64,000 bases of DNA from Synergistaceae bacterium. GTDB taxonomy: Bacteria > Synergistota > Synergistia > Synergistales > Aminobacteriaceae. Position numbers and translations under genes: made by a program. The DNA is taken from the NCBI GenBank assembly GCA_017443985.1, contig JAFSXR010000030.1, positions 516-64,515 of the forward strand, read 5' to 3'. Below, piece by piece: positions 1-64,000 of this stretch. How positions within the stretch are numbered: the stretch's first letter is position 1; every line of letters starts with the position of its first letter. Under the pieces are notes generated by a model. That model did not search any database and was not told where the DNA came from. It saw only the letters and a list, made by a program, of their open reading frames with translations.

Positions 1-168
1 GTGAGCAGTCTCGCAAATATCTCCGAACAGACTTCAGCGACAAACGAGGAAGTAGCCGCGTCAATAGATGTTATTGCCGAGAACGTTAAACAAGTTGCGA
101 AAGACACGAACACTATTAACGAACTTGCAGGAGATTTGCGCGAAGCCGTATCGCATTTTGAAGCATGA
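1..168 (+). CDS. methyl-accepting chemotaxis protein, C-terminal fragment (5' end outside window)
   Basis: Frame 1 is open from base 1 to TGA at 166-168. The translation ..SLANISEQTSATNEEVAASIDVIAENVKQVAKDTNTINELAGDLREAVSHFEA looks like the conserved MCP signalling-domain tail. Confidence 0.7.
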   Translation: MSSLANISEQTSATNEEVAASIDVIAENVKQVAKDTNTINELAGDLREAVSHFEA

Positions 169-250
169 CCCGCCGGACACTTGTTTCTAATTTTTGGTAG
201 CGTAATTTGTTGTAGTGAAAAATTTTTTTCCGAAAGTTAATTAGGAGGGA

Positions 251-793
251 ATGAAAAGTATGAGTGATTTTAATTATTGGATTATTGTTGTTGATGACGA
301 TGTAGCTAACTTAATGCTGGCGGGCAATACCATGAGCCGTAACGGTATGCGTGTAACCGCTTTGAAGTCCGGTAAAGCACTGCTTGAATACATTGAAAAA
401 AATGACGTGCCCGACCTGTGCCTGCTCGATATTAAAATGCCCGACATGAACGGCTTTGAAACTCTGAAGGCTTTGAGGGCAAGTGAGAAGGGCAAAGACA
501 TTCCCGTTATCTTCTTAACGGCTGATGATACTCAAACGGCAGAGACTAAGGGGCTTACGCTCGGCGCAATGGACTTTATAAAAAAGCCTTTTGTGCCTGA
601 AATACTCGTTCTGCGTGCAAGACACATTATAGACTTGGTACGGCTTCAAAAAAATCTCGCTCATGAGGTTGAAGTTAAGACGGAAGAGCAGCGAAAATTT
701 TTTGTCCATGTCCTGTCGGAATTAATACGGCGCGGGAAGATTACAGCTTCTGACGTTAAGGAAGTAAGCGGATATGATTTTTCACCGGATTAG
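251..793 (+). CDS. response regulator, CheY-like receiver domain plus short C-terminal extension
   Basis: IIVVDDD, LLDIKMPDMNGFE and PVIFLTA..KGLTLGAMDFIKKPF are the receiver-domain hallmarks (acidic pocket, phospho-Asp, conserved Thr/Lys). SD AGGAGGGA lies at 243-250, so ATG 260 is an equally plausible start. Confidence 0.85.
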   Translation: MKSMSDFNYWIIVVDDDVANLMLAGNTMSRNGMRVTALKSGKALLEYIEKNDVPDLCLLDIKMPDMNGFETLKALRASEKGKDIPVIFLTADDTQTAETKGLTLGAMDFIKKPFVPEILVLRARHIIDLVRLQKNLAHEVEVKTEEQRKFFVHVLSELIRRGKITASDVKEVSGYDFSPD

Positions 794-3050
794 GGCACTT
801 TGGCGGCTTCTGGGGATTTCCATTTATAACGACGGCGAACGGCGGAGGCGGAACTTAAAGACCATTTCCTGTATTGCGCTTATTATGGAGATACCGGCGT
901 TATTTGGAGCTGTTGTTTATTTTTTCACACCTTTACGGCCTTTCGCAATAGGGTGCATGATTTATTTCGCCTTCAATATCGCGATTTTTTATCTGGCCGC
1001 CGTTAAAAAAAATCGTGAATTAGCCGTCAGGTTCACCGTTATTCTTGCGTTAGTAGCCTCTACAAATATAGCGTTGTTTGCTAGAAACGGTTTTGCGGCT
1101 CATTGGACGCTTCTTTTTCCGCTCGTTATCTGTTATCTTTGCGATGTTCGTTTAGGGATTTTGAGTTCTTCCTATATGACTTTTCTTTTTATGGCGTTGT
1201 ATTGGACACCACTGCGGGTCTTTATGAAGGGCATGGGTTATCCTCCGATATTCTTTTCACGTTTCCCGTTATTTTATCTGATAATGTCGCTGAACACGAT
1301 TTATATAATGATTGAATATCATGTAAACATTCTGCATCAGATATTATATGAAAGACAGCTTGAAGCGGCAAGAGACGAGGCGCGGGAGGCTAATCAGGCG
1401 AAAAGTGAATTTCTTGCAAGCATGTCCCACGAGATTAGAACGCCAATGAACGCCGTATTAGGAATGAACACAATAATTTTGCGCGAATGTCAGACGGCTC
1501 ACGAGTTGCTGAAGGGAAATTCAGAGGCGTTGAAGATTTTAGAGAATATAACTTCGAGTGCAGGAGACATTGAGAACGCCGGAAATAATTTGCTCTCACT
1601 GATTAATCAAATCCTTGACTTCTCAAAAATCGAGGCCGGAAAAATTGAAGTTGTAGAGAGCAATTACAAATTAAGCTCCGTTTTGAATGACGTTAGCAAC
1701 ATGATAGCCTTTAGGGCAAAGTCTAAAGATATAGAATTTAATATTGATGTTGATGAAAACCTCCCTGACGTTTATTTCGGCGATGAAATGCGAATGAGGC
1801 TCATAATACAAAACCTCCTTACTAACGCCGTAAAATATACTGACAGCGGAAGCGTGGATTTTTCAGTCAGCAGAGCAAAATCAGAAGTAATTAAGCCCGG
1901 CAGCAATATTTTATTGAAGATTGTAGTTAAAGATACCGGCATTGGAATTAAGAAAGAGGATATCGACAAAATTTTCAGGCGTTTTGAGCGCGTAAACCTC
2001 GAACACAACAGCACGATAGAGGGCACAGGGCTTGGCCTTGCTATTGTCCAGCTGCTTTGCAGCAAGATGGGCGGAAAAATTAATTTAGAGAGCGAATACG
2101 GCAAAGGCTCAACGTTTACTCTGACAATCCCTCAAAAAGTTATCTCGTGCGAGCCTGTTGGAAATTTCCGTGAAAAATTTGAGCAGAGCATTATCAATAA
2201 AGCGCATTATCACGAGTTATTCAGAGCACCTGACGCGCATATTTTAATAGTTGACGATACCAATTTTAATTTAGTTGTTGCTGTCGGCCTGCTGAAAAAG
2301 ACTGAAATTAAAATTGACACGTCATTAAGCGGTGCGGACGCTGTTGCTTTAGCTAAAGAATTTTCCTACGATTTAATTCTCATGGATCAGAGAATGCCCG
2401 AAATGGACGGGACGGAAGCACTGCATAAAATTCGTGAGTTTGATAAGAATACGCCCGTAATCTGCCTGACAGCCGACGCGATTTTAGGAGCAAGGGCGCG
2501 GTATTTAGCTGAGGGCTTCACTGACTACCTGACAAAACCTATCGACAGCGAAGCTCTTGAAAAACTGCTCTTGAAATATCTTCCAGAAGAAAAAATTATT
2601 TTGGTTAAAGAGACCGAAGAAAAAACTACAGCAGACGAAGCCAACGACTTCATTAAACTTAAAGAAAGCGGGATTGACGTTGAAACAGGGCTCGGATATT
2701 CGCAAAATGACGAGGCATTGTACCGCGCTTTATTGAGCGAATATGTTTCAAGCTCCGATGAAAAAATTAATTCCCTCAAAAAATTCTGCGCGTCCGAAGA
2801 TTGCCGACAGTATGCTATAGTCGTTCACGCCCTCAAAAGTTCATCGCAAATGATAGGAGCAAAAGACCTCTCCGATGTCTGCGCACGACTCGAAAAATCA
2901 GCCGACAGCGGCGACATTGAAACACTCCAAAATAACACCCCCGCCATGCTTGAATTATATGAGAAGATTATCAGCGCGATTAAATCTGCCGATATCTATC
3001 AAGAAAAAACTCATGAAGACGATGAGATTTTAGAGTTTTTCCCCTCCTAA
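774..3050 (+). CDS. hybrid sensor histidine kinase (multi-TM sensor, HisKA, HATPase_c, receiver, Hpt)
   Basis: The hydrophobic N-terminal ~190 aa is followed by the H-box FLASMSHEIRTPMN. N/G boxes are NLLTNAVKYT, DTGIGI and GTGLGLAI. A receiver domain follows (ILIVDD..LILMDQRMPEMDG..LTA..K), then a C-terminal Hpt-like HALKSSSQMIGA. It overlaps the upstream RR gene by 20 nt. Confidence 0.9.
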   Translation: MIFHRIRALWRLLGISIYNDGERRRRNLKTISCIALIMEIPALFGAVVYFFTPLRPFAIGCMIYFAFNIAIFYLAAVKKNRELAVRFTVILALVASTNIALFARNGFAAHWTLLFPLVICYLCDVRLGILSSSYMTFLFMALYWTPLRVFMKGMGYPPIFFSRFPLFYLIMSLNTIYIMIEYHVNILHQILYERQLEAARDEAREANQAKSEFLASMSHEIRTPMNAVLGMNTIILRECQTAHELLKGNSEALKILENITSSAGDIENAGNNLLSLINQILDFSKIEAGKIEVVESNYKLSSVLNDVSNMIAFRAKSKDIEFNIDVDENLPDVYFGDEMRMRLIIQNLLTNAVKYTDSGSVDFSVSRAKSEVIKPGSNILLKIVVKDTGIGIKKEDIDKIFRRFERVNLEHNSTIEGTGLGLAIVQLLCSKMGGKINLESEYGKGSTFTLTIPQKVISCEPVGNFREKFEQSIINKAHYHELFRAPDAHILIVDDTNFNLVVAVGLLKKTEIKIDTSLSGADAVALAKEFSYDLILMDQRMPEMDGTEALHKIREFDKNTPVICLTADAILGARARYLAEGFTDYLTKPIDSEALEKLLLKYLPEEKIILVKETEEKTTADEANDFIKLKESGIDVETGLGYSQNDEALYRALLSEYVSSSDEKINSLKKFCASEDCRQYAIVVHALKSSSQMIGAKDLSDVCARLEKSADSGDIETLQNNTPAMLELYEKIISAIKSADIYQEKTHEDDEILEFFPS

Positions 3051-6000
3051 CTAAACTTGATGTTTCTTCCAAGTGATTTAAGATATTTTTTGAAGCCGTC
3101 AGGAACTCCCTCGCCCTTGCAAAAAATTTTAACCATTCCCTTTTTTACTTCAACGCGCTCAACGCCGAAATCATGACCGAATTTTCTCACGGCTGTTAAT
3201 CCGGCCAAGTAATTTACTTCATACGGCAGAGGCCCGAAGCGGTCGCGCATTTCATTAATCAATGCCTCGAACTCGTCAAGGCCGAGCGCGTTTAACATTC
3301 TCCTGTAAGCAGTAATTCTCACGTCGTCCTGCGGAATATAATTTTCAGGAATAAATCCGCTACCCCTGTCGGAAATAATTTCAGTTTCTGAATTTTCACT
3401 GACCCCCCGAAGTTTATTAATTTCCTGTTCCAGCATTTTATAGAATAAATTGAAAGAGCTGTTGCGCGAACTGCCGTGCTGTTGAGTTCCGCCAATCTCG
3501 CCGCCTCCGCGAATGTCTAAATCCCGTCGCGCAATCTCATAGCCTGAGCCTAAGTCCGTCATGGTGGCAATGGCTTCGAGCCTGTCCGCAGTGTCCTGAT
3601 TTAACGCGGCTTTGTCGGGATAAAAGAAATAAGCGAATGCCTTTTCGCCGCGCCTGCCGACTCGCCCCCTTAACTGATACATTTGAGCAAGGCCGAGCTC
3701 TTCGGAGTTATCGATTATAATCGTGTTCGCGCGTCCGACATCAAGACCGCTCTCGATAATCGTAGTGGCCAGCAAAATATCGACATTGCCCGAATAAAAA
3801 TCAAGCATCGCCGCTTCAAGTTCTTTTTCAGGCATTTGCCCGTGTGCATGTTGAATTTTAGCGTCCGGGAAAAAAGCTCTTAACATTTTTTCATATTCGG
3901 GAATGCGCGAAATTTTATTTGAAAGAAAATAGACTTGGCCTCCGCGATTTAATTCGTAAGTAATTGCGCGTCTGATTGTGCCCGGATTAAATTTGCCCGT
4001 GAAAGTCGCTACCGGCAGTCTGTTTTCAGGGGGCGTGGACAAAACCGAAATAGTACGCAGGCCCCTCAGCGACATTGCCAAAGTACGCGGAATGGGCGTT
4101 GCCGACAAGCTCAAAATATCAACGGAGCCGTAAGTCTTTTTTAATCCTTCCTTGTGCATGACGCCGAAGCGGTGTTCTTCATCAATTATTAAAAGCCCTA
4201 AATTTTTGAAAGATATTCCCTTCTGTAAAAGTTTATGAGTGCCGATTAAAATATCTATTCTGCCTTCTGACGCTGATTTAATGACTTCTTTTGACTGTTT
4301 AGGAGTGATGAAGCGCGACAACAGGCCGACGTTAATCGGAAAACCTGATAATCTCGATTGAAAAGTCGAGTAATGCTGTTGAGCCAATATCGTCGTGGGA
4401 ACGAGGACGCAGACCTGAAAGCCCGACATTACGACGCGGAAAGCCGCCCTCAAAGCTACTTCAGTTTTGCCGAAACCGACATCGCCGACTAATAATCTGT
4501 CCATAGGATACGGACTCGATAAATCTTTCATGATTTCATTGACGGCTTTCAACTGGTCGGCAGTCTCGTTAAACTGGAACGACTTTACAAAATCATCGTA
4601 CATTGCGTCAGGTTCGTTAAAGGGCGTTCGTCGTTCAAGCTCTCTGTGCGCGAAGATTTCCATCAAAATTTTTGCCTCTGCTATCGCTCGCTCATGGGCT
4701 TTTTCAGCGTTCTTTTTCCATGTTTTGCCTTTTAGACTGTCGAGCTTTACCGCCTCGCTCTGGTGTTCGTTCAGCCCCGTAATTTTATTTGACTGCAGTA
4801 CCGGAATTAAAAGCCTCTGGTCTCCTGCGAACTCAATAGCAAGAACGTCCATAGGAACGCCTGAAGCGTCGATAGTCTCAATGCCTCTGAAAATCCCTGT
4901 GCCGTAATCGTCATGAATAACGAGCTGTCCCGGCGATAATTTTTCAGCGTCGTTCCACTCGTTAGGCGCGCGCCACTGCGTTAATTGGACATTCGCGTTA
5001 ATTCCTGAGAGTTCCCTGTCTGAAATAAAAGCGCGTTTCGTGCCAGTGTCAATGAAGCCCGACGATAAAACGCCGTCTTTGATTTCATACGGCAGTTTCT
5101 TAAAAACGGGATTGCTCGTAAAAACTTGAATATTAAAATTATTTTTCTCAAGCTCGTCGCAAATTTTCAGTATATTTTCGGGGCTTCCTTTGAACGCGGG
5201 AAGAGAGTCCGTCATAAATTCCGCGTCAGCCTTTGCCGGGTCGCTTGTAATTCTTATTACGGGGTATGTTGCGAGCTCATGAAAAACACTGTCCCACAAG
5301 CTGATTTCCGAAAAGTTTTTAGCCTCGTCGTAAACTTCGTGCCACAGCCAGCTGAACGAATCGGCCTGAGCCTCAATTTTTTCGGGTTCGTTCAGGATTA
5401 TCATTGTGTCCGACGGAATTAACTCAACGGGCATCTTCATTTTCGCCGCCGTCATTCCGTGAAGGATAATTTTATCGAGTGCCATTAACTCGCTTGAGCT
5501 TTTTTGGGTGTCGGGGCGGTATCCTCCTATGCGTTCGATTTCGTCGTCAAAAAACTCTATTCTCAGCGGAAGAGCATAGGCCGGGTCAAAAATATCGAAA
5601 ATAAAACCGCGCTGAACATACTGCCCCGGTGCCCAGACTAAATTTGAGCGTTTATAGCCGGAAATTTCGAGCCATGATTTTATTTTTTCAGCGTCAAATT
5701 TTTCGTCGCGCCTGATTTCAAAATCCGATACTCCCAGCATACACGAGGACATCAGCGCACCCGGAGTCGATACTAAAATCCCTTTGCTGTCTGCCCAGCG
5801 TCTTAACGTTTCTCCGCGCTCGATTAATAATGCTCTTACGCTGTCGTTCTGCGTACTCAAAGGCAGCTCGTTAAGCATAAAAATATTTAGTTCCGGGTAA
5901 AGAGTTTTATAATCCTGTAAGAACGTAGCGGACTGTAAAGTATCAGGAAAAATTGCGAGCGTATGAGCCTGCGAACGTGCAAGCCACGCTCTGGCACAAG

Positions 6001-6073
6001 GTCCGGCACGCTCCAAAATAACTTTATTTCTTAGTGAACGGTTTAGTGTTTTTACTAGGGGTCTGTTTTTCAT
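3047..6073 (-). CDS. mfd: transcription-repair coupling factor Mfd
   Basis: Superfamily-2 helicase motifs are present (LLVGDVGFGKTEVALRAA, LLIIDEEHRFG, SATPIPRT, QLRGRVGRR), plus a CarD-like region (GQLVIHDDYGTGIF) and a TRCF C-terminus. I place the start at ATG 6073 (MKNRPLVK) because the longer ORF to 6214 would overlap the upstream ABC gene. Confidence 0.9.
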   Translation of the reverse strand: MKNRPLVKTLNRSLRNKVILERAGPCARAWLARSQAHTLAIFPDTLQSATFLQDYKTLYPELNIFMLNELPLSTQNDSVRALLIERGETLRRWADSKGILVSTPGALMSSCMLGVSDFEIRRDEKFDAEKIKSWLEISGYKRSNLVWAPGQYVQRGFIFDIFDPAYALPLRIEFFDDEIERIGGYRPDTQKSSSELMALDKIILHGMTAAKMKMPVELIPSDTMIILNEPEKIEAQADSFSWLWHEVYDEAKNFSEISLWDSVFHELATYPVIRITSDPAKADAEFMTDSLPAFKGSPENILKICDELEKNNFNIQVFTSNPVFKKLPYEIKDGVLSSGFIDTGTKRAFISDRELSGINANVQLTQWRAPNEWNDAEKLSPGQLVIHDDYGTGIFRGIETIDASGVPMDVLAIEFAGDQRLLIPVLQSNKITGLNEHQSEAVKLDSLKGKTWKKNAEKAHERAIAEAKILMEIFAHRELERRTPFNEPDAMYDDFVKSFQFNETADQLKAVNEIMKDLSSPYPMDRLLVGDVGFGKTEVALRAAFRVVMSGFQVCVLVPTTILAQQHYSTFQSRLSGFPINVGLLSRFITPKQSKEVIKSASEGRIDILIGTHKLLQKGISFKNLGLLIIDEEHRFGVMHKEGLKKTYGSVDILSLSATPIPRTLAMSLRGLRTISVLSTPPENRLPVATFTGKFNPGTIRRAITYELNRGGQVYFLSNKISRIPEYEKMLRAFFPDAKIQHAHGQMPEKELEAAMLDFYSGNVDILLATTIIESGLDVGRANTIIIDNSEELGLAQMYQLRGRVGRRGEKAFAYFFYPDKAALNQDTADRLEAIATMTDLGSGYEIARRDLDIRGGGEIGGTQQHGSSRNSSFNLFYKMLEQEINKLRGVSENSETEIISDRGSGFIPENYIPQDDVRITAYRRMLNALGLDEFEALINEMRDRFGPLPYEVNYLAGLTAVRKFGHDFGVERVEVKKGMVKIFCKGEGVPDGFKKYLKSLGRNIKFS

Positions 6074-6077
6074 CTTT

Positions 6078-6827
6078 TCATCTGTGCAGGACTTTAGATA
6101 AAAACTCCTTCGTTCTGGGCTTTTTGGGATTGTTAAAAACTTCGTCTGGAGTTCCCTCTTCGCTGATGACACCGCCGTCAATAAATAAAACCCTGTTAGC
6201 GATTTTGTAAGCAAATCCCATTTCGTGAGTAACTAAATACATTGTCATTCCAGAGTCCGCAAGCTCCTGCATAACGTCAAGAACTTCTCCTATCATTTCG
6301 GGGTCTAACGCGCTTGTCGGCTCGTCAAATAATAAAACTTCCGGGTTCATTGCCATTGCTCGTGCTATTGCAACTCTCTGCTTCTGACCGCCTGAAAGCC
6401 TGTCGGGCCATTCGTCGATTTTATCAGCAAGTCCGACACGCTCTAATAATTCTTTTGCTTTAACGTCTGCTTCGTCCTGCGTCATGATTTTCAGCTGAAC
6501 GGGCGAGAGAGTTAAATTTTTCCTGACCGTCAAATGAGGAAATAAATAAAAGTGCTGGAATACCATTCCCATTTTGCGCCTTACGAGATTTATATCGCAG
6601 GCCGGAGCGGTGATGTCCTCGCCGTTGAAGATAATATGACCGCCGGTAGGCTCTTCCATGCGGTTTAAGCAGCGCAGGAAAGTGCTTTTTCCCGAACCAG
6701 ACGGGCCGATGACCGCAATTTTTTCGCCCTTTACGATTGAAGTATTAATGCCTCGCAGGACTTCTAATTTAGTTCCGTCCTGACGAATGAAAGTTTTATG
6801 AAGGTCTTTAACTTCGATGACTGCCAT
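6078..6827 (-). CDS. amino-acid ABC transporter ATP-binding protein (GlnQ/HisP type)
   Basis: Walker [10 protein letters not shown], signature [14 protein letters not shown], Walker [12 protein letters not shown] and the typical polar-amino-acid C-terminus [15 protein letters not shown]. Confidence 0.9.
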
Positions 6828-6833
6828 TGAAAA

Positions 6834-7667
6834 TTACCCCCTTCTGCCGCGACTTAGCCATTCTTCGAGCTTGCGTACAACATGCGTCAGGAACAGCACT
6901 ATAACGAGATAAATAATTGCGACCATTACCAAAGGCTGTGAGTGTTCGAGCGTCAACGCTTGGATATTTTGTCCGGCTCTTGTTAAATCGTCAATGCCTA
7001 TGTAGCCTGCGACTGACGTTTCTTTTAACAGAGCTATGAACTCGTTAAATAACATTGGAATGACCGTGCGCAATGCTTGAGGCAGAATTATTAACTTCAT
7101 TGATGTTCCGTAAGACAGACCCAGCGAGCGTGCTGCCTCCATTTGTCCGGGGTCTACCGCTTCAATTCCGCCCCTGAAAATCTCCGCGATATACGCGCCT
7201 GAATTTAACCCGAAGGCTAAAATTGCTATATATTGGGTGTTGAGATTTCGAGCTGACGCAAAAATAGTGAAGTTCCAGATTAATAACTGCACCATAGCCG
7301 GAGTTCCGCGCAGGACGGTTATATAAGCGTTTGCCATAGCGTTTAGTACGGGTATTGGTGCACCGCCTTTATAAGCCACGCGGATAACGCTCAAAATCAA
7401 GCCGACTACGAGCCCGATTAACGTTGCTCCCGAAGTCATAAAGAGCGTAGCCTTAAGGCCGTCAACGAGCATCATATAGCGGCGGTCTTTAATGAAATTC
7501 TGATAGAAACGCCTGTTGAAATCCTGCCACGCGGCGGCCGTGAAAAACCCGGAGCTGTATAACAAATAAAGCAGGAAGAGGGCGAAAATTCCTAAAACCA
7601 GATTGCCCCTGCCTGCTCCCTGCCTGCCGGTCAGGCAAGCGTCATGCCGTGTTAAATTATTTTTCAT
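6834..7667 (-). CDS. amino-acid ABC transporter permease (HisM/GlnP family)
   Basis: Multi-TM protein with the EAA-type loop EAARSLGLSYGTSMKLIILPQALR. It overlaps the upstream binding-protein gene by 11 nt, so the three genes form an operon. Confidence 0.85.
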   Translation of the reverse strand: MKNNLTRHDACLTGRQGAGRGNLVLGIFALFLLYLLYSSGFFTAAAWQDFNRRFYQNFIKDRRYMMLVDGLKATLFMTSGATLIGLVVGLILSVIRVAYKGGAPIPVLNAMANAYITVLRGTPAMVQLLIWNFTIFASARNLNTQYIAILAFGLNSGAYIAEIFRGGIEAVDPGQMEAARSLGLSYGTSMKLIILPQALRTVIPMLFNEFIALLKETSVAGYIGIDDLTRAGQNIQALTLEHSQPLVMVAIIYLVIVLFLTHVVRKLEEWLSRGRRG

Positions 7668-8478
7668 AGTCGTCTGCTCTTACTAAAGCGACCTGCTTTG
7701 CTCCTACGACGTAATTTTCAGAGAAGTCCATGTTTTCCTTGCGTTCTTCGGTTACTGTAATTCCTGCGCAAATCATGTCGACTTTATTTGTAGAAACCGC
7801 CATAGGCAGCGCGTCAAAGTTCATGTTCTCGATTACTAATTCTCTGTCGAGTTTTTTAGCGATAGCCGCGCACATTTCAACGTCAATTCCGATGAAGCCC
7901 GTTCCGACTTTTAATTCATACGGTGCAAAACCGGCCTCAGTTCCTACAACGAGAGTGCCGCCCTTCGCGCCTTTGTTGAAGTCAATGTCTTCGGGCTTGA
8001 TTGAGGAAGCGTCGCCCGTTAAAAAAGTCGTGTAATACTTTTCAAAAATTTTATCAAGAGTTCCGTCCGCTTTGAGCTCCGCGAGGGCCTTATTAACGGC
8101 CTCAACAAGTTCTTTATTGCCCTTTCTAAAACCAATCGCGTAATTTTCTTCTGAAAGCGCGTTTTCCATGATTGCAAGCCCGTCAACTTCATTAAGGAAC
8201 CTGCGTGCAGGCATTTCGTCCATGACAATAGCCCTGACTTTTCCCTGACGGAGTGCCGCGACCGCGTCCGTGTATTTTTCGTACGTCGTGAGCAAAAGAC
8301 TTTTGTTATCTCCTAATAAATCTTCGGCTATGAATTGTCCGACCGTTCCGCGCTGAGCAGCAAGCCTTTCATTTTTAAGCTGGTCAGTTGTTTTCAGCTT
8401 GGCCTCTTCAGCTCCAAAAGCGCAGGCGCAAAACGCGAATAAAAATAAAACTGTTAAAACCGCAAGAAATTTTTTCAT
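7657..8478 (-). CDS. amino-acid ABC transporter substrate-binding protein
   Basis: Signal peptide MKKFLAVLTVLFLFAFCACAFG followed by a family-3 SBP-like sequence (VGTEAGFAPYE, GIDVEM, MICAGITVTEERK). Confidence 0.85.
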   Translation of the reverse strand: MKKFLAVLTVLFLFAFCACAFGAEEAKLKTTDQLKNERLAAQRGTVGQFIAEDLLGDNKSLLLTTYEKYTDAVAALRQGKVRAIVMDEMPARRFLNEVDGLAIMENALSEENYAIGFRKGNKELVEAVNKALAELKADGTLDKIFEKYYTTFLTGDASSIKPEDIDFNKGAKGGTLVVGTEAGFAPYELKVGTGFIGIDVEMCAAIAKKLDRELVIENMNFDALPMAVSTNKVDMICAGITVTEERKENMDFSENYVVGAKQVALVRADDYEK

Positions 8479-8582
8479 GATGAAAATTTCAACCTCCTGA
8501 AAAAAAATTAATTTCTCTTAAAATTTCTGAACAATTATATAACACTTGCTTGAATTAAGCGCGGAAGTCTTGAAAAAGTAGA

Positions 8583-8621
8583 GAATAAAAAGAAACTCCC
8601 CCAACGTTTTAGGAGAGTCTC
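8583..8621 (-). terminator. putative rho-independent terminator after the flavin-reductase-like gene
   Basis: On the minus strand: GAGACTCTCC - 9-nt loop - GGGGGAGTTTC (8 of 10 pairs), followed by TTTTTATTCTC. Confidence 0.45.
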
Positions 8622-8655
8622 ATTACTTTGAAAGAAATTGCACGTTAGAAGTATA

Positions 8656-9249
8656 TCACTTTTTCATATATTCTGCGCCTACGCGCCACGCTTCAGCGAT
8701 TTTTTTGCCTGTCGTGTAATAAGTATTCTGGAACTGGTCGAACATAATCGCGTTTAATTTTCCTGCGTTGATTTTTCCGTTCTCGTCCAAAACTTTTTCA
8801 TCTGCGCTGACGTTCACAATCGTGCCAGTAACTTTTACCTCGCCGAAGCTGTCGCGGATTTCTTCGACTTTGCACTCAAGAGTAACGGGAAATTCCTCGA
8901 TAATCGGCGCGTCAACATGCTTGCTTTTCACGGCATGAAGACCCGTTCTCTCGAACTTGTCTGCCATTACGTTTCCGCTGGCTGTGCCTAAGAAGTCGGC
9001 TTCTTTAACGTGAGCTTCGTCTGCAAGAGCTACAGTGAACGCATTTTTAGCGCGGATATTTTTCAAGGTCTTGCGCTCTGTTGCAAGGTTAAGAGCGATT
9101 TTGTCCATTCCGCAGATATTTCCCCATGCTACGTTCATAACGTCAACTTTTCCGTCCTCGCCGTATGTAGCGACCATTAAAACGGGCATAGGAAAGACTC
9201 CGGGCAAAGAACCTAAATCTTTACGCATTAAAAAATTACTTCCCTTCAA
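8656..9249 (-). CDS. flavin reductase-like / flavoredoxin family protein
   Basis: PMPVLMVATYGEDGKVDVMNVAWG and the overall ~190-aa length fit the FMN-binding split-barrel flavin reductase family. The start may be the internal MRKDLG at 9228. Confidence 0.65.
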   Translation of the reverse strand: MKGSNFLMRKDLGSLPGVFPMPVLMVATYGEDGKVDVMNVAWGNICGMDKIALNLATERKTLKNIRAKNAFTVALADEAHVKEADFLGTASGNVMADKFERTGLHAVKSKHVDAPIIEEFPVTLECKVEEIRDSFGEVKVTGTIVNVSADEKVLDENGKINAGKLNAIMFDQFQNTYYTTGKKIAEAWRVGAEYMKK

Positions 9250-9300
9250 GAATTTTTATGAAAATACTGCGGTATTATAGCACCGACGCCTGTTGTCCGT

Positions 9301-10260
9301 TCACATTGCTAAAATCTTCCATAATTCTTCGTGCGTGCTGAACGAAATTTTTTCTCCGCCTGTGAATTTTCCGATTATCTTTGAAGAAATGCCGGCAGCC
9401 CGTAATTTTTCTTGAGCCTCTGAAATTTTTTCCGGCGCAATGACGGCTATTAACATTCCCGACGAAATTAAATTCATGTAATTAAAATTTAGTTCTTTTG
9501 CCGCACGTAAAGTGAAATCAGATACAGGCATTTCATTTTTATAAATTTCTATGCCCAAGTCCGCGCCCTGCTGAACTTCGTACAAAGCTCCGTTGATGCC
9601 GCCTTCTGTCGGGTCGTGCATGTAGCGCGAGTATTCACGCAAAATTCTTGCAGGTTCGACGACTGAAAAATCATCTCCCCAGCTTTTTATAATTTTTATT
9701 TCGCTGTCATTAAAAATTTTCGTCAATAAATCTTCGCGGTCGTTAGCGATTATGCTCATGCCTTCGAGACCTGCGTGTCCTGTTGCTAAAATTAAATCGC
9801 CCCTTTGGATTTTTTTCGCGCTTAATTCGTAGCGTGTTATTCCGAGCATAGTCCCGGATATTACGGGATAGTCATATTTTTCTGTCAGCTCCGTATGGCC
9901 TCCTGCGATAGCGATATTTAATTTTTTGCAAGCCTCGTGAATTTCCTGCATAATTTTTTTTATGAACGGCACGCCCATTTTGTCCGGCACTATCAGCGTT
10001 ACAACGAGCCAAGCCGGGTCGGCTCCTTTGCAGGCTAAATCGTTAGCGTTTATGTGAACGAGCAGCGAACCGGCATTTTTTGACGCGCCTGTTACGGGGT
10101 CGGAGGCCGCAACTAAAATCCCCTCAGGAACTTTTATTAATGCTGCGTCCTCGCCTATGCCTCCTCCGACTAATAAATCATCTCTCAATGCTCCTGTGAA
10201 GTCTAAAACGCTTTTTTTTAATATGTCAGGCTGTAATTTTCCGGGCATTTTAATCATCAC
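9301..10260 (-). CDS. AIR synthase-related (PurM/HypE/ThiL superfamily) protein
   Basis: GEDAALIKV, DPVTG, NDLACKGADP and IAIAGGHTE are typical of the ATP-binding AIR-synthase-related fold. It overlaps the upstream binding-protein gene by 11 nt. Confidence 0.65.
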   Translation of the reverse strand: MMIKMPGKLQPDILKKSVLDFTGALRDDLLVGGGIGEDAALIKVPEGILVAASDPVTGASKNAGSLLVHINANDLACKGADPAWLVVTLIVPDKMGVPFIKKIMQEIHEACKKLNIAIAGGHTELTEKYDYPVISGTMLGITRYELSAKKIQRGDLILATGHAGLEGMSIIANDREDLLTKIFNDSEIKIIKSWGDDFSVVEPARILREYSRYMHDPTEGGINGALYEVQQGADLGIEIYKNEMPVSDFTLRAAKELNFNYMNLISSGMLIAVIAPEKISEAQEKLRAAGISSKIIGKFTGGEKISFSTHEELWKILAM

Positions 10261-18290: not shown

Positions 18291-21200
18291 TTACGAACTC
18301 GCGGAGCTGTTGCTGTTGTTCCCGTTCCCCGACATCTGCTGAAGTATTGCAGAAATCGCGCTTGCCTGTTGAGAGAGTTTTGAAATCTGCTGCTCGGCGG
18401 CAGCGTATTTAGTTCTCAAATTCTCCTCCATGCGGTCGAGCCTCTCCTGATATTTTTCAAGATATTCATTAATGCTGTTGATCTGGCTGTCAATGTCCTC
18501 AATTTGCCGCGTCAATGTTCCTGACGTTGCGCCTGATGACGAAGTATTCAGCATTGACTTTGTCCACGTGTCCATAGCCGACGCATATTTGAGCATTAAC
18601 GCCTGAACTTCGTCCGGGTTATCTTCAAGAGCCTCCATAAATTTTTCACTGTCAAATTCAAGTTCGCCGCTCTTGCCGTAATCCGTCGAGGTCGTCGCAA
18701 TTCCAAGCTGATAAACGCCTTTGTAAGTGTAATTCATTTTTAGGGCGTTCATTGCTGCAGAGCCGGACATTGTAATTTCAGCGCTCGATGATGAGGAAAT
18801 AACGAGCTTGTCGCCTTCGATTTTAGCTTTGATTAAAGGGTCGTCAAGCAAATTTCCGTCAGCGTCATAAAAAATATTTCTCATTGCGGCGTTTGAGCTG
18901 TCGCTTATTTTGTCAACGATGTCCTGCAATGTATCAGTCGTTAAGACAGGAACGTCAACATACGTGGAATTTATGCGCAGTCTCAAAGTCGAGTCGGTCT
19001 TGAGGCCGTTATAAGCCATTGAGCCGTAAATTTCATCGGAGCTTGTGCGCGATGTGAATGAGTACGTGAAATTTTGCGCCGTGATGTCGCGCATTTGGCT
19101 CTTCGTGTTGCGTAATAAAGAATTTCCGTGAAGAAGTCCCCACCTCATTCTGAAGTCGTCCGAGTCAATCGTCGCGGCCGTGTCTTCGTCAACCTGGCTT
19201 TCAGTCATTCGCGTATTAATCCATGACATTAAACTGTTGTAATTATCGACGAACGTTTGAATCGATTCGACTGCCTTCTCCGCGTCGTGCGAAACGTCCA
19301 TCGAAACTTCGCCGGTGCCTTTTAAGTGAAGCGTCATTCCCTTGATTAATTCGTTGTCGTAGCTCTCGCCGATGTCGTTTGAATCGCGCTGAACTTCCTC
19401 GCCGTCAAGAACTAAAATCGCGTTTTGAGCTTCCGTCATGTCATCATTGAGGCCAAGCGCGTCAATCACCCCGTCGCCGTCGTCGCTCAATGAGAACGTG
19501 TTGACGTTGTACTCGTAATCGATCGAAATATCATCGCCGTAGCTCGGCAGATTATCACGGCTCGTAAAAGTCGCATTAGTCCAAGCGAAATTAAAGACCC
19601 TCACTCCGCCGTTCGTGCTTTCAGTTAGATCTATTCCTAATTTTTCGCTCACGAGGTCGGAGGGCGTTTTTCCGTCGTCGTCCGTGCTCGTGCTCGTCAG
19701 GTCGTACGTCGTACCGTCGTATGTAATTGAATTTAGCGTTCCGTTGTCAGACATCTTAGTAAAGCCCAAACTGCGGAGGTCTAAAGTATCTTCGTAGCCG
19801 CGTGTGGCCGTGTAAGTTTTTCTTTCTCCGTTCTCGGTCGTTAAATTGATCGTGTACTGCGAAGTTGACCTGGAGGCCGGGAAATACCATTCGTAATTTG
19901 TACCGGTCTTCCAGTTTATTAACACGTTGCCGTCATCGTTCGTCCCGACTTCATAATCAACGCCCTCATAAAAAATTTTTGAGCCCTGATTAATTGTCGT
20001 AGTGCCTGCCTTAAATTCATCATAATCAGGAGAGCCCGAGACAATCACGTCAGAATTTGAGCGCGTTACAGCGTCCTCAATCGCAAAAACTTCTCCGCCC
20101 CCCGTGCCTCTGCTGGTGTAGGAAATCGTGAACTTTGTGTTATTTGCAGGAGCATTGCCTCCGCTTATCCACTGTAAGACCGCTGAATGATTTGAGGAGT
20201 CGTCGTCCTCAAGCATGGTAATTCTATAATCAACGCCGTATCTATAAGTGTTGCCTTCTTCGTCGGTGAGCGTCAAAACTTCTTCGAGTGCGTCATCAAT
20301 ATCGCTAATGTCTGAATCAGCCGTGAGTTTAGAATTAGCATTTTTCAAAATTTGTTCGTAGCTTAGATAAGAATTTTCACTGTCAGAAATTTTCCCGTCG
20401 TCTGTGATTAATTTGACTTCAAATTCTTTGTCGTCGCTATAATTATATGTTCCGCTTGTTTCAATAGGCTTGAAGCTTTCATAATTGATCGTGTATTCCG
20501 TGCCCTTGTCGGGTGCGCTTGGCACGTAGGTCTCTTTTGTGTTGAGCCATACAATTTCGCCGTTAGTTATTTCAAAGTCGGTGCCGTATGTATATGTAGT
20601 GCCGTCTGAATCTTTAATGACAATATTTTCATAATCATCTTCATCAAGTTCTAAGTCGTCGCCTAAGAGGTTCGTTAATGTTAAGTCCTTGTCATCGTCC
20701 GACGATTTAACGCTAGCTGAATATTTTTTTGTTTGAGTCCCGGATAAGGCGAACGTATAGCTCGTGTCCTCATCAGGCGCGGTCTGTAGTCCAAGCAGGC
20801 TGATATTTTTTTCTTGAGCGTAAGTTGAGGCGGCTATGTTCGCGTCAAGAGCATTTATTGAGCCGTCGCCGTTCGAGTCCGTTGCCGCGAACCACGAAAC
20901 AACATAACCGTCCCCGTCATCTTTAACCCTTATGACGTAGTCGCGGCCGTATTCATATTCTGTTCCGTCCTCGTCAGTTAATTTGAACAGCGACGTGTCC
21001 GCAGGGTCAAGGTATGTTCTGATTACGCCGTCAGAGCCCGTTAATGTCAGTGTCGGAACGTCCGAGCCGGTTGCCTTTTTATATGCCTTGCTAAATTCAT
21101 CAACGTCAATGTTAATTTCATCGTCATCTGTAGAGCCTCTGGTAACTTCGCTCTGAATCGATAAGCTGAAAGTATAGCTCGTGGCTGCGTCAGGCGCGGC

Positions 21201-22883
21201 CTGTACGTCAAGCAGGCTGATATTTTTTTCTTGAGCGTAAGTTGAGACAGCTACATTTGCATCATGTTCATCTATTGAGCCGTCGCCGTTCGAGTCCGCT
21301 GCCGCGCACCATGAGACGACATAACCGTCCCCGTTATCGTTCAAACTTATGACATAGTCGCGGCCGTATTCATATTCTGTTCCGTCCCCGTCAGTTAATT
21401 TGAACAGCGACGTGTCCGCAGGGTCAAGGTATGTTCTGGTTACGTTGTCAGAGCCCGTTAATGTTAATGTCGGAACGTCAGAGCCTATAGCTTTTTTATA
21501 TGCCTCATTAAAATCATCAACATCAATTTCAAGTTCATCTTCAGTTGTGCCAGAGCCCCTAGTGCCCTCGACAATGTCTTTATAAGTCGGATAATAGACG
21601 GTCGTAGCATCTGTCGAATAGCTCACGGTGTAGGAGTCCGGCTCGTTCGTCGTGCTTGCCTGTTCGAGCCATGTAACAGTGCCGTCTTTGAAAGTGAAAT
21701 CCTTTCCGTAATAAAAAGTTTTCGTAACCTCGACAGTCGTCGTAACGTTATACGCGCCGTCCTCGTCTTCAGTTATTGTTGTCGTTGTAGTCGTTATTAT
21801 TTCGTTGTTATAGTCGTCGGTCTCCGTGTCGGTGTCTGTCGTCGTCCCGACCTCTTCGCCGGAGCTGAGAGAAGTTTTTGTCTCCGTCGTCGTCGTTACG
21901 TTTTTGCCGGTGATCGACATTCGCTGCGATAAAGTTCCGTTGTCAATGACATCAAAGCCGAGCGACACGCTGTCCGTAGTGCCGGAGGTTTTTTTAACGG
22001 TCTTGCCGAAAACATCGCCGACCCCCATTGTGTACGACGCGGAAACGCTCTCGCCGAGTTTTACGTTGTCGGTGTCCTCGTATTGCTTCCAGCGTATTTG
22101 ATTATTCACGACCTCGTAATCTGTATGAAGGGTGTAAGTTGTCGATCCGCTCATGACTTTCAGATTATCGAGATTATTTTCATCTACTACTATATTAGTG
22201 TATGCTCCGCTGTCGGCATTCGTTATTATCGTGCCAAGATCGGTGAAGCCGCTGGAATTATATTTATCTTTTGTCGTGCCCGTAACAGAAGTTGTCCCAA
22301 GCCCGGTGTAATCGCTTTTGAGAATTAATTTATTATCGACGACCGAAGCCGTAACAGCCAGAGGCGTGCTTAAAGTTTTCAGCGTCGTGTTGATTCGGGA
22401 CTTGAGAGACTCAAGCGTGTCGGTGTTGTAAACGTCAATCCCGACCTGCTGACCGCCGGCGTTGATATACATTTTTGAGCTCTCTATGCTTCCGAGTGTG
22501 CTTTTAAGATTAGATGAAGTTATCTGCTTGGATCTGTTCGTCTGCGCCGTAGCGAGCTGATTAACTTTCAGATCGTAAACGTTGACTTCTGCGTCAGCGT
22601 TGACCGTTGCCGTTAAGACTCCTTTATAAGAACCTGACGTGTCAATTCTCTCAATCTCAATTTCTTTTGCCTTGTAAGTCGAGGCAAGTTTCAAAGGCGA
22701 CAGAGACGTTTGAATGCTGTTCATAGTAACTTTCATTTCCTCGAACAGAGTTTTTTTATTCGTCAGGTTTGTTTTTTTATTCACCTGCACCATAGCGGGC
22801 TTCTGAGCAGACTCAAGAATGTTCTCGATCATGCTCTCCCAGTCCATGCCGGAGACTACGCCCGAAACGCTCATTGATGCCAT
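18291..22883 (-). CDS. fliD: flagellar filament cap protein FliD (hook-associated protein 2), giant 1530-aa form
   Basis: The N-terminus VSGVVSGMDWESMIENILESAQKPAMVQVNKK and the C-terminal coiled coil (TLTRQIEDIDSQINSINEYLEKYQERLDRMEENLRTKYAAAEQQISKL) are FliD N/C domains. About 1100 aa of acidic, Thr-rich insert lies between them. Confidence 0.85.
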   Translation of the reverse strand: MASMSVSGVVSGMDWESMIENILESAQKPAMVQVNKKTNLTNKKTLFEEMKVTMNSIQTSLSPLKLASTYKAKEIEIERIDTSGSYKGVLTATVNADAEVNVYDLKVNQLATAQTNRSKQITSSNLKSTLGSIESSKMYINAGGQQVGIDVYNTDTLESLKSRINTTLKTLSTPLAVTASVVDNKLILKSDYTGLGTTSVTGTTKDKYNSSGFTDLGTIITNADSGAYTNIVVDENNLDNLKVMSGSTTYTLHTDYEVVNNQIRWKQYEDTDNVKLGESVSASYTMGVGDVFGKTVKKTSGTTDSVSLGFDVIDNGTLSQRMSITGKNVTTTTETKTSLSSGEEVGTTTDTDTETDDYNNEIITTTTTTITEDEDGAYNVTTTVEVTKTFYYGKDFTFKDGTVTWLEQASTTNEPDSYTVSYSTDATTVYYPTYKDIVEGTRGSGTTEDELEIDVDDFNEAYKKAIGSDVPTLTLTGSDNVTRTYLDPADTSLFKLTDGDGTEYEYGRDYVISLNDNGDGYVVSWCAAADSNGDGSIDEHDANVAVSTYAQEKNISLLDVQAAPDAATSYTFSLSIQSEVTRGSTDDDEINIDVDEFSKAYKKATGSDVPTLTLTGSDGVIRTYLDPADTSLFKLTDEDGTEYEYGRDYVIRVKDDGDGYVVSWFAATDSNGDGSINALDANIAASTYAQEKNISLLGLQTAPDEDTSYTFALSGTQTKKYSASVKSSDDDKDLTLTNLLGDDLELDEDDYENIVIKDSDGTTYTYGTDFEITNGEIVWLNTKETYVPSAPDKGTEYTINYESFKPIETSGTYNYSDDKEFEVKLITDDGKISDSENSYLSYEQILKNANSKLTADSDISDIDDALEEVLTLTDEEGNTYRYGVDYRITMLEDDDSSNHSAVLQWISGGNAPANNTKFTISYTSRGTGGGEVFAIEDAVTRSNSDVIVSGSPDYDEFKAGTTTINQGSKIFYEGVDYEVGTNDDGNVLINWKTGTNYEWYFPASRSTSQYTINLTTENGERKTYTATRGYEDTLDLRSLGFTKMSDNGTLNSITYDGTTYDLTSTSTDDDGKTPSDLVSEKLGIDLTESTNGGVRVFNFAWTNATFTSRDNLPSYGDDISIDYEYNVNTFSLSDDGDGVIDALGLNDDMTEAQNAILVLDGEEVQRDSNDIGESYDNELIKGMTLHLKGTGEVSMDVSHDAEKAVESIQTFVDNYNSLMSWINTRMTESQVDEDTAATIDSDDFRMRWGLLHGNSLLRNTKSQMRDITAQNFTYSFTSRTSSDEIYGSMAYNGLKTDSTLRLRINSTYVDVPVLTTDTLQDIVDKISDSSNAAMRNIFYDADGNLLDDPLIKAKIEGDKLVISSSSSAEITMSGSAAMNALKMNYTYKGVYQLGIATTSTDYGKSGELEFDSEKFMEALEDNPDEVQALMLKYASAMDTWTKSMLNTSSSGATSGTLTRQIEDIDSQINSINEYLEKYQERLDRMEENLRTKYAAAEQQISKLSQQASAISAILQQMSGNGNNSNSSASS
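20742..21545 (-). repeat. tandem ~417-bp (139-aa) duplication inside fliD
   Basis: EDELEIDVDDFNEAYKKAIGSDVPTLTLTGSDNVTRTYLDPADTSLFKLTDGDGTEYEYGRDYV.. is repeated as DDEINIDVDEFSKAYKKATGSDVPTLTLTGSDGVIRTYLDPADTSLFKLTDEDGTEYEYGRDYV... Long nucleotide stretches are identical (compare 20941-21065 with 21358-21485). Confidence 0.9.
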
Positions 22884-22926
22884 AAAATTTTAACCTCCTG
22901 TTCATTTAGAGACTATCCTAAAAATT

Positions 22927-22962
22927 TTATCGGTGCTTTTGAAAAAAATAATTAGAGAGAAA
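22927..22962 (-). promoter_or_regulatory. possible sigma-28 (FliA)-type promoter for fliD
   Basis: The minus strand reads TAAT-N16-ACCGATAA, against the consensus TAAA-N15-GCCGATAA. The -10 element matches 7 of 8 (revcomp of 22927-22934); the -35 is weak. Confidence 0.3.
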
Positions 22963-22977
22963 AAAATTTTTTTGCGG

Positions 22978-23139
22978 CCCGAAAAAAATTTGTGATTCTA
23001 TTTTTTCAAACGGCTCTGTAATTTTTGATGGGCATGAAAAAAAATAAAACTTTTTGTAGGTGTAAAAGTAGTTGCAAAAATTTTTCTCTGATTTTTTTTA
23101 ATGGAATAAAAATATTTTAGCACATGAAAATTTTTTGGG
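22978..23139 (-). mobile_element. AT-rich MITE-like intergenic element, copy 1 (~162 bp)
   Basis: Ends are CCCGAAAAAAATTTGTGATTCTA (left) and the revcomp of the right end, CCCAAAAAATTTTCATGTGCTAA, forming an imperfect TIR. The core is TTGTAGGTGTAAAAGTAGTTGCAAAAA. It aligns along its length with copies at 46800-46965, 54264-54360 and 62361-62529. Confidence 0.7.
22995..23022 (-). promoter_or_regulatory. promoter-like module carried by MITE-like copy 1, pointing toward fliD
   Basis: The minus strand reads ATTACA - 16 nt - TAGAAT. Confidence 0.3.
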
Positions 23140-23210
23140 AACAAGCGCAAAAAAAATTAAAGCCCGGCAAAACCCCTGAGGACTTTGTTCGGGCAGCCGT
23201 GAAAAATTTT

Positions 23211-24221
23211 TTAACGTTTCGGATTAATTAATAACCCCATAGCCGGATAAATTGTATTCATTGTCTCGCGTGCGACTCTCTCGGCGCGCTCGGCACCGTC
23301 CGCAAGAATTTCATCTAATAAAGATTTCTTGCCTTCATATTTTGCTCTACGCTCCCTCACCGGGTTCATCATGTCCTGAATATGAGCGTTTAATTTTTTC
23401 TTGCAGTCTATGCAACCGATGCCGGCATTTTTGCAGCCCTCGCAGATTTCTTTCTTCTCGTCCTCGTCATGATTAAAGACTTTGTGTAAATCCCATACGG
23501 GGCATTTTTCCGGGTCGCCGGGATCCGTGCGCCTCATTCGTGCCGGGTCGGTCATCATCGTTCTGAGCTTCTGCCACATTGACTCGGCAGGTTCAGAAAT
23601 TTCAAGAGCATTGCCGTATGACTTGCTCATCTTGCGACCGTCAATTCCCGGAACTTTCGGTGTCTGAGTGAATAACGGCTGAGGCTCGACTAATAAATCT
23701 TCGCCAAAAAAATTATTGAAGCGTCTGACAGTTTCGCGGCTTAATTCTAAATGCGCGCTTTGATCTTCGCCGACGGGAACGAGAGAGGCGCGGTAAAGCA
23801 AAATATCAGCCGCCATTAAAACGGGATAGCCGAGAAAAGCATACGTGCCCAAGTCTTTATTTTTTATGTTAAATAATTGTTCTTTGTACGTAGGATTTCT
23901 GTAGAGCCAGCCTAACGGTGTAATCATTCCTAACGCTAAGGCCAGCTCCGCGTGCTGCGGTACATGCGACTGAATAAACACCGGACTTCTTTCAGGGTCA
24001 ATGCCGACTGCCAGCCAGTCAAGCAGAGCTGTGTAACAATATTCGCCCGTGTTCGCCGAGTCCGCGTAATTTGACATTAGGGCGTGCCAGTCCGCTATGC
24101 TGTAAAAACATTCATAATTATCATCATTCTGAAGCTTCACGAAATTGCTCAAAGCTCCGGCCATATGTCCAAGATGCAGCGGGCCCGTCGGACGCATCGC
24201 GCTTAAAACTCTTTTCTTCAT
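23211..24221 (-). CDS. trpS: tryptophan--tRNA ligase
   Basis: Class I motifs: PTGPLHLGH (HIGH) and KMSKS. The length and overall sequence are typical TrpRS. A Cys cluster C-x19-C-x2-C-x6-C-x2-C lies near the C-terminus. Confidence 0.95.
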   Translation of the reverse strand: MKKRVLSAMRPTGPLHLGHMAGALSNFVKLQNDDNYECFYSIADWHALMSNYADSANTGEYCYTALLDWLAVGIDPERSPVFIQSHVPQHAELALALGMITPLGWLYRNPTYKEQLFNIKNKDLGTYAFLGYPVLMAADILLYRASLVPVGEDQSAHLELSRETVRRFNNFFGEDLLVEPQPLFTQTPKVPGIDGRKMSKSYGNALEISEPAESMWQKLRTMMTDPARMRRTDPGDPEKCPVWDLHKVFNHDEDEKKEICEGCKNAGIGCIDCKKKLNAHIQDMMNPVRERRAKYEGKKSLLDEILADGAERAERVARETMNTIYPAMGLLINPKR

Positions 24222-24323
24222 AATTTTTTCTCCTGCTTGTTATTATTAATTGCGCAACATAGTATAACCCGATTAATTATAATCATGTATAATTCAAAAA
24301 ATTCACGAATAGGAGGTAAATTT

Positions 24324-26102
24324 ATGTTCGTAAAGATCGTATGCACGATAGGCCCTGCTAGCGACAACTTTGAGACTCTAAAATCAATGGCTGAAGCCGG
24401 AATGAATGTCGCAAGATTAAATTTTTCACACGGAGATTATGAGGGCCACGAAAAAAAATTGAAACTAATCCGCCGCGTTGAGCGTTCGACAAAAAAACCC
24501 ATTGCAGCGTTACTTGATACAAAAGGCCCGGAAATCAGAACAGGCCGCGTAAAAGACGGCGAGGTGCCGTTGAAACAGGGAGCAAAGATAATTCTTTCAT
24601 CATGCGAGGAACCTTTTGAGGGCACTTCCGAAAAAGTTTGGGTAAATTATAGATTGCTGGCTCAGGAAGTTCAGCCGAAGCAAAATATTTACATTGATGA
24701 CGGCACAATAAATCTTGAAGTCGAAAAAATTGAAGGCGATGACGTTCACTGTAAAGTTATCGTCGGCGGAGCACTGCGCAACACAAAAGGAATAAATCTT
24801 CCGGGCTCCGATATAACGCTTCCGGCTCTTTCTGAAAAAGACAAGGCCGACATAGCTTGGGGCATTCAGCACGGCATGGAATATCTTGCGCTCTCGTTCG
24901 TAAAGACCCGTCAGGATATTGTCGAGGTCCGCAGGCTCATTCAATCATACGGCGGAAGCATGAAAGTTCTTGCAAAGATCGAAACGCGCCAGGCCGTTCA
25001 AAATATTGAAGAGATCGTTGACGTTGTTGACGGCGTAATGGTAGCACGAGGCGACTTGGGCGTGGAGGTAGCGACTGAAGATGTCCCGTTAGTCCAGAAA
25101 AAAATCATAGAAATGTGCCGCGTTCGTGGAAAGGTTGTCATCGTTGCCACCCAGATGCTTGACTCCATGATAAGAAATCCCAGACCGACTCGAGCCGAAG
25201 CCAGCGATGTCGCTAACGCCGTACTCGACGGGACTGACGCTGTTATGCTGTCGGGCGAGACTGCTTCAGGAAATTACCCCGTCCAAGCCGTAGCGACGAT
25301 GCGGAAAATTGTTGACAGAGCCGAAAAAGATCTTGGCCTCTGGGGAAATCATTTGACAAGCCGAAATAAAAATAAACCTGCCGCAGAAGTTGAGAGTATT
25401 CCCGTTCCTGATGCCGTGAGCGGAGCAGCGGTGTTAATCGCAAAACAGATAAAAGCCCCTGCGATTATTTCATTAAGCAGAAGCGGACTGACCGCGAAAA
25501 TGATAAGCAAGCACCGTCCCGAATGTCCTATCTTGGGCGTTACTCCGAGCCAGCAGACTTGGCGCGAGCTTTCTTTGTGGTGGGGAGTCCAGCCCGTGAG
25601 GCTTTCGGAAATGTCGGACATAAACGTCGCTGCGCGTGAGGCAATCACAACATGCGTCAACATGAAATTATTGCCTGAAGGAGAGCTAGTCGTAATTACT
25701 GCCGGAGTCCCCGTAGGCCGTCCGGGCTCTACGAACGTCGTTGAAGTTTTGACAACGGGGACGATTTTATTATCAGGCACTCCGCTTTCAAATAAAAATG
25801 CTACGGGAAAAGTCTGCATAGCCCGAACTCCTCAAGAGGCTCTTGAAAAAGTTACGCCCGGCTGTATTCTCGTCGTGAGGCAGTTAAGCGAAGACTATCG
25901 CCCCGTGCTTGCAAAAGTCGGAGCGGTTTTGTTCGAGAGCGGTTTATTATTCTCCGAAGGCAACGCGCTCGCAATGGATTACAACTTACCTTGCATTGTC
26001 GGAGTCGCGGACGCTTTCTCAACTTTAATGGACGATGACGTTGTTTCGATTGACGGAACTCGCGGACTTGTCTATCGCGGAGTCGTAAGGCTCGTAGTTT
26101 AA
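24324..26102 (+). CDS. pyk: pyruvate kinase with C-terminal PEP-utilizer (swivel) domain
   Basis: MFVKIVCTIGPAS, NVARLNFSHG, MVARGDLGVE and ATQMLDSM are canonical PK motifs. SD AGGAGG lies at 24311-24316. The extra ~90-aa C-terminal domain is as in Bacillus-type Pyk. The longer ORF from 24237 has no support. Confidence 0.95.
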   Translation: MFVKIVCTIGPASDNFETLKSMAEAGMNVARLNFSHGDYEGHEKKLKLIRRVERSTKKPIAALLDTKGPEIRTGRVKDGEVPLKQGAKIILSSCEEPFEGTSEKVWVNYRLLAQEVQPKQNIYIDDGTINLEVEKIEGDDVHCKVIVGGALRNTKGINLPGSDITLPALSEKDKADIAWGIQHGMEYLALSFVKTRQDIVEVRRLIQSYGGSMKVLAKIETRQAVQNIEEIVDVVDGVMVARGDLGVEVATEDVPLVQKKIIEMCRVRGKVVIVATQMLDSMIRNPRPTRAEASDVANAVLDGTDAVMLSGETASGNYPVQAVATMRKIVDRAEKDLGLWGNHLTSRNKNKPAAEVESIPVPDAVSGAAVLIAKQIKAPAIISLSRSGLTAKMISKHRPECPILGVTPSQQTWRELSLWWGVQPVRLSEMSDINVAAREAITTCVNMKLLPEGELVVITAGVPVGRPGSTNVVEVLTTGTILLSGTPLSNKNATGKVCIARTPQEALEKVTPGCILVVRQLSEDYRPVLAKVGAVLFESGLLFSEGNALAMDYNLPCIVGVADAFSTLMDDDVVSIDGTRGLVYRGVVRLVV

Positions 26103-26175
26103 TAAGAGGTGAAGAGGTAGAAAGTAGGAGGTAGGAAGTAAAACCTCCTAACTCCTGCCTCCTAACTCCTACCTG
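26103..26175. repeat. inverted pair of SD-like heptamer arrays (long imperfect hairpin) between pyk and cdaA
   Basis: TAAGAGGTGAAGAGGTAGAAAGTAGGAGGTAGGAAGT (26103-26139), AAA, then ACCTCCTAACTCCTGCCTCCTAACTCCTACCTG (26143-26175). It starts 1 nt after the pyk stop. Confidence 0.9.
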
Positions 26176-26183
26176 AAAAAAAT

Positions 26184-27035
26184 ATGTGGGCAAATATACG
26201 AAGTTTAATAGACATTGCGATTGTCTCGTTAATAATTTATAGAATTTTAGTTTTGTTAGTCGGCACGCAGGCAATTCAATTAGTGAAGGGAGTTTTCTTC
26301 GTCTTGCTGCTGTCATTGCTTGCCTCGTTTTTAAGACTGCGCCTTCTAAGCTGGTTTCTAGGAAGTTCTTTGCTGGCTTTAAGTTTTGCCGTTCCGATTG
26401 TCTTTCAGCCTGAGGTCAGAAAAATGTTAGTCGAGCTTGGGCGCGGTCATTTTTATAATCGTCCGATGTCTGCGGACGAGGCCGAAGTAAGAGTTAATCA
26501 GATTGCCGGAGCTCTTCAATACCTCAAGGCTCATAAAATAGGAGCGTTAATAGTCCTTCAAAGAGAAGACTTGCTCACGAAATATACGGAAACGGCCATA
26601 CACTTAAACGCTAATATAACCGCAGAATTAATCGAGTCAATCTTCTGGGTCAATAATCCTCTTCACGACGGCGCGATAGTTTTAGACAAATATAAAATAA
26701 TCGCCGCAGGGTGTTATCTGCCTCTTGCCGATGCTCCTGAAATTTCACGCTGGTACGGAACAAGACACAGGGCCGGGCTTGGAGTTACTCAGGTCTCTGA
26801 CGCTTTAGTCTTTATAGTTTCGGAGGAGCGCGGAGAAATTTCTTTAGCGGCTTCGGGAAGACTAGATAAAAATATAAAAGACTTCCAAGTCGAAAGATTA
26901 TTAATGCACTATTTTGTTGGCGAGCAAGTTATAAAAGGCTGGAAAGGACGTTTGCATGAGCTTAAAAAAATATTCTGGACAGATACTAATAATCAAAGGC
27001 CGGAAATGAGATCAGGGGGCGATCTTGTAAATTGA
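26184..27035 (+). CDS. cdaA: diadenylate cyclase CdaA
   Basis: Three N-terminal TM helices followed by a DAC domain with PLHDGAIVL and GTRHRAGLG..IVSEERGEISL. Confidence 0.9.
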   Translation: MWANIRSLIDIAIVSLIIYRILVLLVGTQAIQLVKGVFFVLLLSLLASFLRLRLLSWFLGSSLLALSFAVPIVFQPEVRKMLVELGRGHFYNRPMSADEAEVRVNQIAGALQYLKAHKIGALIVLQREDLLTKYTETAIHLNANITAELIESIFWVNNPLHDGAIVLDKYKIIAAGCYLPLADAPEISRWYGTRHRAGLGVTQVSDALVFIVSEERGEISLAASGRLDKNIKDFQVERLLMHYFVGEQVIKGWKGRLHELKKIFWTDTNNQRPEMRSGGDLVN

Positions 27036-28270
27036 TGCTGAAAAATTTTGACATTGATAAAACATTATCTTCGTCGTGGGCTTTGTGGCTTATCTCAATA
27101 GCTATGGCCGTTTCCATGTGGATTTACGTAACAGGCATTGAAGAGAGCGAATACATCACGCGGAAGTTTACATGTCCGATTGAATACAGAGGGCTTGACG
27201 CTCAAGCAATTTTAAGAGGCCGGCGCACTGAAGCTGACATTGAAATACGAGGCACGGAGGCGGCTATGATGAGGCTCGATTATAATTCGATCTCCGCGTA
27301 CGTTGACGCAAGAAATTTAGCACCGGGCAAAAAATATACCGTTAATCTTAACGTAGACATGCCGAATAATATAAATCTTGTTTCATGTTCGCCTTCGCAG
27401 GTAACTTTAGATTTAGTTCGGCAGGTTACGCGCTTGATGGCCGTCGAGACAGTCCTGCCGCAAAATATTCCGGAGGGTCATTATATTGAAGGCGTTGAGA
27501 TAATTCCCAAAGAAGTCGGCATAAAAGGCGCGGAAGATGACGTTGTGAAAGTCGGAGCCGTCCGCATAATGCCCACCATAGAAGAATTACAGGAGGGCGG
27601 AGAACATTTAATGGCCGTAAAATTTGCGCAGTCGGAAGCCTTTGAGGGCACTGTCAACGTCGAGCCGGCGCAGGTTAGATTTCACGGGACTTTAGTTCGC
27701 GGCCTCCCCCGTAAGAGAGTGCCTGTTAATGTCAGGCTGACAGGCAAACTTGACAGTGATTACGAGGTCCGCGCAATTACTATAGACCCGTCAGAAATTC
27801 AAGTTGAAGGAAATACGGACGACCTCGCAAAAATTGAAGCCGTTGACACTGAAGTTATAGATGTGTCTTTAATGGCGGCGGATAAAATTATTGTCGCTCC
27901 TTTGAAGCAGCCGGAAGTACCGGGCGTTTCTCTCGTGAGCACACAGTCAGTGCGCGTCAATTTGCAGTTAAGCGAGATACGCGCCGAAAAAGTGCTCTCA
28001 AATATCCCTGTCGAGCTTAGAGAGCTTTCAACCCCTCCTGAAGAATGGGAGTGCAACCCTAAAACCGTTTCCGTAGCTATAGAGGGCAGGCCGTCATTAA
28101 TTGCGAATTTCCCTGAAGGCGAAGTCATAGTGAGAGCATACGTTGACATGACGAATATTTTTATGGCTCCCGTAACTCTTCCGGTGCGCGCAGAAATTAT
28201 TTCCGGCGACGCTTTCAAAGTAACAAGAATTGCGCCCCCTAACGTAACAATAAACGAAATAGAAGAATGA
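27032..28270 (+). CDS. cdaR: CdaR / YbbR-domain regulator of CdaA
   Basis: Overlaps cdaA by 4 nt. It has one N-terminal TM helix and then repeated YbbR-like beta modules (..VPVNVRL.G...YEV..I.I.PS.I.V.G..). Confidence 0.75.
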   Translation: MMLKNFDIDKTLSSSWALWLISIAMAVSMWIYVTGIEESEYITRKFTCPIEYRGLDAQAILRGRRTEADIEIRGTEAAMMRLDYNSISAYVDARNLAPGKKYTVNLNVDMPNNINLVSCSPSQVTLDLVRQVTRLMAVETVLPQNIPEGHYIEGVEIIPKEVGIKGAEDDVVKVGAVRIMPTIEELQEGGEHLMAVKFAQSEAFEGTVNVEPAQVRFHGTLVRGLPRKRVPVNVRLTGKLDSDYEVRAITIDPSEIQVEGNTDDLAKIEAVDTEVIDVSLMAADKIIVAPLKQPEVPGVSLVSTQSVRVNLQLSEIRAEKVLSNIPVELRELSTPPEEWECNPKTVSVAIEGRPSLIANFPEGEVIVRAYVDMTNIFMAPVTLPVRAEIISGDAFKVTRIAPPNVTINEIEE

Positions 28271-28339
28271 AATTCCTATAACTAACTCCTCAAATTCTAA
28301 TCGCGGCTTTTCAGAATACCGCAATAAAATTCATTTTTT

Positions 28340-28391
28340 CCCCAAAAAATTAAGATAAAATTCTAAATTATTTACACGGAATTTTTTCGGG
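28340..28391 (+). mobile_element. possible mini/remnant copy of the MITE-like element (TIR pair only)
   Basis: CCCAAAAAATT (28341-28351) and AATTTTTTCGGG (28380-28391) resemble the two element termini facing each other, with only ~28 nt between them. Confidence 0.3.
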
Positions 28392-28408
28392 AAGTGAGAT
28401 TTTTTAAC

Positions 28409-29632
28409 ATGTTTGAAATTTTTAGGACAGCAATACGCTCATTGTTTGCAAACAGAACGCGCTCTATTCTTACAATGCTGGGAATAATAATCGGTGTCGG
28501 AGCTGTTATCACTCTTGTAGCCATAGGCAACGGGGCCTCAAGTCAGATGCAGGGGCTCATGGATAGCTTCGGCTCTAATTTAATTATAGTCATGCCGGCA
28601 CCGCCGAACACGACAGGAGCAAGAGGAGCGGCAGGAAGCGGAATGAATTTAACCCTTGCAGACTCTACGGCGATCGCCGGTGAGGGCTTTTCAGTTTTGA
28701 GAACGGCACCGGAAGTCAACGGCTCGGCCCAAGTTATTTACGGGAACAATAACTGGAGCACAAGCATAACCGGCTGCACCCCAGATATTTTGCCTGTCAG
28801 AATGTGGGAGATCGGCACGGGCGTTTTCTTTTCTGATTCTGAAGTACGAAGCGGCGCAAAGGTCTGCGTTATCGGCGCGACCGTCGCAAAAGAACTCTTC
28901 GGCTACACCGACCCCGTAGACAGCACGATAAGAATCAGAAATATTCCTTTTCGAGTCTGCGGCGTAATGAAAGCTAAAGGAGCGAGCTCCTTCGGCGAAG
29001 ATCAGGACGATTTTGTTTTAGTCCCGATAACGACGGCTCAAAGACGTTTGTTTAGAATGGGGACTCGCGTTGACACGGTCAGACGGGTAAATGTTCAGGC
29101 AAAATCACGCGAGCTGCTCGACACGGCAAAACAAGAAGTTACTTCAATACTTCGACAGCGTCATAAATTAACTGAAGGCGTTGAAAATGATTTTCAGATA
29201 AGAGATTTAACGCAGTCCTTAGAGAATGCCGCAAGCATGGCCAACATCATGAGCCTTCTTTTAGGCTCGATAGCGTCAATATCTTTGATAGTCGGCGGCA
29301 TAGGAATTATGAATATTATGTTAGTGTCAGTCAGCGAACGCACACGCGAGATCGGAATAAGAATGGCTATCGGAGCGAGGCCCTCGAATGTCCGTATGCA
29401 GTTTCTAACCGAAGCTGTAGTCTTATCAATTTTAGGCGGCATAATCGGAATAATTATAGGATTTGTAATTTCTTCGGCAGCGTCATCATTCTTGGCCTTT
29501 AATGCGATCGTCTCAATGAACTCTGTTTTTATAGCCGTAGGATTTTCAGCGGCTGTTGGAGTTTTCTTCGGCTTCTGGCCTGCTTGGAAAGCCTCAAATC
29601 TTGATCCCATTGTCGCGCTGAGAGCAGAATAA
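28409..29632 (+). CDS. ABC transporter permease, MacB/FtsX family
   Basis: N-terminal TM segment (RSILTMLGIIIGVGAV), a large periplasmic MacB_PCD-like domain and a C-terminal FtsX 3-TM bundle (GGIGIMNIMLVSVSERTREIGIRMAIGA). I prefer ATG 28409 over GTG 28394. Confidence 0.85.
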   Translation: MFEIFRTAIRSLFANRTRSILTMLGIIIGVGAVITLVAIGNGASSQMQGLMDSFGSNLIIVMPAPPNTTGARGAAGSGMNLTLADSTAIAGEGFSVLRTAPEVNGSAQVIYGNNNWSTSITGCTPDILPVRMWEIGTGVFFSDSEVRSGAKVCVIGATVAKELFGYTDPVDSTIRIRNIPFRVCGVMKAKGASSFGEDQDDFVLVPITTAQRRLFRMGTRVDTVRRVNVQAKSRELLDTAKQEVTSILRQRHKLTEGVENDFQIRDLTQSLENAASMANIMSLLLGSIASISLIVGGIGIMNIMLVSVSERTREIGIRMAIGARPSNVRMQFLTEAVVLSILGGIIGIIIGFVISSAASSFLAFNAIVSMNSVFIAVGFSAAVGVFFGFWPAWKASNLDPIVALRAE

Positions 29633-29634
29633 CA

Positions 29635-29655
29635 GTTAGGAGTCAGGAATTAAGA
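29635..29655 (+). repeat. SD-like heptamer array immediately 5' of the TolC-like start
   Basis: GTTAGGAGTCAGGAATTAAGA, followed by ATG 29656. Confidence 0.75.
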
Positions 29656-30969
29656 ATGAAAAAAATTTTTATAATTTTGTTAATAATATTTTGCTCGTCG
29701 TCCTCGTTTGCCGACGAAAAAATTACAAGCAGCGATATTAGCGGCCTGTCTCTTGAAGAATGTCTGAATATCGCGCTGACAAATCACCCGTCATTGAAAA
29801 AATCAAAGGGCGCGGTTCGTGCCTCCCGTGCTGCTCTTGAGCAGACGAAATCTTCAAACAGGGTTAAAGTTAATTTGACGAGCCGGACAAATTTTGCCGG
29901 AGATTATCAAACTTGGGACAGCCGCTCAGCGTCTCAGATGCTCGGAATAAGCGCGACAAAAACTCTTTATGATACCGGCGTGAACAGATTAAACCGCGAG
30001 ATAAGCATGGAAAGCCTCAGCGGTGTTCTTGAGAGCGAGAGACAAACTCAAATAAACGTCGCCGCCGAAGCAAAAAAAGCATATTACGATTTAGTCCTAA
30101 AAATTCTTAACCGCGACGTTGAACGCGAAAAATTAAAAAATCTTGAGGAACATTTAATCACGGCGAAAGGACTTTATGAGGTCGGCAACAGTCCTTTTAT
30201 TAACGTTACGAAGGCTGAAGCCGACGCTGCGACGGCCCGTGTATCTTTATTGAAAGCCGAGAACGATATTTTAACGTCGCAGGAAAGTTTGAAAGTCGCT
30301 ATGGGCGTGAGCGATTATGAAATTTTAGATTTAATGCTCTCGACAAGTCTGCTCCTGCCGAAATCCGCCGGAGAGATCTCAAAAATTTTAGAGACAGCCA
30401 TGAATGACAGAGCGGACTACAGAAAAATTCTTCATACGTTAAAACAGCGCGAACTTGAAATAAAAGCTGCGGCTCGCGGAAATTCTCCGACAATCACAGG
30501 CTCAATCGGCACTGACTGGGGCAAGAGCGAAGGCTCCCCAACGACTACGGACTATACTGTCGGAGTAAGTGTTAATGTGCCTGTTGAGGACGGCGGTTTG
30601 ACTGCGGCAAAGATCGAAGCAGCCCGGGCGCAGTTAGATCAGGACTTGGCCGATGAAGAAAGCCTGCGCCAGACAATCGCACATGACTTGAGAAGCGCGG
30701 CCTTGACTCTTACTAATGCAATAGAGCGCGCAAAATCTTCGGAGTTAAGCGTTCAATACGCCGAAGAAAATTTAACGCTTGCACGCGGCCGTTACGAAGT
30801 CGGTGTCGGCGACCCTCTCGAAATCAGCGATGCGGTATCGACTCTTGCAAGTTCACGCTATACTTTTTATCAGGCTCTTTATGATGCTCAAATTGCACGG
30901 ACTAATTTAGATCAAGCTATGGGGCATTTACCGGAAGAGTTAGGAGTTAATAATTATGGCAATAATTGA
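29656..30969 (+). CDS. TolC-family outer membrane efflux protein
   Basis: Signal peptide and two OEP repeats (LSLEECLNIALTNHPSLK, coiled-coil-rich segments, ..YEVGVGDPLEISDA..Y.ALYDAQIA). Confidence 0.85.
   Translation: MKKIFIILLIIFCSSSSFADEKITSSDISGLSLEECLNIALTNHPSLKKSKGAVRASRAALEQTKSSNRVKVNLTSRTNFAGDYQTWDSRSASQMLGISATKTLYDTGVNRLNREISMESLSGVLESERQTQINVAAEAKKAYYDLVLKILNRDVEREKLKNLEEHLITAKGLYEVGNSPFINVTKAEADAATARVSLLKAENDILTSQESLKVAMGVSDYEILDLMLSTSLLLPKSAGEISKILETAMNDRADYRKILHTLKQRELEIKAAARGNSPTITGSIGTDWGKSEGSPTTTDYTVGVSVNVPVEDGGLTAAKIEAARAQLDQDLADEESLRQTIAHDLRSAALTLTNAIERAKSSELSVQYAEENLTLARGRYEVGVGDPLEISDAVSTLASSRYTFYQALYDAQIARTNLDQAMGHLPEELGVNNYGNN
30937..30953 (+). repeat. short SD-like heptamer array at the TolC-like 3' end / ATPase RBS
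   Basis: GAGTTAGGAGTTAATAA encodes ..ELGVNN.. and precedes ATG 30956. Confidence 0.6.
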
Positions 30970-31678
30970 AGTTGAAAATCTTGTTAAAATTTACAAGACC
31001 GGCGATGTGGAACTCCGCGCCCTCGATGATGTTACATGCTCGATTAATAAAGGCGAATTTGTCTGCATAATGGGGCCGTCAGGTTCGGGCAAGTCCACGA
31101 TGATGAATATTTTAGGCTGCCTTGACGTTTTGACTTCGGGGAAATATATTCTTGACGGCTTGAGCATAAAGGGACAGAACAAGGCCAAGCTCGCTGACAT
31201 TCGCAATCATGAAATAGGCTTTGTCTTTCAGGGATATAATCTTTTACAAAAGGCTGACGCTCTCGAAAATGTTGAGATGCCCTTAATGTATCGCGGAGTT
31301 CCTTCGTCGAAACGAAAAAAAATGGCAGAAGAAGCTCTTGAAAGTGTCGGGCTTGCCAGTCAAATTCATAAAAGGCCCGTTCAAATGAGCGGAGGACAGC
31401 AGCAGAGAGTTGCAATAGCCCGCGCCATTGTAGGCAAAGCTCCGATTTTAATGGCCGATGAGCCGACCGGCGCATTAGATACAAAAACCAGCGTCGAAAT
31501 TATGCAGATTTTTACAGCCCTTCACAACGAGGGCACTACGATAATTTTAGTAACTCACGAGCCGGATATAGCCACGTGGAGCGAAAGGGTTTTAAGATTT
31601 AGAGACGGAAAGCTCGTATCGGACGAGGCCGCGCCGAAAGACGTTTCAAAAGAAAACGAAGCCAAGCCGGGAATTTGA
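30956..31678 (+). CDS. ABC transporter ATP-binding protein (MacB/LolD type)
   Basis: [23 protein letters not shown] and LMADEPTGALD. Overlaps the TolC-like gene by 14 nt. Confidence 0.9.
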   Translation: MAIIEVENLVKIYKTGDVELRALDDVTCSINKGEFVCIMGPSGSGKSTMMNILGCLDVLTSGKYILDGLSIKGQNKAKLADIRNHEIGFVFQGYNLLQKADALENVEMPLMYRGVPSSKRKKMAEEALESVGLASQIHKRPVQMSGGQQQRVAIARAIVGKAPILMADEPTGALDTKTSVEIMQIFTALHNEGTTIILVTHEPDIATWSERVLRFRDGKLVSDEAAPKDVSKENEAKPGI

Positions 31679-31719
31679 TAACATCATAAAAAAATTTCAT
31701 AAAAGGAGAAAAAATCTTC

Positions 31720-33672
31720 ATGAGAAAATATTTATTGCTTTTCATATTTTTTATTTTTTCACTCCTATCTCCTGTCTCCTGCTTCCTGTCTGAATTAACT
31801 GCCGCAGAAATTCCGCGCGCAAACCTCGACGAAGCAGAAAGATTTTTTAATAACGCCTACGTTCATTTCATGCGCCGCGATTACAGAGAGGCTCAGCTGT
31901 ATCTCGATCACGCGATAAACGAAAACACATATATGGTAGATTATTATTTGCTTAGCTCGTTAAATCTCAGCCGCATGGGCAACACCGAAGGCGCAATGTC
32001 AGCTATCAAAAGTTATCTCGAAGTCAGACCGATGGACGACTCCGCACCGCGCATAAGAAATTATTTTGAAGAACAGGACAGAGTCTTGAGAGCTGTATTA
32101 GACACCGCGCCTCTCCCCGTCAGCTGGCGTTCGGCAGAGACCACAGTACAGACTGAATGGGATACGGGATATACACGCCCGTTTAGCATAAAGGGGCTTG
32201 GAAAAATCAGCACGCTTGGCGAAATAGTCAGCATACCTGACACATTTGGAGATAAATTATATGTCCGCAACCCTTCTAAAAATTTAGTAGCAGGATCTTT
32301 CGGAATCGGAGGCACAATACGCGAGATCGATGTCCCTTCGCCGGTGATAGCTTTGCCGCTCGGAGATGGAACTTTCAGAGTTTTTACCAGCAACGGAGAT
32401 TTATACATGCTCAAAAATCTTGACGCTGACGCTGACGCAAAATTAACTTCAGCTGATTATTCCGAGTATATTGCGACTTTGCCGTCTATGGTCGTGGCTG
32501 ACGCTGAAATCCTTGCAGAAAATTTTTTTGCCGTCGCGGACCCTGCCGACAGAAATATAGCTTTTTATGTAGTTACGCCCTCAAGGCTCAGTGTAAGGAC
32601 ATGGGAGCCGCCGCTTGGAATCGGCGATTTATTATTCGAGCCCGTTGCTGTTGAGGGCTACGCGGATTGGCTTGCCATTGCCGACAGGGCGAACGACAGA
32701 ATTTATTTATTAAACTCTGTAAGCCATGAATATTTTGACATTCGAGGAGTGTCAAAGCCGCGAGATTTAATCTGGACCTCGTTTGGAAATTTATTTGTCT
32801 TGACGGAAGACGGAGATATTTACGACTTCACGATAGACTTCGGCACGCGCACATATGCGAACAGACATTCAGGCGCGTTATATTCAGGTTTGAAAAATAT
32901 ATGGTCGTTTTTTCATTCTGCTTATGGCGACATAAACTGGATGGACATCGGGGCCTCCAGAATTTTTAAGGCCGTTATGATCCCTTCACGAGAGGACGTG
33001 CCGGGCTTTTTAAGCATTTATAATCCCGTCATGGCAACTAACTTAGAAAATAACGAGAGCTTTATACTCGATGCTACTTTAATAACGCCGTTCGTAAATT
33101 ATTCTCATAACACAAGAATTATAGCTCAATCAGTTTGGAACGAGCGAAATATGCGCTGCAATGTCATGTGGCAGAAGCCGAAAAATTTTGATGCCCTTCT
33201 AATTCACGGGCCTATGCCACGCGGTCAGGCTTTCCCGTTAAACGTCAGACCGGCGCAGGTTACCTCAGGAACTGATATTAATTCGGTCTTATCATCTTTT
33301 TGGCTCCTCCACAAGGACACACTGACAAATATAATCATTGATGCTTCAATACCAATGAGAATAGATGATTTACTGATGCTCTTAAAATTCTGCGTGCTGA
33401 ACGGCCTTGAACTTGATATATATGCGAGAGACGTTCCTTCGCTGTCGCTGAAGCGTGCGAGTGCGTTTACAGGGGGCAGAACGATATATTCAATAGCGAA
33501 TACGATAAGCCTGCCGGTAAAGATGACTCATCTGCAGATTCAAATTCCTCTGCCTCAGGAATTATCTTCGTCAGGTTATCCGGGACGCTCAATGCTTGCC
33601 ATGTTCTTAGATGCCGGTTTAATTCAGTCAAGAGCGTGGATCCCCCTATATCCCGATATGTTTGAACGATAA
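31720..33672 (+). CDS. secreted hypothetical protein (TPR-like N-terminus, beta-rich remainder)
   Basis: Long ORF with a signal peptide (MRKYLLLFIFFIFSLLSPVSC). The helical-repeat-like region FNNAYVHFMRRDYREAQLYLDHAI.. is followed by about 500 aa with no motif I recognise. Confidence 0.6.
   Translation: MRKYLLLFIFFIFSLLSPVSCFLSELTAAEIPRANLDEAERFFNNAYVHFMRRDYREAQLYLDHAINENTYMVDYYLLSSLNLSRMGNTEGAMSAIKSYLEVRPMDDSAPRIRNYFEEQDRVLRAVLDTAPLPVSWRSAETTVQTEWDTGYTRPFSIKGLGKISTLGEIVSIPDTFGDKLYVRNPSKNLVAGSFGIGGTIREIDVPSPVIALPLGDGTFRVFTSNGDLYMLKNLDADADAKLTSADYSEYIATLPSMVVADAEILAENFFAVADPADRNIAFYVVTPSRLSVRTWEPPLGIGDLLFEPVAVEGYADWLAIADRANDRIYLLNSVSHEYFDIRGVSKPRDLIWTSFGNLFVLTEDGDIYDFTIDFGTRTYANRHSGALYSGLKNIWSFFHSAYGDINWMDIGASRIFKAVMIPSREDVPGFLSIYNPVMATNLENNESFILDATLITPFVNYSHNTRIIAQSVWNERNMRCNVMWQKPKNFDALLIHGPMPRGQAFPLNVRPAQVTSGTDINSVLSSFWLLHKDTLTNIIIDASIPMRIDDLLMLLKFCVLNGLELDIYARDVPSLSLKRASAFTGGRTIYSIANTISLPVKMTHLQIQIPLPQELSSSGYPGRSMLAMFLDAGLIQSRAWIPLYPDMFER
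31761..31790 (-). repeat. heptamer array (CTCCTNN orientation) inside the signal-peptide coding region of the 650-aa protein
   Basis: ACTCCTATCTCCTGTCTCCTGCTTCCTGTC encodes ..LLSPVSCFLS... Confidence 0.75.
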
Positions 33673-33685
33673 GCCGCGAAAAAAT

Positions 33686-33712
33686 TAAAGTCTCTCAACT
33701 TCGTTCCGATAT
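33686..33712 (+). promoter_or_regulatory. sigma-28 (FliA)-type promoter for flgM-flgN-flgK-flgL
   Basis: TAAA (33686-33689) - 15 nt - TCCGATAT (33705-33712), against the consensus TAAA-N15-GCCGATAA. It lies 69 nt upstream of the flgM ATG. Confidence 0.6.
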
Positions 33713-33780
33713 TGAATATAAAACGAGAAAGTCAGCAAAAAGACTTTATAAAAATCTTTATCAGAAGGAGGAGCGTAAAA

Positions 33781-34074
33781 ATGATTGGCAGAATATCAGG
33801 GCAGTATAACCTCGATGCCCTGAACGGTAAAAAATCAAGGCGAAATGTGTCGTACAACGGAAACTCAGCGACCGAGTCGGACAACGCGAATTTCAGCTCA
33901 TTCGGGACTTTGCTTGCGAAAGTCAACGCCGAGATAAAAAATATTCCCGATGTTCGTGAAGATGTTGTGGCAAATTTTAAGACGCAGGTTGAATCGGGAA
34001 AATACAATCCCCCGCTGGATAAGCTGGCTGGTGCTTTGATAATGGCCGGAATGTTAGACGTTGCGGCAGAGTAA
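33781..34074 (+). CDS. flgM: anti-sigma-28 factor FlgM
   Basis: 97 aa, SD GGAGGAG at 33767-33773. The C-terminal VREDVVANFKTQVESGKYNPPLDKLAGALI matches the FlgM sigma-28-binding helices, and the gene sits in the flgM-flgN-flgK-flgL context. Confidence 0.75.
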   Translation: MIGRISGQYNLDALNGKKSRRNVSYNGNSATESDNANFSSFGTLLAKVNAEIKNIPDVREDVVANFKTQVESGKYNPPLDKLAGALIMAGMLDVAAE

Positions 34075-34090
34075 AAAATAAATTGAGAAA

Positions 34091-34546
34091 ATGCGAGCCG
34101 AAGTCGAGAAATTAATCAGCGCGGTTCTTGACGAAGCCGACTGTATAGATGATTTAATTGACGTAATGCGCGAACAGCGTGATGCTATGGCTGAACGCGA
34201 TACCAAAGCGATAAATTCCTTAATGGACGAGTCTAGGGATATTTCTTTTGAAGTACAGACCCACGAAAATATACGCGACGATTTAGCAAAAAAATTAGCC
34301 GCTAAGTTTTCATGTGAGCCAAGAGCGAGTTCGCTTGCGTCAGTTATGCAAGATGATGAACGCGATGAATTTAACAGGGCTGCTGATAGGCTGTCGCAGT
34401 CCGTTTTTTTATTAAAGTCAGAAATAATGATATTAAACGGCCTTATAGACCAGAACGAAAAATATACTTCAATGTTGCTTTCGGAATGGCGCAGACTTAA
34501 CGGGGATACTATTTCGCAGTCTGGTTCGGCTGATTTCAGGGGGTAA
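34091..34546 (+). CDS. flgN: FlgN-like flagellar export chaperone
   Basis: 151-aa helical protein between flgM and flgK. The N-terminal L.....L..E......L...M.EQRDAM pattern is typical of FlgN. Confidence 0.6.
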   Translation: MRAEVEKLISAVLDEADCIDDLIDVMREQRDAMAERDTKAINSLMDESRDISFEVQTHENIRDDLAKKLAAKFSCEPRASSLASVMQDDERDEFNRAADRLSQSVFLLKSEIMILNGLIDQNEKYTSMLLSEWRRLNGDTISQSGSADFRG

Positions 34547-34552
34547 ATAAAA

Positions 34553-37500
34553 ATGAGCAGCACTTTCGGCGGTCTCGAAATGGGAAAATCCGCGTTAAAT
34601 GCCTTTAGACTTGGAATGCAAACCGTCGGGCACAACATATCAAACATGAACACTGAGGGATATTCCCGTCAGCGTGTAGTTTTTTCGACTGTTACGCCCG
34701 AAGATATTGCACACGTCGGACAGCTCGGTCAAGGCATGTACGCAAGTACTATTGAGCGTATCCGCGATGAGTTCTTGGATTTTCAATTTAGAGATAATCA
34801 AGCGACCTTAGGATATTGGGAAAAAATTAATGATTTATATGATTCTATTCAGAATTACATAGCCGAGCCGCAGTCTACGGGCTTGCGTTCAGCTATGGAT
34901 ACATTTTTTACTAATATGCAGACCCTGCAGAAATCCCCTGAAGATACAAGCGCAAGGACAGCTCTTGTCGAGTCAGCTAACTCGATCGGCGGAATGTTGT
35001 CCAATTTAATTTATAATTTTAATACTTATAACGAATCCATAAATATGCAGGTTCAACAGTCCGTCGCCGAAGCTAACCAGATGCTTTATGATTTAGCTGC
35101 TCTGAACAAAGAAATTACTAAAGCTGAAGCCTTAGACCAAAACGCTAACGATTTATACGATAAAAGAGATTTAATTTTGGATAAGCTCTCTAAAATGATG
35201 GACATTGAATATAATGAGCCTCTTGAAAGAGACGGAGTAAAGGGCGAATTTTTCTTGTCCGTTAATGGCCGTGTGCTTGTGCAGGGTATTCACGTTAGAG
35301 AGCTGAAAGCACATGCTTTCATGTGGGACAATCAGGTTTATTATGATGTCCAAGTCGCTGAAAACGAATTTGATATAGTTGACGATATAAACGTAGCTGA
35401 AGCCCTAGCGACAGGCCCGGAAGGAACGTATCAATTAACAGTTGACAGAGTCGCTAACGGCGTGGAATGGACCGCAGGCGGCGGCAATGCTCACTGCTTG
35501 GAAGTTACAGCCGCAGTAACATCTGAATTTGATACAAAAATCACGGCAGGCGGAGCTAACGTCGGACTGCTGCCTACAGTAGAGCTTGAGACATCAAAAT
35601 TAGAGGACGGAATTATTCTTGATAAAGATGATACCGGGTCTCACTCGCTTTCTTTTGCAATGACGGACAGCAACGGTACAGCTTCAAACCTTAATGTAAC
35701 TATTACAAAAACACAAACTGTTGAGATTCAAACTGCAAGAATAAAAAACACTGTAACGGGCATTGACAACGCAAATATCCTCGACAGATATTCAGGAGAC
35801 GGGCCGTACACATTATCTTTTACAACAAATAGCGGCACTTCTACAATCACGATACAAAGAACGGACGACGGCTGGCAATTAACTGACGGCACAAACACGA
35901 CGACAGTTGCTTCTACAAATTTAGATATAAGCTCGCTTGCAAGTTTTCTGAACGGATTGAGTGCAGGTTTTTCAGCAACGGTCAATACTTCTTCAAATAC
36001 GATGACCTTCAAAGTAACTGACAGTCCGATAGATGCGTCAACATCAATTATTTCTATAAGCGACACAAGCAATTTGCTTGGAACTCTGACAGAAAAAAAA
36101 TACTGGCAGCTTAGCGACGGCACCACGTCAACGGTGATAGAGGAAGAAGATTTAACGGTAACTGACCTCGCAGACTTTATCAACAGCACCGGCGCAGTTT
36201 TTACGGCAACGGCTGACACTGCAAATAATTTGATGACGTTCAGACTAAACAGTCCTCTTAGCGTAAATTCTTCGATTGAATTGACTGACACTGACGGAAT
36301 TTTAGGAGACGTAGCAAAAGTTAAAGACCCGGAAAATACGGTATTGAATTTATCCGGAAGTTTTGATATTCAGTATGGAGACCAGACAATTTCAATTACT
36401 GTTGCCAGCACGGATACTCTTGCGACAATCAGGGATAAAATTAACAATCAGGCCGCGTCTAATACTGTGCTTAAAGAGGCGGATTTCACTGCTTCGACGG
36501 ACAGAGGCTATCTGACGATCAGCGCGGACAGCAACAACGGAGAAACCATAACGATTACGAGCAGCAGCGATGCTTCTATGCTTGAAACGCTGGGCCTTGT
36601 ATCATCGGGCACGACAGTCTCGACTGAAGGAAATTTTGTTTTAGACTCTTCGTCGGCCGATATACCGTATAAGTTATCGTTCAGAGTTCTTGATGAAGAT
36701 GATGTTCCGTCAGTGTTGACAATAAAAATTGACAGAGCTGAATATGTTAATGATGAGAATAACCGCGTCAATGGCTGGACCTTACGGGCTGAACTTAACG
36801 GAGAGCCGATCTATTACGATACAGACTCAAAGGGCAATATAGTTTATCATCACACCAACGGCGAAAATTTGACGCTTGAGGAATTACAAAACTTCATTAA
36901 TGACGCAGCTTCAGACGGCGATGTTGCGCTTGAGGCCAATATAAGCAATAACTCTCTTGTTTTTACATCGACTGCTGAAAATTCCTTAGAAATTACTGAC
37001 TATACGGGCATGTTGGGCGTATTGACGGAGATCAAGCGGGAATTAGCAGGCGTAACCATGAGGGCGGAGCCTGCTGAAATCACGGACGCTCTTAATATTT
37101 CAGGCTCGTTTAGAATACAGGTAGGCACACAGGGAACTCGCGTAACGTCCGAAGTTTTTAGGGAGAATAACGCGAAAAATCTTGCTGAGGGCGATATTCT
37201 TGCGCAAGGCACGGCAGGCGAAAAGCATACTTTCAGAGTTGGAGTAGCCGGAGATCAGGTCGATTTTTCGGCAACTTGGAACACTTCAACGGGAAAATGG
37301 GTTTTAAGCTCTGACTTAGGAATGAGCGCGGCCGCAGGAGAAACTCTCACAGTAAAAGATTTAACGGACTTCATGATGAAAACTTTTTCAAACGCCGACA
37401 AGGCAGACAATCCTGCGCTAATCAGCCTGAGCGTAACGACCGGAAAATCATCAACAGGAACTTTGACGCAGTTTTATGTTGAGAGCAAAGACAATCATTT

Positions 37501-38728
37501 AATCTCAATTTCAGATGTCGAGGGTAATTTAGCCGAACGCTTAGGAATTGTAAATAAAAATCCCGTCATTACGATTGACGTTGAAAGCTCTGACAGCTTG
37601 GTAACAATCAGAAATAAAATCAACGAAAAATATCAGGCTGAATTTGGACTGACAGAGCCGGAGCAATGGGTACATGCTTCAGTTGACAACGGCTATTTAG
37701 AAATTTCAGCAAACGTCGCCGGAGAGGCACAGCGCATTACTTTAATGGGCTCTGAGGACGGAAATATGCAGGTCTTGCGCCGTCTTGGCCTTACAAGAAA
37801 TCAGCAGATAATTTCTGAACTTAAAAACGACGATGACGAAAATCTTATGAGTTTCAGAGAAATTGCTTACATTCCCGACACAGGAATAGCAGAGGACGCT
37901 TCACTCAGCTTAAACGGCGTTCGTTATCTTTCGTCTGACAATAAATTTAACATGGCGAGAAGAATACCCGCGCTTACCGGCGATACACAAAGCCGTTACA
38001 GTGCTTCGGAGTTGAGCGAAGTCAGCGAGGGAATGTGGCTTAATTTGAAAGATGCCGGCAGCACAATAATAACAGTGAGGCATCATATTCAAGACGGTTC
38101 AATTAAAGCACTTGAGGAAGCACGCGATGAAATGATACCTAACCTTAAATCAGAACTCGATGAGCTTGCATACGGGCTTGTGAAACATATAAATGCTTTG
38201 CAGTATTCCGGCTACGGCGTTGCAAGCGATATAACTTCGACAGGCGTTGCGTTTTTTGACTCGCTCGGCTCTCAATCGGGAGCGTCTGAAAAGCTAAAAG
38301 TTAATGACAAAGTTGTCGATGATCCTTCATTAATCGGCGCAGCTATGGGCTTGAAAGATGAAAACGGTCTTGCGCTTAAAGGCGTGAGCGGAGGGTCTGG
38401 CGACGGCACTAACGCTTCAAGAATGAATAACTTGAATTTTGATAAAATTCTTGAACACGGCACTATGACAATCAGCGGAATTTATGACGCTATGCTCGCT
38501 CAAATAGGCACAGAGGCAGGACACGCAAAACTTATGTACACGACGCAGGCAACGGTCAGCGAACAAATTGACAGCCAGCGTCAGGCAGTCAGCGGAGTTA
38601 ATCTCGATGAAGAATTAATGGACATGGTCATATTAAACCGCGCATTCGGTGCAATGTCGCGCTACATAACAACTATGGACGAAATGTTGAACACAATAAT
38701 TAACGGCATGGGCTTAGTAGGCCGATAA
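34553..38728 (+). CDS. flgK: flagellar hook-associated protein 1 FlgK, giant 1391-aa form
   Basis: The N-terminus [40 protein letters not shown] and the C-terminus [38 protein letters not shown] are canonical FlgK rod/hook-type termini. About 850 aa of extra central sequence is built of repeated modules. Confidence 0.9.
   Translation: [1391 protein letters not shown]
35873..36330 (+). repeat. two adjacent ~77-aa modules in FlgK (further diverged copies start near 36773 and 37292)
   Basis: [63 protein letters not shown] is followed by [62 protein letters not shown]. Confidence 0.8.
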
Positions 38729-38751
38729 ATAATGTAAACCGTTGAATGAAA

Positions 38752-38788
38752 CCCCTCCTGGAGATTTTAACGGGAGGGAATTTTTTTT
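38752..38788 (+). terminator. possible intra-operon attenuator/terminator between flgK and flgL
   Basis: CCCTCC (38753-38758) pairs with GGAGGG (38773-38778), followed by the T8 run 38781-38788. The stem is short. Confidence 0.4.
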
Positions 38789-38806
38789 AAGGAGAGTATA
38801 TAAATA

Positions 38807-41800
38807 ATGTACAGCCGCCTTACAACAGCAACAATGTACGGAAGTTTAATGAACTCTTTGCAGTCGGCACAGAGAAATATTCAGGACTTACAGCAGCAGA
38901 TAGCTTCCGGAAATAAATATACAAAATTATCTGATAATCCTGCGGCGATATCGCGCTCACAGACAGTGCAGTCGGCCCTCAACGCGAATACCCAGTATCA
39001 GGAAAACACCAGAGACGCTCTGACTATGCTCAGACATGCAAACAGCGCGCTTCAGAATGTTCTTGACGCGGCAAAAACGATAAGAAATTTGATTATAGAG
39101 GCCGGAGACGCTGCGCTTGACTCGAGTCAGTTAAAAGATATTACGGCACAAATAGAAGCCAATAAAAAAATCATGCTTGACAATCTTAATACAAAAGTTG
39201 CAGGGCAATATCTTTTCGGAGGAACAAAAACAGGAACGGTGCCTTTTGTTGAAAAATCTGACGGAAGTATAGAATATCAAGGCTCCGATGAAAGAATTAA
39301 ATATGTATTAAGCGAAAATTTATTAGGGGATATTTCTTTTGCAGGAAGCGATATTATCCCTGAAAATGAAGATACTTATTTTATATGCTCTCACTATGTG
39401 CCGCTGGATTGGAAATGGACAGGACGCGAGGAAAAAGTTCAGATTACTGTCGGGAACCGTACGCTTTCAGTTTTTATCCCTGAGGACTGGAGCGACAACG
39501 ACATCAGCAAGACTAACAAACATACTGATGAATATGTTGACGAGGAAAATATACAGAGCTTGAATTTTTCTGACGCAAACGGTTTCAGAGACCCTAACGA
39601 ACTTTCTGGAATAAGTCTTGAGGATTTAGCAACGATTATTAACAATTCCCTTGAGGAACAGGGCGCGGATATGCTTGTCAATGCTTATATCGAGAGAGAT
39701 TATGACAGCGGAACGCAGCAGCTAATCATAAAATCCAATACCGGCGAAAAAGTCGGCATAACAGGCTGGCCCGACACGGATTATATGCCGATGCCCGCGA
39801 CTATAAAGAGCCTTGATTTAAGCAGTAAAGACTGCGAAGGCTGGAACGATGAAGGATCGACTATTACAATATCCACCCTTGAGGGCAACGTTACGCCGGT
39901 AACGATTGAGATAACTGAAGATGACACGCCGGAAACCCTCGCAGGAAAAATCAACGCTATTGAGGGAATTTATGCACGTCATTCAGCAGACGGCAACAGC
40001 ATCGAGATTTTAGCAGAACGCATAGGCGATATTCCTTCCGATAAACTTGCAATTAACGAGGCTGAAGAAGCTTTGCACTATCCTTCGCTTGTTGTTGCGG
40101 CTGAGGGCGGAGCGTTAAAAATGTTTGGTGAATTTTTGGACGAGAGCGGAGAAGTAGCAAAAAGTTCCGTGATTGTAAAATCTAAAGTCAGGAATACTGA
40201 TCAAAGCCACATAGATATTTTTGACTATCTCGGAATGGAGACGGCGACAAAGAGCCGCGAGTTTTCTCCTGATGAAAAATTAACCGTAGAGGACGGAACA
40301 CAATTACATTGGCGCGTAATAAGCGGAGGCCGGAGCGTTGATATAAAATTAAATTCCGGCGAATACACAATCGATCAACTGGCCGAACGGTTAAAAAACG
40401 CCGGTGCAGGCTGGCTTGAAGTTACAGTAGAGCCCGGCGGCCATGACGTAACAGAATCGACGCTTGAAAATCATTCTGACGATCACGAAGAAGAGACAAA
40501 ACGAATTGTAATGCGCGGCTATAACGGCGAGCAGGTTATATTTTTGGATATGAACGAATATAACTATGCTGACAAGTTAGGCGTATCAACAGCTTTAAGA
40601 ACCGACGCTTACGAAGATTCTTCGGGAACTGGCATGAAATGCGTGAATTTCCCCTCCGCTCCGTGCGTTGATGATAACGTCGGGGTGCCGATGCGCGTAC
40701 AAATGAACTGCGGAATGTATTACGATGTTAATATAAAACGCACCGATGTAGTTGACAGCGCGACAGGCTTTGTCGATAGAGCTTTATTAATGCAGGAAAT
40801 TGTTGACCAAGTAAATGAAATCGAGGGTCATAATATTATGGGATTTGCCCAGCATCTTGACAGCACAGGGCAGGATATAGAGGGCTCGTGCTCTATGTAT
40901 TTCTTATCCGGCGAGGCTTTTACAGTTGTAGATATGCCTTTTGAAGATCCTGAATGGGACGATTATTCCGGCGGTCTTGCCGTCCAGCTCGGCATTCACG
41001 GCGGAGTGTCCTCAAATTTACAGCAGACTCACATAAAAATGCTCGACAATGCGACATTTGCTGAAGCATATAGCAGCGACTCGGATAAATACGGCGATGT
41101 TGAAGCAAACCCTGATAATTTTGACTTTAGGGAAGGAACTATACGCTTTTCAAATTTAGCTCACAGCGTTGAAATTGACGTAAACGCCAATGACACGGTA
41201 AAAGATGTCATGGACAGATTAAGAGTGCAGGCAGGCGACTGGCTCTACGTGAACTATTATGACGCTCACATGGGACAGGACGCAACGCGCAACACCGGCG
41301 ACTATCCTTTAATTGCGATTTCATCAAAAGACGGCTCGGCTGTAAATGTTTTAGATATTAAAGGACACATAGCAGAAGACGCGCTCGGACTTTCAACGGG
41401 TATCCAGAGCAGATTGAATTATGACGGCAAGGGCAGCGGCATCATGGACTTTGAATGGGATGTCAACGACCAGGCATATGACGACGGCGGCTCTGTTGAT
41501 TTTCCTGCTGACGCTCTGAATATTACTGTCGCGGGCTACACACACACGCTTGATTTGACAACCATTCGAGACGTTACAAACGACGACACAATAAAAGCTG
41601 ATGATGTTGCAGAATTTATTAATTCCCGTATGCAGGATTATGACGTTAGAGCAGAAATTAACGCTGATAGCGAACTGATGATTTACTCGCCTCGCGGTTA
41701 TTCTGTTGAAATTTCTTTCCTTGCAAATGTTACGGATAAATTTATCGGCGATGTCAATTCCGGTGCAAGCAGAAACGGCTCTGCTGTGTCGTCAAGTCTG

Positions 41801-42937
41801 GCGCAGACAAGCAAAAAAATTACAACGACACAAACATTCGCTGATATTTACGGCTCTGATTTCAGAGACAGCACTATAAAATTCTCCAGCGCGTCTAACA
41901 GCGTAGAGGTTGACGTTAGCTCAACTGATACTGTTGAAACTCTCATGAACAGAATACAAACGGAAGCAGGGAGCTGGCTGACAGTTAGTTACGACGGCAC
42001 GGGTGATTATCCTGTTATTTCTGTTACCGAAAGCAGCGGCTCTGCTCTCAGCGTCATTGACATGAGGGGACATATTGCTGAGGACGTTCTTGGAATTTCA
42101 ACAGGTATTCAAGGAAGGCTTAACGAGGACGGAACAGGTGACGGCGCGATGGCTCTTGAGTGGGACTTAGAAAATAAATCATTCCCTGCCGAACAAGTCA
42201 ATCTTACTGTCAACGGCGTTACTCACTCTGTGGATTTGACGAAGATCGGCGAGTTTATTACAGATAACGACGTAACGACTGACGATGTTGTAGACTACAT
42301 TAACTATAAAATGCAGGATTACGACATCAGGGCGGCGATCAACGCTGACAAGGAAATAGTAATATATTCGCCCGGCGGTTCATCGGTCAAAGTAAAATTT
42401 CTCGACAACGCTAACAAAGAATTTTTGGGCGAAGATGATTACGTTCTGAGCAGGACGCATTATCGCGGAGGCTATGACCTTGAGGGCAAAGCATATTATG
42501 ACGGCGAAAACGATCCTCGCGGAGTTGACAGCGATAATTTATATTCAAGCGGAATGCACACTCAAAACGCCACAATAAGAAGCGGAGCAAACACCGCGAG
42601 ACAAAACGCCTTCGGAACAATTAATGACGTTATCGCGGCTATTAAATCAGGCAACAGAGACGACCTGCAGAATAAAATGCTCCCCAGAATTGATAGCATG
42701 ATTAACGATATTCTCGCTGTCATGGCTGAGGACGGAGCTTTACAGGCGCGTTATAACTACAACACCGAAAGACTTACGACTGAAAATGCAGTCATGACGG
42801 AAGATTATGACAACCTCATGAAGATTGACCCCGCCGATGCAATTTCGCAGTTAATGATCGCGGACTACATGTATCAGGCAAACTTGGCAGTCATTGCGCG
42901 GTTAATTCAGCCGAGCTTGTTGGATTTTCTTGGATAA
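38807..42937 (+). CDS. flgL: flagellar hook-associated protein 3 FlgL, giant 1376-aa form
   Basis: The N-terminus RLTTATMYGSLMNSLQSAQRNIQDLQQQIASGNKYTKLSDNPAA and the C-terminus DPADAISQLMIADYMYQANLAVIARLIQPSLLDFL are flagellin-superfamily D0/D1 termini typical of FlgL. It follows flgK. Confidence 0.85.
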   Translation: MYSRLTTATMYGSLMNSLQSAQRNIQDLQQQIASGNKYTKLSDNPAAISRSQTVQSALNANTQYQENTRDALTMLRHANSALQNVLDAAKTIRNLIIEAGDAALDSSQLKDITAQIEANKKIMLDNLNTKVAGQYLFGGTKTGTVPFVEKSDGSIEYQGSDERIKYVLSENLLGDISFAGSDIIPENEDTYFICSHYVPLDWKWTGREEKVQITVGNRTLSVFIPEDWSDNDISKTNKHTDEYVDEENIQSLNFSDANGFRDPNELSGISLEDLATIINNSLEEQGADMLVNAYIERDYDSGTQQLIIKSNTGEKVGITGWPDTDYMPMPATIKSLDLSSKDCEGWNDEGSTITISTLEGNVTPVTIEITEDDTPETLAGKINAIEGIYARHSADGNSIEILAERIGDIPSDKLAINEAEEALHYPSLVVAAEGGALKMFGEFLDESGEVAKSSVIVKSKVRNTDQSHIDIFDYLGMETATKSREFSPDEKLTVEDGTQLHWRVISGGRSVDIKLNSGEYTIDQLAERLKNAGAGWLEVTVEPGGHDVTESTLENHSDDHEEETKRIVMRGYNGEQVIFLDMNEYNYADKLGVSTALRTDAYEDSSGTGMKCVNFPSAPCVDDNVGVPMRVQMNCGMYYDVNIKRTDVVDSATGFVDRALLMQEIVDQVNEIEGHNIMGFAQHLDSTGQDIEGSCSMYFLSGEAFTVVDMPFEDPEWDDYSGGLAVQLGIHGGVSSNLQQTHIKMLDNATFAEAYSSDSDKYGDVEANPDNFDFREGTIRFSNLAHSVEIDVNANDTVKDVMDRLRVQAGDWLYVNYYDAHMGQDATRNTGDYPLIAISSKDGSAVNVLDIKGHIAEDALGLSTGIQSRLNYDGKGSGIMDFEWDVNDQAYDDGGSVDFPADALNITVAGYTHTLDLTTIRDVTNDDTIKADDVAEFINSRMQDYDVRAEINADSELMIYSPRGYSVEISFLANVTDKFIGDVNSGASRNGSAVSSSLAQTSKKITTTQTFADIYGSDFRDSTIKFSSASNSVEVDVSSTDTVETLMNRIQTEAGSWLTVSYDGTGDYPVISVTESSGSALSVIDMRGHIAEDVLGISTGIQGRLNEDGTGDGAMALEWDLENKSFPAEQVNLTVNGVTHSVDLTKIGEFITDNDVTTDDVVDYINYKMQDYDIRAAINADKEIVIYSPGGSSVKVKFLDNANKEFLGEDDYVLSRTHYRGGYDLEGKAYYDGENDPRGVDSDNLYSSGMHTQNATIRSGANTARQNAFGTINDVIAAIKSGNRDDLQNKMLPRIDSMINDILAVMAEDGALQARYNYNTERLTTENAVMTEDYDNLMKIDPADAISQLMIADYMYQANLAVIARLIQPSLLDFLG
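41126..42433 (+). repeat. diverged tandem ~200-aa duplication inside flgL
   Basis: FREGTIRFSNLAHSVEIDVNANDTVKDVMDRLRVQAGDWL..IKGHIAEDALGLSTGIQSRLN..MQDYDVRAEINADSELMIYSP (41126-41752) is repeated as FRDSTIKFSSASNSVEVDVSSTDTVETLMNRIQTEAGSWL..MRGHIAEDVLGISTGIQGRLN..MQDYDIRAAINADKEIVIYSP (41861-42433). Confidence 0.85.
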
Positions 42938-42947
42938 TTTTTTTGAT

Positions 42948-42976
42948 GGATTAGGAATTAGGAGTGAGGAGTTAGA
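42948..42976 (+). repeat. SD-like heptamer array after the flgL stop, forming the left arm of its terminator
   Basis: GGATTAGGAATTAGGAGTGAGGAGTTAGA. Confidence 0.85.
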
Positions 42977-42996
42977 AACCTTGCTCCTAATTTTTT
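42958..42996 (+). terminator. rho-independent terminator after flgL (in the convergent gap with valS)
   Basis: TTAGGAGTGAG (42958-42968) pairs with CTTGCTCCTAA (42980-42990) over 11 bp including 2 G-U pairs, followed by T6 at 42991-42996. The right arm plus T-run is identical to the one at 13930-13948. Confidence 0.55.
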
Positions 42997-45670
42997 ATTG
43001 CTTCAGGCTTTCTAAATTCGCTTTCAATCTTTCAATTTGCGCTTGGCCTTCAGAAACTTTTGCGCGTTCTTTCTCGACAACTTCAGCCGGAGCGCGTGAG
43101 ACAAAATCTGCCTTATCGAGCCTCGCCTGACTCTTTGCAATTTCTTTTTCGATTGAAGTTATTTCGCCCTCAAGCCTCGTTATTTCTTTCGGAACGTCAA
43201 GAACATCGCCGACGGGTAATTTAATTTCAGCTTCGCCCGTTACTGATGAAAGCGACGCACCGTAACTCCATTCGCCCGAAGGCTCTTCAAGAATTACATC
43301 ACGGACGCGGCAAAGATTTGAAATTTGATTTAATGACGCTCTCAAAATTTTTGCGGCCTGCGAGTTTGAGCTTACGCGGATAACTGCCTTGTTAAGCCAC
43401 TGCTGCGGAGCTACATGGGCTTCTGCGCGTAAGTTCCTCAAAGTTCTGACAGCGTCCTGCAAAATTTTCATCTCCGAAGTAACGCCCTCGAAAATAAATT
43501 CTTTCTTTGCTTCCGGCCATTTTGAACGCATTATAAATTCATCGCCGTAGCCGAAAGCAAACCATAGCTCTTCAGTTACAAAAGGAATGAACGGGTGCAA
43601 TAAAGGCAGCGTAGTTTTGAAGACTTCTTCAAGAACTCCTGCGGTGGTCTTGCGTCTCTCCTCACCTTCGTCGCCTTTCAACGCAGGCTTCGACATTTCT
43701 AAATACCAGTCGCAGAGATCCCCCCACACAAAATCATAGAGGCTCCGCGCCGCCGTGCCTATGTCGTAGCTGTCGATTAACTCGCGGACTTTAGAGGCCA
43801 TCTCCTGAGTCCGGGTTAATATAAATTTGTCGTGCATGTGAAGCTGATTTATATCAACCGCGTGAACTTCGTCATCTAAATTCATTAATGCGAAGCGTGA
43901 GGCGTTCCACAACTTGTTCATGAAAAATCTGTAAGTCTCGATTCTCGTTGACGATAAAAGAATGTCGCGCCCCTGCACCGAGAGAGCCGCTAATGTCATT
44001 CTCAAAGCGTCCGCGCCGTACTTCTCAATCATTACTAACGGGTCAATGACGTTGCCTTTCGTCTTGCTCATTTTCTTTCCGTGTTCGTCGCGGATTAACG
44101 AGTGAATATAAACGTCCCTGAAGGGTACATCGTCCATAAACTCCAAGCCCATCATAATCATTCGCGCAACCCAGAAGAAAATAATATCGAAGCCCGTTAC
44201 CATTAACGAAGTCGGATAAAAATATTTTAATTCCGGCGTATCATCGGGCCAGCCCATCGTCGAGAAAGGCCAGAGGGCAGAGCTGAACCAAGTGTCAAGC
44301 ACGTCGCTTTCCTGCTCAATATTTTTGCTGTGGCAGTGTTCGCACTCCGTCGGGTCGGTCTCGGCTACTGTTATGTGTCCGCAGTCGGAGCAAATCCACG
44401 CCGGTATCCTGTGCCCCCACCATAACTGACGCGAGATGCACCAGTCGCGGATATTTTCCATCCAGTTAAAATAAGTTTTCTCCCACTGATCCGGCACCCA
44501 CTTAATGCGCCCGTCCTTGACAGCCTGCACGCCTCTTTCAGCAAGCGGCTTTGTCTTGACGAACCACTGTTCGGACAAATAAGGCTCGACCGTTGTTCCG
44601 CAGCGTTGGCAATGACCGACAGAGTGAGTAATTTTTTCGGTCTTTAATAAAAGTCCGAGAGCTTCTAAATCTTTCACGGACTCTTCACGCGCCTGCTCAA
44701 TCGTCATGCCTTTATATTTTCCTGCGTTCTCGTTCATAATGCCCTGAGCGTCAATGACTTGTATTTGTTCTAAGTCATGATTTAAGCCGACTAAAAAGTC
44801 ATTCGGGTCATGAGCAGGAGTGATTTTTACACAGCCCGTTCCAAATTCCGGGTCAACCATGTTATCTTCAATGATTGGTATTTCGCGCTCGGTCAATGGA
44901 ACTTTCACGTGCTTTCCGATTAAATGCTTATATTTTTCCGAGCGAGGGTGAACGGCAATCGCAACGTCGCCGATTATAGTTTCGGGGCGCGTCGTGGCAA
45001 CGAGAATAAAATCTTCGCCGCAATCCTTTTCAACTAAGGGATATTTGACGTAATAAAAATTGCCCTGCGTCTCCTCGTACTCGACTTCTAAATCAGAAAT
45101 TGCCGTTGCGCATCGCGGGCACCAGTTGACGATATATTTTCCGCGATAGATTAAACCTTTTTTGTATAACTTCACAAAATCAGCGCGGACTGCTTTTGAA
45201 AGTCCTTCATCGAGAGTAAATCTCTCGCGCCTCCAGTCGCAGGAGTTGCCCAAGCGTTTCATCTGCTCGATAATCCTTGAGCCGTAAACTTTTTTCCATT
45301 CCCAGACTTTTTCAACAAATTTTTCGCGGCCTAAGTCGTAGCGTGAAATTCCTTTTTTCGCTAAATCTTTTTCGACAACGTTCTGAGTCGCTATGCCTGC
45401 GTGGTCAGTGCCCGGCAGCCATAAAACGCTGTAGCCCTCCATGCGCTTTGTTCGGCACATAATATCTTGGAACGTGTGATCGAATGCGTGTCCGACGTGA
45501 AGAGAGCCGGTTACGTTCGGCGGAGGGATCACGATCGAAAATGCTTTTGCTTTGAGGTTGATCTCGGCATTAAAGAGGCCATTCTCAAGCCACTTAGCGT
45601 ACCACTTCTGCTCAATGTTATCGGGCGAATAATTTTTTTCAAGATTTCTGTTGCGAATTTTTTTTCTCAT
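42995..45670 (-). CDS. valS: valine--tRNA ligase
   Basis: PPPNVTGSLHVGH (HIGH), KMSKTKGNV (KMSKS), the CP1 editing domain and the C-terminal coiled coil (..EIAKSQARLDKADFVSRAPAEVVEKERAK..). Confidence 0.95.
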   Translation of the reverse strand: MRKKIRNRNLEKNYSPDNIEQKWYAKWLENGLFNAEINLKAKAFSIVIPPPNVTGSLHVGHAFDHTFQDIMCRTKRMEGYSVLWLPGTDHAGIATQNVVEKDLAKKGISRYDLGREKFVEKVWEWKKVYGSRIIEQMKRLGNSCDWRRERFTLDEGLSKAVRADFVKLYKKGLIYRGKYIVNWCPRCATAISDLEVEYEETQGNFYYVKYPLVEKDCGEDFILVATTRPETIIGDVAIAVHPRSEKYKHLIGKHVKVPLTEREIPIIEDNMVDPEFGTGCVKITPAHDPNDFLVGLNHDLEQIQVIDAQGIMNENAGKYKGMTIEQAREESVKDLEALGLLLKTEKITHSVGHCQRCGTTVEPYLSEQWFVKTKPLAERGVQAVKDGRIKWVPDQWEKTYFNWMENIRDWCISRQLWWGHRIPAWICSDCGHITVAETDPTECEHCHSKNIEQESDVLDTWFSSALWPFSTMGWPDDTPELKYFYPTSLMVTGFDIIFFWVARMIMMGLEFMDDVPFRDVYIHSLIRDEHGKKMSKTKGNVIDPLVMIEKYGADALRMTLAALSVQGRDILLSSTRIETYRFFMNKLWNASRFALMNLDDEVHAVDINQLHMHDKFILTRTQEMASKVRELIDSYDIGTAARSLYDFVWGDLCDWYLEMSKPALKGDEGEERRKTTAGVLEEVFKTTLPLLHPFIPFVTEELWFAFGYGDEFIMRSKWPEAKKEFIFEGVTSEMKILQDAVRTLRNLRAEAHVAPQQWLNKAVIRVSSNSQAAKILRASLNQISNLCRVRDVILEEPSGEWSYGASLSSVTGEAEIKLPVGDVLDVPKEITRLEGEITSIEKEIAKSQARLDKADFVSRAPAEVVEKERAKVSEGQAQIERLKANLESLKQ

Positions 45671-45684
45671 GTTTTCAGTCCTTT

Positions 45685-46731
45685 TTATAGATTTTTTATT
45701 GCATTTATTAATTTTTCGACGTTCTCATCACTTGTTGCCCAGCTTGTGCAAAACCTAACGGCCATTTTATTATCTTCGAGAGGCTCCCATAATTCGTAAT
45801 CAAACTCCGCGCTTAATTTTTTATTCTGCTCAGCCGTCAAAATCGGGAACTGCTGATTAGTAAATGACTCAAATAAAAATGGAATTTTTGAATCTGTGAA
45901 AGCCTTTTTAATTTTCATTGCCTGTTTATTAGCGTGGCGGGCATTCTCAAAATATAAACCGTCCTCAAATAATACTTCAAACTGAAGGCCGAGCAAACGT
46001 CCTTTAGCCAAGAGTCCGCCCTGCTGTTTTATGAGAGTTCTCAAATTTTTCAGCTTAAATTTTTCCGGCGCAGTGAATACTATTGCTTCACCGAATAACG
46101 CGCCGTTCTTAGTCCCGCCGATATAAAACACGTCGCATAAATCAGCAAGGTCTTTAATGTCCATGTCCGACGCTTCAGACGTTAAAGCAGTTCCGAGCCG
46201 TGCACCGTCAACGAATAACGGCAATTTATATTCTCCGCAGACGGCTTTAATATTTTTGAGAATATTTTTTGTGTAGACCGTCCCGTATTCTGATGAGTTA
46301 GAAACGTAAACCATGCCGGGCTGCACCGTGTGCTCGTAGGTCGGATTGGCATAAAAGGCCGTGAGATATTTTTTCAAGTCTTTCGCGTCAAGAAGGCCGT
46401 TATGATGAGGCAGCGTCAAAACTTTATGGCCGGTCGCCTCGATTGCGCCGGACTCGTGAACGTTAATATGCCCTGACGAAGTAGCGATAACGCCCTCGCA
46501 GGGATCTAAAATAGATTTTATTACGATTGTGTTCGATTGCGTTCCGCCAACAGCAAAAAAAATTTCCGCGTTCGGTTTATTTATTGCCCTGCGGATTAAT
46601 TCTCTTGCGCGTTCGTTGTGAACGTCAACGCCGTAGCCCGAAGTCTGTTCAAGATTTGTCGCTAAACGACGCTCTAAAATTTTCGGGTGCGCGCCTTCCT
46701 GATAATCAGTTTCAAATTTTATTTTCTGCAA
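45685..46731 (-). CDS. PLP-dependent threonine aldolase / beta-eliminating lyase family protein
   Basis: 348 aa. FAVGGTQSNTI, HINVHESGAIE, FVDGARLGTAL and GGTKNG (the PLP-lysine region) fit low-specificity threonine aldolase-like enzymes. Confidence 0.7.
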   Translation of the reverse strand: MQKIKFETDYQEGAHPKILERRLATNLEQTSGYGVDVHNERARELIRRAINKPNAEIFFAVGGTQSNTIVIKSILDPCEGVIATSSGHINVHESGAIEATGHKVLTLPHHNGLLDAKDLKKYLTAFYANPTYEHTVQPGMVYVSNSSEYGTVYTKNILKNIKAVCGEYKLPLFVDGARLGTALTSEASDMDIKDLADLCDVFYIGGTKNGALFGEAIVFTAPEKFKLKNLRTLIKQQGGLLAKGRLLGLQFEVLFEDGLYFENARHANKQAMKIKKAFTDSKIPFLFESFTNQQFPILTAEQNKKLSAEFDYELWEPLEDNKMAVRFCTSWATSDENVEKLINAIKNL

Positions 46732-46799
46732 TTATTTTTTCAGCTCCATTCGTTTTTAATTTTTTTTGAAGGTAATTATATTACACGAAATTTTACGAG

Positions 46800-46965
46800 T
46801 AACGAAAATTTTATGATAAAATATTTTTTGTTCCATTAAAAAAAATTTTTTGAGAGAGAAAATTTTTTGCAACTACATTTACACCTACAAGAAGTCTTAA
46901 AATTTTTAGTGCCGTCAAAAATTCACAGAGTCGATTAAAAAAATAGAATCACGAAATTTTTTCAC
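46800..46965 (+). mobile_element. AT-rich MITE-like intergenic element, copy 2
   Basis: Reverse-complement orientation relative to copy 1. The core is TTGCAACTACATTTACACCTACAA (46868-46891), and it also carries ..AAAAAATAGAATCACGAAATTTTTT. It lies upstream of the thi promoter and riboswitch. Confidence 0.7.
46922..46949 (+). promoter_or_regulatory. promoter-like module carried by MITE-like copy 2
   Basis: TTCACA - 16 nt - TAGAAT. The same module with the same 16-nt spacer occurs in all four copies. Confidence 0.35.
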
Positions 46966-46990
46966 GAAGCCTCAAATTTTGTAATATAAT
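46961..46990 (+). promoter_or_regulatory. sigma-70-like promoter for the TPP riboswitch / thi operon
   Basis: TTCACG (46961-46966) - 18 nt - TATAAT (46985-46990). This places the transcription start a few nt before the riboswitch. Confidence 0.5.
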
Positions 46991-47000
46991 AAAAAAAATT

Positions 47001-47150
47001 CATGGGAGCTTGTTAAACAGGCTGAGAGGGAATTAAATTCCGACCATCATAACCTGATCCGGGCAATGCCGGCGTAGGAAGTCAAAATATTTTCGCCTTC
47101 AGTCTAAATTTTTACAGCCCCATGAAAAATTTTAGAAGTCTGGAGGAAAT
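47001..47150 (+). promoter_or_regulatory. TPP (THI-box) riboswitch with expression platform
   Basis: Conserved aptamer elements GGGAGC..GGCTGAGAGGGA..CCGACC..AACCTGATCCGGGCAATGCCGGCGTAGGAAG span 47004-47081. Downstream, CCTTCAG (47095-47101) can pair with CTGGAGG (47140-47146), which covers the thiM SD. Confidence 0.85.
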
Positions 47151-47155
47151 TTATT

Positions 47156-47977
47156 TTGTTAGGAAAATATCTTGAGAACGTCCGAAAAAAATCACCTTTA
47201 ATTCACAACATCACGAATTACGTTACAGTCAACGATGTCGCTAACGTCCTTTTGGCCTGCGGAGCGAGTCCGATAATGGCAGACGAGCCCGACGACGCTG
47301 TAGAGATCACAGCAATTTGCAACGGCCTCAATATTAACATCGGCACCCTTAACTCACGAACGATTGAAAGCATGTTCAAAGCCGGGAAAAAAGCCCGTGA
47401 GCTTGGCCATGTTCTTTTGCTTGACCCGGTCGGAGCGGGCGCGAGCAGTTTACGAACTGACACGGCAGTTAATTTAATCAAAGAAATAAAATTTGATGTC
47501 ATTCGCGGCAACGCTTCAGAGATTAAAACCCTCGTGCTCGGTTCGGGAACTACTCACGGGGTTGACGCTGACAAGGCCGACGCGGTGAGCGATGAAAATC
47601 TTTCTTTCATGATTGATTTTGTTAAAGACTTTGCAAAAAATTCAGGCTCTATAATCGCTTTAACGGGCGCGGTTGATTTAGTTGCCGATGCTGAAAAATG
47701 CTTCGTGATCCGCAACGGACGGCCCGAAATGGGACGTATTACAGGCACGGGCTGCCAGCTTTCAGGAATTATGACGGCGTTTATCGCGGCAAATCCCGAA
47801 AATAAATTAGAAGCTGCTGCTGCGGCTGTGTGCTTAATGGGGCTTGCCGGAGAAATTGCTTTCAAAAATTTACAGCCCGGCGAAGGAAATTCAACCTACA
47901 GAAACAAAATCATTGACGCGGTTTATAACATGACGGGCGAAATTCTTGACGAGGGCGCGAAATATGAAGTCAGGTAG
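47156..47977 (+). CDS. thiM: hydroxyethylthiazole kinase
   Basis: PLIHNITNYVTVNDVANVLLACGASPIMA, VLLDPVGAGAS and GTGCQLSG are ThiM motifs. TTG start with SD GGAGGA at 47142-47147. Confidence 0.9.
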   Translation: MLGKYLENVRKKSPLIHNITNYVTVNDVANVLLACGASPIMADEPDDAVEITAICNGLNINIGTLNSRTIESMFKAGKKARELGHVLLLDPVGAGASSLRTDTAVNLIKEIKFDVIRGNASEIKTLVLGSGTTHGVDADKADAVSDENLSFMIDFVKDFAKNSGSIIALTGAVDLVADAEKCFVIRNGRPEMGRITGTGCQLSGIMTAFIAANPENKLEAAAAAVCLMGLAGEIAFKNLQPGEGNSTYRNKIIDAVYNMTGEILDEGAKYEVR

Positions 47978-48003
47978 GAATTAGGAGTTAGGAGGTAGGA
48001 GGT
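47972..48003 (+). repeat. tandem 7-nt SD-like repeat array spanning the thiM stop and the thiE RBS
   Basis: AGGTAGGAATTAGGAGTTAGGAGGTAGGAGGT. The thiM TAG (47975-47977) lies inside unit 1. The thiE ATG at 48005 follows directly. Confidence 0.9.
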
Positions 48004-48004
48004 T

Positions 48005-48643
48005 ATGAGATTAAATAAAAAAGATTTAATTCTTTACGCCGTAACTGATAGAACTTGGCTGAACGGAAGAAAATTATACGGCGACGTTGAGAAAGCTATA
48101 CGGGGCGGTGCGACGTTAATTCAACTGCGCGAAAAAAATTTAACTCACGAAGAATTTAAGGCCGAAGCCCTAGAAATTCAACAGCTCTGCAAAAAATACA
48201 GCGTACCTTTTATCATTAATGACGATGTTGAATTAGCGCACGAAATTGACGCTGACGGAGTTCACGTGGGTCAAGACGACATGGAAGCCGGGAACGTAAG
48301 AAATTTAATCGGCAGTGAAAAAATTTTGGGCGTTTCCGTTCAAACTCCTGAGCAGGCAGTCTTAGCCGAGAGCAAGGGCGCGGATTATTTAGGGGCAGGC
48401 GCGGTCTTTCACACTAACTCTAAACTTGACGCGGCTGACGTTTCTCACGAGGTGCTGAAAAAAATCTGTGAGGCTGTAAAAATTCCCGTTGTCGCTATCG
48501 GCGGAATAAACGCGAAAAATATTAATCAGCTCGCAGGGACAGGAATTGCCGGAGTCGCTATAATAAGCGCGATATTCGCCGCTGATGATATAGAAAAATC
48601 AGCGCGTGAATTAAGAAACTTATCTGGAGACTTGGGGCAATAA
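48005..48643 (+). CDS. thiE: thiamine-phosphate synthase
   Basis: LYAVTDR, IQLREK, INDDVELA, DGVHVGQDD and PVVAIGGI are the canonical ThiE (TMP-TENI) motifs. Confidence 0.9.
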   Translation: MRLNKKDLILYAVTDRTWLNGRKLYGDVEKAIRGGATLIQLREKNLTHEEFKAEALEIQQLCKKYSVPFIINDDVELAHEIDADGVHVGQDDMEAGNVRNLIGSEKILGVSVQTPEQAVLAESKGADYLGAGAVFHTNSKLDAADVSHEVLKKICEAVKIPVVAIGGINAKNINQLAGTGIAGVAIISAIFAADDIEKSARELRNLSGDLGQ

Positions 48644-48646
48644 AAA

Positions 48647-49276
48647 TTGAACAATTTATTAGCAATTATTTTTGACGCTGACGGGACAATTTTAGACTCG
48701 ATGTATATTTGGCACGAGCTTGGCGGAAGATACCTGCGGAGCATTGACGTTGAGCCGGAAAGAAATTTAGCCGAAATTCTTTATCCTTTGAGTCTTGAAC
48801 AGGGCTGTGTGTATCTCAAAGAAAGATACGCGCTTGAGCAGACTCTGCCGGAAATCCGGGAAGGCATCGTGAGAATTATTCAGGATTTTTATATTGATGA
48901 GGTCGGTTTGAAGGCAGGCGTAAGAGATTTTCTTCAGTCAATGCTTGAAAAAAATATCCCGATGGTCATTGCAACATCGGGCGACAGAACTTTATTAAAC
49001 GCTGCTCTCGAACGCAACGGCATCGCAGGATATTTCAACGCTATTTTCACTTGCTCGGAACTTGAAACTAACAAGCATGAGCCGAAAATTTATCTCGAGT
49101 GCGCAAAATTTTTCGGTCTTGAGCCGTATAACATTGCCGTCTTTGAGGACAGCTTATTCGCGCTTGAGACAGCGAAGGCCGCAGGCTTTATCACGTTCGG
49201 CGTTGAAGATGATTCTAATATTAACGACCGCGAAAGAATTATTGAAGTCGCGGATTTTTACACGGACTTTTGTTAA
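48647..49276 (+). CDS. HAD-superfamily (subfamily IA) hydrolase/phosphatase
   Basis: Motif I IIFDADGTILDS, motif II VIATSG, then K and the acidic motif IAVFEDSLFALETAKAAG. TTG start. Confidence 0.8.
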   Translation: MNNLLAIIFDADGTILDSMYIWHELGGRYLRSIDVEPERNLAEILYPLSLEQGCVYLKERYALEQTLPEIREGIVRIIQDFYIDEVGLKAGVRDFLQSMLEKNIPMVIATSGDRTLLNAALERNGIAGYFNAIFTCSELETNKHEPKIYLECAKFFGLEPYNIAVFEDSLFALETAKAAGFITFGVEDDSNINDRERIIEVADFYTDFC

Positions 49277-49293
49277 AGGATATCATCGTGTAA

Positions 49294-49325
49294 AATAATA
49301 ATATAAGTGTGTTTATATTATTATT
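49294..49325. repeat. perfect AT-only inverted repeat (13-bp arms, 6-nt loop)
   Basis: AATAATAATATAA (49294-49306), loop GTGTGT, then TTATATTATTATT (49313-49325). It sits at the upstream edge of the AT-rich insertion. Confidence 0.9.
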
Positions 49326-49375
49326 CACTTAAATATTAGATGATAATGGCGTCTCAAAAAAATTAGGAGTTTTTT

Positions 49376-51097
49376 ATGTTTATAATATGGTTTAACATAA
49401 TTTCTATATTGTGTGTGATAATATTTTTCGGGGTAGTTATATTTGGACCAGAAGAAATATTTTACAGTAAATATTTTTACCTGTGGCGTAGAGTTCATAT
49501 AAAATGGCGCAGCAGATTTGATTATTGGCTGTATATGTTTATGTGTTCAATAAGAACTTCCCCAATTACTAAAATTCCTGAAAGGATTTACTCCTTATGG
49601 TATCTATATAAAAATTTATTGTTTTTGTTCCCTTTAATTCCTATCATGATAAAAATGAAAGATTTTGCTTCTGGAATTTTAGCTGCTTCCATTTTTTTCT
49701 TTTGTGTAGATGTCTATAGAAATAATAGAACAGAAAAATTAAATGAGCAATATATAGAAATTCAACCTAATTATGAGGCGTATGAAAATATAACGGTTGA
49801 CGATAATAATTGTTTATTTGAATTTCAATCAAATGGAACTAAAGAAAGTGTATGTATTAACTTAAAAGTAAATGAATGGTTATTAAGTGAACAAAAAATT
49901 GGCTTACGGCGCTGTAAGAAGTACGAAAAAGGGCTAAAATCACAGATTTATAATGAACATAATTGGGGAAATATATATTCACTGTTTCTGCGTAATAACT
50001 ATCTTAAATCTGTCCATTTTGGTTATCAATTTCTTAATGGAAGTAAATTTGGTATTTCAAGTGAACTTAACCCTAATAATGATTTTGTTAAAATTCATAA
50101 AACATGCTATTTTGATTCTTATCTTACGAACATTATACCTGGTAAGACTCTCTTAAAATTGGTTGACGGTAAGGTTATATCAAATACAGAAAAGTTTATG
50201 CCTTATGGTCAAGATCGTATATTATTGAGTTGTGATGATGATATTTTAAGAAATATATATAGAGCTAATGAACCCGGCGTTTCAGTACTTTTAATGTTAC
50301 CTAATAATCGTATTTTATTTTGGAGACAAAACAATTTTGTGCTAAGTAGTGCTAACAAAATTGCTCCAAGTGGAAGCGGAAGTGTTGATTGGAATGATTG
50401 TAAGAGTTTTTTGAGTGCTCCTGACGGCTTTCGTAAGGCTATTATACATGCTATGGAGAGAGAATTATGGGAAGAAGCTTATTCCAGCGAAGGTAAAATT
50501 AGCTTGGAAGATTTTATGAACAATACAGAGACTAATATTATAGGACATTTTCGTTGGTTACAGAAATCCGGAAAATATGAATTTGTAGGTGTAACTAAGT
50601 TTTTGCAAAAATTACCCGGTTGTAATGCTCCTAAACCGTGCAATATGGAAATTATTGATGGTGATTTATCTCCCCAAATACTAACCGTAGGAGAAGCTTT
50701 GCAAACGCTATTTATTTCTAACAATATGTCTATTAATAAAGAAAAAAGTACTGTGTCTAATCGTCTTCCCAGTTTTAGAGGAATTATTGAAAAAACTTCA
50801 GAACTTCCTATAATAAGTAATGATGGAGAAGTAAAAGTTACAAAGGAAACAATAAACATCAAGGAAATAGAAGTGAAAAACATTAACGATGCTGTAAAAC
50901 TTTTTGAACATCGTACTATGAATAGCATTATTGAAATAAACGATTATTCTATTCCTTGTGTTATGGCTATTTTATATCTTCGACAAATTTGTGAAGATTA
51001 TTGTGAGAAATGCTCAAATAAAAGTTGTTGTAAGGAAGATAACATACCTTGTAATGTAAAACTAGAAGAGGCAATTTTCAACAAGAGGAATTTTTGA
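49376..51097 (+). CDS. AT-rich orphan: membrane-anchored protein with degenerate Nudix-like box and Cys-rich C-terminus
   Basis: 573-aa ORF with SD AGGAG at 49365-49369. The N-terminal ~115 aa contains 3-4 hydrophobic helices. A Nudix-like region (VSVLLMLPNNRILFWRQ..GSGSVDW..FRKAIIHAMERELWEEAYS) retains REUxEE. The tail is CEDYCEKCSNKSCCKEDNIPC. Its DNA composition is unlike its neighbours. Confidence 0.75.
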   Translation: MFIIWFNIISILCVIIFFGVVIFGPEEIFYSKYFYLWRRVHIKWRSRFDYWLYMFMCSIRTSPITKIPERIYSLWYLYKNLLFLFPLIPIMIKMKDFASGILAASIFFFCVDVYRNNRTEKLNEQYIEIQPNYEAYENITVDDNNCLFEFQSNGTKESVCINLKVNEWLLSEQKIGLRRCKKYEKGLKSQIYNEHNWGNIYSLFLRNNYLKSVHFGYQFLNGSKFGISSELNPNNDFVKIHKTCYFDSYLTNIIPGKTLLKLVDGKVISNTEKFMPYGQDRILLSCDDDILRNIYRANEPGVSVLLMLPNNRILFWRQNNFVLSSANKIAPSGSGSVDWNDCKSFLSAPDGFRKAIIHAMERELWEEAYSSEGKISLEDFMNNTETNIIGHFRWLQKSGKYEFVGVTKFLQKLPGCNAPKPCNMEIIDGDLSPQILTVGEALQTLFISNNMSINKEKSTVSNRLPSFRGIIEKTSELPIISNDGEVKVTKETINIKEIEVKNINDAVKLFEHRTMNSIIEINDYSIPCVMAILYLRQICEDYCEKCSNKSCCKEDNIPCNVKLEEAIFNKRNF

Positions 51098-51100
51098 AGC

Positions 51101-51910
51101 ATGAAAAAAATTTTTGCCGTATTAATAATTTTATTTTTATTTTTTAGCGTTAGTGCCGCGCCGGTTTATTCTGCTGAAAAAAATGAGAAGAGCGAAATAA
51201 CTTCAGCTAAAGAGCTTTATCGCGATCTCAAAAAAAATTTCAGCAAGGACAGAGCCTACTATAAAAATCTCAGCGACGAAGGTTTTGCAAATTTCCGCGA
51301 GGTCAGCACGACAGGAATCGGCAGGGGAATTTTGTATCGTTCGTCATCGCCAATAAACGACTGGGGCAATAGAAACATAACGGCTGATAATCTTTCGCGC
51401 CGGGCAAAAATAAAAACTTTTGTAAATCTCGTGGACGATTATAAAAAAATGACAGGCTACAAAAATTTTTCACGGACTTATTACAGCACGCAGAAAGCAA
51501 TCGCGCTAAATTTTGACTTAAAATTTATGTCCAAAGATTTTCAGAATAAACTTGCAAGAGCCGTAAAATTTATCGCTGACAGCGAACCGCCATTTTTAAT
51601 CCACTGCAACTTGGGCAAGGACAGGACGGGGCTGGTCTGCGCTGTGATCGAGGCCGTAACGGGCGCGTCTTCCGAAGAAATCGCAGAAGATTTTATGAAA
51701 TCTTTTTATAATTATTTCAGCGTCATGCCCGGCTCAAAAGAATATGAATTTATTGTCAGTCATGAGATACGCTCTTTTCTTGCGTCAATGCTTGGCGTAA
51801 AAAATATTGACGACGTAAATTTATACGCGGCCGCTGAAAAATATTTGTTAAAAATCGGAGTTGCTTCAGAAGATATTGAGAAAGTCCGCAAAAAACTTGG
51901 AGGAAAATAA
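51101..51910 (+). CDS. secreted tyrosine-phosphatase-like protein (CX5R, Y_phosphatase3-like)
   Basis: Signal peptide MKKIFAVLIILFLFFSVSAAPVYSA and the active-site loop HCNLGKDRTG (C-x5-R-T). Confidence 0.7.
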   Translation: MKKIFAVLIILFLFFSVSAAPVYSAEKNEKSEITSAKELYRDLKKNFSKDRAYYKNLSDEGFANFREVSTTGIGRGILYRSSSPINDWGNRNITADNLSRRAKIKTFVNLVDDYKKMTGYKNFSRTYYSTQKAIALNFDLKFMSKDFQNKLARAVKFIADSEPPFLIHCNLGKDRTGLVCAVIEAVTGASSEEIAEDFMKSFYNYFSVMPGSKEYEFIVSHEIRSFLASMLGVKNIDDVNLYAAAEKYLLKIGVASEDIEKVRKKLGGK

Positions 51911-51914
51911 ATTT

Positions 51915-52724
51915 ATGAAAACAGCTTTGACAATCGCAGGGAGCGATTCATCGGGCGGCGCAGGTATTCAGGCCGACATAAAAACAATGACTATGAACGG
52001 CGTTTATGCAATGAGCGCGATAACAGCTCTGACTGCACAAAATACTACGGGCGTTACAGGAATTTTGGAATCATCGCCGGAATTTTTGAGAGCCCAGCTT
52101 GACGCGGTATTCACTGATATTTTTCCGGACGCTGTGAAAATCGGCATGGTCTCAAGTTCGGAATTAATAAAAATTATTGCCGGAGCATTAAAATTTTACA
52201 AAGCAAAAAATATTGTCGTTGATCCCGTAATGGTATCGACGAGCGGAGCAAGATTAATAAATGAAAATGCCGTAGCAACTTTAACGGAAGAACTTTTGCC
52301 GCTTGCTCTCGTTGTTACGCCGAATATTCCCGAAGCTGAAATTCTATCGGGCATTAAAATTGATAATCAAGACGATATGCCCAACGCCGCGAAGATAATA
52401 AGTGAAAAATACGGCTGCTCTGTTTTATTAAAGGGCGGTCATGACGTGAACGACGCGAACGATTTATTATTCATGGGCGAAAATAATTTCAAATGGTTTT
52501 ATGGAAAAAGGATTGACACGCGCAACACTCACGGCACGGGCTGCACGCTCTCAAGCGCGATTGCCGCGAATTTAGCAAAAAATTTTTCGCTCGAAATTTC
52601 CGTTGAACGCGCAAAAGAATATATTTCGGGAGCGTTGGGAGCAATGCTGGACTTAGGCAAGGGCTGCGGACCGATGGCTCACTCGTTTAATTTAACGGGA
52701 AAGTTTGCAGAACATGGAAAATAA
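51915..52724 (+). CDS. thiD: hydroxymethylpyrimidine/phosphomethylpyrimidine kinase
   Basis: TIAGSDSSGGAGIQADIKT, KIGM, VVDPVM and THGTGCTLSSAIAA are ThiD motifs. I chose ATG 51915, after the upstream stop at 51910, rather than the ORF-track start at 51861. Confidence 0.9.
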   Translation: MKTALTIAGSDSSGGAGIQADIKTMTMNGVYAMSAITALTAQNTTGVTGILESSPEFLRAQLDAVFTDIFPDAVKIGMVSSSELIKIIAGALKFYKAKNIVVDPVMVSTSGARLINENAVATLTEELLPLALVVTPNIPEAEILSGIKIDNQDDMPNAAKIISEKYGCSVLLKGGHDVNDANDLLFMGENNFKWFYGKRIDTRNTHGTGCTLSSAIAANLAKNFSLEISVERAKEYISGALGAMLDLGKGCGPMAHSFNLTGKFAEHGK

Positions 52725-53355
52725 CTCCTGCCTAAAAAATCGCTGCGTGATAGTCGGCGGAGCTGAAATAAAAAATTATGACCTCATAAAAAAATATTTC
52801 AGCCCCGAAGATTTTTTTATTTACTGCGACTGCGGATTAAAACACGAAAAAAATTTTGGGATTAAACCTGATTTAATAATCGGCGATTTTGACTCGCACG
52901 ACATGCCCCAAGATTTAAGCAACGTTATAATTTTGCCCGTTATAAAAGACGACACGGACACTATTTTTGCAGTGAAAGAAGCAATGAAGCGCGGCTTTGA
53001 TGATTTCATTTTAACCGGCGTTACGGGCGGACGGCAGGATCATAATTTAGGAAACATTTACGCGCTTTTAATGCTCGCCGAAAAAAATAAAAACGCGCTG
53101 ATAGTTGACGATTACTCCGAGATAAAATTAATAAAAGCAAACGAAAAAATAAAAATTAAACGGGGCTGGAAATTTTTTTCGCTGATTAATATTTCCGGCA
53201 CTGCGAAGGGAATTTTTATAACGGGCGCGAAATATAATTTAGAGAACGCTGAAATCACGCCCGACTTTCAATACGGAATAAGCAACGAAATTTTAGATGA
53301 TTACGCCGAAATTTTTTTGAGCGAAGGCAGTCTGTTATTAATCTGCGTCAGGTGA
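52705..53355 (+). CDS. thiN: thiamine pyrophosphokinase
   Basis: CVIVGGAE, PDLIIGDFDS, KDDTD and GGRQDHNLGN are TPK catalytic motifs, followed by a C-terminal thiamin-binding domain. The start is 52705 or 52714. Confidence 0.85.
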   Translation: MQNMENNSCLKNRCVIVGGAEIKNYDLIKKYFSPEDFFIYCDCGLKHEKNFGIKPDLIIGDFDSHDMPQDLSNVIILPVIKDDTDTIFAVKEAMKRGFDDFILTGVTGGRQDHNLGNIYALLMLAEKNKNALIVDDYSEIKLIKANEKIKIKRGWKFFSLINISGTAKGIFITGAKYNLENAEITPDFQYGISNEILDDYAEIFLSEGSLLLICVR

Positions 53356-53450
53356 ATTTACAAAATTAAGAACTTCATATAAAATTTTATCGCTTTATCA
53401 CGCTAAAGTATTTTCAAAAAAATTTTTATACGAGGAGGAAAATTTTTCAG

Positions 53451-54218
53451 ATGAAAAAAATTCTCGCATTAGTGCTTGTGTTAATCATGGCGTTTTGTTC
53501 GTGCGCTTACGCTGAAAGCGATTTAGAGTACGTAAAGGGCAAAGGCGTTCTCGTCGTCGGCATAACGGATTTTCAGCCGATGGATTATAAGAATGAAAAC
53601 GGCGAATGGATCGGATTTGATGCTGACCTTGCGAAGGCGTTTGCGGCCTCTCTGGGCGTAAAAGTTGAGTTCCAGGAAATCGAATGGAACAATAAAATTT
53701 TAGAGCTCAACGGAAAAAATATTGACTGCGTTTGGAATGGAATGACATTAACGAGCGAAGTTCTCGCGGCTATGGAATGTTCAAAGCCTTATTGCAACAA
53801 CGCTCAAATAGTTGTCGTCCCTGCGTCCGAAGTTGCGAAGTATAACACGCTTGAAAGCCTCAAAGATTTAACGTTTGCTGTCGAACACGGGAGCGCTGGA
53901 AACGAACAGGCAAAGGCTCATAATTTCAAAGTCGTTGAAGTTCAAGACCAGGCCTCTGCGTTGATGGAAGTTGCGTCAGGAAGTTCGGGAGGCGCGATTA
54001 TCGACTCGTTAATGGCTGCGGCGATGGTCGGGCCGGGAACAGGCTACGAGAGCTTAGCTTACACCGTCGGACTTAACAGCGAAGAATACGGCGTAGGTTT
54101 CAGAAAGGGCTCTGACCTTGCGGAAGCTCTCAATAAATTTTTCGACGCAGGCAAAAAAGACGGAAGCATTCAAAAAACCGCAGAGCTTTACAAAATTCAA
54201 GCGGCTCTGATAAAATAA
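53451..54218 (+). CDS. amino-acid ABC transporter substrate-binding protein
   Basis: Lipoprotein-like signal peptide (LVLIMAFCSC) and family-3 SBP motifs (VVGITDFQPMDY, GFDADLA, DCVWNGMT). Confidence 0.85.
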   Translation: MKKILALVLVLIMAFCSCAYAESDLEYVKGKGVLVVGITDFQPMDYKNENGEWIGFDADLAKAFAASLGVKVEFQEIEWNNKILELNGKNIDCVWNGMTLTSEVLAAMECSKPYCNNAQIVVVPASEVAKYNTLESLKDLTFAVEHGSAGNEQAKAHNFKVVEVQDQASALMEVASGSSGGAIIDSLMAAAMVGPGTGYESLAYTVGLNSEEYGVGFRKGSDLAEALNKFFDAGKKDGSIQKTAELYKIQAALIK

Positions 54219-54235
54219 TATGCTAATGAAAAATT

Positions 54236-54270
54236 AGGAGGGTAAAAAAATTGGCCCTCCTTATTTTTTT
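54236..54270 (+). terminator. rho-independent terminator after the binding-protein gene
   Basis: AGGAGGG (54236-54242) pairs with CCCTCCT (54255-54261), followed by the T-run 54264-54270. Confidence 0.55.
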
Positions 54271-54360
54271 GCAACTACATTTACAATTACAAAAATCTTA
54301 AAATTTTTTAGTGTCAATAATTTTTCACGAAGAAAAAAATAAAAATAGAATCGCAAAAAA
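54264..54360 (+). mobile_element. AT-rich MITE-like element, copy 3 (half element)
   Basis: TTTTTTTGCAACTACATTTACAATTACAAAAATCTTAAAATTTTTTAGTG..AAAAATAGAATCGC. It lacks the distal third of the element. It sits between the SBP terminator and the permease ATG. Confidence 0.65.
54324..54351 (+). promoter_or_regulatory. promoter-like module carried by MITE-like copy 3, 12 nt upstream of the permease ATG
   Basis: TTCACG (54324-54329) - 16 nt - TAGAAT (54346-54351). The ATG at 54364 has no SD. Confidence 0.35.
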
Positions 54361-54363
54361 AAA

Positions 54364-55050
54364 ATGGATTTAATTTTTCAACAGATGCCGATCGTAATCG
54401 GTGCGTTAAATGAAGGTTTTATTCAAACGTTAAAATTATTCGCGGTAACTTTGCTCGGAGCTCTTCCGCTCGGACTCGTCATAGCGTTCGGAACTCTCTC
54501 GAAAATAAAAATCATAAGCTACTTCGCGCAGTTTATAATCTGGATAATTCGCGGAACTCCGTTAATGATTCAATTATTAATCGTCTATTATTTTCCCGGC
54601 CTCGTCTTAAAAACTCCGATATGGGGCGGCGGCGAGTCAGGAAGATTTTTAGCGGCCTCGATAGCTTTTATAATTAATTATGCGTGCTATTTTTCAGAAA
54701 TTTATCGCGGCGGCATTCAAAGCGTCCCGATCGGTCAGCAGGAAGCCGGGCTTGTCTTGGGAATGACGAAGCGGCAAATATTTTTTCACGTTACCCTGCT
54801 CCAGATGATAAAGAGAATTGTTCCGCCGATCTCAAACGAAATAATAACCCTCGTGAAAGATACGGCACTCGCAAGAATTATCGCCCTGCAGGAAATTATT
54901 TGGGCCGGTCAGGCGTTCATGAAGGGCTCGCACGGAATTTCAGGAGCTATATGGCCGTTATTTTTCACTGCCGTGTATTATTTAATTTTCAACGGCATTG
55001 TTACGCTTTTATTAACGAAACTCGAAAAGAAAATGGATTATTTCAGGTAA
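54364..55050 (+). CDS. amino-acid ABC transporter permease
   Basis: Polytopic membrane protein with the EAA loop QQEAGLVLGMTKRQIFFHVTLLQMIKR. No SD is visible upstream of the ATG. Confidence 0.85.
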   Translation: MDLIFQQMPIVIGALNEGFIQTLKLFAVTLLGALPLGLVIAFGTLSKIKIISYFAQFIIWIIRGTPLMIQLLIVYYFPGLVLKTPIWGGGESGRFLAASIAFIINYACYFSEIYRGGIQSVPIGQQEAGLVLGMTKRQIFFHVTLLQMIKRIVPPISNEIITLVKDTALARIIALQEIIWAGQAFMKGSHGISGAIWPLFFTAVYYLIFNGIVTLLLTKLEKKMDYFR

Positions 55051-55056
55051 ATTATC

Positions 55057-55827
55057 ATGGCTATCTTAGAAGTAAAAAATATACGCAAAACTTTTGAAAA
55101 TACGGAAGTCCTCAAGGGAATAAATTTCTCGCTCGAAAAAGGCCAAGTGCTTTCGATAATCGGCTCATCGGGGAGCGGCAAGACGACTTTATTGCGCTGC
55201 TTAAATTTTTTAGAAACTCCGGACGAGGGAATTATAAAGGTCAACGGCGAAATTTTATTTGACAGTCAAGACCCTTCGACACGGCTTGAGCGTCAGATAC
55301 GTCAAAAGCGTCTGCACTTCGGACTTGTTTTTCAGTCGTTCAATTTATTTCCGCAGTACACAGCTCTTGAAAATGTAACGCTTGCGCCCAAATTAATGGC
55401 AAAAGATAAAAAAACTTATGAGGCAGAGAAAGAAAATATAAACTCCCTTGCCCTAGAACTGTTAAATCAAGTCGGGCTTTCAGACAGAATTAATAATTAT
55501 CCTCATCAGCTTTCAGGCGGACAGCAGCAGAGAGTCGCAATCGCACGCGCATTAATTTTGAAGCCGGATATTTTATGTTTTGACGAGCCGACGAGCGCGT
55601 TAGACCCGGAATTAACGGGCGAAGTCTTAAAGGTCATCAAAAAACTTTCAGATAAAAAAAATACTATGATAATCGTTACTCACGAAATGGAATTTGCGCG
55701 CGATGTTTCGAGCCACGTAATTTTCATGGACGGCGGAGTAATCTGTGAACAGGGCGAGCCTCAAGAATTATTTAATAACCCAAAGGAAGAGCGGACAAAA
55801 CAATTTTTGACGCGCTTTAATAATTAA
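55057..55827 (+). CDS. amino-acid ABC transporter ATP-binding protein
   Basis: [34 protein letters not shown] and FNNPKEERTKQFL. Confidence 0.9.
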   Translation: MAILEVKNIRKTFENTEVLKGINFSLEKGQVLSIIGSSGSGKTTLLRCLNFLETPDEGIIKVNGEILFDSQDPSTRLERQIRQKRLHFGLVFQSFNLFPQYTALENVTLAPKLMAKDKKTYEAEKENINSLALELLNQVGLSDRINNYPHQLSGGQQQRVAIARALILKPDILCFDEPTSALDPELTGEVLKVIKKLSDKKNTMIIVTHEMEFARDVSSHVIFMDGGVICEQGEPQELFNNPKEERTKQFLTRFNN

Positions 55828-55860
55828 AAATTTAGTAAGGACTTGAACGAAAATAAAAAA

Positions 55861-55884
55861 AACTCCTACCTCCTAACTCCTAAT
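55861..55884 (-). repeat. SD-like heptamer array just 3' of cbiG, in a convergent gap
   Basis: The plus strand reads AACTCCTACCTCCTAACTCCTAAT. No start codon lies downstream in either orientation. Confidence 0.85.
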
Positions 55885-56837
55885 TAATTTTTAGCACGAG
55901 CCAGAGCGAAAGTAATATCTTTTTTGTAAATCCATTTACTTCTTAAAAGCACCGCGCCCTCACCGGCGGCAAGCATACATGAACGCTCGCAGATATTATC
56001 AACGCCGGTAACGCTCAAAACTTTTTCGGAGCTTGTAAAAATTCCCGGAACTGTTTTTAATTCTTCGGCCTTGAAAAATACAAAAGGGATATTGTGATTT
56101 TTTGCAAAGTTTACCAGCGCAGGCTCGTTGGATTTTATTTCTATTGAGGCGAGAGCTTTGAGGCTCAACGCGGACACGCCGGAACTTTCTAAAAAAATTT
56201 TTGCGGCGTTTTCAAATTCTTCGCTACAAATTCCTCGATTACATCCTGCGCCCAAAATTAAATTTTTAGGTCTTAGCCATAAAGTTACGGGAAAAGGCGC
56301 GGGCTGAAGTTCATGAGTTACAGCTACGCCGACGCTGTGATGTTCTAAAATTTCGCTTGAGATTTTTTTTATCGCGCTTGGATTTTCGATTGCGCAGTTA
56401 TTTTTCACTGCCCATTCATCGACGGCAATTAAATTATTTATGTCGGTTGCAGTTGTGATTACGGGGACGGCGTGAAGAAATGACGCGATTTTTCTTGCAA
56501 GTTCGTTAGCTCCTCCGACATGCCCTGATAAAATCGGTATAACAAAATTTCCTGCTTCATCAATCACAATTACGGCAGGGTCATGAAGTTTTGATTTAAT
56601 ATAGGGAGCTATTGAGCGTGTTGCAATTCCGCAGGCCGATACAAAAATTATTGCGCGAGCTTTGCAAAAAATTTTCCCGGTCCATTCTGTCAACGGCGCA
56701 TCAATTTTTTCAAGCCCTTCAGAAAAAAATCTTTCCGGCACAAAAATTTTAGCGTCAAGAAATTTTGAAATTTTTTTTGCTAAATTAATTCCGTTTTTTG
56801 TGAACGCCGCAATTATAATTTTATTTTCTAAATTCAT
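55884..56837 (-). CDS. cbiG: cobalt-precorrin-5A hydrolase CbiG
   Basis: Two-domain CbiG layout: N-terminal IFVSACGIATRSIAP and C-terminal LGAGCNRG..LASIEIKSNEP..ERSCMLAA. Overlaps cbiF by 17 nt. Confidence 0.75.
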   Translation of the reverse strand: MNLENKIIIAAFTKNGINLAKKISKFLDAKIFVPERFFSEGLEKIDAPLTEWTGKIFCKARAIIFVSACGIATRSIAPYIKSKLHDPAVIVIDEAGNFVIPILSGHVGGANELARKIASFLHAVPVITTATDINNLIAVDEWAVKNNCAIENPSAIKKISSEILEHHSVGVAVTHELQPAPFPVTLWLRPKNLILGAGCNRGICSEEFENAAKIFLESSGVSALSLKALASIEIKSNEPALVNFAKNHNIPFVFFKAEELKTVPGIFTSSEKVLSVTGVDNICERSCMLAAGEGAVLLRSKWIYKKDITFALARAKN

Positions 56838-57543
56838 GAGAAAAATTTTTGTCGTAGAGTTTTGATTTTGTATTAATATTTTTATCCAAAAAATCTCCGG
56901 CTAAAATCAAAGCTGTTTTATTAATCCCTGCTTCTTCTACAAGTTTTGGAAGTGTTGATAAAGTTCCGCGAATAATTTTTTCGTCAGGCCAAGACGCTTT
57001 ATATACCAAAGCCGCAGGGGTATCGGGCGAATATTTTTTTATTAATTCATCGCAGGCTTTGTCAATCATTCCTGCCGACAAAAATAAAACAGTTGCAGAA
57101 TTATCATCGGGCGCAGGAGTTCTGCCCTCAATGCGCGAAATTATTAGCGTCTGCGAAATTTCGGGTATCATGTATTCAAGTTTCAAAGCGGCTGACGCGG
57201 CAAAAAGAGAGCTGACGCCCGGAACAATCTCGAAAGGAATTTTATTTGTCTCCAAAATTTTTATTTGTTCGCGGATTGCGCCGTAGAGCGACGGATCTCC
57301 CGAATGAAGTCTTGCAACGGTTAAATTTTTTTTGTGGCCCTCGATTAATTTTTGAGAAATTTCTTCCAAAGTCATTGAGGCGCTGTCAAAAATTTCACAG
57401 TCATTACGCGCATATTTTTTTATGATTTCAAAATTAATTAAAGAGCCGGCGTAAATAATCATACCGGCTTCACTCAAAATTTTTGCGCCCTTGACGGTGA
57501 TTAAATCAGCGTCGCCGGGCCCTGCACCAATGAAATAAATCAT
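56821..57543 (-). CDS. cbiF: precorrin-4 / cobalt-precorrin-4 C11-methyltransferase CbiF
   Basis: [31 protein letters not shown] and VPGVSS are tetrapyrrole methylase motifs. I place the start at ATG 57543, which overlaps the upstream stop by 4 nt; the longer ORF to 57588 is unlikely. Confidence 0.9.
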   Translation of the reverse strand: MIYFIGAGPGDADLITVKGAKILSEAGMIIYAGSLINFEIIKKYARNDCEIFDSASMTLEEISQKLIEGHKKNLTVARLHSGDPSLYGAIREQIKILETNKIPFEIVPGVSSLFAASAALKLEYMIPEISQTLIISRIEGRTPAPDDNSATVLFLSAGMIDKACDELIKKYSPDTPAALVYKASWPDEKIIRGTLSTLPKLVEEAGINKTALILAGDFLDKNINTKSKLYDKNFSHEFRK

Positions 57544-58316
57544 AGCGTTACAATTTTTAATCCGAGCGAATTTGCAAGCTCTTCGCACTCGTCAAATTTG
57601 TACATCAAAGTTTCTTTGCGGTGGCTGTCGCTTGAAAGAATTACGCTGCCGTTATAAGCCGCGATATATCCCAAAATTCTTTTTGAAGGATACGGAAATT
57701 TTTTGTAGCCTCTTGACATTGCGCCAGTGTTAATTTCAAAGGGCCTGCCTGTCTTTAATAAAACATCAAGAGCTTTTTCAGCCGCTTTGACGTAGCGCGG
57801 ATTATCTTCGTCAAAAAATTTGCTGCCGTCATTAAATTTTGAAACTAAATCAAAATGCCCGATGATATTCGCGTTAGTCTTATTAACAACATCAGAGACT
57901 ATCTCAAAATATTTTTCGCAGACTTCATAAACATCGCCGTTACATTCTTTAATTGCCTGCTCAAAACATTCGATAGTATGATCGATAGGAATTTTTTTGC
58001 CGCCGCACGTTATATAATGCACCGAGCCGATTATGTAATCGTAATCATCTGTATTAACATCTGAAAAATAATCGTACTCAGTGCCAAGCAAAATTTTAAT
58101 TTGTGATTTATATTTTTGCTTGAGCCTTTTAATTTCGTTTTTGTATTTTTCGACATTATCAGCAGGCCACGAGATAGACTCGTCAAAATCAACGTATGAA
58201 TGGCCGGAAAAGCCGATTTTTTTCATGCCTTTTGAAATTGCTTCGAGGACAATATCTTCGGGCTTGTCTTTGCCGTCGCAGTAGCAGGTGTGAACGTGGA
58301 AGTCAGATAAAATCAT
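57540..58316 (-). CDS. hisJ: histidinol-phosphatase, PHP family
   Basis: [23 protein letters not shown] and SDSH are the PHP metal-binding motifs. It lies at the distal end of a his gene string. Confidence 0.8.
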
Positions 58317-58966
58317 GATGTCATTTTCTCCTGTTTAACTTTTTTGTCAATTACATGACGCGAGCCAAGTTCTTTAATTACGTCTTTAATTTCGATGTCC
58401 ATCTCCGCCATTAATACCAACATGTGATAAATTAAGTCGGAAATTTCGTAAATCGTTTCTTTTCTGTCATTCTTTGCCGCAATAATTACTTCGGAACTTT
58501 CTTCGCCGATTTTTTTTAGAATTTTATCCAATCCCTTTTCAAATAAATATGACGTGTAAGAGCCTTCGACCTTTTCATTTTTGCGGCCTTTGATAAGTTC
58601 CATTAATCCGCACAGCGTGAACTTTTCGTGAGCTTCTTTTTCGCGTTCCATGACATCATCGACAAAGCATGAATAATTACCTAAATGGCACGCCGGGCCG
58701 TCAGGTTTTACGAAAATTAATAAAGTGTCGCGGTCGCAGTCGGCTTTGATTTCTTTGATGTGCTGATAGTTGCCGCTGGTCTCGCCCTTGAGCCATAATT
58801 CATTGCGTGAACGGCTCCAAAAGCACGTTAATTTTTTTTCGAGAGAAATTTTCAAGCTCTCTTTGTTCATGTACGCAAGCATCAGGACATCGCCGCTGTC
58901 GTCATCAATTACGATCGCCGGGATTAATCCGTCAGCATTAAATTTTAATTCGTTAATGTTAAGCAT
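58313..58966 (-). CDS. hisI: bifunctional phosphoribosyl-AMP cyclohydrolase / phosphoribosyl-ATP pyrophosphatase HisIE
   Basis: The HisI part has [31 protein letters not shown] and CDRD. The HisE part has [18 protein letters not shown] and SDLIYH. Confidence 0.9.
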
Positions 58967-58970
58967 TTTT

Positions 58971-59729
58971 TTATAACCTCACTGAAATATTTTCGCTCCT
59001 CATTCGCTCTTTCAAATTTTTTATCGAAACTTCGCCGAAATGAAAAATCGAAGCCGCTAATCCTGCGTCAACTTTTGGTAAAGTTTTGAACAGCGTTATA
59101 AAATCTTCAATGCTCCCTGCACCGCCCGACGCTATCACTGGAACATTAATAACATCGCAGACAGCTTTCAGCATCTCTAAATCAAAACCCTTTTTAATGC
59201 CGTCAGTGTCGATTGAATTTAATACAACTTCGCCCGCGCCGTCATCAACGCATTTTTTTATCCAATTTATTGCCTCGATACCCGTATCATCGCGTCCGCC
59301 CCGCGCAAAAATTCTGAACTCGCCGTCAACTCTTTTAACGTCAGCAGAAATTACAACACATTGAGAGCCGTATAATTTCGCCGCTTCGGAAATTAGTGCA
59401 GGATTTTTAATTGCTCCGGTGTTCACGCTGACTTTATCAGAACCGCAGGACAACACGCGCTCAAAATCTTTTACGCTCGAAATTCCTCCGCCGACCGTCA
59501 ACGGAATAAAAACATTCCGCGCTGTCTCACGCAAAATATCCGTAAAAATTTTCCGCCCGTCAGATGAAGCCGTTATGTCATAGAAAACAAGCTCGTCAGC
59601 TCCGTTATCGCTGTAAAATTTCGCAAGCTCTACGGGAGAATTTACATCGTTAAGATTTTCAAAATTTACGCCCTTCACAACACGCCCGTCCCGAACGTCA
59701 AGGCACGGAATTATTCTTTTTGTAATCAT
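58971..59729 (-). CDS. hisF: imidazole glycerol phosphate synthase cyclase subunit HisF
   Basis: [40 protein letters not shown] and ASGGAG are the canonical motifs. Confidence 0.95.
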
Positions 59730-59730
59730 T

Positions 59731-60444
59731 TTATTTCGCCGCCTCTATTGCTTCCTTAATATTAATTGCGCCCGTGTAGTATGCTTTGCCGATTATCGCG
59801 CCGTAAAGATCTAATTTTGCGAGTGCTTTGACATCATCAAGAGAACTCACTCCGCCCGACGCAATGATATTAATTTTTAATTTTTCAGTGAGTTTTTTAT
59901 ATAGCAAAATATTTGTGCCCTTCATTGCACCGTCTTTTGAAATGTCCGTGCAAATTATTGTTTTAACGCCGATGTCCTGCATACGTTCGCAAAAATTTAT
60001 TGCTTCGATGTTAGAATTTTCCTGCCAGCCTTTTATCGCTACGTTATTATTTTTTATGTCAACGCCGACAGCAATTTTTTCACCAAAATTTTTAACGGCA
60101 TCTTCGGCAAAATTTTTTTCCGTTACTGCCGCCGTTCCTAAAATTACGCGGTCAACTCCTGAATTTATATAACGCTCAATGATTTTCATGCTGCGTACAC
60201 CGCCGCCGACTTCACATTTTAATTTGCATGACGAAATTATTTTTGTAATTGTATCAATGTTGACGGCCTCGCCCGTTTTTGCGCCTTCTAAGTCAACGAT
60301 GTGCAGCCATTCTGCGCCGAACGATTCAAATTTTTTTGCGGTGTTCAGCGGCTCATTATCGTAAACCGTCATTTTTTTGTAATCGCCCTGAAAAAGTCTA
60401 ACGGCTTGGCCCTGAAATAAATCTATCGCAGGAAAAATTAACAT
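59731..60444 (-). CDS. hisA: ProFAR isomerase HisA
   Basis: IFPAIDL..GQAVRL.QGDY, HIVDLEGA, VGGGVRS and ASGGVSS. Confidence 0.9.
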   Translation of the reverse strand: MLIFPAIDLFQGQAVRLFQGDYKKMTVYDNEPLNTAKKFESFGAEWLHIVDLEGAKTGEAVNIDTITKIISSCKLKCEVGGGVRSMKIIERYINSGVDRVILGTAAVTEKNFAEDAVKNFGEKIAVGVDIKNNNVAIKGWQENSNIEAINFCERMQDIGVKTIICTDISKDGAMKGTNILLYKKLTEKLKINIIASGGVSSLDDVKALAKLDLYGAIIGKAYYTGAINIKEAIEAAK

Positions 60445-60447
60445 GCG

Positions 60448-61089
60448 TTACACCTCCTGCCTGTCGGCAGACACGGCGCAAAATTCACGCAAAATATTTA
60501 AGCCGACGTTGCCGCTTTTCTCCGGGTGGAATTGAACGCCGTAAATATTTTTGTTCTGCACCGAAGCAGTTAAATCAGCTCCGTAATTTGTCGTTGCCGT
60601 TATAAATTTTTCGTCGCAGAAGGCAGCGTATGAATGAACAAAATAAACATATTCGCCGTTATTTTTAATTATCGACTGACCTCCTACCTCCTCACTCCTA
60701 CCTCCTACCTGTAAAGCGTTCCAGCCTATTTGAGGAATTTTTAAGCCCTCCGGGATAACTTCGCCGATGTAGCGCACAGTGCCGGGAATTAAATTTAATC
60801 CTTCATGCTCGCCAAATTCGTAGCTCTTTGTGAAAAGCATCTGCATTCCTAAACAAATTCCTAATAACGGCTTGCCTCTTTTAACTTCGTCAAGCAGAGT
60901 TTCAACAAGTCCCGAAGATTTTAATTTTTTTGCCGCGTCCTCAAATGCTCCGACACCTGGCAAAATTATTCGTTCTGATTTTTTCAAGTCTTCGGGGTCT
61001 GACGTTACTTTCACATTTTTTCCAATGGCGTTGAAAGAACTTTCAAGCGAAAATAAATTTCCTACGCCGTAATTTATTATTGCAATCAT
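60448..61089 (-). CDS. hisH: imidazole glycerol phosphate synthase glutaminase subunit HisH
   Basis: ILPGVGAF, GICLGMQ (nucleophile Cys), IGWN, YFVHSY and GVQFHPEKS. The gene contains a heptamer-repeat-derived segment at 60678-60711. Confidence 0.9.
   Translation of the reverse strand: MIAIINYGVGNLFSLESSFNAIGKNVKVTSDPEDLKKSERIILPGVGAFEDAAKKLKSSGLVETLLDEVKRGKPLLGICLGMQMLFTKSYEFGEHEGLNLIPGTVRYIGEVIPEGLKIPQIGWNALQVGGRSEEVGGQSIIKNNGEYVYFVHSYAAFCDEKFITATTNYGADLTASVQNKNIYGVQFHPEKSGNVGLNILREFCAVSADRQEV
60678..60711 (-). repeat. SD-like heptamer array inside hisH (sense orientation, in frame)
   Basis: The minus strand reads CAGGTAGGAGGTAGGAGTGAGGAGGTAGGAGGTC, encoding QVGGRSEEVGGQ between the conserved GWN and YFVHSY motifs. 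Confidence 0.9.
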
Positions 61090-61095
61090 ACTTTC

Positions 61096-61130
61096 TTAAC
61101 TCCTACCTCCTAACTCCTAATTCCTACCTG
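61096..61130 (-). repeat. tandem 7-nt SD-like repeat array immediately 5' of hisH
   Basis: The minus strand reads CAGGTAGGAATTAGGAGTTAGGAGGTAGGAGTTAA and ends 6 nt before the hisH ATG (61089). Confidence 0.9.
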
Positions 61131-61170
61131 CTCAATGTATTATAATTCATGAAAATTTTTTATAAGTGAA

Positions 61171-62379
61171 GTGAATTTTATTTTGACAGAAAAACTTTAT
61201 TACGAAGATTTATACGCCCGTGAATTTGACGCGGAAGTCATAAATCAATCTGAACATGACGGAAAATTTCACGTGATCTTGAATAAAACTTTATTCTTTC
61301 CGAGCGGAGGAGGTCAGCCCTGCGACACAGGATTTATTGACGGCGTTGAGGTCCTCGAAGTTTTAGAGCGCGGCGGCGAAATAATACACGTCCTGAAAAA
61401 TGAATTAGCTAATAAAAATGTTCACGGCGTTTTGAACTGGGAAAAGAGATTTGAATACATGCAGCAGCACTTGGGCGAACACATCTTCGCAGGAATGTTA
61501 TTCAACCTTCACCAGCTTCACACGGCACGAATGAGAATTGAGGGCGATAACGTTTCAATCGACATTAACGAAGCAGTCAATGAAGATTTTATTTTTGAGG
61601 CTGAGGCAGTAGCTAACGAGGCGGTCTGGAAAAATATTCCTGTCGAAGTTTTGTATCCCGGCATGGAAGAAGTTAAGGCACTCGCACGAAAACTTCCCCC
61701 CGAAAAATCTGATCAGCCCATAAGAATTATAAAAATCGAAGGCGTTGATTATGTCCCCTGTTGCGGAGTTCATGTAAGCTCTACGGGCGAAGTCGGCCTG
61801 ATAAAAATTACTTCGTTTGAAAATCATAAGGGCGGAACGAGAATTTATTTGAAGTGCGGACAAGCGGCTTACAGGTGGCTCTCTTCACTTTACAGCGAAG
61901 TCAGAAAGGCCGAGTCCGAATTAGTCTGCGGCTATGAAGGAATTAACGAGAAGATATTAAACCTCAAAGGCCAGATTAAAGACCTGAAAGCAAACAACGA
62001 AAAAACTTTAGAAAAATTTTTGAGGCCGCTCGCTGAAAATTTAATCGACAATGCAAAAAATAAAATCGTCCGGCACGTCATGAAAGATTCAACCCAAGAC
62101 GAAGTGAAGCATTTATTCAAATTAATCACTGAAATTAATCACGAAGTTGCAGCCTTGCTCTCGTGTGAAAATTCCGACGGCGTTTTCATAATATTCGGGA
62201 CGAATAAAGAGAATAAAAATACTGACGTTCGCCCGGCCTTCAAAAAAGCTGTCGCAATTCTTGAGGGCAAAGGCGGCGGAAGTTCATTCAGCGCGCAGGG
62301 CTGGGGCAAAAATTCTGAAAGGCTCGACGAAGCTCTAAACGAAGCCGAAAAAATTTTGCTCCACGAAAAAAATTTTTGA
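61171..62379 (+). CDS. alaX: alanyl-tRNA editing protein AlaX (long form, with DHHA1-like C-terminus)
   Basis: TEKLYYEDLY, PSGGGQPCD, the zinc motifs HLGEH and CCGVHV, and a C-terminal GGGSSFSAQG. The start is GTG 61171 or TTG 61183. The last codons and the stop lie inside repeat copy 4. Confidence 0.8.
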   Translation: MNFILTEKLYYEDLYAREFDAEVINQSEHDGKFHVILNKTLFFPSGGGQPCDTGFIDGVEVLEVLERGGEIIHVLKNELANKNVHGVLNWEKRFEYMQQHLGEHIFAGMLFNLHQLHTARMRIEGDNVSIDINEAVNEDFIFEAEAVANEAVWKNIPVEVLYPGMEEVKALARKLPPEKSDQPIRIIKIEGVDYVPCCGVHVSSTGEVGLIKITSFENHKGGTRIYLKCGQAAYRWLSSLYSEVRKAESELVCGYEGINEKILNLKGQIKDLKANNEKTLEKFLRPLAENLIDNAKNKIVRHVMKDSTQDEVKHLFKLITEINHEVAALLSCENSDGVFIIFGTNKENKNTDVRPAFKKAVAILEGKGGGSSFSAQGWGKNSERLDEALNEAEKILLHEKNF

Positions 62380-62529
62380 TTCTAATTTTTTAATCAGCTC
62401 CATGAATTTTTGCAGGCGTTAAAAATTTTGAAACTTTTTGTAGGTGTAAATGTAGTGGTAAAAAATTTTTCTCTCTGAATTTTTTATAAACTTGGAATAA
62501 AATATTTTATCACAAAATTTTTTTCTGGG
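62361..62529 (-). mobile_element. AT-rich MITE-like intergenic element, copy 4 (~169 bp)
   Basis: CCACGAAAAAAATTTTTGATTCTAATTTTTT..TTGTAGGTGTAAATGTAGTGGTAAAAA..AATATTTTATCACAAAATTTTTTTCTGGG. Same orientation as copy 1. It overlaps the last 19 nt of alaX. Confidence 0.7.
62379..62406 (-). promoter_or_regulatory. promoter-like module carried by MITE-like copy 4, pointing antisense into alaX
   Basis: The minus strand reads TTCATG - 16 nt - TAGAAT. Confidence 0.25.
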
Positions 62530-62589
62530 TTATATTTTTTGTGCCGTTGTGAAATTCCTAACTCCTCATTAAAAAAGGAGGCAAAATTT

Positions 62590-63738
62590 TTGATTTATCC
62601 GCTGAACGTAAAAAATTATTCCGAACTTCTTGATATATGCAGAAAAATTCAGACTGACCCGCGAGCCTTCGCCTATCTTGCACCGAAATCAAATATTCTT
62701 CATTTTTATTCTGAACATGTCGATTACAGGGCAGCGGCGTTCTTGAAGCAGGAACTATTAGCACGCGGAGGCGACACGGTTGTTACAAAGCACGTCATCG
62801 ACGGCAAAACGGATTACAGCGACGTGCTTTTAATGGGAACGCCCTCGCAGTTAAAGAGCCTCATCGAAAAATTAAAATCAATGGACTGCTGGGGGCTGAA
62901 AAATTTTCGCGAAGAATTTTCTCGTGCCTTTGCAAATATTTTTATTAAAGAGTGGCGGATAAAATCCCACACGGGCCGCGAAATTATTTTAAGCAATGAC
63001 ACAAAGTTAATGGCGATCATGAATTTAACTCCCGATTCTTTTTACGCTGAAAGCCGTGTTAAAGAGGACGAAATTTTAACGAGGGCCGAAAAATTTTTGT
63101 CGCAGGGCGCGTACATTTTAGACTTGGGCGCGGAGTCAACCCGTCCGGGCTTTGAGCCTGTTGAACTTGACGAAGAAATTAAAAGGCTTCTGCCTGCGTT
63201 AAAAACTTTGCGGAAAAATTTTCCTGACGCTTTAATCTCCGTTGACACTTATAAATCTCAAGCCGCTGAAATTGCTCTCAACGAAGGCGCAGACATCATA
63301 AACGACATCAGCGGCTTTGAAGATAATAAAATGCCTGAAATTATTTCGCGCTTTAATGCTCCTTACGTCCTTTCACACATTAAGCCCGACAGACCAAGCG
63401 AAAATATTTTGAGCGACATAATTTTATATTTTCAAGAAAAGTTAAAAATTCTCGACGAGGCCGGAGTTAATCGCAGTCAATTAATTTTAGATCCGGGCTT
63501 GGGCTTCGGAAAAAATTCAGAAGAAAATTTCGCCATCATAAAAAATATTGAGAGCTTAAAAATTTTCGGGCTCCCGATTTTAATCGGGCACTCTCGAAAA
63601 AGATTCACAGGCAAAAATTTATTCGCCACTGTCGCTTTGTCGGGAATGTTATACGGACGCGCAAATATTTTGAGAGTTCATGACGTTGAAGAAAATTTAA
63701 CGGCTCTTTCAATGGCAAAGGCCATAAGTGAGGAATGA
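62590..63738 (+). CDS. folP: dihydropteroate synthase with ~140-aa N-terminal extension
   Basis: The pterin-binding domain begins at [13 protein letters not shown] and continues with [40 protein letters not shown] and LRVHDV. I prefer TTG 62590, 6 nt after SD AAGGAGG, over the ATG at 62539. Confidence 0.85.
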
Positions 63739-63793
63739 GGCGAAAAATGATAAAATTTCCGTAACAAAAAGAGAGGAGATTAAAATTTTTCTT

Positions 63794-64000
63794 ATGCCTG
63801 ATGAAAGAGAAAATTTAAGCGAAGAAAATATTAATAATAATAGCGAGAGTGAGGGTCGTATATTAAGACTTCCGCTCGTCGGCGAAATAAAGACAAGCTA
63901 TTTGAATTATGCCATGAGCGTCATTGTCGGACGCGCTCTGCCTGACGCAAGGGACGGACTTAAACCCGTTCAGCGCAGAGTGCTCTACGCAATGTCGGAG
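63794..64000 (+). CDS. gyrA: DNA gyrase subunit A, N-terminal fragment (3' end outside window)
   Basis: [37 protein letters not shown] is the invariant GyrA N-terminus. Confidence 0.9.

Follow-up and report, generated by a model that had tools for sequence, protein, structure and literature searches.

The window analysed here is a 64-kb stretch of DNA from an uncultured rumen Synergistaceae bacterium, and it raises the question of what two adjacent genes are doing that seem to encode hook-filament junction proteins of far more than the usual size. The Salmonella chains in the PDB have 553 aa (FlgK) and 317 aa (FlgL), in agreement with the canonical sizes of about 550 and 317 aa that the first-pass annotation had quoted; the genes in the window are about three to four times larger. 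Are these genuine FlgK and FlgL, where does the additional length come from, and what could it be for? The genes and signals concerned are the following.

33686..33711, + strand: sigma-28 (FliA)-type promoter-like site, TAAAGTCT-N14-CCGATA, a consensus match with putative function
33712..34074, + strand: flgM, anti-sigma-28 factor (Pfam FlgM, 9.6e-12)
34091..34546, + strand: flgN, FlgK/FlgL export chaperone (Pfam FlgN, 1.2e-11)
34553..38728, + strand: flgK (HAP1), 1391 aa, 150.5 kDa, pI 4.4, ATG start
38753..38788, + strand: terminator-like hairpin and trailing T8 run, flgK-flgL spacer (sequence read)
38807..42937, + strand: flgL (HAP3), 1376 aa, 151 kDa, pI 4.3, ATG start
42949..42999, no strand assigned: strong hairpin and T-run where flgL and valS converge, operon terminator
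18291..22883, - strand: fliD (HAP2, filament cap), 1530 aa, Pfam FliD_N and FliD_C

Judged by their sequences, the open reading frames at 34553-38728 and 38807-42937, which were confirmed at the positions and lengths first reported, encode genuine FlgK and FlgL. FlgK matches Pfam FlgK_D1 (3.4e-41), Flg_bb_rod (residues 9-37) and Flg_bbr_C (residues 1346-1384), and FlgL matches Flagellin_N (residues 7-142, 4e-13) and Flagellin_C (residues 1294-1375). Both proteins also exceed the cut-offs of their NCBIfam equivalogs (284.9 bits for FlgK on TIGR02492 flgK_ends, cut-off 170.75; 196 bits for FlgL on TIGR02550, cut-off 127.2), and the axial termini are intact in both, as had been proposed. The assignment rests further on the PDB sequence matches, which fall solely in the axial domains (Salmonella and Campylobacter FlgK; FlgL), on the flgN-flgK-flgL order kept in about 35 genomes, and on the sigma-28-like promoter 5' and the strong terminator 3' of the gene cluster. 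The exact FlgK protein is already on record (P0001, from 2 contigs), and relatives are named FlgK, FlgL and FliD by NCBI's automatic annotation. The first-pass annotation had named relatives of the same size, already annotated and characterised, as grounds for giving up its view; close relatives do routinely have these sizes and names, but experimentally characterised ones did not turn up.

The promoter-like site, read directly from the sequence, lies about 70 bp 5' of the probable flgM ATG and is the single match to TAAA-N14-16-CCGATA in the window. The mechanically called flgM frame starts with the TTG at 33712; an AGGAGG ribosome-binding site precedes the ATG at 33782, which is likely the true start. 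The hairpin in the flgK-flgL spacer is weak by fold energy (-15.4 kcal/mol, z -1.7) and is possibly a partial terminator, and that between flgL and valS reaches -21.1 kcal/mol (z -5.3), with none of 200 shuffled sequences equally stable. With this layout, flgM-flgN-flgK-flgL would form one sigma-28-type operon, transcribed as late flagellar genes.

FlgK can be divided into four regions, all on the + strand.

34553..35530: residues 1-326, N-terminal D0/D1 axial helices and the start of a D2-like region (Flg_bb_rod, FlgK_D1)
35531..36640: residues 327-696, an extra block of about 370 aa with three IN-type modules (alignment A1)
36641..37942: residues 697-1130, core insert with three IN-type modules and beta domains (dN/dS 0.08)
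37943..38725: residues 1131-1391, C-terminal D1/D0 axial region (Flg_bbr_C; dN/dS 0.07)

The N-terminal region, which aligns with Salmonella FlgK (9go6_A) over residues 12-254, is nearly unchanged in the clade, with invariant columns in alignment A1 and a dN/dS of 0.02. The core insert is common to all Synergistaceae FlgK. The extra block is restricted to the closest subclade; as seen in alignment A1, relatives of about 1020 aa lack it, and it is orthologous in P0001-P0007 only, the matches elsewhere being to paralogous core modules at 30-39% identity. It is the quickest-evolving part of the protein (dN/dS 0.23), keeps 43-60% identity in relatives that match the core at 88-92%, and is modelled with a pLDDT of mostly 85-95.

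The four regions of FlgL, likewise on the + strand, are these.

38807..39376: residues 1-190, N-terminal D0/D1 axial helices (Flagellin_N; dN/dS 0.03)
39377..41116: residues 191-770, proximal insert A with four IN-type modules (dN/dS 0.05)
41117..42556: residues 771-1250, two tandem super-modules of about 240 aa (771-1017 and 1018-1250; dN/dS 0.11-0.12)
42557..42934: residues 1251-1376, C-terminal D1/D0 axial helices (Flagellin_C; 100% identical in L001)

The N-terminus aligns with the FlgL structure 5yti over residues 4-183. Insert A, 580 aa long, is conserved to the same degree as the axial helices and contains three invariant cysteines (194, 620 and 635), a hint, read from sequence, that its function may be more specific than bulk. 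It has only 41 representatives among 1.84 billion and is restricted to FlgL of Synergistales; the further carriers are Aminobacteriaceae, Aminiphilus circumscriptus and one Synergistales MAG. In 21 of the 41, the match starts around protein residues 180-197; the remaining ones start further in or are fragments. Each super-module copy holds two IN-type modules, and the two copies are about 50% identical (773-989 vs 1018-1216, E 1e-35 to 1e-40), which makes the repeated modules noted by the first-pass annotation real at the protein level. FlgL relatives of 1095-1238 aa (P0126 and P0129-P0134, for example) cover 70-72% of the query, and those of about 1100-1200 aa are consistent with the lack of one super-module copy.

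The inserts, about 800 aa in FlgK and about 1060 aa in FlgL by alignment and AF2 models, are thus close to the 800-1050 extra residues first estimated; they are beta-rich and lie between canonical D0/D1 axial domains. Their description as acidic and rich in Thr, Ser and Asp agrees with the composition of the proteins (D 7.7, T 9.8 and S 9.3% in FlgK; D 10.2, T 7.0 and S 8.4% in FlgL) and with the pI values. The recurring unit is the IN-type (“flagellin-hook IN-motif”) module of 70-120 aa with a beta-beta-alpha-beta order, of which an alignment of all 14 places six in FlgK and eight in FlgL. The E-values of these modules are circular, the HMM having been built from the segments it then scored; Pfam Flagellin_IN itself finds one module, below threshold (17.9 bits vs a cut-off of 22.7). 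Like PF07196 Flagellin_IN, the modules consist of a beta-hairpin, an S/T-x-D-T-hydrophobic-x-x-hydrophobic-x-x-x-I/F-N helix and beta strands, but they are highly diverged from it, and six to eight per protein is unusually many. Repeats are found within FlgK as well (441-555 vs 518-650, 7e-17; 599-676 vs 992-1072, 3e-10). The inserts have expanded by serial duplication of IN-type modules, and the gain in size of both proteins is due to strings of such duplicated surface domains.

AF2 models (pLDDT 80.9 and pTM 0.72; pLDDT 79.8 and pTM 0.78) were compared with known structures using Foldseek. The FlgK insert matched FliD of C. jejuni (1e-4), a Geovibrio flagellin (2e-4), FlgK of C. jejuni (probability 0.96) and D2/D3 of P. 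aeruginosa FliC (probability 0.85), and the FlgL insert matched FliD of H. pylori (9.8e-6, probability 1.0) and FliD D2-D3 of Salmonella and E. coli (probability 0.85-0.93). Whole multi-domain models were compared, which accounts for the modest E-values and low TM-scores. The folds predicted are similar to outer domains of FliD (D2/D3), of flagellin and of the Campylobacter HAPs, FlgK and FlgL included; the FliD D2/D3 fold is also the one predicted for the single modules. Among the secondary, low-probability matches of the FlgL insert were an ice-binding adhesin and strings of fibronectin type III domains, and a search of BFVD returned phage sheath and baseplate proteins with TM-scores of about 0.1.

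About 35 independent Synergistaceae/Fretibacterium genomes carry an adjacent giant flgK-flgL pair. In a survey of orthologue lengths, FlgK, FlgL and FliD were all large across the clade, with 887-1526 aa for FlgK and 1096-1380 aa for FlgL in these genomes against 455-632 and 291-645 aa in the outgroups. The dN/dS values (0.05-0.23 in the inserts, 0.02-0.07 in the axial parts) point to purifying selection on the inserts. Sublineages gained insert modules independently; the expansion is ancient and Synergistales-wide, and still growing by such gains.

FliD, already described as a giant, is the third enlarged HAP and sits away from the flgKL operon. It has internal repeats (481-597 vs 620-751, 63% identity), and its relatives range from 874 to 2136 aa among the matches listed, the widest variation of the three HAPs. 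Whether the flagellin is enlarged too could be answered in part. Flagellins of about 880 aa (880-885) occur in the Fretibacterium branch, a distant one with FlgK about 52% identical, and in L085, the one genome in which fliW was looked at, the flagellin gene lies downstream of flgL-fliW; the window organism's own flagellin was found neither in the 64 kb nor near fliD in relatives. The suggestion of a coordinated outward elaboration fits the clade-wide enlargement of three HAPs together with this flagellin.

We consider it fairly probable that the outer domains contributed by the FlgK and FlgL inserts build a bulky collar around the junction, matched to a thick filament and cap. Eleven FlgK and eleven FlgL subunits would assemble through their conserved helices, and the outer domains would point radially. 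Together these subunits would weigh about 3.3 MDa if the canonical 11+11 stoichiometry of Salmonella and C. jejuni applies, compared with about 1 MDa for the Salmonella junction by our own estimate from chain lengths. Because FliD (up to 2136 aa) and the Fretibacterium-branch flagellin are enlarged as well, the collar most likely corresponds, at the junction, to a thick layer of outer domains on filament and cap. It would bring the diameters into line and make the passage from hook to filament stiffer, and its outermost, faster-evolving modules would face the environment.

A mechanical role is suggested by two precedents. FlgK1 of the R. sphaeroides Fla1 flagellum has 1363 aa (Castillo et al. 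2009, reviewed in PMC7277832), with a central region of 860 aa that contains Flagellin_IN motifs and repeats ascribed to internal duplication, and a bulky HAP region is visible by EM (PMC7277832). Deletions of 100 aa in this insert leave flagella that look normal but cannot propel the cell, so the insert is required to bear the motor load and swim (PMC7277832). The FlgK described here is nearly identical to FlgK1 in size and layout, with conserved termini around a giant center, and the proposed collar would be comparable to that bulky region. However, only FlgK has been reported as giant in R. sphaeroides, an alphaproteobacterium that acquired its gene set from a gammaproteobacterium, whereas FlgK, FlgL and FliD are all giant in Synergistales. 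The inserts of the two groups are likely of independent origin. In C. jejuni, cryo-EM showed a moderately enlarged FlgK/FlgL/FliD set in which FlgL D2 and FliD D4, both bulky, lie packed against one another (PMC12221982); in 9gsx, FlgK has 608 aa, FlgL 750 aa, and FliD about 630 modelled residues with the extra D4. C. jejuni and H. pylori (9gsx, 6iwy) thus share with Synergistales the joint enlargement of three HAPs and are what the inserts match best in Foldseek, but they belong to another phylum, their HAPs have about half the size and add one or two domains where those of Synergistales have six to eight modules, and a PDB sequence search detected no similarity between the inserts and these HAPs. 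Giant HAPs are therefore not new as such, which lessens the novelty first suggested for the matched set, and those of Synergistales are a modest extension of known biology that resembles the giant FlgK of R. sphaeroides; a FlgL of more than 1000 aa and an order-wide matched giant set appear to be undescribed in the literature.

It is rather unlikely that adhesion or ligand binding (to mucin, plant fiber or partner cells) is the main task of the outer modules, with the flagellum as an attachment organelle and mechanics secondary. The modules are beta-rich, acidic, Thr/Ser-rich and surface-exposed, an adhesin and fibronectin type III strings are among the secondary Foldseek matches, and the tip protein FliD, which serves P. 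aeruginosa and C. jejuni as an adhesin, is the most length-variable, as an environment-facing adhesin should be. However, the junction adjoins the cell surface and has merely 11+11 subunits, which makes it a poor site for adhesion; the strong conservation of insert A and its near confinement to FlgL favor a structural, self-interacting role over diversifying ligand binding, and the Pfam scan found no lectin, carbohydrate-binding module or known adhesin domain.

That the inserts are a fast-diversifying shield, for antigenic variation or as a decoy or mask against flagellotropic phages or host immunity, is decidedly improbable. The outermost block of FlgK does have a dN/dS about tenfold that of the axial core (0.23 vs 0.02), diverging where the core of relatives hardly does, the block gains differ between sublineages, and there are the viral matches in BFVD. 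Yet dN/dS is well under 1 in every region, strong conservation across genera covers the FlgK core insert and FlgL insert A, which make up most of the insert mass, the region has no DNA repeats or cassettes able to drive phase or antigenic switching, the viral matches reach TM-scores of about 0.1, and a cover at the junction alone would guard very little of the flagellum. The antigenic or phage-decoy role first considered is for these reasons not favored.

Giant flagellins of more than 1000 aa build thick filaments in Bermanella marisrubri and Oleibacter marinus, and Synergistetes, with Aminomonas paucivorans, are among the phyla that have them; that survey removed FlgL and left HAP sizes aside (PMC6248924). 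The principle is shared, in that D0/D1 helices are kept and a hugely expanded surface region gives a thicker structure, but these are filament subunits, and FlgK and FlgL are junction proteins with about 11 copies each. That the 1376-aa protein is itself such a flagellin (Thomson et al. 2018), as its Flagellin_N and Flagellin_C matches might suggest, is very hard to believe: it passes the FlgL equivalog and scores 18-37 bits on the flagellin ones (cut-offs 217-423), its best PDB matches are to FlgL (5yti, 2e-12) with flagellins at 1e-3 or worse, the one “Flagellin”-labelled match that scores better, 9gsx_A (2e-6), being in fact FlgL of the C. jejuni junction, the gene lies directly 3' of flgK in all genomes examined, and genuine Fretibacterium-branch flagellins reach 157 bits on Flagellin_N vs 50 bits here.

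An artefact of assembly or annotation (chimeric contigs, collapsed repeats, fused genes), a natural worry for repeat-rich genes that mis-assemble easily in a metagenome assembly, has virtually no chance of being the explanation, and a chimeric origin is ruled out, as the genes are full-length and collinear in L001, L002 and L003, which were sampled from separate animals in separate studies, the pair recurs in the genomes counted above, FlgK is on record from more than one contig, DNA direct repeats of at least 30 bp are absent from the flgK-flgL region, its GC content is even, and the dN/dS of 0.02-0.23 in every segment indicates a reading frame maintained as a whole. The independent sheep-rumen MAG L001 has these genes at 95-97% identity, with a FlgL of 1376 aa and a FlgK of 1391-1392 aa (1391 aa as the tblastn match, 1392 aa as the open reading frame).

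Two open reading frames of the sizes reported in the first-pass annotation lie where it had placed them, side by side on the plus strand, and the gene of another hook-associated protein (HAP) is found on the minus strand.

34553..38728, plus strand: flgK (HAP1), 1391 aa, ATG start
38807..42937, plus strand: flgL (HAP3), 1376 aa, ATG start
18291..22883, minus strand: fliD (HAP2), 1530 aa, the third enlarged HAP

On every criterion that could be tested, the first two products belong to the FlgK and FlgL families. FlgK carries the Pfam domain FlgK_D1 (3.4e-41) together with an N-terminal Flg_bb_rod, the rod-type D0 segment, and a C-terminal Flg_bbr_C, and it scores 284.9 bits against the NCBIfam equivalog TIGR02492 “flgK_ends” (cut-off 170.75). 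FlgL has Flagellin_N at residues 7–142 and Flagellin_C at residues 1294–1375, and scores 196 bits against the equivalog TIGR02550 (cut-off 127.2). A sequence search of the PDB matched FlgK to that of Salmonella (9go6_A, 553 aa; 1.9e-31) and of C. jejuni (9gsx_L, 608 aa), and FlgL to the FlgL structure 5yti (2e-12) and to the 317-aa FlgL of Salmonella. All matches of this search were confined to the terminal axial domains and left the central 800–1060 residues without a match; a SpoIID match at E 0.07 was disregarded. Both proteins are acidic (pI 4.3–4.4) and rich in Thr, Ser, Asp and Asn. Given the conserved axial domains, FlgK would be expected to assemble as an 11-subunit layer with the hook on one side and FlgL on the other.

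The exact FlgK protein is already on record (P0001), and the named relatives are metagenome-assembled genomes (MAGs) labelled “Synergistaceae bacterium” or “Fretibacterium sp.” Scanning a single genome for each GTDB species gave 49 Synergistales, Synergistaceae or Fretibacterium loci, by record mostly from rumen samples of sheep, goat, deer and reindeer, the nearest of which (Sheep_2_mag_86) is 95% identical. Wherever the two genes were complete, flgK and flgL were adjacent and huge: FlgK ranged from 887 to 1526 aa, with a majority at 1006–1036 aa and six at 1392–1526 aa, and FlgL from 1096 to 1380 aa, whereas the outgroup loci of the same scan had FlgK of 455–632 aa and FlgL of 291–645 aa. 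The largest among the relatives listed were a FlgK of 1533 aa, a FlgL of 1579 aa and a FliD of 2136 aa.

The inserts are built from repeats, to which a whole-protein BLAST self-comparison was blind and which were revealed by using 120-residue windows. In FlgL, residues 773–989 and 1018–1216 are about 50% identical (E as low as 1e-40) and represent a duplicated super-module of about 240 residues. The same comparison paired residues 441–555 with 518–650 (7e-17) and 599–676 with 992–1072 (38% identity) in FlgK, and 481–597 with 620–751 (63% identity) in FliD. Among one another, the three proteins show a weak similarity of 25–30% identity. The inserts are predicted to be folded: AlphaFold2, supplied with 53 and 57 aligned relatives, returned a pLDDT of 80.9 and a pTM of 0.72 for FlgK 255–1185, and 79.8 and 0.78 for FlgL 150–1300. 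Both models are largely beta, with one amphipathic helix every 70–120 residues, and the modules centered on these helices number six in FlgK and eight in FlgL. They have a common pattern, a beta-hairpin followed by an S/T-x-D-T-hydrophobic...I/F-N helix and then by beta strands, which is that of the “flagellin hook IN motif”; the Pfam Flagellin_IN match in the inserts is below threshold. A jackhmmer search that started with a single IN module of FlgK reached convergence at just 2–6 modules. It should be pointed out that the modules were set by the helices of the predicted secondary structure, and that the E-values of the module HMM are circular and serve for display only.

When the two predicted inserts were compared with the PDB using Foldseek, the outer domains of flagellar proteins ranked highest. 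With the FlgK insert these were C. jejuni FliD (9gsx, 1e-4), a Geovibrio flagellin (2e-4), the D2/D3 domains of P. aeruginosa FliC (8erm, probability 0.85) and C. jejuni FlgK (probability 0.96, rmsd 4.8 Å over 158 columns). For the FlgL insert they were H. pylori FliD (6iwy, 9.8e-6, probability 1.0) and the D2–D3 domains of enterobacterial FliD (probability 0.85–0.93; 0.91–0.93 for 5h5v/5xlk, with an rmsd of about 6 Å over 112–150 columns). The TM-scores of the whole models are low, about 0.1–0.3, because entire multi-domain models were compared. An outer-domain fold like the D2/D3 of FliD or of flagellin is likely for the modules, though not proven. A search of BFVD gave low-TM matches only, to phage sheath and baseplate proteins, and these were judged non-specific. 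A borderline Pfam ubiquitin match at FlgL 1025–1055 (window 41879–41971; 25.6 bits against a cut-off of 25.4) falls on an IN-type module, and was read as a likeness in the beta-hairpin and helix instead of a ubiquitin domain; in sequence, these two elements of the motif look like the first half of a beta-grasp.

The different parts of the two proteins have evolved under different degrees of constraint.

dN/dS of FlgK and FlgL segments against L001, an independent sheep-rumen MAG
FlgK, axial N-terminal part: 0.02
FlgK, core insert (697–1130): 0.08
FlgK, extra block (327–696): 0.23
FlgL, axial parts: 0.02–0.03
FlgL, insert A (191–770): 0.05
FlgL, duplicated modules: 0.11–0.12

These ratios indicate selection that is purifying in all parts, but graded. 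The extra block of FlgK, absent from relatives of about 1020 aa, is orthologous in the nearest subclade only; elsewhere residues 327–696 match paralogous modules of the core at 30–39% identity. Without orthologues of this block beyond the nearest subclade, the other long forms of FlgK (about 1395, 1530 and 1200 aa) must have grown independently. FlgL relatives of about 1100–1200 aa cover 70–72% of the query, which fits the absence of one 240-residue super-module.

The most distinctive element of the set is insert A of FlgL (window 39377–41116). Its dN/dS amounts to a constraint equal to that of the axial-tube helices, and all 57 sequences compared keep its cysteines 194, 620 and 635. Flagellar axial proteins seldom contain cysteines; cysteine 315 of FlgK is likewise invariant across all aligned relatives. 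A metal site or a disulfide is among the conceivable roles of these residues. In a search of 1.84 billion cluster representatives just 41 proteins matched insert A. In 21 of these the match starts at about residue 180–197 of the protein, the rest being fragments or deeper matches, and the full-length ones are about 780–1320 aa long; these starting positions and lengths point, for insert A, almost exclusively to an FlgL context. Among the named carriers are Aminiphilus circumscriptus, a cultured species (WP_029166080.1, 1113 aa), and two MAGs, one of Aminobacteriaceae (1017 aa) and one of Synergistales (1054 aa), so that giant FlgL is an old trait which spans the order. The sole match clearly outside the FlgL-type position is P0397, a 2343-aa protein of a 1.48-Mb ENA contig, in which seven repeated stretches match query residues 169–246 (E 1e-6); a module related to insert A may be present in this different giant protein.

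The enlargement extends to FliD and, in one branch, to the filament itself. The FliD relatives listed (P0241–P0360) are 874–2136 aa long with a bimodal distribution, near 950 aa and at 1200–2100 aa, and judging by these lengths FliD varies more in size across the clade than either FlgK or FlgL. In the window and in the close relative L082, fliD stands alone between the patatin and TrpRS genes; in the more distant L083 it is likewise apart from flagellar genes, among other neighbors that include a downstream GT4 glycosyltransferase. The flagellin of the window organism was not found: there is no flagellin gene within the 64-kb window, nor adjoining fliD in the relatives examined. Of the proteins at the window edges used to look further along the contig, one is not on record and the other lies on a contig of 2 kb. 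A Fretibacterium MAG locus (L044) has an flgK of 887 aa, an flgL of 1314 aa and a flagellin gene at 15529–17556 that ends with the contig (676 aa), and metagenome contigs with close relatives encode complete flagellins of 880–885 aa (Flagellin_N 1e-46, Flagellin_C 2e-27), which also have IN-type modules.

L085, 2112–4757: flagellin, Fretibacterium branch, gene downstream of flgL-fliW
L086, 2292–4934: flagellin, Fretibacterium branch
L088, 321–2978: flagellin, Fretibacterium branch

With these flagellins, the enlargement comprises all four distal axial proteins of the Fretibacterium branch. Whether the flagellin is enlarged as well, a point raised in the first-pass annotation, is therefore answered in the affirmative for that branch, the window having no such gene.

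Giant proteins of the junction are not without precedent. The FlgK1 of R. sphaeroides is 1363 aa long, with an 860-aa central region that has IN motifs and internal repeats; as seen by EM it makes the HAP region bulky, and with 100-aa deletions in FlgK1 the flagella look normal and the cell is not propelled (PMC7277832). The definition of a giant FlgK of this type (above 1300 aa, a non-conserved central region of about 800–860 aa, IN motifs and internal repeats; PMC7277832) describes the window FlgK too, which is 1391 aa long with an 804-aa insert, internal repeats and IN-type modules. Given the phyletic distance, the two inserts are presumed to be of independent origin. A moderate joint enlargement of FlgK, FlgL and FliD has been characterized by structure in Campylobacter, and in C. 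jejuni a bulky D2 domain of FlgL and D4 domain of FliD pack together at the junction and cap (PMC12221982).

FlgK and FlgL have canonical axial domains, and their inserts are modular, constrained and lineage-wide. Because of the two precedents, R. sphaeroides FlgK1 and the C. jejuni junction and cap, we infer that in a junction of 11 FlgK and 11 FlgL (about 3.3 MDa, assuming the canonical 11+11 stoichiometry) the outer modules would project radially as a bulky collar. Such a collar would fit a thick filament and cap and would stiffen or reinforce the transition from hook to filament, and its distal modules, the ones that evolve faster, would be turned towards the environment. A bolder version, which we put forward as a tentative possibility, is that FlgK, FlgL, FliD and flagellin of Synergistales all contribute multi-domain outer layers to a continuous proteinaceous sheath or collar that would reach from the junction as far as the cap, a previously unseen architecture. 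The lineage-restricted, cysteine-bearing 580-residue insert A would in that case form a specific ring of 11-fold symmetry, which would serve the outer layer of the filament as bushing or anchor and would have no counterpart in characterized flagella. Adhesion as the role of the inserts seems to us unlikely. An antigenic or phage shield is more doubtful still, being disfavored by a dN/dS below 1 in every region and by the lack of repeats for switching. The coordinated elaboration proposed in the first-pass annotation therefore remains plausible, as FliD and one branch's flagellin are enlarged too, while its decoy idea is weakened.

The claim to novelty has to be narrowed as well. That FlgK can be giant and go with a bulky HAP region has been published, joint enlargement of the three HAPs is known from Campylobacter, and giant flagellins have been described, including in Synergistetes (PMC6248924). 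The giant sizes turned out to be common in the clade, and the relatives are already correctly named FlgK, FlgL and FliD by NCBI, so the gene calls are not new and the size pattern alone is unremarked. Literature searches on flagellar structure and hook-associated proteins of Synergistetes and Fretibacterium found nothing relevant; in the literature searched, an FlgL above 1000 aa, a FliD reaching about 2100 aa and a matched set throughout the order Synergistales appear to be undescribed. The outer-domain elaboration of axial proteins is an active topic, which takes in thick filaments and outer-domain sheaths as well as the structures of junction and cap that date from 2025. The Synergistales clade is an extreme natural case, with all distal axial proteins enlarged jointly, a flagellin of about 880 aa, module numbers that still differ among close relatives, and at least one cultured species with a giant FlgL (Aminiphilus circumscriptus). 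It bears on the transmission of torque through a junction of this mass, and on whether HAP outer domains must co-evolve with the thickness of the filament. General principles are unchanged: this is an unusual flagellum, no surprise in principle, and well suited to cryo-ET.

The genes form an operon in the order flgM-flgN-flgK-flgL, flgN being the gene of the FlgK chaperone. Directly upstream of flgM, at 33686–33711 (plus strand), the sequence TAAAGTCT...CCGATA conforms to the promoter consensus of sigma-28 (FliA), in keeping with late-class regulation, and is the sole match to TAAA-N14-16-CCGATA within the 64-kb window. The likely true start of flgM, preceded by an AGGAGG ribosome-binding site, is the ATG at 33782, about 70 bp further on; the mechanical call of TTG 33712 is probably wrong. 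Scans for sigma-70 promoters and short-loop terminators over the operon gave results no better than chance; downstream of flgL there is a strong hairpin and a T-run (-21.1 kcal/mol, z -5.3). Within the 78-bp flgK-flgL spacer, at 38753–38788 (plus strand), a predicted hairpin with an 8-bp stem and a 10-nt loop, followed by T8 (-15.4 kcal/mol), is terminator-like although FlgK and FlgL are needed in equal numbers; it is statistically weak (z -1.7).

In the window and in all related loci flgL is immediately downstream of flgK, an adjacency kept throughout loci L001–L049. This synteny, together with scores of only 18–37 bits against the flagellin equivalogs (cut-offs 217–423), speaks against the 1376-aa protein being a giant flagellin and not FlgL, a reading that we regard as very improbable; its Flagellin_N scores 50 bits, compared with 157 in the genuine flagellins of the Fretibacterium branch, and a filament subunit of any type, giant ones included, was rejected. 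The assembly chimera that the first-pass annotation had considered, and decaying reading frames as well, are excluded by the collinear relatives with adjacent giant genes, the absence of direct DNA repeats of at least 30 bp inside flgK and flgL, and a dN/dS of 0.02–0.23 in every segment of both genes, so that an artefact is next to inconceivable.

The operon is even in GC content and is flanked by housekeeping genes (ValRS, TrpRS, pyruvate kinase, CdaA/YbbR), a MacB-OEP-ABC exporter, and thiamine, cobalamin and histidine genes. Motility-related genes are dispersed, not clustered, in this genome; others in the window encode a CheX-like CheY-P phosphatase under the NCBIfam cut-off (15418–15909, plus strand) and a response regulator with a hybrid histidine kinase that has an Hpt domain (251–3050, plus strand). 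Between the exporter cluster and flgM, a 650-aa ORF (31720–33672, plus strand) has no Pfam or NCBIfam match, and a gene of the same size and position is present in the related contig L082. Further downstream, the GC content drops to 0.35–0.37 at 48000–52000, against about 0.44 in the rest of the window, and a 573-aa ORF without a family match (49376–51097, plus strand) lies within a thiamine-related run (ThiM, ThiE, HAD, ..., ThiD, TPK).

Follow-up and report, generated by a model that had tools for sequence, protein, structure and literature searches.

Knowledge of dispersed heptamer repeats in bacteria goes back to about 1990. The repeats nearest to those described here are the TAACTGA heptamers of marine Beggiatoaceae, which lie just upstream of start codons, carry stops in forward orientation and are also present in certain Cyanobacteria and Bacteroidetes (MacGregor 2015, PMC4679880). 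Binding of CspB to the heptamer has been raised as an idea for them (PMC4679880). A second group comprises the G-rich heptamers GGGAATC and GGGGAYT of Xanthomonas and Nostoc, which occur as inverted pairs and differ from one close relative to another (Rehm 2015, PMC4692102), together with the cyanobacterial short tandemly repeated repetitive (STRR) heptamers, which that paper cites as described in Calothrix PCC 7601. Both papers also cite a 2007 report that heptameric repeats are over-represented in bacteria, and no mechanism is evident for dispersed heptamer repeats in either (PMC4679880, PMC4692102).

The array-bearing organism is an uncultured gut/digester Synergistaceae bacterium. In the window, by which we mean the whole 64-kb stretch of its DNA that was analysed, a single heptamer, TAGGAG(G/T), is repeated head-to-tail in tandem, often alternating as a 14-nt dimer, and on the mRNA strand every unit comprises a UAG stop codon and an AGGAG(G) Shine-Dalgarno (SD) core. 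Allowing up to one mismatch, we observed 28 matches to TAGGAGNTAGGAG across both strands, against 0.09 expected from 100 dinucleotide-preserving shuffles (shuffle maximum 2), which rules out chance or low complexity and bears out the dispersed family with an SD core per unit that a first-pass annotation had proposed. TRF detected period 7 at 11 loci, with 3.3-5.1 copies and 78-87% matches, and a unit scan of the window recovered 13 arrays of at least two units, giving 13-15 loci per 64 kb overall (Table 1). All 14 loci named in the first-pass annotation exist, but those at 13911, 29635 and 30937 are degenerate, with one or two good units each, and the arrays at 10628, 31762 and 60679 lie inside coding sequences, which had been overlooked. 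Intergenic arrays accounted for 12 of 15, although non-coding sequence makes up only 4.6% of the window (p ~4e-14); this and all other positional statistics given here refer to the 64-kb window and to 12-25 arrays. That annotation had known of no described family with such properties, a view we do not share, given that dispersed, lineage-specific, unstable intergenic heptamers are already a described class (PMC4679880, PMC4692102). The TAGGAG(G/T) arrays are a new family within this class, and in the literature we found no relevant report on tandem or multiple SD repeats or on heptamers in Synergistetes.

Table 1 Arrays, solo units and composites of the TAGGAG(G/T) heptamer in the window.
Feature	Position	Strand	Description
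Periplasmic binding-protein array	10628..10663	+	five units, antisense inside gene 10250-11086 (minus strand)
FecE-type ABC ATPase / dctQ divergent-gap array	11871..11902	-	four units; ATPase start 11835
Terminator-type composite after dctM	13909..13946	+	GCAGGAGTGAGAAAA / TTTTTTCTTGCTCCTAA hairpin and T-run
lpxL-like/ruvX junction array	14833..14859	+	three units; ruvX ATG 14862
Patatin gene array	15993..16005	+	two units, 16 nt upstream of start 16022
Inverted array pair between pyk and cdaA	26103..26175	+ 26114-26140, - 26143-26175	long hairpin
TolC-like gene array	29635..29655	+	degenerate TAGGAGT CAGGAAT TAAGAAT
ABC ATPase leader run	30937..30955	+	weak, degenerate AAGAGT TAGGAGT TAATAAT
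Signal-peptide array	31762..31791	-	antisense in 650-aa ORF 31720-33672, translated SLLSPVSCFLS
Putative terminator hairpin after FlgL-like gene, convergent gap with valS	42952..42996	+	three units, CTCCTAA and T-run
thiM/thiE array	47972..48003	+	AGG, then TAGGAAT TAGGAGT TAGGAGG TAGGAGG, then TT
Thiamine pyrophosphokinase (TPK) solo unit	52723..52733	-	AACTCCTGCCT on + strand, N-terminal codons
cbiG-end array	55861..55883	-	three units, begins 1 nt past cbiG stop, then T8
hisH internal array	60679..60710	-	four units, sense, inside coding sequence
hisH leader array	61097..61126	-	four units, sense to hisH, ends 10 nt before ATG 61089
Weak two-unit array	62555..62567	-	antisense, 5' leader of gene with own AGGAGG SD downstream
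TRF period-7 arrays	10628, 11871, 14833, 26117, 26145, 31762, 42950, 47972, 55861, 60679, 61097		

Several simpler accounts of the arrays can be set aside. No other heptamer formed arrays in the window by TRF, barring trivial AT-rich two-copy runs, so that general heptamer slippage is unsupported, and general polymerase slippage does not explain why this one heptamer alone was amplified. A scan of the window against Rfam 15 returned no match over the arrays, its sole hit being a TPP riboswitch at 46992-47097, and searches of the window for a known RNA family or a tRNA-derived element gave nothing over them. The units, at 7 nt and directly abutting, rule out a CRISPR array, in which repeats of 23-50 nt alternate with unique spacers, and the unconserved flanks rule out a larger mobile element around the arrays.

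The clearest view of how an array came to occupy its site is given by the thiM/thiE junction, which lies downstream of the TPP riboswitch in a riboswitch-controlled operon. In array-free relatives the two genes overlap by 14 nt (...AAATATGAAATTAAATAA) and lack a 41-nt insert (GTCAGG...GGTT plus ATGAG) that consists of the array and a duplicated TATGA. Filled sites read GTCAGG, four units, TT and a second ATGA(G), and at this one filled/empty pair the insert is flanked by TATGA(A) and TATGA(G), a duplication of 5-6 nt. As a result of the insertion, thiM now ends at the first TAG of the array (47975-47977) and thiE starts 3 nt past its last TAGGAG (ATG at 48005, 2 nt past AGGAGG), while the lengths of both proteins, 273 and 212 aa, are unchanged. 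The same insert is present in five relatives (L131, L132 and L235-L237). Between the window and L235/L236 it is identical at 41 of 41 positions, with third-codon positions of the flanking thiE only 74% identical; to judge from these alignments, this points to purifying selection on the array or to recent exchange, and a repeat that was purely tolerated would be expected to show less constraint. Survivorship, and not an insertion mechanism, could account for the flanking duplication, since the duplication was needed to keep thiM and thiE intact. A whole-segment alignment of the window with L131 showed no further empty sites; in this respect the two differed only by one unit at the end of cbiG and by an unrelated indel of 14 nt. 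The first-pass annotation had proposed that the arrays at 14833 and 47972 set up translational coupling by supplying the upstream stop. They do supply it, but a new coupling is not supported at thiM/thiE: these genes overlapped before the insertion, their tight juxtaposition is thus older than the array, and the overlap probably coupled them already.

We found arrays in the window, in L131, L132, L123, L137 and L235-L237, and at two loci of Sheep_2_mag_86 (L044 and L089). Relatives whose ThiE is 92-98% or whose ValRS is 94-98% identical to that of the window have arrays as well. Arrays were absent from about 150 kb of relatives L124-L130 and L133-L136, and L138 had two-unit matches only; the other relatives, with ThiE 79-91%, ValRS 88-92% and histidinol phosphatase 64-72% identical to the window's, thus held no arrays or only a few two-unit matches. 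Among the Synergistaceae compared, the TAGGAG(G/T) array family is restricted to a sub-clade. Arrays were found in four independent assemblies, and the thiM/thiE array recurs in the Logan assembly of SRR12529381, in which the contig starts inside the array, in the NCBI MAGs GCA_034185565.1 and GCA_018396375.1, and in three ENA assemblies, which rules out an assembly artefact; the thiM/thiE site is filled in the clade and empty in array-free relatives.

Copy number and unit order vary between strains. The cbiG-end array has three units in the window and four in L131, TPK has one unit in the window and four in relatives (a 21-nt difference that keeps the frame), the valS-gap array has three units or four and differs in sequence, and genomes with 97% identical thiE show 5-6 differences over the 36 nt of the thiM/thiE array. 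Array haplotypes do not track the phylogeny of their flanks, and identical unit orders of 27-31 nt occur at unlinked loci (shuffle test p ~0.035): a 27-nt order is shared by the arrays at 11871..11902 and 26145-26171, and a 31-nt string by the hisH leader and thiM/thiE arrays. We observed the same CAGG 5' boundary at 5 of 13 window arrays and at two arrays in L044/L089, but no terminal inverted repeats and no fixed element consensus in the arrays, which are purely tandem, with only this boundary and decaying 3' units. TAGGAG(G/T) arrays also occur in many other phyla, Bacteroidota included among the matches listed, and in IMG/VR contigs; those of Nostocales lie in long non-coding tracts, and cyanobacterial arrays reach up to 37 units among the loci examined.

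These patterns bear on whether the arrays are a minimal mobile or templated-insertion element, in which pre-formed arrays (5' end YCAGG, then TAGGAG...) would be copied with a short target duplication by a putative enzyme or by template switching. The TATGA(A)/TATGA(G) flanks of the thiM/thiE insert, the recurrent CAGG boundary, the shared unit orders, the departure of haplotypes from flank phylogeny and the occurrence of the heptamer across phyla and in IMG/VR contigs would all fit such copying. Against it, there is a single filled/empty site, at which survivorship could explain the duplication, nothing is conserved beyond the units, terminal inverted repeats are lacking, and we saw no candidate transposase or reverse transcriptase in the window; the unit alphabet is moreover so small that identical unit orders can arise by convergence. 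We consider this reading unlikely; it addresses spread only and is compatible with the explanation that we prefer. A bolder form of it would see the arrays as a minimal cassette in active propagation, with a defined 5' end and target duplication, spread or recurrent across phyla, notably in ruminant-gut MAGs, and viral contigs. Such a cassette would carry its own three-frame stop and ribosome-binding site and could thus land between or within operon genes without killing expression, but we regard it as quite unlikely.

The position of the arrays was biased toward start codons. From the 3' end of the array, the next same-strand start lay 3 nt away at thiE, 6 at ruvX, 10 at hisH and 16 at the patatin gene, as against 37 nt at the FecE-type ATPase and 46 nt at cdaA; at the TolC-like and MacB ATPase genes, degenerate units reach up to the start, the former filling the gap from the MacB permease stop (29632) to the TolC-like start (29656). 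Conditional on intergenic location and compared with random placement, 6 of 12 intergenic arrays end within 40 nt before a same-strand start (17% expected, p ~0.009), and 5 of 12 within 16 nt (8% expected, p ~0.002), so that the claimed bias toward starts holds in the window. Strand preference was less clear: sense and antisense operon contexts numbered 3 vs 3 in the Synergistaceae set (in-gene arrays included, by a crude open-frame heuristic), and strand bias is thus not robust at this sample size. Likewise, an excess of upstream ORFs ending at arrays across phyla is partly built in, since sense arrays hold TAG in all frames.

Ordinary genes in the window have single AGGAGG or CAGGAG cores beginning 12-18 nt upstream of the start. 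The SD core of the array begins 11-18 nt upstream of thiE, hisH, ruvX, the TolC-like gene and the MacB ATPase gene, as in array-free genes, and for thiE, hisH and ruvX the array provides the only SD core at the genome-typical distance; ahead of the hisH start, the leader array is the only SD-like sequence. No core fell at this distance for the patatin gene, the FecE-type ATPase, cdaA, or arrays within genes and convergent gaps, and the array at 11871..11902 sits too far (37 nt) from the ATPase start for an SD role. The run at 30937..30955, within the 3' end of the TolC-like gene and before the start codon of the ABC ATPase gene (30956), may be just an ordinary SD. The motif AGGAGG(T) fits the canonical anti-SD, the host's own 16S rRNA lying outside the window, and from motif and spacing we infer that the arrays very probably serve as the working SD of thiE, hisH and ruvX. 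At array junctions the distance from the stop codon to the following start is 9-27 nt, which suits termination-reinitiation; at the lpxL-like/ruvX junction, the acyltransferase stop is the TAA of the third unit (14850-14852).

Such use of the arrays raises the question of whether they exist as a multi-SD landing pad or translational-coupling device, in which tandem SDs recruit or hold 30S subunits. The same-strand bias toward starts, the reliance of thiE, hisH and ruvX on the array for their only SD, the stop-to-start distances and the perfect conservation of the thiM/thiE array relative to L235 despite 26% third-position divergence would be expected of such a device. However, about half of the arrays cannot serve a start, being within genes, antisense, in convergent gaps or 37-46 nt away; thiM and thiE were tightly juxtaposed by their overlap before the insertion; and close relatives run the same genes without arrays. 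TAGGAG(G/T) arrays are also found in the long non-coding tracts of Nostocales and in Bacteroidota, which, as far as is known, largely do not use SD-led initiation. A dedicated landing pad, as the first-pass annotation had it, is hard to reconcile with at least 7 of ~25 arrays lying in frame inside genes and others following genes in convergent gaps, and SD function as the reason for the arrays is not supported, given their presence in Bacteroidota and many other phyla. We therefore think it improbable, though conceivable, that the arrays exist for this purpose; SD and terminator use would instead be a co-option of the repeat family rather than the reason why it exists.

The in-frame arrays within genes, at least 7 of ~25 in Synergistaceae (3 in the window, at least 4 in relatives) and five of them antisense, are found in hisH, a binding protein, TPK, a signal peptide, two sites of an L044 protein and MetRS of L138. 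The hisH internal array is translated as QVGGRSEEVGGQ in a variable loop (HisH alignment with L130), and a T>G change in its third unit (GAGGAG) abolishes the TAG that would otherwise close the frame. The binding-protein array, too, stays in frame and encodes TSYFLPPNSYFLT within a variable loop (alignment with the L130 orthologue), and at the TPK position L131 and L235 carry four units (MKELKITSYLLTPNSCLKN vs MENNSCLKN). Arrays inside genes, a unit length that is not a multiple of 3 and copy number that varies between strains are what phase-variable contingency loci would show, with gain or loss of one unit switching genes through a frameshift or SD spacing. Yet the genes concerned are housekeeping ones (thiE, hisH, ruvX and the valS neighbourhood) rather than surface or restriction functions, the TPK difference (1 vs 4 units) is 21 nt and in frame, and we saw no frameshifted alleles among the compared strains. 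Furthermore, with an SD core every 7 nt, a change in unit number does not alter the spacing to the start, and we regard phase variation as highly improbable.

A third setting is formed by arrays paired with inverted copies, which the first-pass annotation had taken for terminators. At 13909..13946 the stem consists of one unit and its inverted copy (-14.9 kcal/mol, z -4.5). The valS-gap composite, with its inverted unit CTCCTAA at 42984-42990, folds at -22 and -26.4 kcal/mol (z -4.1 for the window's 42952-42996, at -22), and although the L123 and L131 arrays differ in unit number and sequence, the stem is kept. The pair at 26103-26175 folds at -29.7 kcal/mol (z -4.5); as neither strand shows a 3' U-run, it is not a canonical terminator. 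Conversely, no hairpin was predicted at 55861-55883 (z -0.6), although a U-run is present. The proposal thus stands for 13909-13946 and 42952-42996, which combine hairpin and U-run, but not for 26103-26175; we infer a terminator function for the hairpin composites from their predicted folds.

In a further reading, the arrays would be putative binding-site clusters for an RNA- or DNA-binding factor, with CsrA-type (GGA motifs) and cold-shock-type (one heptamer per monomer) proteins as candidates, or 5' mRNA stabilisers that hold non-initiating 30S subunits, after the STAB-SD model of Bacillus thuringiensis cry transcripts. Every unit contains A(G)GGA, a flagellar regulon of the kind that CsrA/FliW systems often accompany is present (FlgM, FlgN, FlgK and FlgL in the window), and the array 37 nt before the FecE-type ATPase start is too far away for an initiating SD. 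In-frame arrays within genes and antisense copies, however, misfit a leader-specific regulator, and we consider such a role very unlikely, despite the precedent of the CspB-heptamer idea for TAACTGA (PMC4679880).

The explanation that we favour, and think likely, is that the arrays are a clade-restricted, dispersed and unstable heptamer repeat family that is filtered by selection and co-opted as stop-plus-SD cassettes or terminators. Arrays would enter new sites as pre-formed blocks, as seen once at thiM/thiE with its 5-6-nt flanking duplication, would then gain and lose units, as observed between strains, and may exchange sequence with one another. Three intact sense units close all three reading frames and, with an SD core every 7 nt, an array ending a few nucleotides before a start always offers a core at the spacing typical of the genome. 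Because the unit spells both a stop and a ribosome-binding site, arrays would survive mainly at gene junctions. Selection would retain them in three settings: in sense orientation at operon junctions and 5' leaders, where the array would end the upstream ORF and act as SD; beside an inverted copy downstream of genes, where terminator hairpins would form; and inside genes only where the frame stays open, in variable loops or N-termini. Junction arrays thus probably now act as ribosome-binding sites.

Since each unit combines a stop and an SD, this family yields concrete and easily testable predictions for translation, which described families do not offer. The thiM/thiE junction is a clean natural before/after pair, with an overlap in relatives vs an array-supplied stop and SD in a TPP-riboswitch operon, and the tolerance of in-frame arrays within housekeeping enzymes is new relative to described families. 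In practice, the arrays break short-read assemblies, and gene callers that rely on start codons and SD motifs can be misled by them in Synergistaceae MAGs.

Comparison with known systems places the arrays closest to other heptamer repeats. Like REP/REPIN and MITE-type elements, they are short, dispersed and mostly intergenic, with some hairpins after genes and a possible target duplication at one site; unlike these, they are purely tandem, have no fixed full-length consensus and lack terminal inverted repeats within an array, and the window showed no associated RAYT or transposase. An ordinary SD resembles them in its AGGAG(G) core, placed at the distance from the start that is typical of the genome, but it exists as one copy evolving in place, whereas an array SD comes within a repeated, unstable block present in many copies, some of them with no start codon following. 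As at termination-reinitiation junctions, the stop lies 9-27 nt before the next start in a polycistronic, riboswitch-controlled operon. With STRR and G-rich heptamers they share tandem 7-nt units that are dispersed, mainly intergenic and lineage-specific, inverted pairs capable of forming stem-loops, and, at matching intergenic sites, length and sequence that change extensively from one close relative to another (PMC4692102). The STRR and G-rich units do not resemble an SD, the G-rich ones having been studied as G-quadruplex formers (PMC4692102), and cyanobacterial arrays are often much longer and lie in long non-coding tracts, whereas the arrays here have 2-5 units in a genome that is 4.6% non-coding. 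With TAACTGA the likeness is as follows: in both families one heptamer occupies many intergenic loci (in sets of 2-6 copies for TAACTGA), mostly in forward orientation directly upstream of starts; the forward strand carries stops, the reverse is translatable and some reverse copies lie inside ORFs; contigs tend to break within arrays; and the spread across phyla is patchy, with no known transfer mechanism (PMC4679880). The two differ in host phylum, the present family being found in Synergistota, and in that TAACTGA is almost without SD character and most genes downstream of it have no obvious SD, whereas TAGGAG(G/T) is a near-perfect SD. Unlike TAACTGA, finally, TAGGAG(G/T) has a filled/empty pair, in which an array was inserted between two overlapping genes.

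The array at the thiM/thiE junction (47972-48003, forward strand) consists of AGG, the units TAGGAAT, TAGGAGT, TAGGAGG and TAGGAGG, and TT, then ATG. With at most one mismatch, TAGGAGNTAGGAG occurs 28 times on the two strands of the window, against 0.09 expected from dinucleotide-preserving shuffles (maximum 2). Tandem Repeats Finder located eleven loci in the window with period-7 arrays of 3.3-5.1 copies and no amplified heptamer other than TAGGAG(G/T), and a unit-by-unit scan gave 13 arrays of at least two units. All loci listed in the first-pass annotation are present, those at 13911, 29635 and 30937 in degenerate form. Many arrays begin just after CAGG and many decay at the 3′ end to TAAGAA/TAGAAA-like units; TAGGAGT and TAGGAGG units alternate, giving a 14-nt super-period.

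The window is part of the 79.6-kb ENA metagenome contig ERZ27256806 k141_67992, and its ValRS assigns it to uncultured Synergistaceae (at most 98% identity to MAG proteins, 65% to Aminobacterium). The thiM/thiE array is confirmed in independent assemblies, namely a Logan assembly of SRR12529381, two NCBI MAGs and three further ENA assemblies, and an assembly artefact is therefore excluded as the origin of the arrays. Assemblies are broken by arrays, and the Logan contig begins within this one.

Within the window, the non-coding 4.6% holds 12 of the 15 arrays. Conditional on intergenic location and with strand random, 6 of these 12 have their 3′ end at most 40 nt upstream of a same-strand start (17% expected, p ~0.009) and 5 at most 16 nt (8% expected, p ~0.002), a small sample in which the proposed bias toward start codons is nonetheless present. 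A cruder open-frame heuristic that included in-gene arrays gave no strand bias (3 vs 3). The first-pass annotation also had arrays supplying upstream stop codons, which is borne out at thiM and the lpxL-like gene, and forming terminator stems, a reading that fits the two predicted hairpins with a U-run but not the long hairpin without one, which is no canonical terminator.

Gene context of arrays in the window
Feature	Array position or structure	Orientation or remark
thiE	array 3′ end 3 nt before start	sense
ruvX	array 3′ end 6 nt before start	sense
hisH	array 3′ end 10 nt before start	sense
patatin gene	array 3′ end 16 nt before start	sense
FecE-type ATPase	array 3′ end 37 nt before start	sense
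MacB-permease/TolC gap	filled by degenerate units	sense
MacB ATPase start	degenerate units directly ahead	sense
thiM stop codon	TAG of array unit 1	
lpxL-like gene stop codon	TAA of array unit 3	
13909-13946	predicted hairpin + U-run terminator	includes inverted unit
42952-42996	predicted hairpin + U-run terminator	includes inverted unit
26103-26175	long hairpin	without U-run
55861-55883	begins 1 nt past cbiG stop	U-run, without hairpin

Each unit joins a stop codon to a Shine-Dalgarno (SD) core. TAG recurs every 7 nt on the sense strand, so three intact units close all three frames, and AGGAG(G) is present in every unit. Ordinary genes of the window are each preceded by one AGGAGG or CAGGAG core, which begins 12-18 nt upstream of the start; given the 7-nt period, an array ending a few nucleotides from the start, as at thiE, ruvX and hisH, always places a core in that range, and at these three genes no core other than that of the array stands at the usual distance. 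Separately, the lpxL-like acyltransferase ORF (14160-14852, forward) starts at position 83 of 295 of its Pfam profile, and no stop interrupts its frame from 13941 onward; this upstream part (13941-14160) encodes a plausible N-terminus but has no ATG, GTG or TTG. GGGAGG (13954-13959), followed 8 nt on by in-frame ATT ATT (13968-13973), suggests a non-canonical AUU start.

The thiM/thiE junction exists in both filled and empty form. Array-free relatives (L133 and L134, ThiE 91%; L135 and L136, ThiE 79%) have a 14-nt thiM/thiE overlap (...GCAAAATATGAAATTAAATAA), while the window, L131 and L132 (ThiE 98%) and L235-L237 (ThiE 92%) carry a 41-nt insert in which GTCAGG is followed by four units, TT and another ATGA(G); it is flanked by TATGA(A) and TATGA(G). 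ThiM and ThiE keep their lengths despite the insert; the first TAG of the array ends thiM, and thiE starts 3 nt past the last TAGGAG. Judged from these sequences, thiM and thiE were tightly juxtaposed before the array, and a putative stop-SD-start arrangement replaced the overlap. A TPP riboswitch (RF00059, scoring 68.1 bits where the gathering threshold is 54.3; 46992-47097, forward) lies upstream of thiM, placing the array within a riboswitch-controlled operon, and the thiM-thiE-HAD-...-thiD-TPK (thiamine pyrophosphokinase) cluster is probably one thiamine operon. The stretch 48000-52000 is low in GC (36% vs ~44% elsewhere) and contains a 573-aa ORF (49376-51097, forward) with no Pfam match, absent from the 94.6%-identical L131 and preceded by a single TTAGGAGTT unit as its putative SD.

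Three arrays lie inside coding sequences, a location that had been overlooked: antisense in a periplasmic binding protein gene (translated as TSYFLPPNSYFLT) and in a signal peptide (SLLSPVSCFLS), and sense in hisH (QVGGRSEEVGGQ), where T>G in one unit abolishes the in-frame TAG. Aligned with an array-free relative's orthologues, the hisH and binding-protein arrays map to variable loops of otherwise well conserved proteins. Further in-frame arrays occur at the TPK N-terminus of L131 and L235, at two sites in one protein of the Sheep_2_mag_86 locus L044, and in MetRS of the relative L138.

Arrays also vary between strains. L131 is ~94.6% identical to the window across 20 kb, and orthologous arrays differ between the two in unit number or sequence: 4 units in L131 against 3 at the cbiG end, 4 against one in TPK, and different units in the valS gap, where the hairpin is kept. 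Array haplotypes do not track their flanks. The 41-nt insert of the window equals that of L235/L236, while third-codon positions of thiE are only 74% identical; the array differs from that of L131 at 5-6 of 36 nt, despite 97% identical thiE. The window's thiM (47156-47977) is about equidistant from L131 (92.6%) and L235 (91.9%) but its thiE (48005-48643) is nearer L131 (97.3% vs 87.5%), so the array, or a point close to it, appears to be a recombination breakpoint. Unit orders of 27-31 nt match at unlinked loci (47971-48001 with 61130-61100; 11899-11873 with 26171-26145; shuffle test, p ~0.035), which suggests that arrays exchange sequence, that pre-formed arrays are copied and/or that some arrays are under selection; such exchange, like the mechanism of insertion, we infer.

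Other differences between these genomes are worth recording. ThiD of the window (51915-52733 region) has 269 aa and no TenA domain, and L131 (12105-13626) and L235 (7200-8721) have a 490-aa ThiD-TenA fusion; the point at which the two forms diverge falls at the array in the TPK N-terminus, which has 4 units in both L131 and L235 and 1 in the window. In L137 (94% ValRS), a 358-nt valS leader (5497-5854) contains AATCACCTCCTTTCA, resembling the 16S rRNA 3′ end, whereas the gap between the beta-eliminating lyase gene and valS in the window is only 14 nt. Unusually large flagellar hook-associated proteins are encoded at 34553-42937 (forward; FlgK-like, 1391 aa; flagellin_N/FlgL-like, 1376 aa); their L137 equivalents (8615-15835) measure 1042 aa and 672 + 504 aa, and a 23S_rRNA_IVP-family gene intervenes.

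Within Synergistaceae the family is lineage-restricted, occurring in the window, L131, L132, L123, L137, L235-L237 and Sheep_2_mag_86 (L044, L089); in ~150 kb of other relatives (ValRS 88-92%, histidinol phosphatase 64-72%, ThiE 79-91% identical) arrays are absent or reduced to 2-unit matches. Three exact units were found at no fewer than 120 loci in species-representative genomes. Among the matches listed, Nostocales are the majority, and the rest include Bacteroidota, Planctomycetota, Acidobacteriota, Firmicutes and Neisseriaceae, with many ruminant-gut MAGs; among those outside Synergistaceae (L003-L122) the seventh base is nearly always T, giving (TAGGAGT)n. Metagenome contigs with CAGG plus three units number 36 (37-70% GC), and IMG/VR contigs with three units number 60. 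To our knowledge, Bacteroidota largely lack SD-led initiation, so the existence of arrays would not depend on SD function. Ruminant gastrointestinal MAGs from unrelated phyla (Selenomonadaceae, Bacteroidaceae, Prevotella, Paludibacteraceae, Neisseriaceae and Thermoguttaceae) account for many of the non-cyanobacterial matches listed, a pattern that may reflect database composition. One of the IMG/VR contigs, classed as viral (UViG_3300037843_000663, 14.2 kb, 65% GC), has 16 TAGGAGN arrays of 3-13 units, mainly inverted pairs predicted to form long intergenic hairpins.

We propose that mRNA-level effects of the unit sequence shape where members of this repeat family sit: sense arrays at operon junctions and in leaders would be tolerated and probably serve as SD, an array with an inverted copy may form a terminator stem, and in-gene arrays would be retained only in open frames. 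The family itself, its lineage restriction, a single insertion, the changes in unit number and the in-frame arrays are direct observations, and SD and terminator use is inferred from them. The multi-SD ribosome landing pad of the first-pass annotation is thereby partly right on consequence and probably wrong on cause. Interest centres on three points: one site of a riboswitch operon known in filled and empty form, arrays that stay in frame within housekeeping genes, and the recurrence of one heptamer across phyla; together they make an old niche question, how heptamer families originate and are maintained, more testable.

The arrays fit an already described class, the dispersed heptameric repeats, in their anatomy, in being dispersed and lineage-restricted, in forming inverted pairs and in varying from strain to strain. 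That class includes STRRs as well as the heptamers of Xanthomonas and Nostoc (PMC4692102). This kind of element is already known; neither TAGGAG(G/T) arrays themselves nor tandem-SD repeat families were described in the literature we searched. The closest known system is the TAACTGA repeats of Beggiatoaceae, which lie in forward orientation just 5′ of start codons with forward-strand stops, occur as reversed copies inside ORFs, break contigs and have a cross-phylum distribution without explanation (PMC4679880). The TAGGAG(G/T) family is distinctive in having an SD as its repeat unit.
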